Below are positions 1 to 64,000 of a stretch of DNA of 64,000 nucleotides, piece after piece. Every line of letters begins with the position of its first letter. Positions within the stretch are counted from its first letter, which is position 1. The position numbers and the translations under genes are program-made. The notes under the pieces are model-generated. The model ran no database searches and was not told the DNA's origin. It saw nothing but the letters and a program-made list of their open reading frames with translations. The stretch is from an uncultured Sphingomonadaceae bacterium (GTDB taxonomy: Bacteria > Pseudomonadota > Alphaproteobacteria > Sphingomonadales > Sphingomonadaceae), in assembly GCA_964245355.1 (NCBI GenBank), contig CAXTMT010000001.1:15895-79894 (forward strand). Direction: 5' to 3'.

Positions 1-247
1 GATCGCGCCGCAGCAGATTGACGCAGAACCTGCGGGCGAGAAGCATGATGTCGTGAAGCAGAGTGGCCTGGTTCACGCAGACCACGAGAGACGGCGGGTC
101 CAGCGACAACGACGTCACCGCCGTCGCAGTCATGCCGTGACGACGGGTATGATCGGCCGATGTGACGACGGTGACGGCCGCGGGAAAGCGGCGCATCGCA
201 AGCTTGAATGACGCACGAAGCTCGTCACTCGCCACATCCAAAGACAT
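1..247 (-). CDS. Flavin reductase family protein (5' part; runs off window start)
   Basis: Own translation (not in ORF track): MSLDVASDELRASFKLAMRRFPAAVTVVTSADHTRRHGMTATAVTSLSLDPPSLVVCVN..., typical flavin reductase motifs; GGAGA RBS before ATG at 247. Confidence 0.9.
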   Translation of the reverse strand, partial: MSLDVASDELRASFKLAMRRFPAAVTVVTSADHTRRHGMTATAVTSLSLDPPSLVVCVNQATLLHDIMLLARRFCVNLLRRD

Positions 248-303
248 GCTTTTCTCCCGTGATCGATCCGCTTCTTCGGGTCGGAGTGTTTCATAAACAA
301 TAT

Positions 304-315
304 TTGCAAACGCAA
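304..315. promoter_or_regulatory. Candidate MarR operator (TTGC-AAAC-GCAA)
   Basis: Inverted repeat in AT-rich divergent promoter between flavin reductase and MarR gene. Confidence 0.4.
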
Positions 316-421
316 CAGTTTGTCAATCAAAACTTCCTTCGGAAAAATTCCCGGTTGTGCGGCGACTGGGTTTTCCGGTATTTGTCGGCGCAATTGTTGC
401 GACGCACCGGGGATCAAGGCC

Positions 422-952
422 TTGTACAACCTCTCGAATTCTTTTCCCTATTTACTGAATCGCGTGGGCGTTCGGATGGGCGAATTGTTCGCCCGTCGCA
501 TCGCGTCCTACGGCGTCACGCTTCCGATGTACCGGGTCATGGCCGCGCTCTGGGAAGAAGGAGATCAGCGGCTGAGCGATCTTGCCGCGGTCACCACCTC
601 GGAGACGTCGACGTTGTCTCGCCTGGTCGGCGACCTGAAGCGCAAGGGGCTGGTCACGCGCAGCCGGCTGGAAGACAACGGACGGACGGTCGCGATCAAT
701 CTCACGGCGAAGGGCCGATCCCTCGTCGAACAGTTGATGCCGATCGCCGTGCATTTCGAGGAAGTGGCGGTGTCAAACTTCTCCGACGCAGAAGTCGGCC
801 GCCTCAAGATCATTTTTCGGGAAATCTACCAAAGCCTGGAGTCGATCGAGCCCGAAATAGAAGCGACGAAAGCTGCTCCTCAACCCAAGCGGCGACCGTC
901 GTCGCAGACCGCCAGACAAAAACCGGCGAGCGGAAGACGGTCGGCACGTTGA
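422..952 (+). CDS. MarR family transcriptional regulator
   Basis: SFPYLLNRVG...VTLPMYRVMAALW...LSDLA...STLSRLV..L.RKGLVTR...DNGRTVAINLT.KG winged-helix pattern; start uncertain (TTG 422 chosen; ORF open from 320). Confidence 0.9.
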   Translation: MYNLSNSFPYLLNRVGVRMGELFARRIASYGVTLPMYRVMAALWEEGDQRLSDLAAVTTSETSTLSRLVGDLKRKGLVTRSRLEDNGRTVAINLTAKGRSLVEQLMPIAVHFEEVAVSNFSDAEVGRLKIIFREIYQSLESIEPEIEATKAAPQPKRRPSSQTARQKPASGRRSAR

Positions 953-1074
953 CGTTTCGATGGTGACACGCGGTCCATGACGTCGTCGCGCGAACCAAGG
1001 CCGCTCTCGATGTCAGCCGAAAAAGCGAAAGCGCCGATCGCTTTCTGCAGTCGGTCCACCGAACCGCGCAGCAA

Positions 1075-1542
1075 TCATTCAGGGCTTGTGCCTAGCCCCG
1101 CGTGATCCGCAGGGCGAGGACCCGGCGCATCCCAACGAAACCGGCGTTCGCCTTCACTGATCTGCACGTCATTGATGCTCGCCTCCCGGCGGCGCATCAA
1201 GCCGTGCTCGTCGAATTCCCATTGCTCATTGCCGTACGAACGCATCCATTGCCCCGCATCGTTGTGCCATTCATACTGGAAACGTACGGCGATAAACTCA
1301 CGATCGAATGCCCATAGATTCTTCACGAGCCGGTATTCGTGCTCGGTTTTCCATTTGCGGGTCAAGAATTCGACGATCGCCCGACGCCCTTCGAAAAATT
1401 CCGAGCGGTTCCGCCAACGGCTGTCTTCGGTGTAGGCCAGCGCCACCCGTTCGGGATCACGGGAATTCCAGGCGTCCTCCGCCATGCGGGCCTTCCGAAC
1501 GGCCGTCTCTCTCGTGAATGGGGGAAACGGCGGCCGCGACAT
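1075..1542 (-). CDS. DUF1348 / NTF2-like (SnoaL-like) protein
   Basis: [26 protein letters not shown]...WRNRSEF...IAVRFQYEW...[22 protein letters not shown] is the DUF1348 signature. Confidence 0.9.
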
Positions 1543-1574
1543 GAAAACTCCTTGAAACGACGGCGTGCCGTTGT

Positions 1575-1592
1575 TTGCACCATTCGGTACAA
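1575..1592. promoter_or_regulatory. Palindromic operator-like site TTGCACC-ATTC-GGTACAA
   Basis: 7-bp arms with one mismatch, about 30 bp upstream of the DUF1348 start. Confidence 0.45.
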
Positions 1593-1726
1593 TAAGTCAC
1601 TCGCGCTCTCGACGACACCAAGGTCTTTCGCGCGCGCCGGCGCGCTCGCAGCAGACGTTGACCAACAAGAAGTAGTTCGCCGGCGGCGCGCAGGGCTGGC
1701 GAGCTCGCCACCTCGTCCCGCCCGGT

Positions 1727-1996
1727 TCATTTGACTTGCCCTTTTTCGCCGCGCCGCGCGGATTCCGGCGGGCGGGCGATGCCCCAAGGGTCGTATGTCT
1801 GTTCGGGTGTCGGTATGCGCTGAAGCGCGGCGTTGTAGGCTTTTTCATCCACCACCGGCTTCTTTTCGACGAGCGGGCCGCCGCGGTCCTGCGGCCTTCT
1901 GTTCGTGAACCCCTGGGAATGCGCCGGAAACGTCAGCGACGAAACGACTGCCGCAGCCGTGGCGAGAGTTCGGGTGGCTTTGCTTCGGCCGACCAT
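1727..1996 (-). CDS. Small exported hypothetical protein
   Basis: Signal peptide (AAAVVSSLTFPAHS), DEKAYNAAL.RIP...YDPW motif, GGAG RBS; follows tolC. Confidence 0.7.
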   Translation of the reverse strand: MVGRSKATRTLATAAAVVSSLTFPAHSQGFTNRRPQDRGGPLVEKKPVVDEKAYNAALQRIPTPEQTYDPWGIARPPESARRGEKGQVK

Positions 1997-2020
1997 GGGC
2001 TTCTCCTTTTCCCTGGTGCG

Positions 2021-3445
2021 TCATTGCCCGGACGGCGTACGCACGCCGTGCCAGGCATCCCGCACCTGGTGATAATGAATATCTGGCAGATAATCCGGCG
2101 TGTTGAGGTTCAGGGTGTGAACGTCGAGCCGGCCGACCGCGCTCAGCAACGTAAAGGAGGCGATCACCCGGTCGCGCTGAGCGAGGATTTGGCGGGACCT
2201 GGCGTTGGTCAGATCCTGCTGCGCATTCAGAACGTCGATCGTCGTCCGTTGTCCGCCCGCCGCCTCGCGACGGACGCCCTGCAGCGCGGTATCGGCGGCG
2301 CGCACTTCCGAATCCGCCGCCGTGAGTGCGACCTTCGTTCCCTCATTGGAGACCCACGCGCTCACCACCGCCGTGCGCGCCTGGTTTCGGACCTGTTCGA
2401 GCACCAGTCGGCTCTGCGACGCGACTTCCTTGGCCTGCCGGGTTTGCGAGGCCGCCGTGCCGCCGTCGTAGATCGGCACGGTGATCTGCCCCAGGATCGA
2501 GGCCTGATCGGTGCCGAATGTGCCGAGCGTCGAATCCGATTCTTTGGAACGGCTCGCGCTGGCCTGCACCGCCACGGTCGGCAACAGACTGCTCTCCGCG
2601 ACCTTGATCGTGGTCTGAGCGACGTCGACGTCAAAACCCGCCCCGAGGATTGCCGGGTGTTCATGCGTCGCGGTTTCTATCGCGCCGGCAAGCGCGGCCG
2701 GCGACAGCCGGTCGACCGGCGTGGCCGCAACCAGTTGGGACGGCGCTTCGCCGATGACCTGCGCGTAGGTCGCCTTGCTGATCGCCAGGATGACTTCCGC
2801 CGCGTTGAGATCGGCTAATCCGCGGCTGAGGCGCGCCTCCGCCTGGGCCGTATCGGTCGGTGTCACGTCGCCGGCATCCAATCGCCGCTTGGTCGTCGCC
2901 TGAATCTCGCGAAGGACCGTGGTGTTGGTACGCTGCGCTTCGACCAGCGCCTGGTTGGCCATCACGTTCATGTAAGCCGTCACCGCGTCCAGCAGCACGC
3001 CCTGGCCGGTGTTTCGCAGCGCCTCGCGACCGGACAGCACCTGGAATTCGGCGACCCGGACGCTGTTGGCGGTCCTGAAGCCGTTGAACAGCACCTGGGA
3101 CACCGTCACGCCTATGGTCCAGGGACGCAGCGTCGCGCCCTGCAACGTATTGTCCGGCAGCAGATTGCGAACCGCCTGCAGGCCGCCGCTCAGGCTCGCC
3201 AATATCTGCGGCCGGTAACCTGCCAGCGCCTGCGGGACATTTTCATCGGTGCCGCGTTGACGCGCGCGATCGGCATTGAGCTGCGGGTTCGACTGGTACG
3301 CCTTCGCCAATGCGTCCGGCAACGTTTCGGCGGCACATGAAGGCACCTCGGCGCAACTCACCCACGCAAGGCAGATCAGCGGGCTCGCGAACCGAAATCC
3401 TCTCCTCCAACAGCTCGCTCGGCATCCGAACCTGTTACCCACCAC
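2021..3445 (-). CDS. tolC: TolC family outer membrane efflux protein
   Basis: ETL.DAL..AY..NPQL.A.RA, two OEP repeats, G.RTTIDVLNAQQDL. Confidence 0.9.
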   Translation of the reverse strand: MVGNRFGCRASCWRRGFRFASPLICLAWVSCAEVPSCAAETLPDALAKAYQSNPQLNADRARQRGTDENVPQALAGYRPQILASLSGGLQAVRNLLPDNTLQGATLRPWTIGVTVSQVLFNGFRTANSVRVAEFQVLSGREALRNTGQGVLLDAVTAYMNVMANQALVEAQRTNTTVLREIQATTKRRLDAGDVTPTDTAQAEARLSRGLADLNAAEVILAISKATYAQVIGEAPSQLVAATPVDRLSPAALAGAIETATHEHPAILGAGFDVDVAQTTIKVAESSLLPTVAVQASASRSKESDSTLGTFGTDQASILGQITVPIYDGGTAASQTRQAKEVASQSRLVLEQVRNQARTAVVSAWVSNEGTKVALTAADSEVRAADTALQGVRREAAGGQRTTIDVLNAQQDLTNARSRQILAQRDRVIASFTLLSAVGRLDVHTLNLNTPDYLPDIHYHQVRDAWHGVRTPSGQ

Positions 3446-3464
3446 TCACCTCAACCTTGGCCCG

Positions 3465-6400
3465 TCATTCCGCCGTTGCCAGATGGCCCTCGCCGGCCAG
3501 TCCAGGCCGGCTTCTGCGCGAGAACAACGAAATCAGCGCCGGCAAGGTGACGAGAATGACGACGGGAGCCAGCATCATGCCCGCCACCACCACGACAGCG
3601 AGCGGTTTCTGAACCTGCGAACCGATCCCGGACGATATCGCGGCCGGCAGCAACCCGATGCCTGCAACCACGCAGGTCATCAGCACGGGGCGTAACTGGA
3701 GTTCGCCGGTGCGCAAGATCGCCCTGCTCCGCTCCATGCCCTCGTCGACGAGTTGATTGAACTGTGAGATGATGATGATGCCGTCCATCACCGAGATTCC
3801 GAACAGCGCGATGAATCCGATGGCGGCGGACACGCTGAACGGAATTCCGGACAGCAGCAGGCCCAGGATGCCGCCGAACACCGCCATCGGGATCACGCTC
3901 ATCGTCAGGGCGGTGTCGATAACCGATCCGAAATTGAACCAGATCAGCAGCGCGATCAGGCCAAGGCTGATCGGCACCACGATCGACAACCGCTTGATGG
4001 CGTCCTGCAGATTGCCGAATTCGCCGACCCATTCGAGGCGCGAACCCGCCGGCAACCGGACCTGGGCCTCGACCTTGTCCTGCGCCTCCTTGATGGTGCT
4101 GCCAAGGTCGCGTTCGCGCACCGAAAATTTGATCGGCAGATATCGCTCCTGCTGTTCGCGGTAGATATAGGCCGCGCCGGACACCAGCTTGATCGAAGCA
4201 ACCTCGCTGAGCGGCACCTGCGTGATGCCGTTTGGACCCTGCGCCCCGATCCGCAGATTCTGGATCGCTTCGGCGCTCCTGCGGTATTGCGGCGCCAGAC
4301 GCACGATGATCGGAAAATGCCGATCGCTACCTGGCTCATAGAGATCACCCGCGCTGTCTCCGCCGACCGCGGTCTTGATTGTCGTATTGATGTCGCCCGG
4401 CGACAGCCCATAGCGTGCGGCCCTGGCGCGGTCGATATCGATCTGGATGGTGGGCTGGCCGAGCGAGGTGAACACCGCCAGGTCGGTAACCCCCTGCACC
4501 GTGCCCAGCACCGATTTGATCTTGTTTGCAGTATCGGTGAGCGCCTGCAGATCGTTGCCATAAAGCTTGATCGAGTTTTCTCCCTTTACGCCGGAGACCG
4601 CTTCCGAGACGTTGTCCTGCAGGTACTGCGAGAAATTGAACTCGACGCCGGGAAACCGTTCCTGCAACTGGGCCAGCAGCTTGCTGGTCAAGGCTTCCTT
4701 GTCTTTTCCGTCCGGCCATTCCTTTGCCGGCTTGAGCGGCGCAAAGAATTCCGCGTTGAAAAATCCCGCCGCGTCGGTGCCGTCATCGGGACGGCCATGC
4801 TGCGACACGACCGCTTCGACTTCGGGCCGCTCGGCGATCAGCTTGCGCATGTCGTTGACATAGGAATTTCCTTCCTGCAGCGAGATCGTCGGCGGCAGCG
4901 TCGCGCGGATCCAGAGATTCCCCTCCTCGAGTTTCGGCAGGAACTCGAGACCCAGGAGCCGGACAGCGATGACCGTCATCACCACCAGGCCGGCCCCTCC
5001 CGCCAGAACGACGCCACGGTTGGCGAGCGAGCGCGCGAGCACCGGCATATAGATGCGATGCACCAGCCGCATGATGAAGGTTTCGGTTTCCTCGACATGC
5101 GCCGGCAGGATGATGGCGCTCAGCGCCGGCGTCACCGTGAACGTCGCGAGCAGGCCGCCCGCCAGCGCATAGGCGTAGGTACGCGCCATCGGGCTGAAAA
5201 TGTTGCCTTCGACGCCGCTCAGCGTGAACAGCGGCAGAAACGCCGCGATGATGATGGCTGCCGCAAAGAAAATCGACCGCGACACGTCGACGGCAGCGCT
5301 GAGGATCGCCTGCTGCTTCATGTCCCCGACGGTCGCCGCGGGGATCCCCGTCTGCTCATTCTTCGACAGCGTTTTGGTATGAGACAAACGCCGAAAGATC
5401 GATTCGACCATGATCACGGTGGCATCGACGATCAATCCGAAGTCAATCGCCCCGACCGAAAGCAGATTGGCTGATTCGCCCCGCAGCACCAGGATGCTCA
5501 CCGCAAAGAACAGCGCGAACGGGATGGTGGCGCCGACAATCAAGGCGCTACGCAGGTCGCCGAGGAAGATCCACTGCAGAAACACGATCAGGGCGATGCC
5601 GACCACCATGTTCTCGAGCACGGTATGCGTGGTGGTTTCGATCAGGTCCTTCCGGTCGTAGATGCGCTCGATCCGGACGCCCGGCGGCAGGATTGTCGAA
5701 TTGTTGACGCTTGATACAAGAGCCTCGACCCGGGCGATGGTCGGCGAGCTTTGCTCGCCACGCCGCATCAGAACGATGCCCTGGACGATATCGTCGTCCT
5801 CATTCTCGCCGGCAATCCCGAGCCGCGGCTGCTCGCCGACGCTTACCGTTGCGACATCCCTCACCAGAACGGGGCTTCCGTTGCTCGAAGTCACCATGGT
5901 GTCGGCGAGGCTGTCGATCGAACGGATCAGGCCGACACCGCGCACGACCGCCGATTGAGCGCCGATGTTGACGGTGTTGCCGCCGACATTGACGTTGGCG
6001 TTCGCCACCGCCTGCAGTAGTTGAGGCAGCGTCAACCCGTTCGCCACCAATTTGTTGAAATCGACCTGAAGCTCGTAGGTCTTGGTCTTTCCGCCCCACC
6101 CGGTGACGTCGATGACGCCGGGTACGACACGAAAGCGTCGTTGCAATATCCAGTCCTGAACCGTCTTCAAGTCGAGGACCGAATAGTTCGGCGGCCCAAC
6201 CAGCCGATACCTGTAGATTTCTCCGATCGGACTGAGGGGAGAAATCTGGGGCTGGGCATTGTTCAGGAGCGGCGGGAGCTGCGATAGCCGGTTCAGCACC
6301 TCCTGCTGGGCCTGGCTGTATGTGTAGTCGAACGAGAACTGCAGCTTGACGTCGGACAATCCGTACAGCGAGATCGTACGGATCACCTTCATATTCCTGA

Positions 6401-6623
6401 TGCCCGCGACCTGGGTCTCCAGCGGAATCGTGATGTAGCGCTCGATTTCCTCGGCAGACAGTCCGGGACTTTGGGTCACGATGTCGACCATCGGCGGCGT
6501 CGGATCTGGATAGGCTTCGATGTTCAACTGCTGGAACGCGACCAGGCCGCCGATGATGACGGCTGCAAACAGCCCGACCATCAGAAACCGGCGGTTGACG
6601 GCGAGGGCGACGAGGCGGTCCAT
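3465..6623 (-). CDS. czcA: CusA/CzcA-family heavy-metal RND efflux transporter
   Basis: 1052 aa; IEAYPD, AIDFGLIVDATVIMVE (HME TM4 motif), LRPVLMT, GSQVQKPLAVVVVAG; symbol denotes family only. Confidence 0.92.
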   Translation of the reverse strand: MDRLVALAVNRRFLMVGLFAAVIIGGLVAFQQLNIEAYPDPTPPMVDIVTQSPGLSAEEIERYITIPLETQVAGIRNMKVIRTISLYGLSDVKLQFSFDYTYSQAQQEVLNRLSQLPPLLNNAQPQISPLSPIGEIYRYRLVGPPNYSVLDLKTVQDWILQRRFRVVPGVIDVTGWGGKTKTYELQVDFNKLVANGLTLPQLLQAVANANVNVGGNTVNIGAQSAVVRGVGLIRSIDSLADTMVTSSNGSPVLVRDVATVSVGEQPRLGIAGENEDDDIVQGIVLMRRGEQSSPTIARVEALVSSVNNSTILPPGVRIERIYDRKDLIETTTHTVLENMVVGIALIVFLQWIFLGDLRSALIVGATIPFALFFAVSILVLRGESANLLSVGAIDFGLIVDATVIMVESIFRRLSHTKTLSKNEQTGIPAATVGDMKQQAILSAAVDVSRSIFFAAAIIIAAFLPLFTLSGVEGNIFSPMARTYAYALAGGLLATFTVTPALSAIILPAHVEETETFIMRLVHRIYMPVLARSLANRGVVLAGGAGLVVMTVIAVRLLGLEFLPKLEEGNLWIRATLPPTISLQEGNSYVNDMRKLIAERPEVEAVVSQHGRPDDGTDAAGFFNAEFFAPLKPAKEWPDGKDKEALTSKLLAQLQERFPGVEFNFSQYLQDNVSEAVSGVKGENSIKLYGNDLQALTDTANKIKSVLGTVQGVTDLAVFTSLGQPTIQIDIDRARAARYGLSPGDINTTIKTAVGGDSAGDLYEPGSDRHFPIIVRLAPQYRRSAEAIQNLRIGAQGPNGITQVPLSEVASIKLVSGAAYIYREQQERYLPIKFSVRERDLGSTIKEAQDKVEAQVRLPAGSRLEWVGEFGNLQDAIKRLSIVVPISLGLIALLIWFNFGSVIDTALTMSVIPMAVFGGILGLLLSGIPFSVSAAIGFIALFGISVMDGIIIISQFNQLVDEGMERSRAILRTGELQLRPVLMTCVVAGIGLLPAAISSGIGSQVQKPLAVVVVAGMMLAPVVILVTLPALISLFSRRSRPGLAGEGHLATAE

Positions 6624-6659
6624 GCGATACGGCTCTCGCGGGAGAAATAACGGTTCGGG

Positions 6660-7904
6660 TCAGGTGCCCGAGGCTGCACGATCGATGAACAGGCTGCCTC
6701 TGGTGACGATCTTCTCTCCGGGCTGCAGATTGGATAGAACCTCGACCAGGTCGCCGTTGATCAGGCCGGTCTCGATCTTTCGCAGCTCGATCGATTTGTC
6801 GTCACGGGCCACCCACAGGCGGACACGATCGCCTTCGTAGATCAGCGCCTGCTTTGGTACTCCGACCGAAAGATGATCGCCGCCGGCGAAGATCGTCACG
6901 TTCGCAAACATCTCGGGCTTGAGCAGACCCTCCTTGTTGTCGATGGTTCCGCGAACCAGTAGCCGGCGCGTCGTGGGATCGATGGCGGCGGAGACGTAAT
7001 CGATGCGCGTCGTGAAAGCGCGGCCCGGCAGCGCAAGCAGCGAAAATTCGACCACCTGGCCGATCGCAACCCCGACCGCTTCGGACTCTCGCACGAAAGC
7101 CGCAAGCCAGACCGTCGAAAGATCGCCGACGATGAAAACCGGATCGCTGGCGCCGCTGCTGATGAACTGACCCGGACCGATCTTGCGCTGCACGACCGTG
7201 CCGGCGATCGGCGAGGAGATCGGGGTGTCGGCGCTCATCTGCCGCGTCTGCTGAAAAGTCGTGATCTGGTCTTCCGAACGGCCGAGAATCCGCAGCCGGT
7301 TATGCGCGGCTTCGAGCGCCGTCTCGGCCGAGCGCAGATCGTTTTGCGCGGTGGTCAGATCGGCCTGCGACTGCTGCCAGTCCTTCAGCGGGACGGCCTT
7401 GCCGGCGTAGAGATCGTTCGCGCGCTTCTCGACGATCTGCGCCAGGTTGAGCTTGGACCGCGCGGTGTTCAATGCGCCGAGTGCGGCAATGAAATCGTTC
7501 AGCGCCTGAACCGTATCGGTGGCTTCGATCACGAACAACGGCTGGCCGCGCTCGACCATGTCGCTCGGTTTGACCAGCAGCTTGGTCACGCGTCCGGCAT
7601 AGGGTGAAAAGATCGGCGTCGAGGTCTCCTCGTTGACCGCGATCTTGCCCTCGGTGATTCGTTCGGCGCGAAATGCCTTTTCCGATACGGGCTCGACCGT
7701 CAGGCTCGCCCACTCGGCCGCGGTCGGGACATAGCGAGGAAGCGCGACCTTTGTCGGTTGCGCCGTTTCGGTCGACTTCGCATGCGGGACAAACATCCGC
7801 ACGGCACCGACGACCCCCAGGCCGATCACAGCCATCGTCGTCAGGACCACGCTTCCTCGTCGCAAGTTCCAATTTGCAATTGGACTCATATTGGAAATGC
7901 GCAC
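6660..7904 (-). CDS. czcB: RND periplasmic adaptor (CzcB/CusB family MFP)
   Basis: N-terminal TM, SPYAGRV.KL.V..., SPIAGTVV, DLSTVW, LKPEMFA, GEKIVTRGS. Confidence 0.9.
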   Translation of the reverse strand: MRISNMSPIANWNLRRGSVVLTTMAVIGLGVVGAVRMFVPHAKSTETAQPTKVALPRYVPTAAEWASLTVEPVSEKAFRAERITEGKIAVNEETSTPIFSPYAGRVTKLLVKPSDMVERGQPLFVIEATDTVQALNDFIAALGALNTARSKLNLAQIVEKRANDLYAGKAVPLKDWQQSQADLTTAQNDLRSAETALEAAHNRLRILGRSEDQITTFQQTRQMSADTPISSPIAGTVVQRKIGPGQFISSGASDPVFIVGDLSTVWLAAFVRESEAVGVAIGQVVEFSLLALPGRAFTTRIDYVSAAIDPTTRRLLVRGTIDNKEGLLKPEMFANVTIFAGGDHLSVGVPKQALIYEGDRVRLWVARDDKSIELRKIETGLINGDLVEVLSNLQPGEKIVTRGSLFIDRAASGT

Positions 7905-7959
7905 GTCAACTGATGTAACCTCGCTCGCGTCGGCGGTCCGCTCCGGATAGCTTTACGTT

Positions 7960-8157
7960 TCAGTTCTGGACCGGCCCCCGCCATACCGGAGATTTCGGCC
8001 CGCCATAGTACTGGATCTGACCGCCGCCGTCGGCTCGCTCGGGCTTGGTCTTTCCGATCTCGACGGCGCATGCCGCCACCGCGCTACACAAAACTGCTGC
8101 GGCAAGCATCACGCCGATCTTTCTTCCCAGACCCGAAGTAATCATGCGGCCACTCAT
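7960..8157 (-). CDS. Small putative lipoprotein
   Basis: Hydrophobic stretch ending in lipobox-like VAAC; C-terminal YYGGPKSPVWRG; start uncertain. Confidence 0.65.
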   Translation of the reverse strand: MSGRMITSGLGRKIGVMLAAAVLCSAVAACAVEIGKTKPERADGGGQIQYYGGPKSPVWRGPVQN

Positions 8158-8208
8158 GAAAACGTTGGCTGACCGGTTAAGCGCCGCCAAGTCGGTTTGC
8201 GCGGAGCG

Positions 8209-8952
8209 TCAGTATTTCGCGACGACCGGACCGCCGAACTTGAAGTCCACGCCGACCGTCACCACCGAGTAGGTGTTGATCACGGTGTAGGGGAGCTGAC
8301 CGTTGAGCGGGAAGGCGCGATCGTAACCGCCGAAATTGTAGTAGCGATATTCGAACTTGCCGATCAGGTTGTTGGTCAGCGCATAGGCGATACCGCCGCC
8401 GGCGGTGAGGCCGTTTCGGTGGACATTAAACTGGTCCACACCAAAGACCGGGTCGGTGTTGGTGTGCGTGAAATTGCCGTATGCCCAGCCGCCAGTGAAA
8501 AACAACAGAAGGCGGTCGACCGCGATACCTCCGCGCCCTCGAACCGTGGCGCCGTTGCGCAGGCTGGTCGCGTCGATTGAGCCGATCGGAAGCAGGCCTG
8601 CGTTGAAGGCACCGATATCGCTGCCCTTGATGCCGGACCAGAACCCGTCGGCTTCCGCGCCCAAGACGATATTGCCGCTCTGCCAGTTGTAGCCGACCTC
8701 ACCGCCGGCGATGCCGCCGCTGGACTCATAGTTGATCGTGTAGTTGGCCAAGCCCGCCGGACCCAGCGCGTTGTTCAGATTGTGATTGCCGAACCCGCCG
8801 CCGCCGAACACGCCGGCATAGAAGCCCGACCAATCATACATCGGCGTCGCAACTGCCGGCGCCTTTGAATAGAACGGAAGATCGGCGGCAAGGACTGGCG
8901 ACACCAGGCCCAGCACCCCGAGCGAAACGGTGGTGAAAAGAAATCGCTTCAT
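8209..8952 (-). CDS. Omp25/RopB-family outer membrane beta-barrel protein
   Basis: Signal peptide, AADL...KAP, YDWSGFYAG, GYNWQ, KFEYRY, C-terminal GGPVVAKY. Confidence 0.9.
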   Translation of the reverse strand: MKRFLFTTVSLGVLGLVSPVLAADLPFYSKAPAVATPMYDWSGFYAGVFGGGGFGNHNLNNALGPAGLANYTINYESSGGIAGGEVGYNWQSGNIVLGAEADGFWSGIKGSDIGAFNAGLLPIGSIDATSLRNGATVRGRGGIAVDRLLLFFTGGWAYGNFTHTNTDPVFGVDQFNVHRNGLTAGGGIAYALTNNLIGKFEYRYYNFGGYDRAFPLNGQLPYTVINTYSVVTVGVDFKFGGPVVAKY

Positions 8953-9019
8953 GATTATCCCCTGTCGACTTGTTCTGATCGGACGTCCGGCGACCGGGTC
9001 GCCGCGACATTTCCACGTT

Positions 9020-10645
9020 TCAGAAGTGAATGATGATGTCCGCCGAGCCGATCAGGGCGTCCTTCTTGTTGGGCAAAATACCCAGATTCGAATTGCCATT
9101 GAACGCAGCCGCATCGAGCGCCCGATAATATGAAACCTCGGGCCGGATCTCGATCTGGGGCGAGAACCAGTGTTGCCAACCGATGCCGGTCTCGAAGTAC
9201 CGGGTCTTGACGCCGGTACGCTGTCCCTGCTTGTCGTCGAAGAACTCGGCACGATACGAGATGTTGTCGAGCGGGCTCGCCTTGTAGCTCAGATAAGCCA
9301 GATAGGTCTGAACCGATGCCGTGCAGGAGTATACCGCCGCACTGGCGCACTGCGCCAGGAACGGGGAGTTGAAGGGCATCACCTGCGGCGAGAACGGCGT
9401 GCCGCCCGCGGCCCACGCGGCCAAGGCGACCGGGTTATTCTGGTTGAGCACATTGTCCTGGTGCTCATTGTAGGTCTCGAACGAGATATGCCACTGATCG
9501 TTGAACTTGTGATAGGCGGTCAGGCCGTACCATTGCAGGTTGTTGTAACCCCACGTGCCGTTGTTGATGCCGTTTGCGATGACGTAGATGGAGTCGTTGC
9601 CGCTGTCGCTGGTCCAGCGAACCGCACCGGAGAAACTCGGCTGCGCACCCGGGTCCTTCGGCATGGTGTTTCCGGGAAACAGCGGGTTCGGGAACGGGTT
9701 TACAATCGTCGCCTTGTAGTGCCAAGGCATCGCCTCGGTCCCTACCGACAGACCGAACTGCAACATCCAGTTCTTCGTCACCGCCAGCGTGCTGTTGATG
9801 CCGGTATTGGTGTAGTTGTCGAAGGTGTAGGTCATCGAATGCGTGTACATGTAATTGTTCGGCGCGAGCTGGGCCTCGATGTCCGGGATCGAGATGTAGC
9901 GGCCAAACCGGAAGAGCAAGCCTTCCATGATCTGCGGGATGAACACCTCGCCATAGGCCATCGGCAGGTCGTAGCCGTAATTCCTGTTCTGGTTCAGAAG
10001 CTGGTTGCTCCAAAGCCCGTAGGCCGTGGTATAGCGATAGTTCTCGCCGTAGATCGGCGCGATACGGAAGCCCCAGTCGACGTGATCCTTCTGAACCGTA
10101 TCCGGCAGACGTTCGATATAGACCACCGCTTGATCGAGTTGGACGGTGTTCGGGTTGTAGTCGTAGGCCGCCGGCGAGTTGCCGCCGCGCACCGTGTTGT
10201 TGCTGAGGTTGCCGCCGACATTGACCCAGCCATAAACCTGGATGTGATTTTCGTTCATCCAAGAGCCCGCGGTGGTATTGCCGAGCGCAACCATCAGCGG
10301 GCTATCCACCGAACTCGGCCGGGTGACGCCGATAGACGTGGCTCCGCCGTACGGCCACTCCGTGAACGGATAAGGAGGAATGCTCTGCGGCGTTGCAGGC
10401 CAGTAGCTACGGCGTGACGGCGGCGCCTTGGGATCGGCGGGCGCGGCTTCGTGGCCCCACTCCAGCCGGTAGTAGTTGATCAGTCGGCTGAAGAAGTCAG
10501 TACCGAGATAGGGATCGAGACAGCTGTAGTTCTTGTAGGGATCGCCGCCATAAGGGCACGGTCTCGCTGCCACATCCGCCGCCTGCGCCACGCTGCTCAG
10601 CCCGACCGCTGCCAGTGAGACGCCCGCCAAGAGAGTTCTTTTCAT
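9020..10645 (-). CDS. Outer membrane beta-barrel protein (BBP2/DUF1597-like putative porin)
   Basis: Signal peptide MKRTLLAG..., Asn/Tyr/Trp-rich, GRYISIPDIEAQLAPNNY motif, C-terminal aromatic residue (IIHF). Confidence 0.8.
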   Translation of the reverse strand: MKRTLLAGVSLAAVGLSSVAQAADVAARPCPYGGDPYKNYSCLDPYLGTDFFSRLINYYRLEWGHEAAPADPKAPPSRRSYWPATPQSIPPYPFTEWPYGGATSIGVTRPSSVDSPLMVALGNTTAGSWMNENHIQVYGWVNVGGNLSNNTVRGGNSPAAYDYNPNTVQLDQAVVYIERLPDTVQKDHVDWGFRIAPIYGENYRYTTAYGLWSNQLLNQNRNYGYDLPMAYGEVFIPQIMEGLLFRFGRYISIPDIEAQLAPNNYMYTHSMTYTFDNYTNTGINSTLAVTKNWMLQFGLSVGTEAMPWHYKATIVNPFPNPLFPGNTMPKDPGAQPSFSGAVRWTSDSGNDSIYVIANGINNGTWGYNNLQWYGLTAYHKFNDQWHISFETYNEHQDNVLNQNNPVALAAWAAGGTPFSPQVMPFNSPFLAQCASAAVYSCTASVQTYLAYLSYKASPLDNISYRAEFFDDKQGQRTGVKTRYFETGIGWQHWFSPQIEIRPEVSYYRALDAAAFNGNSNLGILPNKKDALIGSADIIIHF

Positions 10646-11106
10646 AATCGTGCCCCACGTTTGGTTGCGGACGCGCACCGTCGCACTCCGTTGCGACGCA
10701 CCGTTCATCGTCGAAACGATATTTCGTTGGGCACCGGGAAAAATCGATACGGCTTTCCGCGCGATTTTATAAAGAGAAAATATCCGAAACAGCGCTATCG
10801 AGGCCGATTGCACTAACAAGCATCAACTGACTGCGGATATGCACAGCTACTCGGCGAAATCGACGACAGTTTGGCCTGAAATCCAAGCGTGCCGGCATTG
10901 TTTCCGCCGTAATGTGTCCTTTTAGCTACATTTTGCGGATGTCGGGTGTCAGTGATGCGATCGCTCGCCGGTCGTCGGCATCGCGGAATTTGCGTCGGCT
11001 ATTTTTTTTCTATGAAAACCATTGTGATTGGGCATCGAAGAGATATGCGGCGACTGGCTATGCTGAAGCATTGCGCGACATCAATTCGCTCATCGCGAGG
11101 CAATCA

Positions 11107-11721
11107 ATGGACATCGCGACACACAATAAGGCTGCCGATGCGTTCGCAGGAAAGGCCAGAACGACGGAGTTCTCGTTTTTGCCGATCAGCCTGATGACGC
11201 AATGCCGCAGCCTGATCGAAAGTTATCACGAACTCCACGGATACGCCTGCCTGCCGGATCTGTTGTGGAAGTCCCGGCTCGGACCCCTCATCGAAGCACA
11301 CCAGGAATTGGAGCGTCTCCTCAAAAAAGCGACGACCACACGGAGCGCAAAAAAATCTCACGATTGCTTTGTGCGGATAACGCAGACGATATTGTCGCTT
11401 GAGATCCTGGCGAGCAGCTTCGCCGGCTGGAGCGCCATCTATCCGGATGCCGGCTTACAGGCTCGCGCTATCCTGCAGCAAAATGCGCGCGGCCAGCATA
11501 TGCACCTGCTGGACTTCTATCTGTATCAGCCCAAGCAGCTCAGTTTCGCGGCGGTCGCCGCCCTGGTTCCGCCCGCAACCCGGCAGCCTGTCGATGCGAC
11601 CTCGGGTTGGAAGCCGCCGCCCGGACCCGCCGGTGAAAAGCAGGCGTTCAACTACGTCAGTGCAGTTCTCCCTGCGCAGGATGCTGGTTGGCCGCGCTCC
11701 GCGGTGGTGCCGTCAGCCTGA
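11107..11721 (+). CDS. Hypothetical protein
   Basis: ~205 aa, helical-looking, protein-like composition; ORF open from 10912, ATG 11107 has a GAGG upstream. Confidence 0.6.
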   Translation: MDIATHNKAADAFAGKARTTEFSFLPISLMTQCRSLIESYHELHGYACLPDLLWKSRLGPLIEAHQELERLLKKATTTRSAKKSHDCFVRITQTILSLEILASSFAGWSAIYPDAGLQARAILQQNARGQHMHLLDFYLYQPKQLSFAAVAALVPPATRQPVDATSGWKPPPGPAGEKQAFNYVSAVLPAQDAGWPRSAVVPSA

Positions 11722-12123
11722 CCGCGTGAAGCTCGCTGTCGGCGCGGAACGCGGCTGCGGCACTCACCCCGTCGGGCACCACTATATTAAAATGCATGAG
11801 CCGCTTGGCAGATGGTGCCTACGTCGGGTGATCGACATTCGATTGCAGTATAATTTTTATATTTCTGGACGGCGCAAAGCACATAGATTTATTACGAGGG
11901 TCTGAGCGATGCTGGCGACGGCATTGCGGCGGGCAACTGCGGTTCTGCGGGGGAGTCGTCGCTCAATGGTGATGAGCTTGACCTTACCGAGGCTGGAATG
12001 CGTTGGTCGGGATCAATCGGGGTAACTTTCTCGACGAAAGCAGGCTCCGTGAATTTGAATACGTCGATCGTTCAATGGCTCGCGCACGCCGGCGCGGCGG
12101 CTGTTGGCGTCAGGACCGAAGCG

Positions 12124-13677
12124 ATGTTGCGGAAACGAGAACCGGCTCCGCACGGCGTTGTCATGACAAACGCCTTTCCGCTGCTGCTCTCGCTGGTCTC
12201 GGTCGGGGTTGTGACCGCTGCCCTGCTGCCGTTTGATCGAAGCGTCGCGCTCAGCCTCGTCCCGATCACCTATCTCATACCCATCATCGTCGCAGCTACG
12301 CAATGGGGTACCTGGCCGGCCATCCTGGCATCGGTGGCCGCCACGGCGGCGGCGGATTTCTTCTTCACGCCGCCGGTCAACAGTTTTCGCATCGACGACC
12401 CACGAGAGGCTGTCGATCTGGCGCTGTTTCTCATCGTAGCGCTGGTCATCAGCAATCTCGCATCGCGGTTGAGACGCGAGACGCAAGCGCTTCGCGGGCG
12501 GGAGAGACAGCTTCAGTCTCTGTACGAATTCTCGCGCCTGCTTGCCGCCTGCTTCACCGTTTCCGACTTGATTTCGGCGATTCAGAAGCACCTCTCCCGG
12601 ACTTTGGAACGACAAGCCGTATTTTTTCCGGTCGGGACCGATCGACGTCTCGAGTTGCCCGTTCCGAGTTCAGTGCCAAAGGCGGTGCAGGAGAAGATCG
12701 CATCCATGTACGTGGCCCTCAATATGCCGTCTGCCGCGGTGGTCGACGAGCCGACGCAGCATGTCTGGCTGCTCGAGGCGATGTTTTCGGATACGGCGGT
12801 GCACGGCATTGTTGCCGTCAACATCGGAAGCGGCTCAGGCAAGGCCATCGATGTCAGGAAACGGCACGCCAAAACCGTGCTCGAAGAGGTATCTCTGACA
12901 TTCCAACGTCTCGATATCGAAAAAGCGATCGAAGACGCCCGGTTGCACCTGCAGGCACAATTGTTGAGGGATGCGTTTCACGGGACGCTGTCGCACGAAT
13001 TGTGCACGCCGCTGGCGACCATCCGGGGTTCGGCAAGCGTCCTCGATTCGATCCCTGCCGTTCGGGACAACCGTCGGATGCTCTCGCTGGTGGAAGCGAT
13101 AGCGGATGAAGCCGAAGAACTGGATGGCTTCATTCGAAACCTCCTGAGCGCAACGCGGGTATCGGCTGGCAATATCGTCCCGGTTCTGGAATGGACAGAT
13201 CCGGAAGACATCATCCGTGCGGCGATCAAGCGAAGGGCCCAACGTCTTGCGGCCCACCGCATCGAAATCGAATTTGCGAACGAATTGCCGCTCGTGAGAG
13301 TGGATTCCGGACTGATGGAGGAAGCTTGCGGGCAACTGCTCGAAAATGCCGCCAAATACTCGCCTTCGGGTTCGACGATCTTGGTCCGTATCGTCGATGA
13401 ACAAGGACGGGCCGTCCTTTCGATTTCCGATCAGGGGATCGGCATCACGCCCGACGAGCAAAAGCAGATCGGCAGCAAATCGTTTCGAAGTCCACGCCAT
13501 CAGGCGACGGTTCCGGGATCCGGCCTGGGCTTCTGGATCGCATCCATTTTCGTCAAGGCGAATGGCGGCGCCATCGCGATATCCAGCCGGGGTCATGGGC
13601 AGGGAACAACCGCATCGATCATGCTGCCGGGTGTTCCGACGACGCCTTCCGGACCCGCGGGCCTCGCCGATGAATAA
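12124..13677 (+). CDS. KdpD-like sensor histidine kinase (DUF4118 TM + GAF-like + HisKA + HATPase) lacking N-terminal KdpD/USP domains
   Basis: 4-TM segment with DFFFTPP..SF.I, H-box SHELCTPL, N-box LLENAAKYSP, G1 DQGIGI, G2 GSGLG; start uncertain (11998-12163). Confidence 0.88.
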   Translation: MLRKREPAPHGVVMTNAFPLLLSLVSVGVVTAALLPFDRSVALSLVPITYLIPIIVAATQWGTWPAILASVAATAAADFFFTPPVNSFRIDDPREAVDLALFLIVALVISNLASRLRRETQALRGRERQLQSLYEFSRLLAACFTVSDLISAIQKHLSRTLERQAVFFPVGTDRRLELPVPSSVPKAVQEKIASMYVALNMPSAAVVDEPTQHVWLLEAMFSDTAVHGIVAVNIGSGSGKAIDVRKRHAKTVLEEVSLTFQRLDIEKAIEDARLHLQAQLLRDAFHGTLSHELCTPLATIRGSASVLDSIPAVRDNRRMLSLVEAIADEAEELDGFIRNLLSATRVSAGNIVPVLEWTDPEDIIRAAIKRRAQRLAAHRIEIEFANELPLVRVDSGLMEEACGQLLENAAKYSPSGSTILVRIVDEQGRAVLSISDQGIGITPDEQKQIGSKSFRSPRHQATVPGSGLGFWIASIFVKANGGAIAISSRGHGQGTTASIMLPGVPTTPSGPAGLADE

Positions 13678-14383
13678 ACCCAACAACGTCGTTCTCCTCA
13701 TCGAGGACGAACTGAAAATCAGACGCTTTCTTCGGGCGGGGTTCGAAATCCACGGCTTCTACGTGCTCGAAGCGGAGAATGGCGCGGACGGCTTGAGTTC
13801 CGCAACGTTCAATTCGCCTGATCTCATCATCCTCGATCTTGCTCTGCCAGATTTGCACGGGGCGGAGGTCCTCGAGCGGCTCCGCTCGTGGTCGAACGTC
13901 CCCATCATCATTCTGTCGGTGGTCTCGAACGAGGACGAGAAAGTCCGACTGCTGCAGGCCGGGGCGGACGATTACGTGGTCAAGCCGTTCGGCATGGCCG
14001 AATTGCTGGCGCGCAGCGAGGCTGCACTGCGTCGCTACTTCAAGACCGCAACCGAAAATCCCGTCGTCGTCGCCGGCCCTCTGTCGATCGATCTGGTCAA
14101 TCGAACGGTATCCGTCAATAAAGAACAGATCCGTCTGACGCGGAAGGAATACCGTCTGCTTCATATTCTGGCGACGCATATCGGCCTGGTCGTCACGCAC
14201 GATCATCTGCTGAAGGAAATCTGGAGCGGCAATCAGCGCGAGAATATCCAGTATTTGCGTATCCTGGTCCGCAAGCTGCGGCAGAAGATCGAAGCCGACC
14301 CCAATGCCCCTCATCTGCTCGTGACCGAGTCCGGCGTCGGTTATCGCTTGCAGCAGCGGCTCGAGACCAATTCGGCGGAGTAA
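13670..14383 (+). CDS. kdpE: KdpE-like OmpR-family response regulator
   Basis: LIEDE..IRRFL, DLIILDLALPD, GADDYVVKPF, YLRILVRKLRQKIEADP..P.LLVTESGVGYR; overlaps kinase stop. Confidence 0.9.
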   Translation: MNKPNNVVLLIEDELKIRRFLRAGFEIHGFYVLEAENGADGLSSATFNSPDLIILDLALPDLHGAEVLERLRSWSNVPIIILSVVSNEDEKVRLLQAGADDYVVKPFGMAELLARSEAALRRYFKTATENPVVVAGPLSIDLVNRTVSVNKEQIRLTRKEYRLLHILATHIGLVVTHDHLLKEIWSGNQRENIQYLRILVRKLRQKIEADPNAPHLLVTESGVGYRLQQRLETNSAE

Positions 14384-14631
14384 CCATCCCGCGGCGCGCG
14401 CGAATTGCAGAACCGGCAATTTGAGTTTGTCACGCGATGGAAACGGCGTGTGTCGGCTATTATTTATATATTTTCTTGAACGTCTTTCGATGCCGCAGGC
14501 ATGCAACGCCTCGCTGAAAAGAGCATTCCGGATCGTCGTACGACGCAGTTCGCAGTCGCACATGTTTCACATCCGATCTAAAATCGCGGGATCGTAATTC
14601 ACGATGGGCCGGCAGCCACGCAGGGGATGAC

Positions 14632-15396
14632 ATGCGACACCAGATCATATGGGCTTTCGCTGCAGGTATTTCATTGGCTCTGAGTGTGACCGGTGCCGCC
14701 GACGCCGCGGATATGGCGGTGAAGGCTCCGGTCGTCGCGCCGATCATCGCCACACCGTGGAGCGGATGCTACATCGGCGGCAATATCGGTGGCGGGTGGA
14801 CCAGGATCGACACGACGCGGGTGCAATCGGACCTGATCGGACCGGATTTTGCGAATTACGGCCGTGAAAAGGACAGCGGCTTTGTCGGCGGCGGCCAGAT
14901 CGGCTGCGACTTTCAGACCGGAAATCTGGTGGTCGGCGTGCAGGGCATGTTCGACTGGGCCAACATCAACGGTCGGCATTTCCTGACAGACTTCCCGACG
15001 TTTTCGGAGACCAACAATCTCCGGTCGATCATCACAGGAACAGGCCGCGCCGGCTGGCTGTGGACCCCGGCGCTGCTCGGCTACGTGAAGGGCGGCGTTG
15101 CTTGGGCAAACAATCGCAATCAGGTGTTCACGCCGGGCGGTACCTTGATCGAGTCTTCCAGCTTCACGGTTCCCGGAATGACGATCGGCGGCGGCTTTGA
15201 ATGGATGTTTGCGCCAAGCTGGTCGGTTTTCGCCGAGTACAATTATTTGTGGTTTCTGAACGATACCGCGACTCACATGGACCCCACTCCCGGCTTCGTC
15301 GGCGAAGTGCTCAACGTGCGCCAGCGTGCGCAAACCGCTTTGGTCGGCATTAACTACAAGTTTCACTGGGAAGGACCGGTAGTCGCGAAATACTGA
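14632..15396 (+). CDS. Omp25/RopB-family outer membrane protein
   Basis: Signal peptide, AADMAVKAP, WSGCYIGGNIG, FAEYNY, GPVVAKY. Confidence 0.9.
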   Translation: MRHQIIWAFAAGISLALSVTGAADAADMAVKAPVVAPIIATPWSGCYIGGNIGGGWTRIDTTRVQSDLIGPDFANYGREKDSGFVGGGQIGCDFQTGNLVVGVQGMFDWANINGRHFLTDFPTFSETNNLRSIITGTGRAGWLWTPALLGYVKGGVAWANNRNQVFTPGGTLIESSSFTVPGMTIGGGFEWMFAPSWSVFAEYNYLWFLNDTATHMDPTPGFVGEVLNVRQRAQTALVGINYKFHWEGPVVAKY

Positions 15397-15423
15397 TCCT
15401 CCCCTTATCCCGGCGAGCGTCTG

Positions 15424-15448
15424 AGCCCCGGTGTTGCCGGGGCTTTTT
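15424..15448 (+). terminator. Rho-independent terminator
   Basis: AGCCCCGG-TGTTG-CCGGGGCT followed by TTTT just after the OMP stop. Confidence 0.85.
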
Positions 15449-15651
15449 CGTGACCGCCCATGCCGCCGGCTATGCGACCTTTATGAGATCACAGCCGGGC
15501 CGGCCTCGATTTATTATCCGGTCCGGACGATATTGCGGCGGACGTTCCAAGCTGCTTCTGCCGAGACCATCCCATCACGTGCAAGCGGTCAATCAGCGAC
15601 GGGACTGTCGATCATATCGGCGCATCTGATCTTTTGTGAAGGAATACCAAC

Positions 15652-15909
15652 GTGAAGCTCGTCGAACCTCCGTCGTGTAGCACCTCGAACAGCATCGTCT
15701 TCATCGGCAAAAACGGCCGTGGCAACTGGGTCGCCCAGGAACAGAACGGCCTTTATGGCGGGTTGTTCGTCAATCGCGCGCAAGCGGTCAAATATGCGCT
15801 CGTCGAGAACGGCCATCACTCCGAGACCATCATCGAACTGCCGCTTGTCGAACTCGACATGGGCGGCCGGCTCCCGATCGGGGCTGCGGACGCAAGGCGA
15901 GCAGCGTGA
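15652..15909 (+). CDS. Small conserved hypothetical protein
   Basis: FIGKNGRGNWVAQEQNGLYGGLFVNRAQAVKYAL, recognised from memory as a Bradyrhizobiaceae small protein; AAGGA RBS, GTG start. Confidence 0.7.
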   Translation: MKLVEPPSCSTSNSIVFIGKNGRGNWVAQEQNGLYGGLFVNRAQAVKYALVENGHHSETIIELPLVELDMGGRLPIGAADARRAA

Positions 15910-15925
15910 CGATCTTCTGCGCACC

Positions 15926-16029
15926 TTGAGCGCGATGACTTCTCTTCGATTCGTCATCCCGCTTTATCCTTAATGTTTGAGCGTGATCCTTTCGGAAAAC
16001 CGGGTCCCACTTTTCCGGATCATGCTCTA
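15926..16029 (+). repeat. ~100-bp alphaproteobacterial palindromic intergenic repeat (RIME/CIR-like), copy 1
   Basis: Left arm GAGCGCGATGAC..GATTCGTCATCCCGCT, right arm GAGCGTGATC..CGGAAAACCGG..CCCACTTTTCCGGATCATGCTCTA; near-identical to 22964-23067. Confidence 0.85.
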
Positions 16030-16057
16030 GCAGGTGACCGGGTCGAACGGCTGAGCC

Positions 16058-17080
16058 TCAACGGTATTCTTCACGCAGAATCGCCGCGGCCTGCACCATC
16101 GACGATAATTTCCCCTGCGCGACATGACGTGGCAGATACTTCATGCCGCAATCGGGCGCGAGGACGACCCGCTCTTTTGCGATGAAGGGCAATGCCTTTC
16201 GCACGCGTTGCGCGATCACGTCCGGCGTCTCGACATTCATATCCGACAGGTCGACGCAGCCGACCATGATCTGTTTGTCGGAAAGGTCGGCCAGAACGGA
16301 GCAGTCGAGATTGGACTGGGCCGTTTCGATCGAGATCTGCTGACAGGAGCATTGCGCGAGTTCCGACAAGAACGAGTATCCGCTCGGCCGCGCATGGATG
16401 ACGGCGGCATATCCGAAGCAGATATGAACAGCGGTCACTCCCTTGACGCCTTCAAGAGCACGGTTGAGCGCCTTCAAACCATATTCCCTGGCCTTTTCCG
16501 GCCGGGCTTGCAGATATGGCTCGTCGATCTGCACGATATCGGCACCGGCTGCGAACAGGTCCCGAATCTCCTCGCCGACCGCGATCGCGTAGTCCGTCGC
16601 CGCTTCCGATTCGGTGGCGTAGAAATCATTTTGTGCCTGCTGCGCCATGGTGAACGGCCCGGGCACCGTGATCTTGACCTTGCGGTCGGTATGTCGCTTG
16701 AGGAACCGGAGGTCCTCCACTTCGACCGCGTGCCGGCGTCGGATCGGCCCTACGATTCGTGGCACCGGATTGGGATGACCGGACCGATCCAGAGCCGTGC
16801 CGGGATTGTCGAGATCGACGCCGTCCAGAGCGGTGGCGAAGCGATTGGAATAGCTCTCCCGGCGTATTTCTCCGTCAGTGACGATGTCCAGGCCGGCTTG
16901 CTCCTGCGCACGAATAGCCAGAAGCGTTGCATCCTCCCAGGCTTCCTGCAGATAGGGCTCCGGCACGCGCCACAACTCTTTCGCCCTGACGCGCGGCGGA
17001 AACCGGCCGGCGAGCTTTTCTCGATCTATCAGCCATTCAGGCTGCGGATAACTCCCAACGATCGTCGTCGGAAAAAGCAT
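16058..17080 (-). CDS. Core (C-terminal-barrel-only) MetE-family zinc enzyme
   Basis: PTTIVGSYPQP, DIVTDGEIRRESY, QIDEP, Zn ligands VHICFG and PDCG; 340 aa, no N-terminal barrel; AGGAG RBS. Confidence 0.85.
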   Translation of the reverse strand: MLFPTTIVGSYPQPEWLIDREKLAGRFPPRVRAKELWRVPEPYLQEAWEDATLLAIRAQEQAGLDIVTDGEIRRESYSNRFATALDGVDLDNPGTALDRSGHPNPVPRIVGPIRRRHAVEVEDLRFLKRHTDRKVKITVPGPFTMAQQAQNDFYATESEAATDYAIAVGEEIRDLFAAGADIVQIDEPYLQARPEKAREYGLKALNRALEGVKGVTAVHICFGYAAVIHARPSGYSFLSELAQCSCQQISIETAQSNLDCSVLADLSDKQIMVGCVDLSDMNVETPDVIAQRVRKALPFIAKERVVLAPDCGMKYLPRHVAQGKLSSMVQAAAILREEYR

Positions 17081-17170
17081 GGCTGCTCCTGGTTTGTAAG
17101 CACGGGTGAAAGGTTTGAGTTCCGCCGGCAATTGCCGATCCTGTCGCGGCCGGCCGGGCGCACGCTCCGG

Positions 17171-17413
17171 TCAAGGTTCGTCAGACGGACTCAGCCGCAC
17201 ACCCGGCGTCGGATCGCCGATAAATTGAATCCCGGCGCGTTCGAATGCCACGCGAATTTTTTCAACCGTCCGTTGATGAGCGCCGACCGTTTCGTTCAGT
17301 CCTTCAAGCCGGCGCACGGTTGAAACAGCCACGCCTGAACTTCGCGCAAGCTGCTGCTGCTCCCACCCGATCAAGGATCTGGCTGCCTTTATCTGACGTG
17401 TGATCACTAGCAT
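17171..17413 (-). CDS. XRE-family HTH protein
   Basis: ITRQIKAARSLIGWEQQQLA..SGVAVSTVRRLE...AFERAGIQF. Confidence 0.85.
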   Translation of the reverse strand: MLVITRQIKAARSLIGWEQQQLARSSGVAVSTVRRLEGLNETVGAHQRTVEKIRVAFERAGIQFIGDPTPGVRLSPSDEP

Positions 17414-17466
17414 CGCACTGACCTGGGCTGTTGGCGCGCGGCGACCGGAGAATCGGCCTCTTGCCG

Positions 17467-18891
17467 TCAACTACGCGTCATTGAGACCGACGGGGCTATC
17501 GACGGTTCCCTGATGACGGGAACGGCCGTTTCGTCAAGCTGATAACCGGCAAATCGCCGAACGCACAGCATCGCCAGAATTCCTGCCGCGAACGCTCCCA
17601 ACACCAGCGCGGCTGCAGGCGCATAGAATAGCTCGCGCGTCGAGACACTCATCCCGAGCAGGCCGCCTCCGACGATCGGTGCCGCAATCGATCCGATCCT
17701 TCCGAACGCTTGAGCCCATCCTGCGCCGATTGCGCGAACCTGCGTCGGATAGATCATGACCAGAGTGGCGTTGATGCCGAATTGATTTCCGTACACGCAG
17801 AAGCCGGCGCCGGCGATGATTGCCCCGATCAGTTCGGGCGGAAGGTTCGGGATGCCTATGGAGGCGATGAGTGGAATGCCGAGGATGAAGAAACCCACGA
17901 TCGGCAACACTCCCAGCCTGTCAATCAGGAGGGTGAAGACCACGCCACCGGCCAACCCGCCGAGCGAAAACATCGAAGCGGTGACCCCGGCCTGCGCGGT
18001 GCTTAGTCCCGCGGACTGGAGGAGGGTTGGAAGCCAGGTGATCGTGAAGAAGTTGGCAAACTGATTGGTCGCTAGAGCTATCCATAGCGTGGGCGTGATG
18101 AGCGCGAGCCCGGACTTAAAAAGTTGTACCGGCGAAGACCCGCCGTCGGCGGTCCCCGCCGGAACCTCGGTCGTGAACCGGGTCTTCGCATCGATGACGA
18201 TGTCCGGCCGGAGCGCGCGGGCCATTCTGGTGACTTCGCCGTCGTGTCCGCCCTCCTGCACCAGGAACTTCAGCGACTCAGAAATGGTGAGCTGCACCGC
18301 AAGCGCGACGCCGAGCGGCAGCAATCCTCCGATCAAGAGCAGCACGGGCCAGCCGTATTGCGGCACGAGCGCTGCCGCGGCAAAGCCGGGCAGTGCCAAT
18401 CCGGCAGGAACCCCGAACAGCACGATCACGGCAAAGCGACCGCGCAAGCGCTTTGGCGCCACCTCCGCCGCCAGAGCCAGCACGTTCGGAATCATGCCTC
18501 CGAGACCGATCCCCGTCAGGAAGCGCAGCACGACCAATTGCCCGAGCGTTGTCACCATCGTCGTGGCCAAAGTGAGCAGGCCGTAGATGCACAGTCCGAT
18601 GATGATCGCCTTTTTCCTGCCCAAGCGATCTCCGGCCCAACCAAGCAGCGGGCCTCCGACAAAGAGCCCGACGACACCCGCGGTCAACGCGATGGTGAAT
18701 GCCTTCGGCGCGATGCCCCACTGCTTGACCAGCTCGGGCACGACGTATCCGATGACCGCAAGATCGAACCCGTCGCCGACCATCGCCAGCGTGGCGACCA
18801 CCAGAAAAACGATCGAGGACCGCTGCACCGACTGACCGTCGATCAGATCGTTCACATCCATCGCAGATGCAGCCGAGTTCAATTCCGCCAT
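17467..18891 (-). CDS. MFS aromatic acid:H+ symporter (PcaK/BenK-like)
   Basis: DGFD in TM1, GWAGDRLGRK, RFLTGIGLGG, YPT.VRA.G.GW. Confidence 0.9.
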   Translation of the reverse strand: MAELNSAASAMDVNDLIDGQSVQRSSIVFLVVATLAMVGDGFDLAVIGYVVPELVKQWGIAPKAFTIALTAGVVGLFVGGPLLGWAGDRLGRKKAIIIGLCIYGLLTLATTMVTTLGQLVVLRFLTGIGLGGMIPNVLALAAEVAPKRLRGRFAVIVLFGVPAGLALPGFAAAALVPQYGWPVLLLIGGLLPLGVALAVQLTISESLKFLVQEGGHDGEVTRMARALRPDIVIDAKTRFTTEVPAGTADGGSSPVQLFKSGLALITPTLWIALATNQFANFFTITWLPTLLQSAGLSTAQAGVTASMFSLGGLAGGVVFTLLIDRLGVLPIVGFFILGIPLIASIGIPNLPPELIGAIIAGAGFCVYGNQFGINATLVMIYPTQVRAIGAGWAQAFGRIGSIAAPIVGGGLLGMSVSTRELFYAPAAALVLGAFAAGILAMLCVRRFAGYQLDETAVPVIREPSIAPSVSMTRS

Positions 18892-18999
18892 GGTCGCCGT
18901 CCCCTGATTGCGGTTATATTTTACAAATCAATGCGTGAAGCCGTTCCGGAAACCGATCTGCCGGATAACCCCCGGGGAGCATCCGGCTCGAAGCAGGCG

Positions 19000-20733
19000 T
19001 CATGCGCTTTGCCTCCGGCATTCCTCGGCCAGCTTTTCGGCGATCATGGCGCGCATCATCGCCTTGTCCGCTTTGCCTACCTTCGTAAGAGGAAAAGCGT
19101 CGACGGTTTCGATGCGCTCGGGAATTTTGTATTTTGCGACGCCGAGCGCCTGCATGAATTCCCCGAGCCCGGCCAGAGTCGGCGCGGACCGGCCGGCATG
19201 CATGATCAGGTACGCGCAGGCTTTCTCGCCATAGAACGGATCCGGCATCGAGACGACCCGCACGTCGGCGACGTCGGGATGCTGCACGATGAGGTTTTCA
19301 ACCTCTTCGGCTCCGATCTTTTCACCTCCGCGATTGATGTTGTCCTTGATGCGGCCTTCGAATGAGTAACAGGTAAGCCCGTCTACGACATGTGCACGCA
19401 TGAGATCGCCGGAGCGAAAGTAACCGTCCGGCGTGAACGAGGTCGAAGTGGCGGCTTCATCGGCAAAATAATTCGTCAGCGTGTTCGGTCCGCGAAAGCA
19501 GAGTTCGCCGACCTCTCCGAACGCGACTTCGCTCTCTTCCCCCGGGACCAGCAACCGCACGTCGTCGCCCGGCGAAACCGGGTAACCGACGGTGTTGTGA
19601 CGGATAGCGCGAGATCGCGTCGGCTCTGCGGCAAAGACCATTCCTTCCGTCATCCCGAACATCTGTCCGACGGGAACGCCGACGTGGCACTCCACCGCGT
19701 CAGCTCGCGTGAGGGAAAAGAACTGCCTGAGCGTCGAGATGTTGTAGCGCTCCAGATCGGTCACTTCGAGAAGCTTTGCCGCGATCGGGCCGATGCTTCC
19801 GCTGAAGGTGACGCCGTGCCGTTCGATGAGACGAAGCATCTCCGCAATGTCGATGCGGGGCTGCAGAACGAGCGTTCGTCCGTCGAGCCCAACCGGAAGA
19901 ACGGCAAAGAGAGTTCCAGCGTTGTGTATCAGCGGGAGGGCCCAAAGAGTGACATCGTCGGATGTAAGTTGATATCTGGCTGCCAATTCGCGGGCGGCTC
20001 CCAAATATTCTCCATGCATTCTTGGAATGATCTTGGGCAGGTTCGTCGAACCTCCCGATAGCTGAAACACCGCGACATCGGAACCGCCCGGCTGAACTTC
20101 CGCCGTCCTTTTCCTCGCCTGTTCGAAGGTTAACGCTTGTGCCAAGCGGTCAAGCGATCCGGCGCCGGCATGCCGATCCCGGACAACGACAACATGTTTG
20201 AGGTCAGGTATGGCGGCAGTCAGGGCCGAGGTGAGGTTTCGCTGGTCCGAACGCGCGTCGATATCCGCTTGAACAAAGATAGCCTTCGCTTTGGTGATCT
20301 CGGCGAAATGTTTCATTTCCGCAAACCGGAATTGCGGAAGCGTACAGACCGGAATAACCCCCGATTTCATGCAGCCGTAAAAAGCGGTGAAGAAATCCTT
20401 GGTGGTCGCGAGTTGAAAGAGCGCCCGGTCTCCGGGACTCAGCCCCATCTCGAGCAGGCTGGCCGCGACGGATTCGCTTATGCTATCGAGCTCCGCAAAT
20501 GTTATCGCCCCGTCCGGGTCGACCAGCGCGGCTTTGTTCGGAACCGCCTTCGCGGTGGCGCGCAGACTGTCGCCTATCGTGAGGTCCAGCCAACTGCCGT
20601 TCGCAACTTGATCAGCGGCATACTCCGCCGAACGGTAGCGGATGCCGTCGATCGGGTACCGCGGTGCCAATCGTGCGACAATTTGGCTTTCAGGCTGCAA
20701 ATCCGCCCGCACGCGAAACTCCCTCATTTTCAA
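19000..20733 (-). CDS. DhbE/EntE-like aryl-acid adenylating enzyme (probable aryl-CoA ligase)
   Basis: QLSGGSTNLPKII, LIHNA, GQMFGMTEG, YFRSGDL, GRIKDNINRGGEKI, VGKADK. Confidence 0.88.
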   Translation of the reverse strand: MKMREFRVRADLQPESQIVARLAPRYPIDGIRYRSAEYAADQVANGSWLDLTIGDSLRATAKAVPNKAALVDPDGAITFAELDSISESVAASLLEMGLSPGDRALFQLATTKDFFTAFYGCMKSGVIPVCTLPQFRFAEMKHFAEITKAKAIFVQADIDARSDQRNLTSALTAAIPDLKHVVVVRDRHAGAGSLDRLAQALTFEQARKRTAEVQPGGSDVAVFQLSGGSTNLPKIIPRMHGEYLGAARELAARYQLTSDDVTLWALPLIHNAGTLFAVLPVGLDGRTLVLQPRIDIAEMLRLIERHGVTFSGSIGPIAAKLLEVTDLERYNISTLRQFFSLTRADAVECHVGVPVGQMFGMTEGMVFAAEPTRSRAIRHNTVGYPVSPGDDVRLLVPGEESEVAFGEVGELCFRGPNTLTNYFADEAATSTSFTPDGYFRSGDLMRAHVVDGLTCYSFEGRIKDNINRGGEKIGAEEVENLIVQHPDVADVRVVSMPDPFYGEKACAYLIMHAGRSAPTLAGLGEFMQALGVAKYKIPERIETVDAFPLTKVGKADKAMMRAMIAEKLAEECRRQSA

Positions 20734-20879
20734 ACGGGTTGATCCCGCTTTTCATTGCGACGGTAACGTCGGATTTTCTACGATACCGTCGGAGTATTCG
20801 TCAACGCCTTTCATGTTGTCTCATCAAAAAACATCGATAGTGTCGAAATATCGACAAATACGTTGAAGGGGTAGCCGGC

Positions 20880-22124
20880 ATGAAGAAGCAGGAACCGACG
20901 GCCGGCTTTCGCAATGCGGGGTGGACGATGGGCCAGCTCCCGGAGACCACCGCGGTGTCGGTGCACCCGCTGCGGACCGCCGACGATGCGGCTGTCAACG
21001 GATTTCTGTATTCTGCGGGACCTTCGCGCGTCGTTGCGTGCATCATGCATCCTCGCGAATTCCTCGCCAGCCATTACCTCGTTCCCGAACTGCTCCAATC
21101 CGGCTATGCGGTATTCACCCAGACCTCGCGGTCTGTCGGGTCCGACCTTCGCCTCGAACACGAGATCGCGCTTCTGGACGTCGCCGCCGGTCTCACGTTC
21201 TTGAGAAGCATCGGCTTTGAAAAGATCGTCCTGATCGGAAATTCGGGAGGCGCGAGCCTTTACACTTTCTACAATCAGCAGTCCCTTCTTGCTGCGGAAA
21301 AACGGTACCAGAAAACCCCGGGTGGACGCCCGACCGGTCTATCCAGTCTCGAAATGCCGCAGGCCGACGGACTTATCTTGGTATCTCCCCACCCCGGCCA
21401 GGGTGTCGTGCTGATGAATTGCATCGACCCGTCGGTGATCGACGAGGCCGATCCGCTTTCCGTCGATCCCGCGCTGGATTTCCTAGATCCGAGCAATGGC
21501 TATCGCCCGCCGCCCGACGTCTCGCATTATTCCGCGGCGTTTTTGGAATCCTTCCGCACGGCGCAGCATGAACGCGTCGCCCGCCTCGATGCCCGCGCCA
21601 ACGACATGATCGCCCGCCGCCTCTCGGCCAGGACGCGCGCGAAGACCGGCGGTGGACGGTCGGATCGCATCCAGGGCGCGCACACCGGCGCCATGACCAT
21701 ATGGCGCACGGACGCGGATCTGCGTTGTTGGGATTTGTCCATCGACCCATCCGACCGCCTCCTGGGATCGATCTGGAGCAACGATCCCTACGCCACCAAT
21801 TTCGGCGTCGTCGGCTTCGCCCGGTTTTGTACACCGGAGGCATGGCTATCAACCTGGTCCGGGATCTCGTCGCGAGCGAACATGTTCGTTACAGCACGAT
21901 CGATCGAGCAGCCGCTTCTGCTCGTGGAATACAGCGGTGACCAGATCGTATTTCCCAGCGACGTCGAACGCATCTACGGTGCCATTCCGTCATCCGATCG
22001 GACCCGGCTTCGCTTTCGCGGCGATCATCATGGACAGCCGCTCGCGGAGGGCGAGACGCCCGGCAGACTCGACGCGGGGCAGGCTATCAGGGACTGGCTT
22101 CCGGAGCGTTTCCCTCGGACGTGA
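20880..22124 (+). CDS. Alpha/beta-hydrolase fold protein
   Basis: Nucleophile elbow GNSGG, later GDQ Asp and GDHHG His. Confidence 0.8.
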   Translation: MKKQEPTAGFRNAGWTMGQLPETTAVSVHPLRTADDAAVNGFLYSAGPSRVVACIMHPREFLASHYLVPELLQSGYAVFTQTSRSVGSDLRLEHEIALLDVAAGLTFLRSIGFEKIVLIGNSGGASLYTFYNQQSLLAAEKRYQKTPGGRPTGLSSLEMPQADGLILVSPHPGQGVVLMNCIDPSVIDEADPLSVDPALDFLDPSNGYRPPPDVSHYSAAFLESFRTAQHERVARLDARANDMIARRLSARTRAKTGGGRSDRIQGAHTGAMTIWRTDADLRCWDLSIDPSDRLLGSIWSNDPYATNFGVVGFARFCTPEAWLSTWSGISSRANMFVTARSIEQPLLLVEYSGDQIVFPSDVERIYGAIPSSDRTRLRFRGDHHGQPLAEGETPGRLDAGQAIRDWLPERFPRT

Positions 22125-22966
22125 AGGCGATCTTGCCCACTGCGTATCAAGCCCGCTATGACGCTCGCATGTCGAAACGCCGGATGGAGCTTGGAACGGA
22201 AATGGCTGTCTCTCCCCCTCGACGCCTGCGCAAAAAAGACGGCGGCCATAAGCATCTCGTGCGGGCCGCCCGCGACGGTGAACCGGCAACGGGCGCGCGG
22301 CGGGAGCTTCTTGCCGCAAAGGTCCTCGACACCGCCGCTGTCCTGTTTGCTTCCCAGGGCTTCGCGGCCACGAGCCTGAAGGATGTCGCGGACGCCGTCG
22401 GTCTGCGGCGATCGTCCATCTATTACTACTACCCGGACAAGGACTCATTGTTGAGGGAGCTGATTCAGGGCGCCACGTCGCCGGTGATGAAACTCTTTCA
22501 GGAAGTTGCGAAGGAACGCTTGCCTCCGCTCGCCGCCATCCGGGAAGTGGTGCGGCGACTCGTCCTTTGGGTCGCGGACCCTCGCACGCATTTCAGGCTT
22601 ATGGATCGCAGCGAAGCTGATCTACCGGACACGATCGCAGCCATGCATAAAAAGGCCAAGCGCCATGTACTCGCCGAGATGATCAAGCTGATCGAAGATG
22701 CGGTATCGGCGGGCGAGGCGCGTTCCGCCGATCTGCGGATTTGCGCGCTTTCCATCCTCGGTATGACGATGTGGACGGCGTGGTGGTTTCAACCGGAACA
22801 TGGACGATCGTTGGAGGACGTCGCAGCCGAGATTGCCGATAACGCAATCGCGTTGGTGAAGCGCACCAGACCGGCGGAAAAGATCACTGCGGTCTCCGAT
22901 CTGACACGCGAAATTCGCGAGAATCTCTCGCTCATCGACCGCATGACGACAAACGACGGCCGCTAG
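22121..22966 (+). CDS. TetR/AcrR family regulator
   Basis: AAVLFASQGFAATSLKDVADAVGL.RSSIYYYYPDK; WTAWWF C-domain; start uncertain. Confidence 0.92.
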   Translation: MKAILPTAYQARYDARMSKRRMELGTEMAVSPPRRLRKKDGGHKHLVRAARDGEPATGARRELLAAKVLDTAAVLFASQGFAATSLKDVADAVGLRRSSIYYYYPDKDSLLRELIQGATSPVMKLFQEVAKERLPPLAAIREVVRRLVLWVADPRTHFRLMDRSEADLPDTIAAMHKKAKRHVLAEMIKLIEDAVSAGEARSADLRICALSILGMTMWTAWWFQPEHGRSLEDVAAEIADNAIALVKRTRPAEKITAVSDLTREIRENLSLIDRMTTNDGR

Positions 22967-23067
22967 CGCGCGATGACGTCTCTTCGAATCGTCATCCCGC
23001 TTTATCCTTATATTCGGGCATGATCTTTTTCGGAAAACCGGGTCCCACTTTTCAGGATCATGCTCTA
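22964..23067 (+). repeat. ~100-bp palindromic intergenic repeat, copy 2, flanked by TA
   Basis: TA-GCGCGCGATGAC..GAATCGTCATCCCGCT..GGCATGATC..GATCATGCTC-TA between two convergent stop codons. Confidence 0.88.
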
Positions 23068-23334
23068 ACGCGCGACGACCGGTTCATTCGTCGGCGCCAG
23101 CCTGATGCGATCGGCGTCAAACGCGACGATCTTGCCGTCGAGCCCTCCGGTCAGGCAACCAAACCATACCGCCTCTCCGAGGCCTGTCGCGGCCCTGCTG
23201 ATCTCAACTTCACCATCATACTGTACGAAAATATAGCCGCGCTTGGGCGCATACACTCTGCAAAGCTCGATTTTCCTTGCCGCCGTCACGACCGGCGCAA
23301 ACTCCGGAACGTCGAGAACGTAGAACCCGCTCAA
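23065..23334 (-). CDS. Small hypothetical protein coupled to the VOC gene
   Basis: 89 aa; TTG start overlaps the TGA of the VOC gene (TTGA); VLDVPEF and AVWFGCLTGGLDG motifs. Confidence 0.7.
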   Translation of the reverse strand: MSGFYVLDVPEFAPVVTAARKIELCRVYAPKRGYIFVQYDGEVEISRAATGLGEAVWFGCLTGGLDGKIVAFDADRIRLAPTNEPVVAR

Positions 23335-23951
23335 GACGCCATCTCATCGCCGCGCTGGTAACTTGCCACCCGTTCGGCCTTTATCCGCCAGAGTTGTTCA
23401 ATGCTTTCCCACCCGCCGCCGTCGGCCAATTGAAGCGCCGCAGCAATGGTGAGTTCGGCATCGATGCCATCGATCCGTTCGACGGCGCGCAAGGGCCGCG
23501 TGATCTCCAACGGATAGAAATTGGGATCGCGGAAGTAAATCGATTCCAGGGTTTCGTGTTTGATCGACTGGCTGACCTGGATGCCGGCGGCTTCGAGCCG
23601 CTCCTGCCAGGCGAGCAGTTCGTCTTCGGTTTCGACGCGCCAGGCCGTGTGGTTGGCCATCGCCATGTAGCCGCGCGGCACGGCGAGCTCCGGCGGCTGC
23701 TCGGTCCCTATGTAGTAAAAGAAAGCGATGGTGCTGCCTTTTCCCGCATCGAAAAAGAAATGAATGAAGTCGGCATGTTTTTCCTTGGCACGGCCCCAAC
23801 CTTTCGCGGTTATGGCGTGCACGAGCGGCAGACCAAGCTTGTCGCGATAGAACTCGATCGTTTCGCGCAATTTCCAGGTCGGGCGGGCGCTATGGTCCAC
23901 GCCGTTGAGGGTGAGTGCCCGCCGGTCTGCAAGTTCGCCGCGGATGGCCAT
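23331..23951 (-). CDS. VOC (glyoxalase/bleomycin resistance/dioxygenase) family protein
   Basis: GVDHSA, FY.DKLGL, HFFFD.G.GSTIAFF, NHTAW, SIYFRDPN..PLE; start uncertain (23951-24014). Confidence 0.85.
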   Translation of the reverse strand: MAIRGELADRRALTLNGVDHSARPTWKLRETIEFYRDKLGLPLVHAITAKGWGRAKEKHADFIHFFFDAGKGSTIAFFYYIGTEQPPELAVPRGYMAMANHTAWRVETEDELLAWQERLEAAGIQVSQSIKHETLESIYFRDPNFYPLEITRPLRAVERIDGIDAELTIAAALQLADGGGWESIEQLWRIKAERVASYQRGDEMAS

Positions 23952-24064
23952 CGAGAATATCCATTGCTCGTCTGTATCAAGATCGAGCATTGCTTGTTTC
24001 GACGATTGTGTCAATATATCAACGATTGTGACGATCTTGTCTTTCCGTTGTCAGGAAACTTTCG

Positions 24065-25213
24065 ATGTCGAAAATCGCCGTGGTCGGCGGCGGGCCCGCG
24101 GGTTTGCTTTTCGCCAAACTGGTCAAGCAGGCCGATCGTGCCCACGAGGTTGACGTATTCGAGCAAAATTCGTCCGGAGCGACCTACGGATTTGGCGTCG
24201 TGCTTTCCGATATCGCCCTGGATATCCTGGACGGCGTCGATCCTGACTTGCGTCGTCAGATATCCGAGATCGCCGAGTTTCAGGACCGCATCGTTCTCGT
24301 GCATAGAGGCGACAGTATTTCGCTAAAGGGCAATGGCTTCCTGGGTATCAGTCGCGTCAAGCTGCTCCGGCTCATGCAAGACAATGCGACGCGGGCTGGC
24401 GCACGGATTCAATTTGAAAGCAGGATATCGGACGCCCGCTCGCTCGGAAGCTACGATCTCATCGTTGGGGCTGACGGCGTCAACAGCACGGTGCGAAGCT
24501 CGCTGAATGAACATTTCGAAGCCACAAAGGAACCCCGCCTCAACAAATGGGTCTGGTATGCTACGCCAAAACGCCTGAATTCCGTCGGCCTGATTTTCAA
24601 GGAAACAAAGTTCGGAACGTTCATCGCGCACAGTTATCGATTCTCGCCCGACTTTGGCACGTTCGTCATTGAATGCCGCGAGGAAAGCTGGCGCAAAGCC
24701 GGGCTGGACAAGGCGAGCGACGAGCAGAGCCGGACGATCTGCGCCGAGATTTTCGCAGACTTCCTCGATGGCGCGCCTCTTATTTCGAACCGTTCGCTCT
24801 GGTTCAATCCCGAATTCGTCACGAGCAGGAACTGGCACTATAAGAATGTCGTGCTCATCGGAGACGCGTTGAAGACGGTGCATCCATCGATCGGCTCTGG
24901 CACGCGCGTGGCATTGCAGGATGCGGTGGCCCTCGCCACGGCGTTCGAGAGATGCGGAGGCGATATCCCGGCTGCATTCGAGAGTTTCGAACTCGCGCGC
25001 AAGACCGGCGCCGATACGTTCCAGAGCGCCGCGATGAAAAGCATCCTGTGGTACGAGTCGGTCGACCAGAAGATGCATCTAGAGCCGGTCGCATTCGCGT
25101 ATGATTACATGATGCGAACAGGACGCGTGAATCACGAGCGGCTGCGGCGCATTGATCCCGAGTTTGCAGACCTCGTGGATCGTCACAATCTGTTATCGAC
25201 AGGGTCGACTTGA
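24065..25213 (+). CDS. FAD-dependent monooxygenase resembling the N-terminal hydroxylase domain of salicylyl-CoA/anthraniloyl-CoA monooxygenases
   Basis: GGGPAGL, EQN..GATYGFGVVLSD, GADGVNS.VR, GDALKTVHPSIGSGTRVA.QDA; 382 aa, no fused OYE reductase. Confidence 0.85.
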   Translation: MSKIAVVGGGPAGLLFAKLVKQADRAHEVDVFEQNSSGATYGFGVVLSDIALDILDGVDPDLRRQISEIAEFQDRIVLVHRGDSISLKGNGFLGISRVKLLRLMQDNATRAGARIQFESRISDARSLGSYDLIVGADGVNSTVRSSLNEHFEATKEPRLNKWVWYATPKRLNSVGLIFKETKFGTFIAHSYRFSPDFGTFVIECREESWRKAGLDKASDEQSRTICAEIFADFLDGAPLISNRSLWFNPEFVTSRNWHYKNVVLIGDALKTVHPSIGSGTRVALQDAVALATAFERCGGDIPAAFESFELARKTGADTFQSAAMKSILWYESVDQKMHLEPVAFAYDYMMRTGRVNHERLRRIDPEFADLVDRHNLLSTGST

Positions 25214-25283
25214 CGTAAAGGGCAAGCAGAAACGCGCGGCTTGCCGCGCACATGCCCTCGAATGAGCGAGACCCGCCGGATAA

Positions 25284-26198
25284 CTACCTGTCGACCGAAA
25301 GTTGCAGGACAAAACCCAACTGCTCTTGGTGAAATCGGGCGGCGACCGAGTGGAAATCGATGCAATGTCCCGCCTTTCGAAACAACCGGGCGTCGACCGA
25401 GGCGGCATTTGTAAACGCCTCGGCGAAGCCCTGCACCTGCGCGTCATCGACGATCCAAAGCCGGTCGAATTCGGCTTGCCTGTAATGTACAGGTACTTCA
25501 ACCTTTGCCGTGACGTCACGGACGACGCGCGGCCAGGTGCCGGTAATATCGATCAGTTCGGCACGGGGGCATGTCGTATTCGCCACATGACTGGCGGCCG
25601 GCATGTCCTTCTCGAAAGTGTCCGGTGGCCCGAACATGACGATGTCCTTGATTTCGGTCGGCAGACTCACCAATCCCTCCGGCAGAGCCGCCCAACGGGC
25701 GTCGTCGCCTGGAGCGACGCTCAAGCCCACGCCGGAAATGGCGATCCCCAGGAGGGGCCAGGATGTTTTGCGGGCCGCCATTGTGACAACGGTTGCACCA
25801 CCGATCGAATGTCCAATCAGAACCACGCCGCTGACCGAGGCTTGCCTTTGCTCCCAAAGTTTTCCGACCGCTGGAAGCAGCACGTCCGCGTTGCGGGCAA
25901 TCGTCGATTCGTTTGCCGCGAGCGGGGTGCTGAGGCCGTACGAGGGCCTGTCGAGCGCAATGATGGGAATTCCGTAACTGTCGCCCGCCTCGAGAAACGA
26001 GTAACCCGGAACGTCGAAGTACGCGGAACTGTACGTTCCTCCGTGAATGGCGACCACCAGTGGAGGTTTGCCGGACGGCGTCCAGCCGGCAGTCTTGTTC
26101 ATTCGTCCGGAGAACGACCGGCCATCACACTCAACGACAATCGCCGACTCGAACGTGGTAGCACCGTTATTCTTGTCAGCCGTGATTTCCGTCATCAT
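25284..26198 (-). CDS. Alpha/beta-hydrolase (possible thioesterase)
   Basis: HGG, DRPSYG, GHSIGG, AGHC; GGAGG RBS before ATG 26198. Confidence 0.85.
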   Translation of the reverse strand: MMTEITADKNNGATTFESAIVVECDGRSFSGRMNKTAGWTPSGKPPLVVAIHGGTYSSAYFDVPGYSFLEAGDSYGIPIIALDRPSYGLSTPLAANESTIARNADVLLPAVGKLWEQRQASVSGVVLIGHSIGGATVVTMAARKTSWPLLGIAISGVGLSVAPGDDARWAALPEGLVSLPTEIKDIVMFGPPDTFEKDMPAASHVANTTCPRAELIDITGTWPRVVRDVTAKVEVPVHYRQAEFDRLWIVDDAQVQGFAEAFTNAASVDARLFRKAGHCIDFHSVAARFHQEQLGFVLQLSVDR

Positions 26199-26678
26199 CG
26201 CCTCCGGTCCTTGAGATCGATCGCTCCCCATGGGCACGTTTTGCTTCGAGTTCATCCGAATGCTTGCGCCGAGGTAAGATGGCAGAAAACTCATCGCGAT
26301 AGAAAAATGTTATCGCCTCATCGTTGGGTATCGCTGATATTCGGATGCGGCCGGACCGCCAAAACCACAAAGACGCTGCACCGCCAAAAAGACAAAGACG
26401 ATGCGCGATGTTCCGGTACCGTGCCGGAATGACGACACGCAGATGGTGGAGTAGTTGCTACCTGGATCAGACACCGAGCAAATTCAGAAACAGGGATCGA
26501 TTCGTCGAGGCGTCCGGGCTCGGCCTGTCATGACGAATCAGCCCGACGTTCCGCCGAAGAGTCGTCATGATCTCTCGGGAGACCAGATCGATGTCGGTGT
26601 CGGCTGTAGTCCGACTATCGGCATCGAACGGGTCGGCCGATTCATCAATCGGCTGCGGCCGACGATAATCTTCTTTAT

Positions 26679-26708
26679 TTGACAAAAACTTTTTTCTGGG
26701 TTGAATCA
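26679..26708 (+). promoter_or_regulatory. Candidate sigma70 promoter of the extradiol dioxygenase gene
   Basis: Perfect TTGACA at 26679-84, AT-rich spacer, weak -10, strong AGGAGG RBS downstream. Confidence 0.45.
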
Positions 26709-26732
26709 TCAAAAAAGAGGAGGGTTTGAGAC

Positions 26733-27686
26733 ATGACGGAAATCAAGGGTTTCATTAAACCGTCCCGTCGCCCCGGAGAACTCGGCGTTCATTCGCTGGA
26801 TCATTTTCATCTGGCAGTTCCTGATTTGGCGGTAGCGAAGAGTTTTTATTCCGCGTTTGGCCTGGACGTTCACGAAACCGCAAATGCCCTGGGGCTGGGC
26901 ACGTTCAATCATCCTCAAATTTGGGGATCGGTCGGCGAGGGCCCGCGCAAGAAACACGAGTATCTGTCTTTCGGTGCCTTCGAAGACGACATCGATCGTT
27001 TCGCCGACAGACTGCGGTCGCTGGGAATAAAGCGGCTTGATCCACCTCCGGGTATTCAATCGAACGGGATCTGGTTTCACGACCACGATGGTAACTTCGT
27101 CGAGATAAAGGTCGCTCCGAAATCGTCTCCGGACGAAAAATCTTCCTTTGGTGCGCGGGAGAGTAGTCCGGGGGTCAGGACGACACCGTTCCGAAGCAAG
27201 ATCGCACGCGTTCATCCGCGGCGCCTTGCCCACATCCTGATGTTCACGACCGACGTGGAAAAGGCGATCGATTTTTATACCCGCGTTCTCGGACTTCGCC
27301 TGTCCGACCGTTCGGGCGACAACATCGCATTTCTGCATGGCGTTCACGGCAGCGATCACCACCTCATCGCTTTTGCGAGATCCAACGCGCCCGGTCTGCA
27401 CCATTTGAGCTGGGACGTCGGGACGGTCGACGAAATCGGCGAAGGTGCGATGCACATGCACGATAAAGGCTTCAAGAAGGGTTGGGGCCTCGGACGGCAC
27501 GTGTTGGGATCAAACTTTTTCCATTACGTGCAGGATCCTTGGGGAAGCTTCTGCGAGTACTCGGCGGACATCGACTACGTTCCCGTTCAATGCGACTGGC
27601 CGGCAGGAGACCATCCCGGCGAAGACGCTTTCTATGCCTGGGGTCCGGACGTACCGGCCGACTTCGTCCACAACTACGAGGCGTGA
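26733..27686 (+). CDS. Two-domain VOC protein, type I extradiol dioxygenase-like
   Basis: RLAHIL, DHHLIAF, LHHLSW, WGLGRHVLGSNFFHYVQDPWG.FCEY: His/His/Glu metal triad plus active-site His/Tyr. Confidence 0.88.
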   Translation: MTEIKGFIKPSRRPGELGVHSLDHFHLAVPDLAVAKSFYSAFGLDVHETANALGLGTFNHPQIWGSVGEGPRKKHEYLSFGAFEDDIDRFADRLRSLGIKRLDPPPGIQSNGIWFHDHDGNFVEIKVAPKSSPDEKSSFGARESSPGVRTTPFRSKIARVHPRRLAHILMFTTDVEKAIDFYTRVLGLRLSDRSGDNIAFLHGVHGSDHHLIAFARSNAPGLHHLSWDVGTVDEIGEGAMHMHDKGFKKGWGLGRHVLGSNFFHYVQDPWGSFCEYSADIDYVPVQCDWPAGDHPGEDAFYAWGPDVPADFVHNYEA

Positions 27687-27771
27687 CCGGGCCGGCTGGT
27701 GATCCGCGAAGCGGACCGCGGCGTCTGGTACTTCCGCGGCATCGGATGAACGGTCGCGGCCGTGACGAAGG

Positions 27772-28608
27772 TCAGACCAGCCGCTGCTTCTGACGACCAA
27801 GCGGTCCGCCGTCCAGCTCCATCACGTCGCCCCGCTTGAGGAATGTCGGCGGCCGCATGCCCAATCCGACGCCTTCCGGCGTGCCGGTCACGATCAGATC
27901 GCCGGGCAGCAACGTCATGAATTGGCTGATATAGGAGACGATCTGCGCGACGGAAAAGATCATGTCGCTCGTATTGCTCTTCTGCCGGACCTCGCCATTG
28001 ACGCTGAGTTGCAAAGGCACGTTTTGAGGGTCGGGCAAGTCGTCTTTTGTCACCAGCCAGGGACCGATCGGGCCGAATCCGTCGAAGCTTTTTCCCTTGC
28101 TCCACTGTCCCGAGCGGTTCGCTTGCCAATCCCGCTCGGAGATATCGTTCGCCAAGCAGTAGCCAGCCACGTGTCCGAGCGCGTCCTCGACCCGGACTCG
28201 CGTCGCCTGCTCGGAGACGAAGATGCCGAGTTCGATTTCCCAGTCGACTTTTTCAGCGCCTTCAGGCGAACGAACGGGGTCGTCCGGACCGGCGATGCAG
28301 GTGATCGCCTTCGAGAATACCACCGGCTCGCGCGGAATCTCCATGCCTGCCTCTTCAGCATGGCGGCGGTAGTTGAGCCCGACGGCGATGAACTGCCTGA
28401 TCCCGGCAACGGGCGGACCGATCCGGGCATCGGGCGGGACCGGCGGAAGCTTTTCAAGATCGATCGCGCCCAGCGCCGACAAGCGATGGCTTTGAAGCCA
28501 ATGCGGGGTAATATCAGGCACCAGCACGGACAGATCCCGCATGATTCCCGATCGATCCAGCGCGCCAGCCTGTTCATGTCCCGCTTGGCCATGCCTGAAC
28601 AGCTTCAT
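27772..28608 (-). CDS. Fumarylacetoacetate hydrolase family protein
   Basis: VGLNY..H, DWEIEL, ANDISERD, KGKSFD, TLLPGDLIVTGTPEGVG. Confidence 0.92.
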   Translation of the reverse strand: MKLFRHGQAGHEQAGALDRSGIMRDLSVLVPDITPHWLQSHRLSALGAIDLEKLPPVPPDARIGPPVAGIRQFIAVGLNYRRHAEEAGMEIPREPVVFSKAITCIAGPDDPVRSPEGAEKVDWEIELGIFVSEQATRVRVEDALGHVAGYCLANDISERDWQANRSGQWSKGKSFDGFGPIGPWLVTKDDLPDPQNVPLQLSVNGEVRQKSNTSDMIFSVAQIVSYISQFMTLLPGDLIVTGTPEGVGLGMRPPTFLKRGDVMELDGGPLGRQKQRLV

Positions 28609-28666
28609 CGCGATGTCATCCTTTATAAGTCGCCCTTCCATCGTTATATCATAGAACTTTAGGTCG

Positions 28667-28680
28667 AAAAATATATTTTT
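28667..28680. promoter_or_regulatory. Perfect 14-bp palindrome AAAAATATATTTTT, candidate GntR operator
   Basis: In the divergent FAH/GntR promoter region. Confidence 0.45.
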
Positions 28681-28741
28681 TGTGCTTGAAGGCCGTTCTG
28701 GGTAAGTCGTAGAGTTATTCCTCAATCATCATCGGACGCCG

Positions 28742-29479
28742 ATGCAGGTCAATTCCGAACAGAGCCCTGCCCTCACGCAAACCAGCCGCGTCTTTCATTC
28801 CGTGCGAGCCGATATTCTGGCGTGCCGAATTCTCCCCGGAGCCAAGCTTCGGATCGGCGAGGTGGGGCAGTCCCTCGACGTCAGTCTCGGTGCCGTACGG
28901 GAAGCGCTGTCGCGACTTGCGGCCGAAGGGCTGGTCATCGCTGAAAGTCAAAAAGGATTCCGCGTTTCGCCGCTGTCCCTGGAGTCGCTTCGCGATCTGA
29001 CCGACGCGAGAGTGGACATCGAGACGCTTTGCTTGAGGCGGGCTATTCAGCGGGGCGACCTTGACTGGGAAACCAACCTTGTCGCCGCTTGGCATCGGCT
29101 CGGGAGGATCGAGGAGCGCGCGCCCGGCGACATCGATCGTTTGTCAGACGCTTGGGCTATCGCGCATTCCGGCTTTCACGCGGCGTTGGTCCAAGCGTGC
29201 GGTTCGACGCGTCTGCTCGCCATTCGGCAACATCTTTACGAAGAATCCGAGCGATATCGACGTTACTCCGTGCCCGGATCGACGATCGAACGGGATGTCG
29301 CAGCCGAGCATAAGCGCATCTTCGACGCGGCCGTATCGCGCGATGGCGAAGGGGCGGCAAAGGCGATTTCGGATCACCTTCGGACCACCGAGCGAATAAT
29401 CCTGACGTCGCCGATACTGTCGAGGTCCAACGCTTATGGAAGAAACTATTCCGGAATATCAGGTCCCGACGACGAGTAA
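28742..29479 (+). CDS. GntR family (FCD domain) regulator
   Basis: PGAKL....VSLGAVREALSRL.AEGLV...QKGFRV; FH..L, EH..I FCD motifs. Confidence 0.92.
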   Translation: MQVNSEQSPALTQTSRVFHSVRADILACRILPGAKLRIGEVGQSLDVSLGAVREALSRLAAEGLVIAESQKGFRVSPLSLESLRDLTDARVDIETLCLRRAIQRGDLDWETNLVAAWHRLGRIEERAPGDIDRLSDAWAIAHSGFHAALVQACGSTRLLAIRQHLYEESERYRRYSVPGSTIERDVAAEHKRIFDAAVSRDGEGAAKAISDHLRTTERIILTSPILSRSNAYGRNYSGISGPDDE

Positions 29480-29512
29480 ACCTGCTCTTTTGGTCCCGCC
29501 TTGCGCGCGAAA

Positions 29513-29794
29513 TCAATCGGCCATGGCTTTTGAAGTTTCATCTGCCGACCGTCCGTCCAAAGCCGGCGACGTCAGCCTTACTCCCGGGCCCGGCCTCCCG
29601 ATGAATTCAACTCCCGCTTCTTCGAATGCGAATCTGAGCTTGTCCATCGTCTTGGTTCGCGCTGCAATTCGGCCCTCCAGGCCCTCGATGCGCCTGATCG
29701 TGGAGATCGCAACGCCGGCCGCCTTCGCCAGGTCAGCCTGCTCCCAGGCCAACAGCGATCGAGCCGCCCTGATCTGCCTGGTAAGAACGAGCAA
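29513..29794 (-). CDS. XRE-family HTH protein (paralog of 17171-17413)
   Basis: LTRQIRAARSLLAWEQADLA..AGVAISTIRRIE...AFEEAGVEF; TTG start with GGAGGAG RBS. Confidence 0.85.
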   Translation of the reverse strand: MLVLTRQIRAARSLLAWEQADLAKAAGVAISTIRRIEGLEGRIAARTKTMDKLRFAFEEAGVEFIGRPGPGVRLTSPALDGRSADETSKAMAD

Positions 29795-30124
29795 TGAACG
29801 CTCCTCCGCCAGCACGGCGAGCTCGGCAAAGCTTGAGGCTGCGCCTAGCGGATGCGTTGCTTTTGCTCTTCGATCATCCATGTCTGACCACGATACGTCC
29901 GGAGCGTCGAAGCGTGGCGCGCGCGCCGTCAGCGGCGGTCGTGGTCCGGTTCGCGCCGCACAAACGCTTGCAGAGCGTCCATCGAATACGCATTGGTGTC
30001 CCCTTAGGGCTGCATGCAGTCTTCAATCGGCTCGACGGCGATTCGCCTTCGGCAGACTAGGCCGCCGCCGCCGTGGCTCAGAAGATGGCAAATTGATCGG
30101 AGTGATAATCGCGGAGCATCGATC

Positions 30125-31021
30125 GTGAAGCTGCACCATTTACGGGACGTGGTCGCAATCGCCGAACACGGCAGTCTCCGGTCTGCGGCGCGACACCTCA
30201 AATTGGCGCAACCCGCGGTCACGCGGAGCCTCGGCGATCTGGAACGCGAACTTGGCGCGGCGCTGTTCGAACGCAGGGCGCGGGGCATGGTCATGACCCC
30301 GATCGGAACGGCCTTTGTCAACAGGGCGAAAACCATACTGGCCGATGTTCGTCGCGCGCGCGACGAGGTCGGTCAGTTGAAAAACGACGAGGGCGGCAGC
30401 GTCACTGTCGGCCTGTCGATCGCTCCTCACATGTCCATCTTGCCGCACGTGTTGACGCCGTTCCGTGCGCGCTTTCCTTCCGCTCATCTTTCAATCGTCG
30501 AAGGGTTCTACCCTACAATTGAAAGCGATCTGCGATCCGGAGGCATCGACTTTTACGTTGGACCTTCGCCAAGGACGATCGTCCCTCCGGACCTCGTCGA
30601 GCTCGAGCTTTTCGAGAATTCGCGCATCGTGATCTGCCGGAAGGGTCATCCGCTTCATTCAGCGAAGAGCCTTCGTGAATTGGCCGGCGCGGACTGGGCG
30701 ACGACGTCCATAACCACCCCTGCCGCCGGCGAACTGAACACGCTTTTCGACAGCTTGGCGCTCCCCCCGCCCAGGATCACGCTCCGAAGTCAATCCGCGC
30801 TGACGCTGATGATATGCCTTGCCCATAGCGACCTGTTGGCAATGGTTCCCCGTCAGTGGATGGAATTCCAGCCGATTGCCGACGTACTCAGCAAGATAAA
30901 TATCATCGAACGCTTGTCGGCGCCTTCGATCGTGTTCATCCAGCGAACCGGCGTTCCGCTCACGCCTGCCGCGCTTTTCCTGGCCGAATCGATTCAAAGG
31001 GTGGCCCGCGCCAGCGCCTGA
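30125..31021 (+). CDS. LysR family regulator
   Basis: KLHHLR..VAIAEHGSLRSAA..L.LAQPAVTRSL..LE.ELG..LFER; GTG start with GGAG. Confidence 0.93.
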   Translation: MKLHHLRDVVAIAEHGSLRSAARHLKLAQPAVTRSLGDLERELGAALFERRARGMVMTPIGTAFVNRAKTILADVRRARDEVGQLKNDEGGSVTVGLSIAPHMSILPHVLTPFRARFPSAHLSIVEGFYPTIESDLRSGGIDFYVGPSPRTIVPPDLVELELFENSRIVICRKGHPLHSAKSLRELAGADWATTSITTPAAGELNTLFDSLALPPPRITLRSQSALTLMICLAHSDLLAMVPRQWMEFQPIADVLSKINIIERLSAPSIVFIQRTGVPLTPAALFLAESIQRVARASA

Positions 31022-31032
31022 CGGCAGGAGAT

Positions 31033-32046
31033 TCATTCATGCCGTGCAGATTGCGCTGACCCTCCGTTCTCGGCGGCGAACGTCAGCAACACGGAGTTGA
31101 AAACATGCGGATTGAACTGCTGCGGGAAGTGATTCATCGACGGCACGATCACGTGTTTGCCGTTGGTGATTTTGGCACCGAGCTCTCCGATGGCATCGAA
31201 GACCGGACTCCAGCCCCCGGAAATGACGAGTACCGGAATTTTCGCCTTTGCCACGATTTCGGCCGCGTTCCGCAGCGCCTCGGGCGGCGCCATCTTCGCC
31301 CGCAGCAGCGCGCATCCGAGCGCAGCCGCCCTGCTGGGATCGTTTTCGAGCGCGGCGAGCGCTTCCATTCCGGGACCCAAGCTGCGCGCGAACACGAGGC
31401 CGTATTCGGCGGGTGATGTAGCAGCGAGGGAAGCTTCGCCGAAATCGAGAAAAGCCTTCCGCGCCTCGTCGTTGGCGGCGAGGACATCGCTTCGCGGGAG
31501 CAGCGCGTGAAGTGCCGGTTCGACGAGGACAAGTGCGCGTACGCCGTCGGTGCGCCGCGCGGCCGCGAGCAGCGCCTCCGCGCCGCCGAAAGAATGCCCG
31601 ACCAGCACGACACCATCCAGCATCGCCGAGATCCAAACGGAGTCGCCTTCCATATCGTCGGGACCGCGGCTCGGGCTTTTTCCGAATCCGGGCCGCTCCG
31701 GCAGGAGCATTTGCCAGCCCTGCTCGGCGATGACTTTCTGCTTCGAGAAAGTGGATGGCCCCCCGCCAAGGTTTCCCTGCACGCCGCCGTGGATCACGAC
31801 CATGCGAGGACCCGCGTCGCCCCAGCGCGTCACATTGATCGCCGGCTTATTTGCGGTCGAGGTCGAGGTCGCGGGTGATACGTCCAGTGGCGGACACCGG
31901 GCGATCAGGGCTTCCCGATGCGTCGGCAGCCGGATAGCCAGCTTTATGCCTCGCAGGGTGTCGCTTCGATTGGAGAAGATCCAAAGTAGCGAGCCTGCAG
32001 CAAGGAAAAAGACGAGACAGATCGCCGCGATCGACCATTTATTCAA
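31033..32046 (-). CDS. Alpha/beta-hydrolase with N-terminal membrane anchor/signal
   Basis: Hydrophobic N-terminus, HGG, ERPGFGKS, GHSFGG, NHFPQ. Confidence 0.82.
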   Translation of the reverse strand: MNKWSIAAICLVFFLAAGSLLWIFSNRSDTLRGIKLAIRLPTHREALIARCPPLDVSPATSTSTANKPAINVTRWGDAGPRMVVIHGGVQGNLGGGPSTFSKQKVIAEQGWQMLLPERPGFGKSPSRGPDDMEGDSVWISAMLDGVVLVGHSFGGAEALLAAARRTDGVRALVLVEPALHALLPRSDVLAANDEARKAFLDFGEASLAATSPAEYGLVFARSLGPGMEALAALENDPSRAAALGCALLRAKMAPPEALRNAAEIVAKAKIPVLVISGGWSPVFDAIGELGAKITNGKHVIVPSMNHFPQQFNPHVFNSVLLTFAAENGGSAQSARHE

Positions 32047-32300
32047 GGCCGGTGCCTCCTGTTGGAGATTGTCGGCTGTTGCCTGTCGCGGCTTTCCGCA
32101 GCGAACTTAGTAAGTGGTGCTCGAGACTCATGAACGGCTCGACCGTCGGTTACGCCCTTGGAAAACGTCGCACAAGTAGCAGCGGAGCGGATTCGGCATA
32201 GCTCGCTTCGCCAGACGAAACGGTCGCCGCTCAAGCGTCAAGCGAAAAGCGCGCGCGAACGACATCTTCGCACGCTTTCCATCTGGTTCTTGAAGCGCCG

Positions 32301-33284
32301 TCACTTGTGGATCAGCGGTATCTTCGTCGGACCCGGAGCATCCGGTCCCCAGAGTCTGTAGCTGAAGGAGGCGAAGACGGTCGATCCCATCGGCAAGGTA
32401 CCGAGCGCTGGCGTGAATCCCGAAACTCTCGCCGAGACGTCCCTTAGCGCCCAAATGTTGGCCGCGACCGGACCGAAATCGTAGCCAAGCCGGCCGCCGA
32501 CGGCCCAGATATCGTAGGAGCGCGTGTTGATCAGGCCCTTGTAGAAATCGCTGGAATCGTCGCTCGTGACCTGACCCACGTAATACCCGACGGCGCCGAG
32601 CGTCCACCTGTCGATCGTCTTGGCGGCGGTGAACTCGGCATGAAGGATATTGCCGCTTTTGTAATTGGTGACGGTGCTGCGCGTATTGATTTCCTCGAAG
32701 ATATTGGCCGTGAAATTCCAGCCGTCCTTCAGATACGAAACCACGAACTCCGGCTGAAAGGTCCACCAGGGATTGCCGACGTTTGAAAGTCCTGCAGGAC
32801 CAGACGTATCACCGCTCGGAACATACATGCCGAAGCCGACTTTGACATTGAAGCCGCTATCGCCGAACTTCCGGCTCAATTCGACGGGCACGATGTAGGT
32901 GTTGTGGACGCCCAACGCCTGCAGATTGATCGGATTGCTCACGGACACCGTGATGAACGGCTGCACGAGAACCGCGTTGTACCTCCATCCGAAGAAGTCG
33001 GGGATATTCGGAACGAAGATGAAACCGACCGCGGCTGATTCGGTGCGGATCTGAACCGGCGTGCCGTTGACGTTCGGCGCGGACGGACCGATCAACTGCG
33101 CCGCATATCCGAGAAACTGATCGAACATGTAGATGCCGGGCGGCGGCGCGCCGGCCGTTCCTCCACCGAGCGTGATGCCCGGCTTCTGTTCCCATCCCGG
33201 AAATCCCGGCTCGTATGCCGATGCCTCCGCCGTCATCGAAACGGCGATGGCCGCACCCAGCAAAATAGACCTTCTCGAAATCAT
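32301..33284 (-). CDS. SphA / Phenol_MetA_deg family outer-membrane channel
   Basis: Signal peptide, PPPGIY, GFGMYVP.G, N.G.PWWTFQPE, Y.SG..LH.EF, GYYVGQVT.D. Confidence 0.82.
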   Translation of the reverse strand: MISRRSILLGAAIAVSMTAEASAYEPGFPGWEQKPGITLGGGTAGAPPPGIYMFDQFLGYAAQLIGPSAPNVNGTPVQIRTESAAVGFIFVPNIPDFFGWRYNAVLVQPFITVSVSNPINLQALGVHNTYIVPVELSRKFGDSGFNVKVGFGMYVPSGDTSGPAGLSNVGNPWWTFQPEFVVSYLKDGWNFTANIFEEINTRSTVTNYKSGNILHAEFTAAKTIDRWTLGAVGYYVGQVTSDDSSDFYKGLINTRSYDIWAVGGRLGYDFGPVAANIWALRDVSARVSGFTPALGTLPMGSTVFASFSYRLWGPDAPGPTKIPLIHK

Positions 33285-33602
33285 GTGCCCCCCTTCTCAT
33301 CGCCAGAACTTCCGCTCGCCCGAGTGGCAGAGTTCGTTCTGGTTGCGCGAGTGACAGGGAGTTGAAAGCCGAATTTGTCCGAGATCAATTTAAATTAACG
33401 TCTACGTCGATCATTCGAAGTGGTTTGTGGCGGCACCGGTACATCTTGTATTTGAGAGATCATCTTGGCATTGTTATCAGGTCGGAATCGCCTGCCGCGT
33501 CTTCGCCAAAAGAACGCTCTGTCCGATTGTCGACATGGATCCGGCCCGAGATGCAAACGGCAAGAGGCCCGGCTTCAGGTTTCTTTCGCGTCCGTAGCCG
33601 GA

Positions 33603-35240
33603 TCAAAAGCAACCTTGATCGGACGCGCCGCCTGTGACGCGGCGCAGCAAGCCAGCTACATCCTCGGGAATAGTTTGTCCTCGCCAGGCCACATGTTGAT
33701 CCGGCCTTATCAGGACAAAGCAGGCTTCGTATCTGGATCGGAGTCGCGCGTCCGGCGGAGCCAATACCTTCAGCGGAATCTGCATGGCTTGGGCTTGTTC
33801 GGCAACAAGCGTCACACGCTCGGTATCTTTCGATGTCAGCAGCAGAGTAAAGCCGCTTCCGAAATGGTCGTACAGCGAGGATCCGTCGATCAGCCAGAGA
33901 TGCGGAGCCAGGCAACCCGGGGAGGCCGACGGTAGATAAACCATGCTGTGTTCGGCCGGTGCTTCACGTCCGTCGGAAACGACAATCGGAGAGCCGGAAT
34001 AAGACGCACCCAACACGAGACCGAGCGTTTTGAATTCCCGGACCTTGACCGAACGGATGATTTCCCCGACTTCCTCCCTGGTCGCCTCGCCGGCGGGTCC
34101 CGCTTCTTCCAGACCCGGCTGGACAAGCTGATTTCCGACGACGCCGTAGTTGATGACCGATTCCGCCATGGTGCGCTCGTGGACGGGGCGCCGCTCCTGT
34201 TCGTACGTGTCCAGCAGCCGAGCGCCGCCCCAGCCCTGGAGCGTGGCCGCAAGCTTCCATCCGAGATCGACGGCGTCGCCTATCCCCATATTCATGCCGA
34301 ATCCACCGAATGGCGGATGAAGGTGACAAGCATCGCCGGCGAGAAAAATACGCTCCGACGAATAGCGGTCGGCGACCAACCTGTGCGCGACCCAGGCATC
34401 CGTCGCCACGACGTCGATGTCGAGATCCGCGAACCCCGTTGCTTGTCGGATTAGTTCGACGGCATCGACCTTTTCAAAGGCGAGTCCTTCTGGGATTTTG
34501 GTAGCCATAAAAAACCAGACATCGTCGCGATCCATCGGCCCGAGCAGCGAGGGCACATCCTCATTCACCATCCAATACATGATGGCCGGACCGAAATGGT
34601 GGCGGCGGGCAAGACCAGGCGATTTGAATATGATCGTAAAATTGCGGGAAAATGCGCTATCACCCGTCATCTGCGCCCCGATGGTTTTCCGCACGGAGCT
34701 TCGGGCTCCATCAGCGCCGACCAGAAATGACGCATCGACATTCCGGTCTTCGCCGCTCCGGAGGTCCCGCAGAGTTGCCCGAAGATTGCTGTCCTTCTGT
34801 TCGACCTCCAAGAACTCCGTCTCAAACACCACATCCACGCTCGGAAGCGAGGCCGCTTTGCTGCGCAGCACCTCCTCGAGAACGTATTGCGGCACCCATT
34901 GTGCTTCTTCCGAATAGAGGTTGCTTCGCTGCCGGCGACCGTTGAAGGCATTCTCGAACCGAGCAAGTTCGAAGCCGTTCATGCGGGTGGCAAACACGAC
35001 GTTTGCCGGATAGTCGGCCGGAATAGGCGACGCTTCGCGTAGCGCGTCCGCGATACCCCATCTGCGAAGATGCTCGCGCGTTCGAACGTTGGTCGTCTTC
35101 GCCCGGGGGCTGTAGCCGACCCGATCGTTTCGTTCGACCACTAAAGAGCGGATGCCACGCTGTCCCAGCTCAATCGACAGAGCAAGGCCGACCGGACCGC
35201 CGCCGACGATGAGGACGTCCACGCTTCTTATTGTTCGCAT
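33603..35240 (-). CDS. FAD-dependent aromatic monooxygenase (PheA/TfdB family; resorcinol-hydroxylase-like)
   Basis: GGGPVG, PRAKTTNVRT.EHLRRWG, GADGARS, AGDACH.HPPFGG.GMN.G..DA, C-terminal thioredoxin-like LIRPDQHVAWR. Confidence 0.9.
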   Translation of the reverse strand: MRTIRSVDVLIVGGGPVGLALSIELGQRGIRSLVVERNDRVGYSPRAKTTNVRTREHLRRWGIADALREASPIPADYPANVVFATRMNGFELARFENAFNGRRQRSNLYSEEAQWVPQYVLEEVLRSKAASLPSVDVVFETEFLEVEQKDSNLRATLRDLRSGEDRNVDASFLVGADGARSSVRKTIGAQMTGDSAFSRNFTIIFKSPGLARRHHFGPAIMYWMVNEDVPSLLGPMDRDDVWFFMATKIPEGLAFEKVDAVELIRQATGFADLDIDVVATDAWVAHRLVADRYSSERIFLAGDACHLHPPFGGFGMNMGIGDAVDLGWKLAATLQGWGGARLLDTYEQERRPVHERTMAESVINYGVVGNQLVQPGLEEAGPAGEATREEVGEIIRSVKVREFKTLGLVLGASYSGSPIVVSDGREAPAEHSMVYLPSASPGCLAPHLWLIDGSSLYDHFGSGFTLLLTSKDTERVTLVAEQAQAMQIPLKVLAPPDARLRSRYEACFVLIRPDQHVAWRGQTIPEDVAGLLRRVTGGASDQGCF

Positions 35241-35389
35241 CCTGCGTCCGAACTAGGCTGCGTCGACCGCATCACGCTCGTCCAGATTAAAAAGGCATAA
35301 ATTGCTCGATCAACCTGGTCACGAGCAGCGGCCTCTGCGTGACACTACCCTCGCGAATAGCCCGTGCCTGCCGCAGGGGATAGATAACA

Positions 35390-36328
35390 TTATTGTTCGA
35401 GCGATGCCTGCCAGGTAGCTGAGTGCAGGGCGCAACGGTGTGTGCTACATCGCGCAGTCCTGCGCATTCTTCTGTAAGCCCGGTGATGGTCTGGCCTCGG
35501 AATCGACGCCGCTGGCGAGGCGGCGCCGGCTTCGATTGCCGCATTCTGCAAGTTGACGCCGCCTTCCAGCCGAATGCGCTTGTGCATGGCCGCGGCGGTT
35601 CTGCGCGCTTCCGGAGTGTTATCCTTGGGCAGAGACGTCGCGCGCGCGGCCGCCTGCATCAGGCCGGCGATCGGCTCCCACGCCTTTGCGGCTTCGGCAT
35701 CGCGGTCGACGTCGTTGATGCGAAACATCGTCGACGGAAACATCATCGAACCCGCGCCATCGCCGAGTTCATAAGGCGCGCCGGCCCAGGCCGCGAGATC
35801 GCCGTCGCCGGACCCATCGATGAAGATGCGGCTACGGACGGCGCGACGGCCGGATTTCGTTTCGATGAAGAGCGTGTCGATTTGCCATTCCGTGCTCATC
35901 AGCACACCGGCGCCGAGACTGTGAAACAGGATCCTCACCCCGGCGTCGATCAGCAATCGATCGGCCGCGAGTTTGTAGGCGGCGGTGTCATAGGCCTGCG
36001 CTTGAATCTTGCCGAAAACGGTGTGGGGTTCTTTCAGTCCATCCAGCCGCGCGATCCCGTCGAGCAGGTCGTCCGCGATCCCATGCACCACCTGATCCAT
36101 TCGGCCGAAGCGATTGGCATGCAGGCCGCAGAAATTCGTCACGCCCGCGGCGGTGCCCATGCCTCCCAGAAAACCGAACCGCGCGATCACCAGGGGCGCG
36201 GCGCCCGCGCGTCCGGCGACCACCGCGGCGGCGATGCCGGCGGGGCCGCCGCCGAGAACCACGACATCGAACGTTCCATAGAGTACAGTCCGGCGCGCGG
36301 GCTCGGCAACAGTGTCGATCGTGCTCAT
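35390..36328 (-). pseudogene. Truncated FAD-dependent oxidoreductase
   Basis: GGGPAG, GGMGTAAGV, FIDGSGDGDLAA present, but family-like sequence ends near 35640 (~230 aa); RETRRI and AGRC motifs expected from memory of the family are missing; Rossmann acidic residue replaced (VIARFG). Confidence 0.7.
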
Positions 36329-36406
36329 GGAGGTCCTCCGAAAATCAGGACGCAGCCGACCATCTTCCGCTGAAACCAGCAGCACACGAGTGATGTAGCT
36401 GGCGGT

Positions 36407-37444
36407 CTATTCGCCCTTGATGCCGCCGGCCGCGATGATGGGAGCCCAGCGATCATGCTCCTCTTTCAGCACGGCAAGGAATTCGTCGGTGGTGCCGGCG
36501 ACCGGTGTCATAAATTGGAGCTTGAGTTTGTCGATCACCTCGGGTTCCGCCAATACGGCGATTGCGGTCTCTCGAATCTTCGCGATGATGGCGGGACTTA
36601 AGCCAGCGGGCGCGATCAGGCCGATCCATGCGTCGGCCTCGACGCCCGCGATTCCGTCCTCCGCAAGCGTCGGAAGCTCGGGCAGCAGCGCCGAGCGGCG
36701 GGCCGATGTCACGGCGAGCATCTTCAACTTGCCTTCCGCAGCCTGTGGAGCCACCGCCCCGGCGGGCAGCACCGCCATCTGCACGTCGCCTCTCAACAGG
36801 GCGGTGACAGCCGCGGGTGAACCTGTATACGGGACATGCACCGGCCTGACCTGGGCTTTGGCGACGAACGATTCCATCGCAAGATGCGACAACGAACCCC
36901 GGCCGATCGACCCATAGTTGAACTTGTCGGGGTCGCGCTTCAGTACGGCCATCAAGGTGGCGACGTTGTCCGCGTCCACGCCCGGATTGATTGTCAGCAC
37001 GCTCGGCTGTGACGCGAGAATCGTGATGGGTTCGATATCCCTCGCGGTCTCATACGGCATCTTCGGAAACAACAGCGCATTGATGACCAGCGGGCCGACG
37101 ATGCTGACGCCGAGCGTGTGACCGTCCGGCACTGCCTTGGCAACCTGCCCCGTGCCTGTGTTTCCGCTCGCGCCTGGCCGGTTCTCGACAATGAACGGCT
37201 TGCCAAGCTTCTGCTGCATCCGGTCCGCCAATATGCGCGCGACGCTGTCCGGCGTCGATCCCGCCTGGAACGGCGAAATAATCGTCACCTGGCGTGTCGG
37301 CCACTCCTGCGCAGCCAGCTGATTGCAGTGAAGTGCTCCGCAGACCGCCGCAAAGCAGGCCGTGATGATCACGCCCAGCTTCGTCCGGCGTTCACGCCGA
37401 CCGGTAGCGGCCGATACGACGATTTCAAGGCTGGGCAGAAGCAT
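36407..37444 (-). CDS. Bug/TctC tripartite tricarboxylate transporter substrate-binding protein
   Basis: WPTRQVTII.PF.AG..PD..AR, VENRPGASG, DGHTL, HVPY.G, PELPTL.E. Confidence 0.92.
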   Translation of the reverse strand: MLLPSLEIVVSAATGRRERRTKLGVIITACFAAVCGALHCNQLAAQEWPTRQVTIISPFQAGSTPDSVARILADRMQQKLGKPFIVENRPGASGNTGTGQVAKAVPDGHTLGVSIVGPLVINALLFPKMPYETARDIEPITILASQPSVLTINPGVDADNVATLMAVLKRDPDKFNYGSIGRGSLSHLAMESFVAKAQVRPVHVPYTGSPAAVTALLRGDVQMAVLPAGAVAPQAAEGKLKMLAVTSARRSALLPELPTLAEDGIAGVEADAWIGLIAPAGLSPAIIAKIRETAIAVLAEPEVIDKLKLQFMTPVAGTTDEFLAVLKEEHDRWAPIIAAGGIKGE

Positions 37445-38348
37445 TCAAGCCCGCGACTTCGGCAATCGCCGTTCGTAGCAATTCCGCCAGCGCGCTGGCG
37501 GTCGGATTGGCTCCCCGATCCCGGCTGACGAGGGCAAGGGTCTGGGCGCGGATGCCGCCGCCCTGAATCGGCACATAGACCAGCTTGCCATGTTGTCGGT
37601 CCGTCTCGATATCCATGGGCGTCAAAAAGCTGATCCCTTGGTTCAGCATGGCGGCATTTCGCATGATTTCAATCGAATTAGTTTCCAGCGCAGGCTCCAG
37701 CTTGACTGAAATCTGGGCGAAGGCGGCATCCAAATGCGGACGGATCGCCGTCGTCTGGTCGGCGATGATCAAAGGATAATCCAGACAATCGCTTAAGCGC
37801 AAACTCGATCGCTCCGCCAATTCGTGCCTGGATCCCACCACCGCGCCAAGACGAAATTTGAATGTTGCCAACGTCCGTAACGTCGCGGTCGGCAAAAAAT
37901 CGAAGCCGAGTCCGAGGTCGGCTTCGCCGCCCGCGACCGCCGATAAAATCGCCGAGCCGGTACTGAGAAGTTGCACACTCAGCTTGACGCGCGGATGAAT
38001 ACGACGGAACTCGCCGATAACGAGCGGAAGCAGGTTGGATGCAAGGCCGCTCATGATGGCGATTGCCACTTCGCCGCGTTGCATGCCTTTCAATTCTTCG
38101 ATCTGCGTCTGGACACGGTCGAGGTTTCGCAGCGTTTCGCGGATGTGGCGAATGAGAATTTCGCCAGCCGTGGTCAGAACCAGCTTTCGCGGCAGCCGAT
38201 GAAACAGCGGCGTGCCAAGCTCGTGCTCCAGCGCCAGAATCTGCCTATTTATCGCTGAGGAGGCAACGTTCAACTGGTTGGCCGCCTTTCGGATTGACCC
38301 GCAGCGGGCGACTTCATCGAGGTATCTCGGCAATCGACCAAACAGCAT
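37425..38348 (-). CDS. LysR family regulator
   Basis: RYLDEVARCGSIRKAA..LNVASSAINRQILALE.ELG.PLF.R. Confidence 0.92.
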   Translation of the reverse strand: MLFGRLPRYLDEVARCGSIRKAANQLNVASSAINRQILALEHELGTPLFHRLPRKLVLTTAGEILIRHIRETLRNLDRVQTQIEELKGMQRGEVAIAIMSGLASNLLPLVIGEFRRIHPRVKLSVQLLSTGSAILSAVAGGEADLGLGFDFLPTATLRTLATFKFRLGAVVGSRHELAERSSLRLSDCLDYPLIIADQTTAIRPHLDAAFAQISVKLEPALETNSIEIMRNAAMLNQGISFLTPMDIETDRQHGKLVYVPIQGGGIRAQTLALVSRDRGANPTASALAELLRTAIAEVAGLNASAQP

Positions 38349-38398
38349 CGGCAACTCTCTCGCACACATCCCCTACGGGACGCATCCCACCGACATGA

Positions 38399-38411
38399 TG
38401 CCTGAAAGGCA
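38399..38411. promoter_or_regulatory. LysR-type T-N11-A box TGCCT-GAA-AGGCA
   Basis: Perfect 5-bp arms in the divergent LysR/ABC promoter. Confidence 0.5.
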
Positions 38412-38497
38412 GCAGTGTGCGCAAATAGTGATGCTTCTTCGTTCCGTTTCGCTGATCCATAATTCGGTCTTCGGTTCATCGAAGATGGGAGCTTTCA

Positions 38498-39577
38498 ATG
38501 CGTAAGTTCGAGATATCGCGTCGTCAGACATTGATGACGGGGGCCGCAGCAGGAGCCGCAATCATTTTCGGTGGAAGCCGCAATGCCAATGCGGCAACCG
38601 AATTGGTGTGGTCGGTCTGGGAGACCAACGGTCGCAAAAATCTAACGACCGAATTCGAAAGGGCGACCGGCAACCAGATCCGCCAGGCGTTTCTGACCAG
38701 CGATGACGCCCAGTTTGCAGCCCTCAGGACCGGCGCCGCAAAGGACTGGGATATCGTCAACCCGGCGCTCAACGGAGCCGAACGCTATATCTCCGCCAAG
38801 GTGCTCAAGTCACTGGACATCTCGAAAATTCCAAACCTCACCCACATGTATTCCGACTTTCAGGCGATCGACCGCGTCCGGGGAGCAGACGGCAAGACCT
38901 ACATGATCCCTTACCTCTGGGGACTCAATCCGATCGTCTATCGGACCGACAAGGTGGCGGACGTGCCGACCTATTCGACGTTGTTCGACCCGAAATACAA
39001 GGGCAAGCTCGCCATGCGCGACTACGCACTCGAAAGCGTCGCGATAGCCGGCCTTCATCTGGGGATTCCGCGCGAGCGTGTTTTCTCGATGACGGACGTT
39101 GAACTGGCGGAGGCGAAGAAAGTGTTGATCGCCCAGAAACCGTTGGTGCGCACGTACTGGCAGTCGATCGGCGATCTGGTGACCCTGTTTGCCACCGACG
39201 AAATCGACTGTGCGTTTTGCTGGCGCGTGCCTTACGACGCTCTGCGCGACAAAAAGCCGATCGCCATGGCCAAGCCGAAGGCCGGCATCTTCGGATGGTG
39301 CGACTGCTTCGCGATTCCGGCGAGCCTGCCCGATGACAAGTACGAGGCGGCGCACGCCTTCGGCAATTATCTGCTCGGTCCCGATTATGCCAAACAGATC
39401 GCGATCGAACAGAACTACGCGACCACGACCGACGTGGTCCGCGAGCAACTCACCCACGATCAGCAGGCCGCGATTTTTATCGATGATCTGTCGGTGATGA
39501 AAAGCTTCATGTGGCCGGTGGCACCGCCCAACTATGCCTCATGGGTCAAGCTTTGGAATGAGGTCAAGGCAGCGTGA
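38498..39577 (+). CDS. PotD/PotF-like ABC substrate-binding protein, Tat-type signal
   Basis: SRRQTL leader, WDIVNP, PYLWG..PIVY, LFDPKYKGKL, W.DCFAIP. Confidence 0.88.
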   Translation: MRKFEISRRQTLMTGAAAGAAIIFGGSRNANAATELVWSVWETNGRKNLTTEFERATGNQIRQAFLTSDDAQFAALRTGAAKDWDIVNPALNGAERYISAKVLKSLDISKIPNLTHMYSDFQAIDRVRGADGKTYMIPYLWGLNPIVYRTDKVADVPTYSTLFDPKYKGKLAMRDYALESVAIAGLHLGIPRERVFSMTDVELAEAKKVLIAQKPLVRTYWQSIGDLVTLFATDEIDCAFCWRVPYDALRDKKPIAMAKPKAGIFGWCDCFAIPASLPDDKYEAAHAFGNYLLGPDYAKQIAIEQNYATTTDVVREQLTHDQQAAIFIDDLSVMKSFMWPVAPPNYASWVKLWNEVKAA

Positions 39578-40674
39578 TTGCTGCGGCGCCCGGTCCGCGC
39601 ACGCCGGCCTATCGTTTCCTCACGGCACGAGGCCTGCGAAAGTCTTACGGTCGCAAGGTGTCCGGGCAGACATCGGCTGTCGCCGATGTCGACTTCGACA
39701 TCGAAGAGCGGGCCTTTACCACCCTGCTTGGACCATCCGGATGCGGCAAGACGACAATCCTTCGGATGATCGCGGGTTTCGAGCAGCCGTCCGCCGGCGA
39801 ACTGCGCCTCGAAGGCGTCTCGTTGTCCGGGATGCCGCCGGAGAAAAGACCGGTCAATACCGTGTTTCAGTCCTACGCCCTGTTCCCGCATCTTTCGGTG
39901 GCCGACAATGTCGCTTTCTCGCTGAGGCTACGGCGCGGATCGGGCGACGTCGAGCGCAAGGTCGCCGATGCGCTCGACGGGGTTCACATGACCGCGTATG
40001 CGAAACGGTTTCCGCACGAATTATCTGGCGGGCAACAGCAGCGCGTCGCCGTGGCTCGGGCGATCATCGCCGCGCCGCGCCTCCTGCTGCTGGACGAACC
40101 GTTGTCGGCGCTCGACCGCAGCATGAGACTGCATCTGCAATCCGAATTGAAGGATCTTCAGCGGCGGCTGGGCATCGCATTCGTCTACGTGACGCACGAT
40201 CAGGAAGAGGCCTTCGCACTCTCGGACGCGATCATCGTGATGAACAAGGGACGGATCGCTCAGACCGGCAGCCCCCACGAAATTTATGCCCGACCCGTCG
40301 ATACCTTCGTCGCCGACTTCATCGGCGGCGCCGTGCTGGTTGCGGCTGATGTCAAGAAAACGATGGGCGGATCGCTCGTTGTTGCAACGTCGCTCGGTGT
40401 CTATCTGGCGCCCGGCCTCACAACGCTGACGACCGGGTCGAAAGCCGCGCTCGTGCTGAGACCCGAGGCTTTGCAGGTATGTTCGGGGCACGACGCCGGC
40501 GTATTTTCGGCGACAGTCACCGGCACGGTGTTTCAGGGGCGCAACGTCATGGTGAACGCAGACGCCGCAGGACTCCCGCTTCGCTATCTGGCGGAGACGG
40601 CGCCGGAGGCGGGCAGCTCGGTGCTGCTCAGGATCATGCCGGAGAAAACCTATGTCACCTCGGCCGGCGGCTGA
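39574..40674 (+). CDS. PotA-like ABC ATP-binding protein
   Basis: GPSGCGKT, VNTVFQSYALFPH, LSGGQQQR, LLLDEP. Confidence 0.93.
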   Translation: MIAAAPGPRTPAYRFLTARGLRKSYGRKVSGQTSAVADVDFDIEERAFTTLLGPSGCGKTTILRMIAGFEQPSAGELRLEGVSLSGMPPEKRPVNTVFQSYALFPHLSVADNVAFSLRLRRGSGDVERKVADALDGVHMTAYAKRFPHELSGGQQQRVAVARAIIAAPRLLLLDEPLSALDRSMRLHLQSELKDLQRRLGIAFVYVTHDQEEAFALSDAIIVMNKGRIAQTGSPHEIYARPVDTFVADFIGGAVLVAADVKKTMGGSLVVATSLGVYLAPGLTTLTTGSKAALVLRPEALQVCSGHDAGVFSATVTGTVFQGRNVMVNADAAGLPLRYLAETAPEAGSSVLLRIMPEKTYVTSAGG

Positions 40675-41563
40675 CATCATGCCGCTTCCGGTAGTGAGCT
40701 TGTCGCGCGCCAGTTTCGCCGTTCCGGTCGCGGGTTCGGTCGTGGTCGGAGCGGTGTTGCCGATTGCCTTGTTCATGGTCGTCAGCGTCTTTTCGGTTGA
40801 TTTTGATGCCTATGAACTCGTGCCGGATTTTACGTCGGCCAATTGGCGCGACGTGCTGACGCATGGCTCCTATTGGATGCTGATCGGCAAGTCCCTCATC
40901 AATGGTATCGTCGCCGTGGCGATGACCGGGATTGTCGGCTACCCCGTGGCTCTGGCCCTCGCCGGGCTGCCGAAATCGGTCAAGGGAGTGGCACTGGTCG
41001 TACTTCTCACTCCGCTCTACACCGGCGAAATCGTACGCGTGTATGCCTGGCGGCTGGTGCTAGGCCAGAACGGTCTCGTCAATGCCGTCCTACAAAGCTT
41101 ACATCTGACATCCGAGCCGTTGAGCTGGCTGCTGTTCACCCCGTTCGCCACCCATGCCGCACTCTTTTACGACAATCTGCCGTTCATGGTTCTGGCGCTC
41201 TGGATCGCTGTCGAACGGATCGATCCCCGGCTGATCGAGGCCGCCCGGGATATGGGCTGTCGGCCGTTCACGGCATTCAGGCTGGTCACCTTGCCGCTGA
41301 CCGGTGCCGGGCTGGCGGCCGGATGCTTCATTGTGTTTGCCCTCGCCGCGGGTGCGATGTGGGCGCCGAGTCTGCTGGGAGGAACGTCGGGAGCCACGCC
41401 GATGGCGATGATCGACGGCCTATTCGGCACCGCTTTCGACTGGCCCACCGCCTCCGCGCTCGCATTGACCTTGTTGGCGGTGCTGGTTGCGTCCGCGACG
41501 TTGCTGGCAGCCCTGGTCCTGATCTTTGCGGGCGACGGGCGTTACTTGCGCCGGGCAGTCTGA
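40652..41563 (+). CDS. PotB-like ABC permease
   Basis: GYPVA, VRVYAW, LPFMVL, EAARDMG. Confidence 0.9.
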   Translation: MSPRPAADIMPLPVVSLSRASFAVPVAGSVVVGAVLPIALFMVVSVFSVDFDAYELVPDFTSANWRDVLTHGSYWMLIGKSLINGIVAVAMTGIVGYPVALALAGLPKSVKGVALVVLLTPLYTGEIVRVYAWRLVLGQNGLVNAVLQSLHLTSEPLSWLLFTPFATHAALFYDNLPFMVLALWIAVERIDPRLIEAARDMGCRPFTAFRLVTLPLTGAGLAAGCFIVFALAAGAMWAPSLLGGTSGATPMAMIDGLFGTAFDWPTASALALTLLAVLVASATLLAALVLIFAGDGRYLRRAV

Positions 41564-42342
41564 TGAACCCGGCCCGCACAATCACGCTGATCGCCGTAGG
41601 CCTGCTGCTCTATCTGCCGATGGCGATCCTCGCCGTGTTCTCTTTTAACGCCTCGCCCGTGATGGCGTTTCCGCTGACCGGATTTACGCTCGAATGGTAT
41701 CGGCATCTTTCCGGAAATACCGTCTTCCAGGCCGGCTTTGTGACAAGCTTTTTGATCGCCCAGCCGGTCGGCATTCTGAGTGCCGGGCTTGGTCTGCTGG
41801 CTGGCCTTGCCTTGACGTCGCCCCACCTGCGCTGGCGAGCGGCTTTTGTCGGGCTGCTGCTCATCCCGTTTTTGGCGCCGAAAACCGTGCTGTCGATTGC
41901 CCAGGCGATGATTATCAGTCGGATCGGGGTAGATCGCGGACCGGTCGTCCTGATTCTCGCGCAGACGCTGGTGACCATCCCGTTTACGACGGCGTTGATC
42001 ACATCGGTTCTGGTGCAGCTTGATGCCAGACTCGAGGAAGCGGCGAAGGACCTCGGCGCCGACCCTTGGCAGTGCTTCCGGCTGGTGGTCATGCCGCAGA
42101 TCAAGTCGACGCTGATCGCGGCCTATTCGGTCGGCGTCATCCTGTCGCTCGGCGATCTTACGATTGCGACGTTTCTGTCGGGACGCGTGCAGCCTCTATC
42201 GATGATCGTCGCATCGCAGTTCGTGCGCCAGCTCAGCCCGGATCTCAACGCGATGCAGGTCGTGATGCTGGCCCTGACGGCGGTTCTCGTCGCCATCACC
42301 GAAATCTACGGCTGGCAGCGCACGCGGAGACGAACGCGATGA
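41563..42342 (+). CDS. PotC-like ABC permease
   Basis: LYLPM..LAVFSFN, GFTLEWY, EEAAKDLGA; ATG overlaps upstream TGA. Confidence 0.9.
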   Translation: MNPARTITLIAVGLLLYLPMAILAVFSFNASPVMAFPLTGFTLEWYRHLSGNTVFQAGFVTSFLIAQPVGILSAGLGLLAGLALTSPHLRWRAAFVGLLLIPFLAPKTVLSIAQAMIISRIGVDRGPVVLILAQTLVTIPFTTALITSVLVQLDARLEEAAKDLGADPWQCFRLVVMPQIKSTLIAAYSVGVILSLGDLTIATFLSGRVQPLSMIVASQFVRQLSPDLNAMQVVMLALTAVLVAITEIYGWQRTRRRTR

Positions 42343-42448
42343 CGGCACAATGGAATGCAACGCCGCCCGGCAATTCATCGCACGGCTGCGGAAGTGGTCC
42401 GGTTTCGGTTGCCCTTTCCCATCATCAAACCACGAGGAACGAACGCAC

Positions 42449-42895
42449 ATGACCGTTGGATGTTTTTCCACTTCCGTCGCGGATGCCAAAGCTTTTCGAA
42501 TATCGCCGACCGACTGCAATTATTTCGTCATGCTGTTCGAGCCATCCCGCGATGGCGTCGACAACGTCTACGTCGTGGAAATCTTCTCGGTCGGCGGCCA
42601 GACGCCTCCGAACGTCCATCATAAGGCGCATGAATTCTTTTATGTCCTCGAGGGAGAGGGAATTGCGAAATGCGACGGCAACGTCATCGCGGTGCGACAG
42701 GGAAGCGCGCTGCTGCTGCTCCCGGGTCATGAACATGTCGTCGTGAACACCGGTGTCGGCAAACTTTACACATTGACGATCATGACGCCTAACGAGGGAT
42801 TCGCCGAACTGATCCTCAACGGCACCCCGGTGACATTGGACGACGAGGATCGTCGGGTACTGCTACGCCTCACATCGGGAATGGAAATTCAATGA
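42449..42895 (+). CDS. Cupin domain protein
   Basis: TPPNVH..AHEFFYVLEGEG and PGHEHVVVNTG cupin motifs; GAGGA RBS. Confidence 0.88.
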   Translation: MTVGCFSTSVADAKAFRISPTDCNYFVMLFEPSRDGVDNVYVVEIFSVGGQTPPNVHHKAHEFFYVLEGEGIAKCDGNVIAVRQGSALLLLPGHEHVVVNTGVGKLYTLTIMTPNEGFAELILNGTPVTLDDEDRRVLLRLTSGMEIQ

Positions 42896-43677
42896 ATGAA
42901 GCGAACGGGATGATCACCCTCGGTTCAGTGCCGGCCACGGGGTGGCGTGTATCACCGAGCGCGGTTGACTTGTGCCGGGCGACGCCGCCCCCGCGCCGGC
43001 TGACCATCAAGGCTGCTCCGCAAAACGTTACGCTTGATCTGACGCGCACGGCCGTCGTCGTCGTCGATATGCAGAACGATTTCTGCCACCCCGACGGCTG
43101 GCTGGCGCATCTCGGAGTCGACATCGAGCCGGCCCGTCGGCCGATCAAGACTTTGGCGGGGCTGCTGCCGTCCCTCAGACAGCTTGGTGTCTCGGTGCTC
43201 TGGGTGAACTGGGGCAACAGGCCTGACCGCCTCAATCTCAGCCCTTCGGTCCTGCACGTCTATCAACCGCACGGGACCGGGGTCGGGATCGGCGATCCGC
43301 TGCCCGGTTGCGGCGCGGCCGTGCTGCAGGAGGGAAGTTGGGCGGCCGCCGTCGTGGATGAACTGACGCCGGAAGCAGGCGATATCCGGGTGTCGAAGTA
43401 TCGGATGTCGGGATTCTGGGATACCCCGCTCGACAGCATCCTGCGCAATCTCGGCGTCACCACGCTGCTGTTCGCCGGCGTCAATATCGACCAATGCGTG
43501 TTCTGCACACTGCAGGACGCGAATTTCCTCGGCTATGATTGCGTTCTTGTGGAAGACTGCGCCGGCACGACATCACCGGCATACTGCACTGACGCAGTCA
43601 TCTACAACGTCAAGCAGTGCTTCGGATTCGTCACCGATGCCGATGCGATCCACCGGGGCATCGAGGCGATCGGGTGA
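42892..43677 (+). CDS. Isochorismatase-family cysteine hydrolase
   Basis: Catalytic D-K-C: VVDMQNDF, KYRMSGF, GVNIDQCV. Confidence 0.9.
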   Translation: MNEANGMITLGSVPATGWRVSPSAVDLCRATPPPRRLTIKAAPQNVTLDLTRTAVVVVDMQNDFCHPDGWLAHLGVDIEPARRPIKTLAGLLPSLRQLGVSVLWVNWGNRPDRLNLSPSVLHVYQPHGTGVGIGDPLPGCGAAVLQEGSWAAAVVDELTPEAGDIRVSKYRMSGFWDTPLDSILRNLGVTTLLFAGVNIDQCVFCTLQDANFLGYDCVLVEDCAGTTSPAYCTDAVIYNVKQCFGFVTDADAIHRGIEAIG

Positions 43678-43753
43678 GATGCATCGCGTCGGTCGTGTCG
43701 AAATCCAGGCCGGCATCGCGGCGTCGGCGAGGGTCAGGGAATGAACCGGCCGC

Positions 43754-44644
43754 ATGATTGATATCCGCACGCTGGAAGTGTTTTATTGGGTGGCGCGGCT
43801 CGGCGGCTTCGGGCGTGCCGCGATCAAATTGAACACGACCCAGCCGGCGATATCAGCCCGAATAGCAGCGCTGGAATCTGAATATGGCGTTCGACTTCTC
43901 GTCCGGAAACGGGGGCTACGACCGGCGCTGACGCCGGTCGGCGCAGCATTGTTCGACCAGGCGCGGCGCATGCTGGCACTCCAGGCCGACGTCGTCTCGA
44001 CGCTCGGCGAGCAAGGTGGCATGCGCGGCATCGTCCGAATTGGCGTGGCGGAAACCATCGTTCATATTCTGCTGCCGGAACTGTTGCGTCGTCTTCATAT
44101 CGAGCACCCGGGAGTGACGCCGAACGTCGTCACCGACGTCTCCGCGAATTTGCGCGAAGCACTGCGCGGTGGCGAAATCGATCTGGCTTTTATGCTCGGA
44201 CCCAGCGCACAAATCGGCGCCCAGGAGCGTCCGATCTGTTCGCTCGATCTGGCATGGGCTGCGTCACCTCTCCTCGACACCGGCGAAGCGCCGTTAACGC
44301 GCGCGGCGATCGGATCCATTCCGATCCTGACCTACGCCCATACCACGCAGCCTTATGCCGAACTGGTCGCGGCTCTTGCAGATCCGCATTTGCCGGTCGC
44401 GCGGATATTTCCGAACAGTTCGCTCGCGACCATTGTATCGCTGGCGCAACACGGGATCGGTATCGCGGCTATTCCGCCGGTGGTGATCAAAAGCGAACTC
44501 GAAGCCGGAACGCTGCGACTGCTGCCATCGACGATACCGCTGTCCGAACTGAACTTCGTTGCCTGCTGGTCCGATCCCGGAGAAGGATTGCCGGGCGCGG
44601 TCGCAGCTTTGGCGCGCGATATATTGGGTCATAACGACGGCTGA
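43754..44644 (+). CDS. LysR family regulator
   Basis: DIRTLEVFYWVARLGGF..AA.KLNTTQPAISARI..LE. Confidence 0.92.
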   Translation: MIDIRTLEVFYWVARLGGFGRAAIKLNTTQPAISARIAALESEYGVRLLVRKRGLRPALTPVGAALFDQARRMLALQADVVSTLGEQGGMRGIVRIGVAETIVHILLPELLRRLHIEHPGVTPNVVTDVSANLREALRGGEIDLAFMLGPSAQIGAQERPICSLDLAWAASPLLDTGEAPLTRAAIGSIPILTYAHTTQPYAELVAALADPHLPVARIFPNSSLATIVSLAQHGIGIAAIPPVVIKSELEAGTLRLLPSTIPLSELNFVACWSDPGEGLPGAVAALARDILGHNDG

Positions 44645-44914
44645 TCATTCTTGATCCACAAAGATGATTTCCTTTCACGGGGATGTCATGATGATATTTG
44701 GCCATCAGAGAAATCAGCAAGGCCAGTCGCACGTCGAGGGGCGGATCGAAGCGGTCCGTTCCATCGGGCTGCCGCGCCCGAGTCCCGACAGTGCGCGGGC
44801 CACAACGGCCAACGAACCGCTGCGCCCGACGGGACCATGGCGCAGCCTGTTGCTTCGCACGCGTACGATCCGTCGCCGGCTCTTGGTACACGACGACGAA
44901 ATCCGACATGTTTC

Positions 44915-44930
44915 TGGTACGCCGCTTGCA
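44915..44930 (+). promoter_or_regulatory. Sigma54 (-24/-12) promoter
   Basis: TGGTAC-GCCGC-TTGCA with exact GG-N10-GC spacing, ~108 bp upstream of the MFS start. Confidence 0.65.
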
Positions 44931-45037
44931 CCGGGGACGTGGCTTGTTGAACCGATGTTCGCCGACTGGATGCGGGTTTCCAGCCGCAAGCGGCGAATTC
45001 GGCGTTATTGATCAAGATCATAAACGGGGGCTGCAAC

Positions 45038-46321
45038 ATGTTCGATTGGTATAGCGATCTGGGTAAGCACGGGCGACGCACATTCTGGGCCTGCTTCGGC
45101 GGCTACGCGTTGGACGCGCTGGATGTGCAAATTTACAGCATGGCGATACCAGTTCTCATCAGCATCTCGTTCATCACGAAGAGCGAAGCCGGAACCATCG
45201 CCACGTGCACGTTGGTGCTGTCGGCCGTCGGCGGCTGGCTCGCCGGGATCATGGCGGACAAGCTTGGGCGGGTGAAAACGCTGCAGATCACCGTGCTGTG
45301 GTTCGCCGTTTTCACCGCGCTTTGCGGTCTGACCACTGGCTTCTGGGGACTGTTGGTCTGCCGCGGCCTTCAGGGCTTGGGCTTCGGAGGTGAATGGGCC
45401 GCCGGCGCCGTGTTGATCGGCGAGGTCGTCAGCGCCCGCAATCGCGGAAAGGTCGTGGGCTTCGTGCAGGGCTCCTGGGCCGCGGGATGGGGATTGGCCG
45501 TTGTCCTGGCGACGATCATCCTGACCTTGGTTCCGCAGGATTACGCCTGGCGCTGTCTCTTCCTCATCGGAATCCTGCCGGCAATCTCCACGTTCTTCAT
45601 TCGCCGCCATGTCGATGAACCCGAAGCGTTCACCAAGGTCCAGACCGATGCCGCGTCCGCTCCGGGAACATTGGCCATCTTCGGCCCGCATCTTTGGTGG
45701 ACCACCCTGCGTTGCTCGCTGCTCGCGCTCGGCGCGCAGGGCGGCTACTACGCGATCACCACATGGTTGCCGACCTTCCTGCAGGCGGAACGCCACATCA
45801 CCGTGATCGGCAGCTTCAGCTATCTGCTGATCGTCGTGATTGGAAGCTTCTTCGGCTACATCGTCAGCGCTTATCTCAACGACGCGATCGGCCGGCGGGT
45901 CGGATTTATCGCTTTCGCGATCGGCTCCGGTGTCGTCGTCTACACTTATACACACCTGCCCGTGTCCGACGGGCTCATGATGGTGCTGGGCTTCCCATTG
46001 GGCTTCTTTGCTTCCGGAATCTTCAGTGGCATGGGTCCGCTGTTGACCGAAATGTATCCGACCGAGGTCCGCGCCGCCGGGCAGGGCTTTTGTTATAATG
46101 TCGGCCGCGGACTCGCGGCTTTCTTTCCGCTCCTCGTCGGCATGGCCGCATCCACGCTTGGCCTGGGGAATGCGATCGGCGTATTCGCCGCCGGCGCGTA
46201 CGGGGTCGTCCTGATCGCGGCCCTGCTGCTTCCGGAGACGAAGGGGCAGGAATTGTCGTCATACTCGGATTTGACGGCGCCGACCCCGGTCAAGTCCGGC
46301 CTGGTGAAGGTAGGCGCCTGA
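45038..46321 (+). CDS. MFS transporter (SHS/NanT-like)
   Basis: GYALDALD, ADKLGR, GLGFGGEW, EMYPTEVRA.GQG..YN.GR. Confidence 0.9.
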   Translation: MFDWYSDLGKHGRRTFWACFGGYALDALDVQIYSMAIPVLISISFITKSEAGTIATCTLVLSAVGGWLAGIMADKLGRVKTLQITVLWFAVFTALCGLTTGFWGLLVCRGLQGLGFGGEWAAGAVLIGEVVSARNRGKVVGFVQGSWAAGWGLAVVLATIILTLVPQDYAWRCLFLIGILPAISTFFIRRHVDEPEAFTKVQTDAASAPGTLAIFGPHLWWTTLRCSLLALGAQGGYYAITTWLPTFLQAERHITVIGSFSYLLIVVIGSFFGYIVSAYLNDAIGRRVGFIAFAIGSGVVVYTYTHLPVSDGLMMVLGFPLGFFASGIFSGMGPLLTEMYPTEVRAAGQGFCYNVGRGLAAFFPLLVGMAASTLGLGNAIGVFAAGAYGVVLIAALLLPETKGQELSSYSDLTAPTPVKSGLVKVGA

Positions 46322-46499
46322 TGGCGCCTGCTTGCTGCAGCTCTTGACGTTTAACAATCGGGCAGATCGGCACGGCACGCTTGATGCGATCGCTGGGTCG
46401 ATGCCGATCTGCACGCCCCGACGGGTCGGACGAGCACGACATCATGCTCGACCGTGATTTAAAAACCATCGCCGCCGTTACGTGCGGCAAATGCGCCGA

Positions 46500-47387
46500 T
46501 CACTCGTCGAAGCAGAACAGCTTCGCAGGGTTGTCGACCAGGATTTGATGTCTGACTTTTTCGTCCGGAATCCAGTCGAGCAGCAGGTTGACGAGTTCGC
46601 CGCTGTCCCGGCTTCCATCCGTCAGATGCGGCCAGTCCGTGCCCCAGATCGCGCGATCGGGGCGCGCATTGACGATGCCGATGGCGAGATGCTCGATCGC
46701 CTTATAGCCTCTGGCCTTGGCGATACGATAGGGCGCCGAGAGCTTGATCCATGCCCTGCCTTTTTCGATCAGCTTCAGCAACCGGCCGAAGTCGTCGCTG
46801 GTCAGGCCGTCTTCTTCCAGCATGTAACCCATGTGATCGATGACAAAATCGTCGTCCAGCGTTCCGAGAAACGGCACGAGATCGCGAACGACATAGCCCG
46901 GCGTATAGAACTGGATGTGCCAGCCACGCGGCCTTGTCCGCTCCAGCATCCGTGTGATGTAGCGGTGAATGTCTTCCCGCGGCCATGAGGCCCTAGCGAA
47001 CAGATCAAGCCTAATCGCCCGCACGCCGGCGGCGTGATACAAATCGAGATCCTCGTCGCTGACATCTTCCTCGACCATCACCACGCCGCGGGCGCGGGAC
47101 CCCAGTTTCTTCAAGGTGTCGATCGTCAGGCGGTTGTCGGTGCCGTAGTAGCTCGGCTGGACCAGCACCATGCGGTCGATGCCGAGATAATCGCAAACCG
47201 CCAGATATTGTTTGAGCGATCCGTCGGGAAATGTGTAATGCGGCCTCGCGACGGAGGGATAGCCTGGCTCAAACACGTGAAAATGGGTATCGCACGAACC
47301 GGCCGGAAGCATGAATTCCGGCTTGGTATTCGTTGTTGCCTCACGCATGGCGGTCGGCACGAGAATTTCATCGATCGCATTACCCAT
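46500..47387 (-). CDS. Amidohydrolase_2 protein, LigI/galactarolactone-isomerase-like (COG3618)
   Basis: CDTHFH, VQPSYYGTDN, IDHMG, KLSAPYR, WGTDWPH, LVDNP. Confidence 0.88.
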   Translation of the reverse strand: MGNAIDEILVPTAMREATTNTKPEFMLPAGSCDTHFHVFEPGYPSVARPHYTFPDGSLKQYLAVCDYLGIDRMVLVQPSYYGTDNRLTIDTLKKLGSRARGVVMVEEDVSDEDLDLYHAAGVRAIRLDLFARASWPREDIHRYITRMLERTRPRGWHIQFYTPGYVVRDLVPFLGTLDDDFVIDHMGYMLEEDGLTSDDFGRLLKLIEKGRAWIKLSAPYRIAKARGYKAIEHLAIGIVNARPDRAIWGTDWPHLTDGSRDSGELVNLLLDWIPDEKVRHQILVDNPAKLFCFDE

Positions 47388-47412
47388 GGTCGTCCACTCG
47401 CCTTTCAGTCGC

Positions 47413-48240
47413 TCAGCTCACAAACTCGGAATGCCATTCCTTTAGATCGTCGCTGCGGTGTTTCGCCGCGTTCCATAGCATTTCGATATCGCTTCCCGAG
47501 ATGATGAACGGGGCGACTCCGAGTGATAAATACTCACGCACAAGACCGAGATTCGAGATGCCGCCAATGACGCAAAGTTTTCCGTTCCGGGCGCATGCGG
47601 TGGCAACATCGACGATACATTCGTGCAATCTCTGGTTCTCGAAATCGCCGGGGATGCCCAGTTCCGCAGACAGATCATTGGCCCCGATCGCGACCATGTC
47701 GACACCGTCGGTCCGGGCGATCGCTTCTGCGTTCGAAACGCCGAGCGGCGTTTCGATCAGGACTTGCACCACGACCGACCGGTCGAGCAGAGGATTGAGA
47801 ATGCGTGCCGGTGTTGGAGCGAAGCCCAATTGCGGCACCATCGCAATTTGCGAACGCTGTCCACGCGGCGCGAACCGGCAAGCGCGCGCAATCTCGGCGG
47901 CCTGATCGGCGGTCTCGATCCGTGCCGCGACGATACCGGACGCACCGCCATCGAGGCAGCGCCCGATCGAGCCGTAGTCGCGCTCCGGAACGCGGACAAA
48001 GGAAAACAGCCCGAGGTCGTTGGCCGTGGACGTCATGGCTGACGCGACATCAAGCGACATCGTGCTGTGCTCGAGATCGACAATGATGCTCTGATGCCCG
48101 GTCGAATGGGCGACGCGAACGACATCCGGCGTCCTGGCGCTTCTGATCATCATCGCGGTGACAAGCTTGCCGCGCTTCAATGTTTCGAGCAGGCCGCAGC
48201 TTCCTGATCTGGCCGAGGCATCCATCTTCATTCCTGTCAT
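47413..48240 (-). CDS. HpcH/HpaI aldolase family protein
   Basis: VDLEH, VRVP, LDGGA.G, RFAPRGQR, LIET, GANDL. Confidence 0.9.
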   Translation of the reverse strand: MTGMKMDASARSGSCGLLETLKRGKLVTAMMIRSARTPDVVRVAHSTGHQSIIVDLEHSTMSLDVASAMTSTANDLGLFSFVRVPERDYGSIGRCLDGGASGIVAARIETADQAAEIARACRFAPRGQRSQIAMVPQLGFAPTPARILNPLLDRSVVVQVLIETPLGVSNAEAIARTDGVDMVAIGANDLSAELGIPGDFENQRLHECIVDVATACARNGKLCVIGGISNLGLVREYLSLGVAPFIISGSDIEMLWNAAKHRSDDLKEWHSEFVS

Positions 48241-48286
48241 CCTGTCGGGCGAGTCCGGCGCGGAGCTACTCGCGGTAACTATCCCT

Positions 48287-49486
48287 TCAACGCCGTTTAC
48301 TCAGCGGATATGTCATATTGGTGAAACCGGGTATCACCACTGCTTCCGGCCGGTTGTCGTGATCGCAGAGCTGGTCGATGATGAAATGGGAAACCGAATT
48401 GGCGAGCTGCTGGGTCGGGTCTTCCATCACGAAGCGCAGCCGGGTGATGGCCGTCTGTCTATCGTCCGGCGACCTCAGTCTCGGCATCGCATGAAGGGTC
48501 TTGGTCGCGGCTTCGATCACCGGGGGTTCCTCGATGCTCTTGAGAAACGCGGGATATCCTTCAAACATTCTGCGGGCCAGATCGATGTTCGCCCGCAAAT
48601 GCAGAAATATGTCGCGGAACTGACTTTCGCGCTCGGTCGTCAGCGCGGCGTCCGCGGCGTCCGATGCCGAAAAGGACGGCCCATGCGCCGCGATATGGAG
48701 ATTCTCGACGGGCAACCGGCCTCCCGAAGCGCGCCACAGCAAATGACAGTTGCTTTGAGTGGCCCAGGTCAGGCCCGCGGTGGGCCGTCCGGCGCGGCCG
48801 CTTATCAAAACCATCAGCTTCCTCCAGTCGATGTCGTGCGAGCGCAGCCATCGAATGACGCGATAACCGATGTCGAGATATGTCAGGGCGAAGGTGGCAA
48901 CCATCACATCGTTGATCGGTACCGGAACTTCGGGATTGCCGGCCGGATCCAGAAAGGTCTCACGAAGATTTTCGAACGTCATCCTGGTTTCGTCGGCGAG
49001 ACATCCGGACAGAAACGCGAGGGCGACGTCGCAGGTGTAGTCGACAAGATCCGCGATCTTGGATTCGTATCCCGCCCACGCCTCCACGGCGACTTCGTCG
49101 GTCCAGTAGGTTTCGGTGTTGAACTCGCGAGCCTTTGCCGTTCGATCGATCAATCGTTCGGCGTCGTCCTTCCAGCCGACATAGCCAAGCTCGCGCAGCC
49201 GAAATAACCACGCGATGGCAGGTCCCAGATGAGAGATTGCCGTCAGCTCGACGAAACCGCGGGTCGAATTGCGAAAGCCTTCGACGATCGGTGGTTTTCC
49301 TGCGCCCGGAAAAAGCACGAAGTCCGACCCGGTCACGACCAGCAATGGTTCCTGCCTGGTCAGTTCGACCATGTGTCGGGTGAGATGTAACCCGGTGCTG
49401 TTCGGACCGGTATATGCGTCGTAAAGACTCCGGAACGACGGGTGCGGCTGGTACGTCGTTTGAGGCATTTTTTGTTCTTGATCCAT
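48287..49486 (-). CDS. Conserved-looking protein of unknown function (from memory resembles DUF5624; unverified)
   Basis: 399 aa, no signal peptide, motif-like segments GFVELTAISHLGPA and ISGRAGRPTAG; 25 and 46 bp from its neighbours. Confidence 0.75.
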   Translation of the reverse strand: MDQEQKMPQTTYQPHPSFRSLYDAYTGPNSTGLHLTRHMVELTRQEPLLVVTGSDFVLFPGAGKPPIVEGFRNSTRGFVELTAISHLGPAIAWLFRLRELGYVGWKDDAERLIDRTAKAREFNTETYWTDEVAVEAWAGYESKIADLVDYTCDVALAFLSGCLADETRMTFENLRETFLDPAGNPEVPVPINDVMVATFALTYLDIGYRVIRWLRSHDIDWRKLMVLISGRAGRPTAGLTWATQSNCHLLWRASGGRLPVENLHIAAHGPSFSASDAADAALTTERESQFRDIFLHLRANIDLARRMFEGYPAFLKSIEEPPVIEAATKTLHAMPRLRSPDDRQTAITRLRFVMEDPTQQLANSVSHFIIDQLCDHDNRPEAVVIPGFTNMTYPLSKRR

Positions 49487-49511
49487 GGCACCGAGCCGAC
49501 GATGGAGGCAA

Positions 49512-50597
49512 TTACGTATTCAGGCGATAGACGACCGAATCCTGACGGAAGCGAACCTCCGGTGTCAGGCTGTTTGCCACCGCAATGAAGAGCATGCCGT
49601 CTTGTTCAAACGCGGTCGCTTCGGTACCACCGAAGGTGGGGAATTCTTGCTCCAGTTTCATCCCGCCGCCAGCCCATCGGTAAAGCCGCGACTTCAAGGC
49701 GGTTCGCGGAGCCGAGGGCGCCCCTTCGATAAAATTGACTTGAACCATGAAGAGCTCCCCGCCGGTTCTGAAGACACAAAACTCGCGTCCGCCCGGACCG
49801 CTCAGCGGCTGATGAACGATAAATTCCTGACTATCCCAGCGGTAAAGCAGCGACTCGCCCTGGATATTCGCGAACGCCAGATAGCGCCCGCCCTCGGCTT
49901 CGAAAAAGCGGAAGCAACGCCCGCCCGACGGAGCGAAGCTCTGAAAAGGCACAAAGGACGCGCCGTCCCAACGAAGCACCATCGAATCCCCGACGTGATC
50001 GGCATAGCAAAGGAAATGTTCGTCATCGATATCGAACGATTCCCAATTATAGCCCCACTTGCCGTCAAGAGCCTGAAACGCGACGAAGCAGGACCCATCC
50101 CATTCATAAATGCGGGACTCCCTTGGATTGGTCGCCTCAATATGCCCCAGCGTCACGCCTTGCGCCAAAGCAAGGAATGCGCGGCTTCCGATTTGAAAGA
50201 AATGCCACTGCTTTGCGGCAAATGCCGCGAACGTCTGAAACGGCTCCCAGCTTTCGCCCGATCGTTTGTAAAGCACCTGATCGAGATTGTAGTCGAAGGG
50301 GCCGTGGCCGGCGCGTATCGCAGCGGCGATCAGAAACGCCGCCGCACCGAATTCGAAGAACAGCACGTCTTCGCCCCCGGAGAGCGGCAGCACGCTCTCG
50401 TCAACGAATTGCCCGCCTTCCCAGCGAAAGATCGGAGCCCCGACATCGCTGTCGCCGCCATTCATGTGGGCCGGCGTATCGGGGATATCGCGAGCCAGTT
50501 GCGGAATGATCAGGTATCTTTTACCTGATACCACGAAGGTCGACATGCCCCGCGCGCCAGAGGTCGACAAGCGCTGGTGCTCGACGAGATGACCCAT
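49512..50597 (-). CDS. EAR/EPTP-repeat seven-bladed beta-propeller protein
   Basis: Seven ~45-60-aa repeats F..(F/H)Q.(L/F)...G(G/A)....F...G..(Y/F)L..A....S.(I/L)Y.W.G; GAGGA RBS before ATG 50597. Confidence 0.8.
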   Translation of the reverse strand: MGHLVEHQRLSTSGARGMSTFVVSGKRYLIIPQLARDIPDTPAHMNGGDSDVGAPIFRWEGGQFVDESVLPLSGGEDVLFFEFGAAAFLIAAAIRAGHGPFDYNLDQVLYKRSGESWEPFQTFAAFAAKQWHFFQIGSRAFLALAQGVTLGHIEATNPRESRIYEWDGSCFVAFQALDGKWGYNWESFDIDDEHFLCYADHVGDSMVLRWDGASFVPFQSFAPSGGRCFRFFEAEGGRYLAFANIQGESLLYRWDSQEFIVHQPLSGPGGREFCVFRTGGELFMVQVNFIEGAPSAPRTALKSRLYRWAGGGMKLEQEFPTFGGTEATAFEQDGMLFIAVANSLTPEVRFRQDSVVYRLNT

Positions 50598-50604
50598 CGA
50601 TTCC

Positions 50605-51858
50605 TCAACTCGCTTTCGGCTTGACGAATTCGATTGCGCCGTAGGCGACGGCAGCCAGCAGCGTGAAGATCGCAACGATAACGAACAGGAATTCCGAGTC
50701 GACCTGCCAGGTCAGGAGCTGGCCGCCGATCATGGGCCCCGCAATCGCGCCCAATCTGCCAACGGCGAACTGGCAGCCAGTTCCGGTCGCCCGTATTTTT
50801 CGGGGAAAGATATTGACGGCCATTGCCGGCGCGTTCTGGTTGCCTCCAATGGCAAACAGCCCAGCAACAAACAGGCCTGCAAAAAACGTCGTGTTCGTCG
50901 GGGTCAACTGGCCGAGCATGGCGATAGCAACCGCACCCAGCACGACCATCACCGCCACAGGCCGGAACAAGCCGTATTTCCTGACGACAATCATGGACCC
51001 GATCGCTCCGACGATCCCTCCGAGATTTAGGAATACTCCGCACAACGCCGCGCTGGCCGGCGACATCCCTGACTTGACGGCGATCATCGGCGTCCAGCTA
51101 TTGAGCAAATACGACACCAGCAGCATGCAGAACACGCCGAACATCATGCAGATGGTGGCCCATAGACGCCCTTCCATGAACAAAGCCCGAATCGATGAGA
51201 TCCGGCCGGTTTTTTCGCCTTCCCTTTCCGCGCCCGATCGCGACGCTGCAAAGGATTCCTTCAGAAGAAATGCGCCGGGCATCACGGCCAATGTCAGCAT
51301 TCCGGCACCGACAAACAGCGTTCGCCATCCGTGGTGGATGAGAATCGATGTCAGCGCGCCACCCACGACCGCGCCGAAAGGAAAGCCCACGAACATCATC
51401 GTTACGGCGGTGTCGCGTTTTTCTCTGGGAAAGTGCTCGGCTACCAGCGGGATCACCGCAGCCAGGACGCCGCCGAGGGCGAAACCCGCGATCAACCGAT
51501 ACGCGGCGAGCTCGGCGAACGACGTTGCCGTGGAGCACAGGATTGTGGCTGCTCCGGCGACGGCCAGCGATGCCGTCAGCACCGGGCGGCGCCCGAGACG
51601 ATCGGCAACCGGACCCAGTATCATGCCGCCCAGCATCGAACCTGCCAAACCCGCGGCAAAGATCTGACCCACGCTGATATGCGTGAGGTTCAATTCGGAG
51701 GTAATCAGCGGCACCAGAAAAGATACGATGAAAATATCGTAGCCATCGACCATCACCAAAAGAAAGGCAAAAGCCAGCAGCAGCAGGGGCGCGGCCTGTT
51801 CGCCGTCAACCGATGCGTTCACTCCGTTTTCCTTGGCAAGAAGCACGATATCACCCAC
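50605..51858 (-). CDS. MFS aromatic acid:H+ symporter-like transporter
   Basis: DGYD, GPVADRLGRR, GFPFG, FP.KIRATG.G. Confidence 0.88.
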   Translation of the reverse strand: MGDIVLLAKENGVNASVDGEQAAPLLLLAFAFLLVMVDGYDIFIVSFLVPLITSELNLTHISVGQIFAAGLAGSMLGGMILGPVADRLGRRPVLTASLAVAGAATILCSTATSFAELAAYRLIAGFALGGVLAAVIPLVAEHFPREKRDTAVTMMFVGFPFGAVVGGALTSILIHHGWRTLFVGAGMLTLAVMPGAFLLKESFAASRSGAEREGEKTGRISSIRALFMEGRLWATICMMFGVFCMLLVSYLLNSWTPMIAVKSGMSPASAALCGVFLNLGGIVGAIGSMIVVRKYGLFRPVAVMVVLGAVAIAMLGQLTPTNTTFFAGLFVAGLFAIGGNQNAPAMAVNIFPRKIRATGTGCQFAVGRLGAIAGPMIGGQLLTWQVDSEFLFVIVAIFTLLAAVAYGAIEFVKPKAS

Positions 51859-51926
51859 GGGGTAATTACAGCGGCGTCGCGTTGCGTTCTGCGATCGGCA
51901 AACAACGCATCGGTTGAAAGGACTGC

Positions 51927-51952
51927 AAAAAAGGGCGCCGCTCGCGGCGCCC
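51927..51952 (-). terminator. Rho-independent terminator after the SphA-like gene
   Basis: Minus strand GGGCGCCG-CGAG-CGGCGCCC-TTTTTT. Confidence 0.75.
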
Positions 51953-51978
51953 GAGTTTGGAGGAGTTCGTGAGCCTGA

Positions 51979-52977
51979 TTACTTGTAAAGCAGCGGCCGC
52001 TTCAGGGCGACGGGCTCTTCGGGAGCCCATATCCTGAAGCTGAGGTTGGCGAAAACCTTGTACCCTTTTGTGACCGATGCGGTGTCGACCGCCGAGCCGG
52101 GAGGTCCACCGCCCCAGGCCTTCGCGTAAAACTCGTCGACGGCCCACACGTTCAGCGCCGCCGGCCCGAAATTGTATCCGACGAGGGCGCCCGCGGCGTA
52201 GATGTCGAACCGATTCGTGTTGATGGACTGGCGATAGAATGCGCTCGACGTATCGTCGGTAATCTGACCTACGTAGTAGCCGACCGGCCCGAGCGTCCAC
52301 TTTCCGATGGACTTGGTGGCGGTGAACTCCGCGTGCAAGACGTTACCCGATCGATAGTTGGTGATGGTGTTGGCGGTATTTATTTCTTCCGACAAGAAGG
52401 CGGTTAGATTCCATCCGTTCTTGAGGTAGGACAGGAAAATCTCCGGCTGAAACGTCCACCACGGGTTTCCTATGCTGCCGAGTCCGTTGGCGCCGCTAAC
52501 CGTCCCGTCCGGCACGTATATTCCCAAACCGGTTTTCACGGCAAATCCGCTGTCACCGAATCTCCAGCTCAACTCGCCCGGGACGATATATGTGTTGTGC
52601 GCTCCCGCTTTTTGCAGGTTCACGGGCGCGCCGACGTCGAGCATCGAAACCGGCTGCACCAGAACCGCGTCATAAGCGGCGCCCAGAAACGTCCATCCCG
52701 GCACATAAAGAAAGCCGACGGCAGTCGACGCGAGATGAACGGGTACTCCACCCCCGAGCGGCGCGCCCGGACCTACGATAGTCGATTGCGTCGTGAAGGT
52801 CTGATTGAACATGTACAGGCCCGGGCCCGGCGTGCCTGCCGAAGCGCCGATAACGATACCGGGCATCTGTTCCCAACCCGGCGCACCGGCTTCATAGGCA
52901 TTCGCGGATGCGGCGATGCCGATTGTCGCGAAACTCAACACCGCAGCAGCGCGACGCAGTCGATTGCTGATCATCAT
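51979..52977 (-). CDS. SphA / Phenol_MetA_deg family outer-membrane channel (paralog of 32301-33284)
   Basis: Signal peptide, PGPGLY, GLGIYVPDG, GNPWWTFQPE, YRSGNVLHAEF, GYYVGQITDD. Confidence 0.82.
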   Translation of the reverse strand: MMISNRLRRAAAVLSFATIGIAASANAYEAGAPGWEQMPGIVIGASAGTPGPGLYMFNQTFTTQSTIVGPGAPLGGGVPVHLASTAVGFLYVPGWTFLGAAYDAVLVQPVSMLDVGAPVNLQKAGAHNTYIVPGELSWRFGDSGFAVKTGLGIYVPDGTVSGANGLGSIGNPWWTFQPEIFLSYLKNGWNLTAFLSEEINTANTITNYRSGNVLHAEFTATKSIGKWTLGPVGYYVGQITDDTSSAFYRQSINTNRFDIYAAGALVGYNFGPAALNVWAVDEFYAKAWGGGPPGSAVDTASVTKGYKVFANLSFRIWAPEEPVALKRPLLYK

Positions 52978-53304
52978 GTTTCCCCCAGACCACGTTGTTA
53001 GATACTGATACAAAGTCCGCGTGGGGGACGGATCGACCTTCGTCCCTCGTTCGCTTCCTTCACACGTTTCTTTTCTTTTGCCCGATCTTGCACTCGCATT
53101 CGAAGGCGTCAATTCGGGTTTGGCGTTTGAAAGATATGTAAAACAAATCAATGTCCGGATCTGGATCGGCGGCGGCTTCTATGGCGCCGAGGCTTCCGGT
53201 CATAGGGCGGTTGTGATGTGAGGAGCAGCCGGAAGGCAATCCCTCGGCGCCAGCCGGCGCCATGAATTTGCAAGCGGCTCGGACGGCCGCGCATTCCCGA
53301 ACGC

Positions 53305-53407
53305 TACGCATGATCCGGAAAAGCGGGCACCGCTTTCCGGAAAAGGATCATGCTCGAACATCAGGGTAGAGCGGGACGACGATTCGAAGAGAAATTATCG
53401 CGCTCTT
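53305..53407 (-). repeat. ~100-bp palindromic intergenic repeat, copy 3 (inverted, more diverged)
   Basis: GCATGATCCGGAAAAG..GGATCATGCTC..AGAGCGGGACGACGATTCGAAGAGAAATTATCGCGCTC matches the reverse complement of copies 1 and 2. Confidence 0.8.
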
Positions 53408-53536
53408 GGCGCTGAGCGAGCTTTCGGGGGACCGCGATCGGCAGGGGCGGTGCCCGCGTGACGATCGGCCGCGCGCGAGTGGCCGCCGAGGCTTGCTGAA
53501 ATCGCAAGCCTCACGCATCAGCGACGGAAGGACGCT

Positions 53537-54544
53537 TCAGACCGCCGACGTCATCGTCTTGCGGGATTTGTTTGCGGGCCGCTTTTTAGAGCGCTTGTTT
53601 TTGTTTTTCGGGCTGCCTGCCGGCTGTTGCAACCGGTACGATCCATTCCACGTCAACGTTTTCGCGCGCGCCATCTGGCTCAGATTTGCGATGCGGAAGT
53701 CCGCTTCGCCTGCCCGATAAACCATCAAAAGCTCGGTCAGCGCGTCCTCATCTGCCAGCGGCACGTAGGCAATGTTGGGTATGCCGATATACCGCAGACT
53801 CGACGGTACCACCGCGATGCCGAGGCCGGTCGCCACGAGACCGATGATGGTCGACGCTTCTTTGGCTTCCTGAACGATCGCGGGCGCGAAAGAACGCTTC
53901 GCACAGAGCTGGATGAAGTAATCGTAGATGCCGACGCCATAGGATCGCGGATAGAATATAAAACGCTCGTGACGAAGATCGGCCAGTACGATTTTTCTTC
54001 TCTTATGAAGAGGATGTGTCGGATCCAATGCGACGACCAGCGGATCAGTGAGAAGCTTCGTCGTCGTAATGTCCGCTGGAGGCTTGAACCCTGGCGGCGT
54101 CCGGATAATCCCAACGTCCAGTTCCCTCGCCTGCAGCGCGGCCAACTGTGTCGAAGACGTCATGTCCTGCAGCACGACGCGGATGTCGGGGTATTTGGTC
54201 CGGAACGCGTGCACGAGGCCCGGAAAAAACGACAGCAAGGACGACGCGGCGGTGAAGCCGATGCGGAGCTCTCCGGCTTCGCCATCCAGCATCTTGCGAA
54301 TCTCGCCGACGGTCCGGTCGATCCTGGCGAGAATGGAGCAGCCATTCTCCCGAAGCACCAAACCTATTTCCGTCAATTCAACCCGTCGGCGCGTGCGATG
54401 GAAAAGCTTCCCGCCGAGTTCGCGTTCCAGCTCCTGAATCGCAAGGGATAACGGAGCCTGCGTCATTCCCAAGCGCTCCGCCGTCTTGCGAAAATGAAGC
54501 TCCTCCGCGAGAACGATAAAATAGCGCAACTGATTTATCTTCAC
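53537..54544 (-). CDS. LysR family regulator
   Basis: QLRYFIVLAEELHF.KTAERLGMTQAPLS..I.ELE.ELG..LF.RT.R.VELT; GTG start with GAGG. Confidence 0.93.
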   Translation of the reverse strand: MKINQLRYFIVLAEELHFRKTAERLGMTQAPLSLAIQELERELGGKLFHRTRRRVELTEIGLVLRENGCSILARIDRTVGEIRKMLDGEAGELRIGFTAASSLLSFFPGLVHAFRTKYPDIRVVLQDMTSSTQLAALQARELDVGIIRTPPGFKPPADITTTKLLTDPLVVALDPTHPLHKRRKIVLADLRHERFIFYPRSYGVGIYDYFIQLCAKRSFAPAIVQEAKEASTIIGLVATGLGIAVVPSSLRYIGIPNIAYVPLADEDALTELLMVYRAGEADFRIANLSQMARAKTLTWNGSYRLQQPAGSPKNKNKRSKKRPANKSRKTMTSAV

Positions 54545-54871
54545 GGCGCCTCTCAATCCATACGATCTCGAACGGCAACCAGGCTGGCGGCTCGGGCAAA
54601 TACTCCTTTAGATCAACCCTCACGCTGGAACCTCATCAATTGCTTTTATAAATCAACGAAGCGCCTTGAACAATCGTCCTCTGTTTTGAATGCAGAATTT
54701 ACTATCGCTCGTTTGAGATCGCGATAGCGCCACGCTGCTTGAGCGGCGACGGAATCCTTGTCGGCTCAACGGCAGTTCGATCAGCGCCGTTCTTTTAGGT
54801 CGTAGTGCATCGCTGAAAGACCTGCGGCTCGTTTTATCGGACTTGATAAATCGAACGGGACAAAACAAATA

Positions 54872-54881
54872 TTGCATGCAA
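54872..54881. promoter_or_regulatory. Palindrome TTGCATGCAA, candidate GntR operator
   Basis: Perfect 10-bp palindrome within ATATTGCATGCAAAAT, upstream of an operon that encodes a GntR. Confidence 0.5.
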
Positions 54882-54935
54882 AATTCAAAACGTGTTAGCG
54901 TTTCTAAAAGGCAAACTCGAATTGGAGGGAGCGTC

Positions 54936-55388
54936 ATGTTTTCGAAACCGTTTTTGGTTGTCCTTGCAGCTTTGCTTTTTAGCAATGCATCCGCCTTCGC
55001 CCAGCAGACCCCGCAGGAAGCCGCCAATAAGCAGGTCGTGCTGGAGTTTTACGAAAAAGGGCTGAATCAGAAAGATGCGGCCGCCGCGGCGCCGTACTTT
55101 GGAGCGCACTACAAGCAGCACAATCCCACCGCAAGAGACGGGGCGGAAGGCTTTCGTGGCTTCGTAGGTTTCCTGAAAGAAAAATTCCCTCAGTCGCACG
55201 GCGAGATAAAGCAGGTTTTCGCCGATGGCGACTTCGTGATCCTGCATGTGCACGCGATACGCGTTCCCGGCACGCGCGGCAGCGCTATCGTGGATATCTT
55301 CAAATTGGAAAACGGCAAGATCGTCGAGCATTGGGACGTCATTCAGGAAATACCGGAGACCGCGGCCAACGGAAACGGGATGTTCTGA
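54936..55388 (+). CDS. Exported SnoaL/NTF2-like protein
   Basis: Signal peptide (ASAFA), NKQVVLEFY, YKQHNP...DG.EGF, DIFKLENGKIVEHWDV; GGAGG RBS. Confidence 0.88.
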   Translation: MFSKPFLVVLAALLFSNASAFAQQTPQEAANKQVVLEFYEKGLNQKDAAAAAPYFGAHYKQHNPTARDGAEGFRGFVGFLKEKFPQSHGEIKQVFADGDFVILHVHAIRVPGTRGSAIVDIFKLENGKIVEHWDVIQEIPETAANGNGMF

Positions 55389-55475
55389 TGTCCCTGCGCG
55401 CGCATTCCTCGTTCGACAACGGCGTCCATTCGACTGACGGACTGCACAGACGCATGGCGGTCCTTGGAGGTTAAG

Positions 55476-56513
55476 ATGATCGGTGACATTTTCGTTTTCG
55501 ACAACGTGATCCACCTCTACGATCTTTCACCGGAAAACCTGCGCACGGAGCGCAGCGATTCCGGGCCGAGCCGTCAGCAAACCCTCGAAGAGACGTCGCG
55601 CATCCGGACTCCGGGAGAACCGCCGAACGACGATCCCTCGTTTGACTGGGGCCGTCGGTGGTCAACGGCGGAAATGCACGACCTGGTGTTTTCCAGGTCG
55701 CCCACTGACATGGCGATGGCCCAGACCGTGCCGATGTTCGACTGGTTTCGCGATTGGTACGCTCCGGTCAAGACACAGCATGCGATGGCGGCCGCCTATC
55801 CCGAAAAGGTGCTGTTCTGCGGCGGGGTCGATCCTATGTTCCGGGGAATGCAGGATGCACTGGAACAGATCGATTATCAGACCAAGGTGCTCGGAGCGCG
55901 GTCGTTCAAATTTTACAACGGTCACGCCGAGGTAAAGGACTGCTGGCGATGCGACGATCGGAAGGTCGCCTACCCGCTTTACGAGCGGGCGATCGCTAAC
56001 GGGATAAACGTGTTGCAATTCCACAAAGGCAATCCTCACGGATTGCAGAACATGGAGTATCTAAGTCCGCTGGACCTGCAAGCGCCGGCGCGCGATTTCC
56101 CCCACGTGCAATTCATCGTCCATCACCTCGCGATGCCGTACTTCGACGAGATGTTGTCCATCGCAGCCCGTTTTCCGAATATTCATCTTTCATTGGCAGG
56201 TCACGTCGCTTTCTATCGGATTGCCCCGCGACGTTTCCAGGAGCAGATGGGCCGGCTACTTCAAGTCGTGGGAGCTCACAAGATTCTATGGGGCTCCGAA
56301 GCCGCCCTGGCAGGCGGACCGGCGCCGTATCTCAAGGCTTTCATGGATTTTGAGATACCGCAGGATCTTCGCGCCGGTTACGGATATCCCCAGATTACCA
56401 TCGAAGACAAACGCGCGATCTTGGGCGAGAATTTCGCGGCCCTGATGGAGGTCGACATCGAGGCCAAGAAGTCCGAGCTAGGCTTGTCCGGTAAAACGGC
56501 CGTGCTCGCATGA
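55476..56513 (+). CDS. Amidohydrolase_2 family protein with atypical metal motifs
   Basis: FDNVIH, FKFY, FHKG, DFP.VQFIVHH, KILWGSE, KRAILGEN; GGAGG RBS. Confidence 0.85.
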   Translation: MIGDIFVFDNVIHLYDLSPENLRTERSDSGPSRQQTLEETSRIRTPGEPPNDDPSFDWGRRWSTAEMHDLVFSRSPTDMAMAQTVPMFDWFRDWYAPVKTQHAMAAAYPEKVLFCGGVDPMFRGMQDALEQIDYQTKVLGARSFKFYNGHAEVKDCWRCDDRKVAYPLYERAIANGINVLQFHKGNPHGLQNMEYLSPLDLQAPARDFPHVQFIVHHLAMPYFDEMLSIAARFPNIHLSLAGHVAFYRIAPRRFQEQMGRLLQVVGAHKILWGSEAALAGGPAPYLKAFMDFEIPQDLRAGYGYPQITIEDKRAILGENFAALMEVDIEAKKSELGLSGKTAVLA

Positions 56514-56887
56514 ATGCGGCTTTGCGAACTACCGTCGAGAAGCAGGTGGCTTATCTTGACCGGCTGATCAGGGTGCATGCCGGCGGTCTTGTGCTCGAGA
56601 GCATCAGCGCGCAAGGGACCGTACGCGTCAGGTTCACCGGCATGTGCGCCGGTTGTGAGAACCGTCCCGTTACCGCGATCGGCACGATCCGTCCGGCACT
56701 GATGACGCTCGAAGGAGTACGCGCGGTCGAGATCGTCGGCGCCCGGATATCTCAGGAGGCGGAAAGGCGAATCGAAGAAGATCTGATGTCTGACCAAAGC
56801 CGTTCTCATGTGATCCGAGTGATCGGGCTGCTCGACAAGTCGGACCGGACGGCATCGATGGCAGAAAGTCGTCCGGAAGATGAATAA
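56510..56887 (+). CDS. Stand-alone NifU C-terminal (Nfu) domain protein
   Basis: HAGGL.L....GTVRVRFTGMCAGC (CxxC); ATGA overlap with the amidohydrolase. Confidence 0.8.
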   Translation: MNAALRTTVEKQVAYLDRLIRVHAGGLVLESISAQGTVRVRFTGMCAGCENRPVTAIGTIRPALMTLEGVRAVEIVGARISQEAERRIEEDLMSDQSRSHVIRVIGLLDKSDRTASMAESRPEDE

Positions 56888-57560
56888 GGCCGTCATCAAA
56901 GCCGACATCCTCCATTTCAAGGTCACCGACCGGCTGCGCGACATGATCGTTTCCGGTCGGATGAAGCCGGGCGAGTCCATTTCGGAAAGGGATCTCTGCG
57001 AGCATTTCGGCATATCCCGGACGCCCCTGCGCGAAGCGCTGAAGGTGCTTGCGTCGGCCGAACTGATCGACTTGCTTCCGCGGCGCGGCGCGGTCGTGGC
57101 GCCCGTTTCGGTCGAGGAGCTGGCAGAGAGATTCGCGGTCGTGCGGATGATCGAGGGCCACGCCGCGGAAACGGTTTGCTCGCGGTCGCGGCCCGAGGAC
57201 GTCGGGAGCCTCGAGGAGATCGCCGACCGCATCGAAGCGTCGATCGAAAAAAAGAATGTCGGACGCTACTTCGAGGCGAGCGGACAGTTTCACCGCAGGC
57301 TTGTCGAATTGACCGGAAACCGCCCGTTGATCAAAATTCATGCCGACTTGCTTGCCCACCTGACGCGAGCCCGGTTGATCGCGCTCCGGTACGAGGAGGA
57401 CTACGTCGACCTGTTAAAATTCCACCGGAGCATCGTGAACGCGATGAAGCGAAAGGATGTCCGCGCGGCGGCTCAAGCCGCGATGGACCATCTGACGCGC
57501 GTGCAGAGGTCCGTCCTATCGACGCTGGCCAGCCGGGTTGCCGATGTGCACCGTTCCTGA
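56880..57560 (+). CDS. GntR family (FCD) regulator
   Basis: LRDMIVSG..KPGE.ISERDLCE.FGISRTPLREALKVL. Confidence 0.93.
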   Translation: MNKAVIKADILHFKVTDRLRDMIVSGRMKPGESISERDLCEHFGISRTPLREALKVLASAELIDLLPRRGAVVAPVSVEELAERFAVVRMIEGHAAETVCSRSRPEDVGSLEEIADRIEASIEKKNVGRYFEASGQFHRRLVELTGNRPLIKIHADLLAHLTRARLIALRYEEDYVDLLKFHRSIVNAMKRKDVRAAAQAAMDHLTRVQRSVLSTLASRVADVHRS

Positions 57561-57630
57561 TCGGCCGTGGGCCGGCCCGTCCAAACGCGCAGCAGGCGCG
57601 CGCGAGTCACTTGTAATTCCAGAGGCATAG

Positions 57631-58995
57631 ATGTCGCCGGTGCGGGTCGTAGATATCGCTCGAGCAGTCGATGAAAGTCCGCTCGGCGGTTTTCAAAAGC
57701 GCATCATGGGTGTTTGCTTCCTGATTTCCATGATCGAAGGCTTCGATACGCAGGCCATCGCGTTCGCCGCACCGACGATAGCGTCCCAATGGATGCTCTC
57801 ACCTTCGCTGTTCGGGCCGATTTTCAGCGCCGGACTGCTGGGAAGCGTGCTGGGCACGATCGTGATGGGTCGGATCCAAGATCGCTTCGGGAGACGCAAG
57901 GCCCTGTTGAATTCCATTTTCGCGTTCGGTGCTCTGACCGCGCTCACGGGCTTCGCGACTTCTTTTCAAAGTCTTCTGGCATTGCGTTTTCTTGCGGGAA
58001 TCGGTCTCGGCGCGGCTATTCCCAATCTGTTCGCCTATGTCTCCGAATTCGCCCCTGCGCGGCTGAGAGGATCTGCCGTCGCCGTCACGGTAGCGGGTTT
58101 TCCGTTCGGCGCGGCCGTTGGTGGATTGCTCGCAACTCCCTTCGTCGAAACCCATGGCTGGCAACCTATTTTCTGGTTCGGCGGAGCAATCCCTCTGCTG
58201 ATCATTCCGGTTGTGTGGGCTGTGTTTCCGGAAACCGTTCGGTTTTTGGCCCTCAGGCCCGGCTCTCAAGCTGAAGTAGCGGCCCTGCTGCGGCGAATTA
58301 ATCCTGGTCTGATCTTTCCGGCCGACACCTTGTTCGTTCTGAACGAACCGACGGTATCCGCTGCGTCTTTCGCCGGCCTGTTTCGGGGCGCGCTCCTGCC
58401 ACGGAGCATCCTGCTGCCCGTTGCGCTTTCCAGCAGCCTTCTGCTTGCGTACTGCCTTTTGAACTGGATACCGATCCTGCTCCGGCAGTCCGGACTGGAC
58501 GGAAAGAGCGCTTTACACGCCACCGTCGTTTTCAACATTGCGGGGATTGTCGGTACGCTGGTCCTGACCAACCTCATTGATAGAGGCGGCCGCCCGTTGC
58601 TGATCATGGGCAACGCGTACCTCGTCGGATGCCTGTCGGTCGCATCGATCGGCCTCGCGGGAAATTCGCTCTGGTCCATCCTGGCGGTGGTTTTTCTGTC
58701 CGGCTTCTTCATTACCGGTCCGCAACTCTCGCTGACGGCCTACATCGCTAATTACTATCCCACGGCGATCCGCGGTACCGGTATCGGCTGGGCCCATGGA
58801 ATGGGTCGGGTCGGATCGTTGTTGGGACCGCTGATCGGCGGGATGCTGTTGCGTCTCGATACATCGCTTCCCCTGCTTTTCTCCTTGATGAGCGCGTCCG
58901 CACTCGTCAGTGCCGGGGCGCTGCTGGGCTTGTTTTTCGGGTTCACGGAAGTCGCGGGCAACAGGGGCCACGCGACTCAGGCGGATCAAGGCTAG
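57631..58995 (+). CDS. MFS aromatic acid:H+ symporter (PcaK-like)
   Basis: EGFD, DRFGRR, RFLAGIGLG, YYPTAIRGTG.GW. Confidence 0.9.
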   Translation: MSPVRVVDIARAVDESPLGGFQKRIMGVCFLISMIEGFDTQAIAFAAPTIASQWMLSPSLFGPIFSAGLLGSVLGTIVMGRIQDRFGRRKALLNSIFAFGALTALTGFATSFQSLLALRFLAGIGLGAAIPNLFAYVSEFAPARLRGSAVAVTVAGFPFGAAVGGLLATPFVETHGWQPIFWFGGAIPLLIIPVVWAVFPETVRFLALRPGSQAEVAALLRRINPGLIFPADTLFVLNEPTVSAASFAGLFRGALLPRSILLPVALSSSLLLAYCLLNWIPILLRQSGLDGKSALHATVVFNIAGIVGTLVLTNLIDRGGRPLLIMGNAYLVGCLSVASIGLAGNSLWSILAVVFLSGFFITGPQLSLTAYIANYYPTAIRGTGIGWAHGMGRVGSLLGPLIGGMLLRLDTSLPLLFSLMSASALVSAGALLGLFFGFTEVAGNRGHATQADQG

Positions 58996-59041
58996 GTCCG
59001 TTGCAGCCATCCATGCCCACGACGATAAGCGGGGATTCACC

Positions 59042-59974
59042 ATGGCATTCTCATTGGCGACCGTCATTCTGGATCGAGGTCGCGTCGGCGCCGTCGAGAC
59101 CGGTGGCGTCTTCTGGTCTCTGGACAGGCTTGTGGCGGCTGGGGCGAAGCTCGGCGCGACGAGCGTCAAGGGGCTGCTGGAAAACTGGACGCATTCGTTT
59201 GCGCAACTCGAACAAATCGCGACCGATTGCGCGGGCGGAATATATGGTGCGGAGCTCTCGATTCCGCGCTCTGCGGTCCGCCTGGACACTCCGGTGCGGT
59301 TTCCGAACAAATTGATCGCGGTCGGTGCCAATTACGCATCCCATCTATCGGAGATGGGTCTGAAGGTTGCCAAATGGTCGCCGATGCCGTTTTTTCTGAT
59401 GTCGCCGACCACATGTCTTGTCGGGCCGGGTCGGACGGTGCGCATGCCCCGCGATTCAAATCAACTGGACTGGGAAATCGAGCTTGCTGTCATCATCGGA
59501 GATCGTCTGGTCGACGCATCTCCTGCCCGCGCATTATCGGCGATCGCCGGCTATTCGATCGGTCTCGACCTCACGGCGCGCGATCTGGTTTCTCCGAAGG
59601 ATCAGCCGGCGGATTTCGTCCGTGGCAAGGGACAGGACACCATGGCGCCTTGCGGGCCTTCGATGCTGCCGGCTCAATTCGTCAGGGACCCCCACGACCT
59701 GAGACTGACGCTGGATGTCAACGGGCGTCGATATCAAGACGGTTCGACAAGCGAGATGATCTATCGGATCGACGAGCAAATCAGCATCGTGAGCCGTTTC
59801 GTCACGATCGAGCCGGGCGATATTTTTTTCACCGGAACCCCTGCCGGGACCGGGAAGAAACACGGCGTATTTCTCAAGCCGGGTGATCGCATAAGGGGGG
59901 AGATCGGGCCGATCGGGATGCTGGAGATCGAGGTGGGGGATCTTCATCTCAACGATGACATGGAATTGCTATAA
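59042..59974 (+). CDS. Fumarylacetoacetate hydrolase family protein
   Basis: VGANY..H, DWEIEL, DLTARD, GKGQDT, EPGDIFFTGTPAG. Confidence 0.9.
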   Translation: MAFSLATVILDRGRVGAVETGGVFWSLDRLVAAGAKLGATSVKGLLENWTHSFAQLEQIATDCAGGIYGAELSIPRSAVRLDTPVRFPNKLIAVGANYASHLSEMGLKVAKWSPMPFFLMSPTTCLVGPGRTVRMPRDSNQLDWEIELAVIIGDRLVDASPARALSAIAGYSIGLDLTARDLVSPKDQPADFVRGKGQDTMAPCGPSMLPAQFVRDPHDLRLTLDVNGRRYQDGSTSEMIYRIDEQISIVSRFVTIEPGDIFFTGTPAGTGKKHGVFLKPGDRIRGEIGPIGMLEIEVGDLHLNDDMELL

Positions 59975-60105
59975 GACTTCTTGCGTCGCATCGCGATTCC
60001 GATGCGACGTCTTGAGATCAACTCACGGTCGCAACCGCTCGCAGACCGGCCAAGGCCGAGCGGCGGCTGTTTGATCGGCAATTTCGTAACAAAGGGAGGA
60101 TCGAA

Positions 60106-61548
60106 GTGCAGGTTGGACTTTTGATAGGAAATGGCGACGTTTCCGCAATTGGCGGCAGAACATTCACGAGAAAAGACCCGATGACGAGCGACCCGGCGAC
60201 CGAAGCCGCCGCTGCCGATGTCGGGGACGTCGACAAAGCGGTTGATGCGGCGGTCGCGGCATTTCCATCCTGGGCCGCAACTTCTCCCAGCGCGCGGAGA
60301 GCGCTGCTTGTCAAAGCTGCCGACGTGATGGTGGAGATGAGCGACCAATTCACCGACACAATGACGCGCGAAACCGGTTCAACCGCTCCTTGGGGACACT
60401 TTAACGTCGCGCTGGCTTCGAACATCCTGCGCGAAGCAGCGTCGATGACGACGCAGATCACCGGTGAAGTGATCCCGTCGGACAAACCGGGCGTTCTTTC
60501 GCTCGCGATCCGCAAACCGGCCGGCGTCTGCGTCGGCATCGCCCCTTGGAACGCCCCCGTGATACTCGGAACGCGCGCGATAGCGATGGCAGTTGCCTGC
60601 GGCAACACCGCGGTCTTGAAGGCGTCCGAGATATGTCCTGGAACCCACCGGCTGATCGGCGATGTTTTTGTCAGAGCCGGCTTTCCGGCCGGGGTCCTGA
60701 ACGTACTGACAAACCAGCCCAGCGATGCCCCGGCCGTCGTCGAGGCGCTGATCGCCCATGCCGCCGTCAGACGCATCAACTTCACCGGCTCGACGAAAAC
60801 CGGCCGGATAATCGCCGAGTCTGCGGGCCGCCACCTCAAGCCGGTTCTGCTCGAGCTCGGAGGAAAGGCGCCTTTGATCGTTCTGGCGGATGCAGATATC
60901 GATCAGGCGGTCGATGCGGCGATCTTCGGTGCCTTCGCCAATCAGGGTCAGATATGCATGTCCACCGAGCGCATCATCGTCGATCAATCCATCGCCGACG
61001 ATTTTGCCCGGAAATTCTCCGACAGGGCGCGCCGACTTCCGGCCGGCAATCCGCGCGAGCACGTCGTTCTGGGATCGCTGGTGAACCTCGAAGCGGCTGA
61101 AAGAATCGATGAACTGGTGGTCGACGCGCGCAATCAGGGGGCTGAGCTGCTCGCGGGCGGAACGCGCAAGGGAACGGTCATGGAAGCGACCGTGCTCGAC
61201 AAGGTCACGCCTGCCATGAGGATCTACAGCGAAGAATCGTTCGGCCCCGCCAAGAGCATAGTGCGCGTCGACGGCGTCGAGGAAGCGATCAGAGTGGCGA
61301 ACGACACGGCATATGGGCTGTCCGCGGCAGTGTTCAGCAAGGACATCAAACTGGCTCTGGAAGTCGCCGCGCGATTGGATACCGGCATCTGCCATATCAA
61401 CGGGCCGACCGTGAGTGACGAAGCCCAAATGCCTTTCGGCGGAGTGAAAGCATCGGGCTACGGACGATTCGGCGGGAAGGCCGCCATCGCCGAATTCACC
61501 GATTTGAGATGGATCACGATAGAGGGTCCGCAACACTACCCGTTCTAG
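60106..61548 (+). CDS. Aromatic aldehyde dehydrogenase (Vdh/NahF-like)
   Basis: IAPWNAP, FTGST, LELGGK, GQICMS, EESFGP, PFGG.K.SGYGRFGG; GTG start with GGAGG. Confidence 0.92.
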   Translation: MQVGLLIGNGDVSAIGGRTFTRKDPMTSDPATEAAAADVGDVDKAVDAAVAAFPSWAATSPSARRALLVKAADVMVEMSDQFTDTMTRETGSTAPWGHFNVALASNILREAASMTTQITGEVIPSDKPGVLSLAIRKPAGVCVGIAPWNAPVILGTRAIAMAVACGNTAVLKASEICPGTHRLIGDVFVRAGFPAGVLNVLTNQPSDAPAVVEALIAHAAVRRINFTGSTKTGRIIAESAGRHLKPVLLELGGKAPLIVLADADIDQAVDAAIFGAFANQGQICMSTERIIVDQSIADDFARKFSDRARRLPAGNPREHVVLGSLVNLEAAERIDELVVDARNQGAELLAGGTRKGTVMEATVLDKVTPAMRIYSEESFGPAKSIVRVDGVEEAIRVANDTAYGLSAAVFSKDIKLALEVAARLDTGICHINGPTVSDEAQMPFGGVKASGYGRFGGKAAIAEFTDLRWITIEGPQHYPF

Positions 61549-61687
61549 AGTTGGCTCGGGGAAGAACGATCCGTTGGAGGCGCGCCACCGCAACCGTTCT
61601 TGCAGATGAGTTGTGCCGCCGCAAGAAAGGCCTGCGGCGGCCGGTCTCGGCTAGCAGTCGGCCGAAACGATGTCTTGGTCTCCATTG

Positions 61688-61737
61688 GAGCATGATCTTG
61701 TTCGGAACACCGGTACCCACTTTCCCGGATCATGCTC
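61688..61737 (+). repeat. Half copy (right hairpin arm) of the palindromic repeat
   Basis: GAGCATGATC..TTCGGAACACCGGTACCCACTTTCCCG..GATCATGCTC. Confidence 0.78.
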
Positions 61738-61764
61738 TGGCTTCGAGTGATGCGATCTGCGGAA

Positions 61765-61980
61765 TCAGAACGACGACGCGGCCGATGGATCGGCGATCAG
61801 ATGGCGCCGCTGCTGCAGCAAGATTCTGGCCGCCCGCTCGGCGTCGCGCGCCGACCGAAACGCGCGACCCTCGAGGCCGTCGAAAGCGCGGTCCGAGGAA
61901 AAGAAGCGGTACCCCCGCGCGTCTCTGGCAACAATGCCTGCGGTACGGCGCTCGATTTCAATGATGTAGGCTTGGGTCAT
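61765..61980 (-). CDS. Small conserved hypothetical protein
   Basis: MTQAYIIEI..RTAGIV.RD.RGYRFFSS...F..LEG..F.S.R.AERAAR, recognised from memory as a rhizobial small protein. Confidence 0.7.
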   Translation of the reverse strand: MTQAYIIEIERRTAGIVARDARGYRFFSSDRAFDGLEGRAFRSARDAERAARILLQQRRHLIADPSAASSF

Positions 61981-62561
61981 GTCTGCTGTTTCACCGGATA
62001 GACCGGAGTCCCCGTATGGTTTGGTGACGACGATGTTTTGAACGAGAAGATCAGCAACAAGCGCCGGTGGCCGCGGAGAAGCACCGCAGCGTCGCGCACC
62101 GATGCGCGTCTCCCGACGCTGATGTTCGATGTGATCGCATGCGCGCAACTCTTGAGCCGGACAATTCCCGGCTTAGATAGTATTGACGCTGGCAATCACG
62201 TCAATGAAATGCCCGTTCAATGTTGTCGGTGCGACGCGTCGGCGGTTCTCTGCATGCAGCAGAAAAGAAAACGGAACGATTTTTGCGGCGTGAGCCGGCC
62301 GTTTGACCCGAAGCTGCGGGCCTCGCGGCGCCGGTGCAATCATCAGGAGTTCGTCGGCAGGGCAGCGTGGCCGGTGACGACGTGAGCCGAGAGATTCAAA
62401 AGCTGTCCCTGCATCGGGCAGGCAATGAAACATTGCTACATCCAGATTGGTCGGCAGCAAGATTTGCGCTTGGGCCGCCCGAATTCAAAACAACGTTGCC
62501 AGCGCAAGATGGTAAGAGGTTGCCGAGCATCGCCGCGACATGTCCTGCCCGGAGCCGACCG

Positions 62562-63974
62562 ATGGCCAGATCAAAAGAATTGCGCTTCAACGCATTCAAC
62601 ATGACCGCGCCGAGCCACAACTGGGCGGGCCTGTGGTCGCACCCGCGAGACACTTCGATTAACTACAACTCGCTCGACTACTGGGTCGATTACGCCAAGA
62701 CCGCGGAGCGCGGGCTGCTCGACGGAATCTTCCTGGCTGACGTCTTCGGCGTCTACGATGTGTTCGGCGACAGTCCGGACACCGCGATACGCCATGCCGT
62801 GCAACTGCCGAACGCCGAGCCGACGCTGCTGGTGTCCGCCATGGCGCTGGCGACCGAGCATCTCGGCTTCGGCATCACCTCGAACCTGACATTCGAGCAT
62901 CCCTACCAACTGGCCCGCCGTTTTTCCACGCTCGATCATCTCACCAACGGGCGCATCGGATGGAATGTCGTCACCGGCTATCTCGACAGCGGGGCGCGCG
63001 GCATGGGTCTTCCCTCCTCGCGCGCCCATGACGAGCGCTATGATGCCGCCGAGGATTTCCTCGAAGTGTCCTATAAATTGTGGGAAGGAAGCTGGGAGGA
63101 CGATGCGGTCCGCCGCGACCGCGACGCGCGGATCTTCACCGACCCGACCAAAGTTCATGCGGTCCGCCACGACGGAAGCCATTATCGCGTCAACGGCATC
63201 CATCTCGCCGAGCCGTCGCCGCAGCGAACGCCGCTGCTGTATCAGGCGGGAACGTCGAAACGCGGTCGCGCGTTCGCCGCGAGACATGCGGAGGCGGTTT
63301 TCCTCACCGGCCAGACCAAGCCGATCCTGGCACGCGCCGCCCGCGAGATCAGGACGGCCGCAAAGGAATTCGGCCGCGATCCCTACGACATCAGGCTGTT
63401 TGCCGGAGCAACCGTCATCGTGGCGCCGACGCGTTCCGAAGCCGAGGACATTCTCGAAGACTACGCCCGGCATGTCGATCAGGCCGGCCAGCTTGCGCTG
63501 CTCTCAGGCTGGACCGGCATCGATTTCTCGACCTACCAGCCGGATCAGGCCGTGCAATATGTCGAGAGCAACGCGATCCAGTCGATGGTGGAGAATTTCA
63601 CGCTGCGAAGCGATCGCCCGGTCCGCATCGGAGACCTCGCCACCTTGAGCCGGGTCGGCGCGCGTTCGCCCTTCGTGGTCGGCTCCCCGCAGGATGTCGC
63701 CGACGAGTTGATCGCCTGGGCCGAGGAGACCGACGTCGACGGCTTCAACCTGTTTCGCCTGGTCGTGCCGGAATCGCTGAACGCCTTCGTCGACCTGGTG
63801 GTGCCGGAACTGCAGTCCCGCGGAGTCTACAAGACCGCTTATCGCGAGGGCACGTTGCGCGAAAAGCTGTTTCCGGGACGAGGCGCCCGCCTGCCCGCGG
63901 CGCATCCGGCTGCGAGCTATCGTCGCGTTGGCGGTTCGTCGGCGAACGATGCGCGATCGGACGCCGCCGAATAG
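62562..63974 (+). CDS. LLM-class FMNH2-dependent monooxygenase (NtaA/DszA/DmoA family)
   Basis: NAFNM, GLW.HP.D, DGIFLADV.G.YD, RFSTLDHLT.GRIGWNVVT, PSPQRTPLLYQAG.S..G, VVPELQ.RG. Confidence 0.92.
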   Translation: MARSKELRFNAFNMTAPSHNWAGLWSHPRDTSINYNSLDYWVDYAKTAERGLLDGIFLADVFGVYDVFGDSPDTAIRHAVQLPNAEPTLLVSAMALATEHLGFGITSNLTFEHPYQLARRFSTLDHLTNGRIGWNVVTGYLDSGARGMGLPSSRAHDERYDAAEDFLEVSYKLWEGSWEDDAVRRDRDARIFTDPTKVHAVRHDGSHYRVNGIHLAEPSPQRTPLLYQAGTSKRGRAFAARHAEAVFLTGQTKPILARAAREIRTAAKEFGRDPYDIRLFAGATVIVAPTRSEAEDILEDYARHVDQAGQLALLSGWTGIDFSTYQPDQAVQYVESNAIQSMVENFTLRSDRPVRIGDLATLSRVGARSPFVVGSPQDVADELIAWAEETDVDGFNLFRLVVPESLNAFVDLVVPELQSRGVYKTAYREGTLREKLFPGRGARLPAAHPAASYRRVGGSSANDARSDAAE

Positions 63975-64000
63975 CCCGCTTGGGCGATAGCGCGGTATTG

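What the first reader, a model, noticed from the sequence alone, without database searches (positions are those of the whole stretch)
55476..56887. Atypical amidohydrolase translationally coupled to a stand-alone Nfu (CxxC) domain
Seen: the usual DxHxH is DNVIH and the usual G(S/T)D is GSE; the next gene overlaps by ATGA and encodes only a NifU C-terminal domain (GMCAGC) plus a helical tail. No isc/suf/nif genes or obvious Fe-S client are in the operon. Established: Nfu domains are Fe-S carriers; related amidohydrolases in propane monooxygenase clusters are followed by a DUF59 metal-cluster protein. Inference: a dedicated metallochaperone/activator for an iron-dependent, possibly non-hydrolytic (lyase, dehydratase or decarboxylase) amidohydrolase-fold enzyme.
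Basis: partly seen in the sequence, partly recalled or inferred. Interest (0 to 1): 0.72.

Follow-up and report, generated by a model that had tools for sequence, protein, structure and literature searches.

The report
Barrel enzyme with dedicated Nfu partner
An unusual TIM-barrel "amidohydrolase" and a small iron-sulfur-carrier-like protein form a gene pair that is kept together across many bacterial phyla, so they almost certainly work as one unit, but nobody has yet tested what that unit does.

Summary
A PF04909 barrel gene (55476-56513) overlaps by ATGA a 125-aa Nfu-type gene (56510-56887). The odd motifs hold across the family: the first His of HxH is V or A in 80 of 80 relatives, and the strand-8 acid is Glu in 71 and Asp in 9.

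The pairing is close to a rule:
- Forward: 64 of 80 genome loci have the Nfu gene directly downstream. In 5 of 5 "orphan" genomes checked, a second barrel-Nfu pair lies elsewhere.
- Reverse: 46 of 46 evaluable metagenome Nfu loci have the barrel upstream.
- More distant barrels (26-31% identity), including those in propane/alkene monooxygenase clusters, pair with a DUF59 (PF01883) protein instead. All 18 plasmid records examined had a partner (2 Nfu, 16 DUF59).
- Every partner type aligned has two invariant cysteines.

The other neighbours vary, so the barrel itself is the partner's client or co-subunit. I read the Nfu protein as a dedicated metal-centre loading factor, or else a small subunit, of a non-canonical barrel metalloenzyme. 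Metal, substrate and physical contact are untested.

The barrel is not an amidohydrolase-related dinuclear oxygenase (ARO): 0 of 81 sequences carry its motif. Earlier scan notes describe the DUF59 version, and one Nfu version, on other DNA.

The parts
53537..54556 (-). LysR-type regulator, divergent from the operon
   Evidence: Pfam HTH_1 plus LysR_substrate.
54843..55388 (+). SnoaL-like protein; the start codon is uncertain
   Evidence: Pfam SnoaL/SnoaL_2 at E about 6e-15. The same ORF family lies near the pair in L003, L008, L010 and L012. An 'ester cyclase' follows a DUF59-type pair in Bradyrhizobium.
55465..55469 (+). GGAGG ribosome-binding site, 6 nt before the ATG at 55476
   Evidence: Read directly.
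55476..56513 (+). Atypical PF04909 TIM-barrel enzyme, 345 aa. Signature residues: D9, H13, D119, K145, Y147, H150, H183-K184, H216-H217, S274-E275.
   Evidence: Pfam E 6.5e-24. AF2 model pLDDT 90. Best structural match 3irs, Z 26.2. Invariant residues.
56510..56887 (+). Nfu-type two-cysteine partner, 125 aa. H23, C46 and C49 are invariant. The Nfu core is about residues 1-80, followed by a variable helical tail.
   Evidence: ATGA overlap. Pfam NifU 24.5 bits. Invariants in 67 of 67 sequences. Model pLDDT 91. The top three PDB fold matches are Nfu domains.
56880..57560 (+). GntR/FCD regulator, overlapping the Nfu stop by 8 nt
   Evidence: Pfam GntR plus FCD; sequence.
57631..58995 (+). MFS transporter
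   Evidence: Pfam MFS_1 at E 8e-50.
58910..59974 (+). Fumarylacetoacetate-hydrolase-family enzyme; the start codon is uncertain
   Evidence: Pfam FAA_hydrolase at E 5e-61. The FAH ORF family occurs in 13 loci of the Nfu group.
60106..61548 (+). Aldehyde dehydrogenase
   Evidence: Pfam Aldedh at E 2e-148.

Best explanation
The two genes encode one functional unit. The first is a catalytic TIM-barrel metalloenzyme of the PF04909 fold with a remodelled metal site. It keeps Asp9 and His13 on strand 1, Lys145 on strand 4, His183 on strand 5, His216/217 on strand 6 and Glu275 on strand 8, but has lost the first His of HxH. The second is a small Nfu-type protein whose invariant CxxC holds a metal ion or Fe-S cluster. 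This protein is dedicated to the barrel: it loads, completes or repairs the barrel's metal centre. It is not a general Fe-S carrier.

In this window the unit sits in a LysR/GntR-controlled catabolic operon with an MFS importer, a SnoaL-like protein, an FAH-family hydrolase and an aldehyde dehydrogenase. It therefore probably converts an imported oxygenated organic acid or ketone.

Shown: gene structure, fold, residue conservation, and strict two-way co-occurrence. Inferred: metal binding, the direction of action (partner acts on barrel), iron, and the substrate class.
For: 1. Forward linkage. Nfu lies directly downstream in 64 of 80 genome loci and about 3.7 kb away in 2 more. Thirteen loci form one clade without it and one contig is cut. 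In 5 of 5 of those genomes searched, a second barrel paralogue with an ATGA-coupled Nfu lies elsewhere.

2. Reverse linkage. Of 51 metagenome loci found with the Nfu pattern, 46 have the barrel directly upstream and 3 have no room at the contig end. The other 2 are weak hits (E above 1e-4) without it.

3. Coupling. Of 108 pairs, 77 overlap by 4 nt and 93 overlap in all. This rests on a heuristic choice of start codon.

4. Partner swap. Barrels at 26-31% identity pair with PF01883/DUF59 instead. All 18 plasmid records examined, of 36 hits, had a partner (2 Nfu, 16 DUF59). So did 4 of 4 further genomes. The tree needs only one swap, at a split with 100% support.

5. All partner types aligned have two invariant Cys: Nfu in 67 of 67, short DUF59 in 4 of 4 and long DUF59 in 8 of 8.

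6. The other neighbours vary (SDR, LLM monooxygenases, IclR, TctC, FAH, E1 subunits, Zn-ADH). The barrel is the only constant candidate client.

7. The specialised Nfu scores 122 bits. Housekeeping NfuA-type genes score 58 bits or less. It was seen in 1 of 401 genomes of the same phylum sample, the window's own.
Against: No result here shows metal binding, contact between the two proteins, or activity.

Known Nfu clients are Fe-S proteins, and the barrel has no cysteine-rich site. Only C159 (78 of 80) and C115 (75 of 80) are conserved, and neither is kept in the DUF59 branch.

His/Asp/Lys barrel sites usually load metal unaided.

Near-universal 1:1 translational coupling fits a stoichiometric subunit at least as well as a catalytic chaperone.

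His23 is not special to this family: NfuA-type domains also read HGG.

The window protein itself scores below Pfam's NifU cut-off.
Confidence: 0.5

Rival explanations
1. The pair is a heteromeric enzyme. The Nfu (or DUF59) protein is a permanent small subunit. Its two thiolates, or a cluster they hold, are part of the active site or an electron relay of the barrel.
For: Start and stop codons overlap in 93 of 108 pairs. Every partner type aligned has two invariant Cys. The barrel has lost a canonical ligand, and the short-DUF59 branch even lacks the strand-8 acid. The distant barrel in Actinomycetospora makes up 3.2% of the proteome, an enzyme-like level (PMC7176365, passages read).
Against: No fused barrel-partner protein was found (17 longer representatives). 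Thirteen barrels have no adjacent partner, and 5 of those genomes (all 5 searched) have two barrel genes but only one strong Nfu match each, so the partner can act in trans. The tail of the Nfu protein varies in length and sequence.
Confidence: 0.25
2. The CxxC protein is a dithiol/disulfide redox partner, thioredoxin-like in function. It keeps the barrel, or a substrate adduct, reduced.
For: Every partner architecture aligned has two invariant cysteines. C159 is near-invariant in the Nfu-branch barrels.
Against: The fold and motifs (HGG, G-x-C-x-x-C) are those of cluster-carrying Nfu domains. The barrel cysteines are not conserved in the DUF59 branch.
Confidence: 0.08
3. Barrel and partner together are an assembly kit for another metalloenzyme, for example the diiron hydroxylase in monooxygenase clusters.
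For: The distant branch sits between monooxygenase genes and GroEL. GroEL is required for heterologous expression of that monooxygenase (PMC6849523, passages read).
Against: Most pairs have no monooxygenase or other constant metalloenzyme nearby. This window has none.
Confidence: 0.05
4. The Nfu gene is an ordinary housekeeping Fe-S carrier that only happens to lie next to the barrel.
For: It keeps all the hallmarks of an Nfu domain.
Against: There is two-way linkage across phyla. It forms a distinct high-scoring subfamily (122 bits against 58 or less). It is missing from the other 400 genomes of the phylum sample.
Confidence: 0.02

Closest known systems
'Amidohydrolase' plus unknown/DUF59 ORF pair downstream of prm/mim propane-acetone-phenol monooxygenase genes (Gordonia TY-5, Mycolicibacterium smegmatis/goodii)
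   Same: The barrel is homologous at 26-31% identity and shares D9, D78, D119, K145, Y147, H183-K184 and H217. The small partner is adjacent and often overlapping, with two invariant Cys. No function has been assigned (PMC6849523 and PMC7176365, passages read).
   Different: There the partner is PF01883/DUF59, not Nfu. The barrels of the branch that includes the monooxygenase-cluster members keep canonical DxHxH and GSD. They form a separate clade with 100% support.
BB4693 of Bordetella bronchiseptica (PDB 3irs/3k4w), an uncharacterised structural-genomics barrel
   Same: It is the closest solved structure: VIA Z 26.2, rmsd 2.9 over 263 residues. It is also the only PDB sequence hit (profile E 7e-12).
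   Different: In the aligned stretch it lacks K145 (Asn), H150 (Val), H183 (Thr) and H216 (Ser). It is therefore not isofunctional.
Nfu / NifU C-terminal domain Fe-S carriers (PF01106: NfuA, human NFU1, plant CnfU)
   Same: It has the same alpha-beta-beta-alpha-beta core, the G-x-C-x-x-C motif and an HGG motif as in NfuA. That these domains carry [4Fe-4S] clusters is recalled from the literature and was not checked here.
   Different: It stands alone, has an extra variable helical tail, and forms its own subfamily that is always encoded with one enzyme family. The window protein scores below Pfam's cut-off.
Amidohydrolase-related dinuclear oxygenases (AROs: PtmU3, AibH2, SfbO, DitZ)
   Same: They share the PF04909 fold and appear among the structural matches (8sm6, 8ful, 8uyr, 6omp). 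They are redox enzymes misannotated as amidohydrolases.
   Different: The ARO signature motifs are absent. D-x-P-H-x-[DE] occurs in 0 of 81 sequences, and strand 1 reads D-x-[VA]-x-H, not D-x-H.
Dedicated accessory proteins of metalloenzymes (urease UreE/F/G, nitrile hydratase activators, PaaD of phenylacetyl-CoA epoxidase)
   Same: This is a working analogy only: a small protein encoded next to, and specific for, one metalloenzyme. It is recalled from the literature and was not tested here.
   Different: No homology to the urease or nitrile hydratase factors was seen here. PaaD is a DUF59 protein, so it resembles the sister branch's partner, not this one.

Membership tests
Amidohydro_2 (PF04909) | Match to the family profile above the curated cut-off | tested here: met
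   85.6 bits against a cut-off of 26.4, E 6.5e-24, residues 92-319.
Amidohydro_2 (PF04909) | (beta/alpha)8 barrel fold like solved members | tested here: met
   Model pLDDT 90. 3irs scores Z 26.2. LigW-like, COG3618 lactonase, LigI, LigJ, LigY and ACMSD score Z 18-22.
Canonical metal-dependent amidohydrolase site | His-x-His at the end of strand 1 | tested here: not met
   The first His position is V (64) or A (16) in 80 of 80 sequences. The second His is kept in 80 of 80.
Canonical metal-dependent amidohydrolase site | Asp at the end of strand 8 | tested here: not met
   The window has Glu275. The family has E in 71 and D in 9 of 80. The strand assignment comes from the model's secondary structure.
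Amidohydrolase-related dinuclear oxygenases (ARO) | C-terminal D-x-P-H-x-[DE] loop motif (PMC13154177, section 7) | tested here: not met
   0 of 81 family sequences carry it.
Amidohydrolase-related dinuclear oxygenases (ARO) | N-terminal D-x-H on strand 1 | tested here: not met
   Strand 1 reads D-x-[VA]-x-H in 80 of 80 sequences.
Nfu / NifU C-terminal domain (PF01106) | Profile match above the curated cut-off | tested here: inconclusive
   The window protein scores 24.5 bits against a cut-off of 27, E 3e-5. The Shinella orthologue scores 46.8 bits. Nine of 9 homologues are precomputed as PF01106. Atlas neighbours are NifU clusters at 0.90-0.92.
Nfu / NifU C-terminal domain (PF01106) | Conserved C-x-x-C after strand 2 | tested here: met
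   C46 and C49 are present in 67 of 67 sequences. Their position after strand 37-44 comes from the model.
Nfu / NifU C-terminal domain (PF01106) | Nfu fold | tested here: met
   The top three Foldseek PDB matches are CnfU 2z51, NFU1 CTD 2m5o and HIRIP5 1veh. E-values are weak, 2e-3 to 6e-3.
Nfu / NifU C-terminal domain (PF01106) | Binds and transfers an Fe-S cluster | not testable with these tools
   Needs purified protein (UV-vis, EPR, Moessbauer).
Monooxygenase-cluster amidohydrolase/DUF59 module | Barrel homologous to the monooxygenase-linked barrels | tested here: met
   26-30% identity, E 1e-22 to 2e-32. Shared invariant residues.
Monooxygenase-cluster amidohydrolase/DUF59 module | Partner is a PF01883/DUF59 protein | tested here: not met
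   The partner here is Nfu-type. PF01883 was found only for the distant branch.

The most novel reading that the evidence does not exclude
The barrel and its two-cysteine partner (Nfu here, DUF59 in the sister branch) form a heteromeric metalloenzyme. The partner's thiolates, or a cluster they hold, complete a remodelled, possibly Lys145-bridged metal site. That would be a cofactor architecture not described for the amidohydrolase superfamily. It would catalyse a non-hydrolytic step on small oxygenated compounds. It would also explain the two unassigned ORFs that accompany propane/acetone monooxygenase genes.
Probability: 0.2. Interest if true: 0.85.

Novelty: new variant of a known kind. Interest (0 to 1): 0.62.

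Why it matters
About 150 protein clusters at 50% identity (E up to 1e-30) in at least seven bacterial phylum-level groups and in haloarchaea are annotated only as "amidohydrolase family protein". They are almost always encoded with a two-cysteine Nfu or DUF59 protein.

Showing what the partner does would define a rule for maturing or building a barrel metallocentre. It would give a function to the long-unexplained amidohydrolase/unknown-ORF pair of the propane, acetone and alkene monooxygenase clusters used in bioremediation. It would also tell people who express these enzymes that the small gene must be co-expressed. Several cultured hosts carry the pair (Variovorax, Acidovorax, Caballeronia, Paraburkholderia, Actinomadura, Shinella), so the question can be tested directly.

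Tried and rejected
- Complex prediction of barrel and Nfu, both as alignments: no answer, score 0.10 against a mark of 0.32. This is neither support nor evidence against.
- Sequencing runs for 54800-57600: none was listed, and no RNA holder was listed.
- Fused forms. The 'longer' search with the Nfu protein found none (weak evidence). Pfam on 17 longer barrel representatives found only PF04909. The tails of two of them are low-complexity or unrelated.
- ARO membership: rejected by motif.
- A His-Cys-Cys triad special to this Nfu family: dropped, because NfuA-type domains also read HGG.
- An Fe-S site in the barrel itself: rejected, because too few cysteines are conserved.
- Promoter and terminator scan of 54400-62400: fewer matches than in shuffled sequence.
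- NCBIfam: no model matches either protein.
- PDB by sequence for the Nfu protein: nothing significant.
- Literature. Six full-text searches found no paper that links PF04909 barrels to Nfu partners or assigns a function to the DUF59 pair. Most subscription journals are outside that library.
- Supplement of PMC7176365: the one file held as text contained none of the search terms, so the abundance of the DUF59 partner there is unknown.
- Substrate: the neighbourhoods vary too much to name one.

Full report
**What is in the sequence**

On the + strand an ORF runs from 55464 to 56513. GGAGG at 55465-55469 precedes ATG 55476, which gives a 345-aa protein. The next ORF starts at 56510, so that ATGA joins stop and start. 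It ends at 56887 and encodes 125 aa. A third gene starts at 56880 inside the second gene's last codons.

Pfam calls the first protein Amidohydro_2 (E 6.5e-24). It calls the second NifU, at E 3e-5 and 24.5 bits, just under the curated 27. The third is GntR plus FCD.

Around them lie:
- a divergent LysR gene
- a SnoaL-like gene
- an MFS transporter
- an FAH-family hydrolase
- an aldehyde dehydrogenase
- an NtaA/DmoA-type flavin monooxygenase

None of the 19 ORFs scanned between 47.4 and 64 kb matched an Fe-S assembly or Fe-S-binding Pfam family.

**The odd motifs are family traits**

A word-indexed search found 846 relatives of the barrel at E up to 1e-5. I aligned 80 genomic relatives at 48-72% identity with the window protein.
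- Asp9 and His13 are invariant.
- Position 11, the first His of the usual HxH, is Val (64) or Ala (16).
- The acid after strand 8 is Glu (71) or Asp (9).
- K145, Y147, N148, H150, H183, K184, H216 and H217 are present in 80 of 80.

The AF2 model is confident (pLDDT 90, pTM 0.90). It places these residues at or just after strands 1, 4, 5, 6 and 8.

The nearest solved structure is the uncharacterised BB4693 (3irs): Z 26.2, rmsd 2.9 over 263 residues. Other PF04909 enzymes (LigW-like, COG3618 lactonase, LigI, LigJ, LigY, ACMSD) follow at Z 18-22. BB4693 lacks K145, H150, H183 and H216 in the aligned stretch, so it does not tell the function.

**The small protein is a real Nfu domain**

In 67 sequences H23, G25, C46, C49 and G77 are invariant. 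The model (pLDDT 91) has the alpha-beta-beta-alpha-beta core plus two further helices at 82-92 and 95-119. Its three best PDB matches are the Nfu domains of CnfU, NFU1 and HIRIP5, at weak E-values of 2e-3 to 6e-3.

The tail varies in length and sequence between relatives. Housekeeping NfuA-type domains in other genomes also read HGG before the G-x-C-x-x-C, so His23 is not a special feature.

**The pairing is close to a rule, in both directions**

*Forward.* Of 80 genome loci fetched with the barrel, 66 hold an Nfu homologue. In 64 it is directly downstream and in 2 it lies about 3.7 kb away.

Of the other 14, one contig ends at the barrel. The other 13 form one clade in which two M24/creatinase-like genes follow. 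That clade keeps nearly every invariant residue; only positions 182 and 234 differ. In 5 of 5 of its genomes that I searched, a second barrel paralogue with an ATGA-coupled Nfu gene lies elsewhere on the chromosome.

*Reverse.* A metagenome scan with the Nfu pattern gave 51 loci.
- 46 have the barrel directly upstream.
- 3 have no room at the contig end.
- 2 are weak matches (E above 1e-4) without it.

*Coupling.* In 108 pairs, 77 overlap by 4 nt and 93 overlap in all, under a heuristic choice of start codon.

*Distribution.* The specialised Nfu scores 122 bits against its own profile, while housekeeping Nfu genes score 58 or less. In a 401-genome sample of the window's phylum only the window's own genome has it. 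The module is therefore patchy and accessory.

**A sister branch uses a different small partner**

tblastn against plasmids and chromids gave 36 records. I examined 18 of them.
- Two alphaproteobacterial records at 40% identity have an Nfu gene next door. RefSeq calls it "NifU family protein" in Shinella, where it scores 46.8 bits in Pfam.
- Sixteen records at 26-36% identity have an "iron-sulfur cluster assembly protein" next door. Pfam confirmed it as PF01883/DUF59 for the seven I scanned.
- The hosts are Alpha- and Betaproteobacteria, Actinomycetota, Thermomicrobium, Peribacillus and two haloarchaea.

Four of the sixteen lie in clusters with an aromatic/alkene monooxygenase beta subunit, MmoB and GroEL, or with an alcohol dehydrogenase and GroEL. 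The other twelve do not. Four more genomes of the phylum sample show the monooxygenase type with the long DUF59 directly downstream.

On a quick maximum-likelihood tree of 92 barrels, the DUF59-partnered and Nfu-partnered sequences are split by a branch with 100% support. The orphan clade is nested inside the Nfu group with 99% support.

Across both branches D9, D78, D119, K145, Y147, H183-K184 and H217 are invariant. Strand 1 and strand 8 differ by branch:

| Branch | Strand 1 | Strand 8 |
|---|---|---|
| Long DUF59 partner (includes the monooxygenase clusters) | DxHxH (DSHVA in 1 of 5) | GSD |
| Short DUF59 partner | D-A-V-x-H | no acid |
| This one (Nfu partner) | D-N-V-I-H | GSE |

Each partner type aligned has two invariant cysteines: Nfu in 67 of 67, short DUF59 in 4 of 4, and long DUF59 in 8 of 8.

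**What it most likely does**

Apart from the partner, the neighbours change from lineage to lineage: TctC and FAH in Burkholderiales; flavin monooxygenases, 2-hydroxyacid dehydrogenase and Zn-ADH in Actinomycetota; E1 subunits elsewhere. The barrel is therefore the only constant candidate for what the partner serves.

I take the pair to be one unit, a non-canonical barrel metalloenzyme whose metal centre is loaded, completed or repaired by a dedicated two-thiolate protein.

Two facts are compatible with action in trans: partners of unrelated fold have replaced one another, and orphan barrels share a genome with a single pair. This favours a maturation factor (0.5). The near-universal overlap of the genes favours a stoichiometric subunit (0.25). 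Redox-partner, assembly-kit and coincidence readings are less likely (0.08, 0.05 and 0.02).

Iron is only suggested by the kind of partner. The conserved Lys on strand 4 with His on strands 5 and 6 recalls the second-metal site of binuclear amidohydrolases. That comparison is from memory, and I could not measure the geometry.

In this window the operon content points to an imported oxygenated acid or ketone. I cannot name it. SnoaL-like or "ester cyclase" genes, alcohol dehydrogenases and glyoxalase-type genes recur near both branches.

**Comparison with what is known**

In Actinomycetospora the amidohydrolase-like protein reaches 3.2% of the proteome on 2-hydroxyisobutyrate. The paper assigns it no function (PMC7176365, passages read). 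The one supplement held as text contained none of my search terms.

The fold also houses the amidohydrolase-related dinuclear oxygenases (AROs). Their defining D-x-P-H-x-[DE] motif (PMC13154177, section 7 read) occurs in 0 of 81 family sequences, and strand 1 does not read D-x-H.

Six full-text searches found no paper on a barrel-Nfu pair. That library lacks most subscription journals.

Earlier notes of this scan describe the DUF59 version on other DNA, and once an amidohydrolase_2 plus NifU-C-like pair. I checked the DUF59 claims myself only as far as go.

**Verdict**

The Nfu-partnered clade is a new variant of a gene pair that is known but unexplained. The family is small, about 153 clusters at 50% identity with E up to 1e-30, but it is spread over many phyla. 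Cultured hosts are available for a direct test.

Noticed in passing
L061-L081 (13 loci, e.g. L067:7155-8285): The orphan barrel clade, from unnamed MAGs and Nitrospinota, sits in a fixed block. An isochorismatase-like gene, SdhB-like and SdhA-like genes and an unknown 226-261-aa ORF precede the barrel. Two tandem M24/creatinase-like genes and a glyoxalase-fold gene follow it. This looks like a separate conserved operon.
   Followed up: partly
window 56880-57560: A GntR/FCD regulator gene lies inside the operon and overlaps the Nfu stop by 8 nt (ATGAATAA). The operon therefore has two regulators, a LysR gene upstream on the other strand and this GntR within it.
   Followed up: no
L168, L172 (alignment A4): Barrels of the short-DUF59 branch have Gly or Cys where every amidohydrolase is expected to have the strand-8 Asp (WGSGG, WATGC). 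This is an even more remodelled site than the one in the window.
   Followed up: partly
L186:3293-3703, L173:5347-5919, and the Glyoxalase ORFs in L061-L081: Methylglyoxal-type detoxification genes (gloA, DJ-1/PfpI, glyoxalase fold) recur next to barrel-partner pairs in unrelated hosts. This hints that a reactive 2-oxoaldehyde is produced or consumed nearby.
   Followed up: no
L040-L053, L071, L080; L167, L169-L171: A Zn-dependent alcohol dehydrogenase lies beside the barrel in both the Nfu branch (Actinomycetota) and the DUF59 branch. It is the most frequent third gene.
   Followed up: partly
window 61509-61964: A 151-aa ORF between the aldehyde dehydrogenase and the NtaA/DmoA-type monooxygenase has no Pfam or NCBIfam match. 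It overlaps the end of the dehydrogenase gene by 40 nt, so it may not be a real gene.
   Followed up: no
window 46500-54544: The upstream operon (HpcH-like aldolase, DUF5624 protein, EPTP propeller, MFS transporter, MetA-pathway porin) was seen. It is the subject of other notes of this scan. I saw no sign that it is linked to the barrel-Nfu operon.
   Followed up: no
L180 (Nonomuraea gerenzanensis record): A barrel at 36% identity, between the two branches, has a weak short-DUF59-like match directly upstream, not downstream. It is worth placing on the tree to date the partner swap.
   Followed up: no
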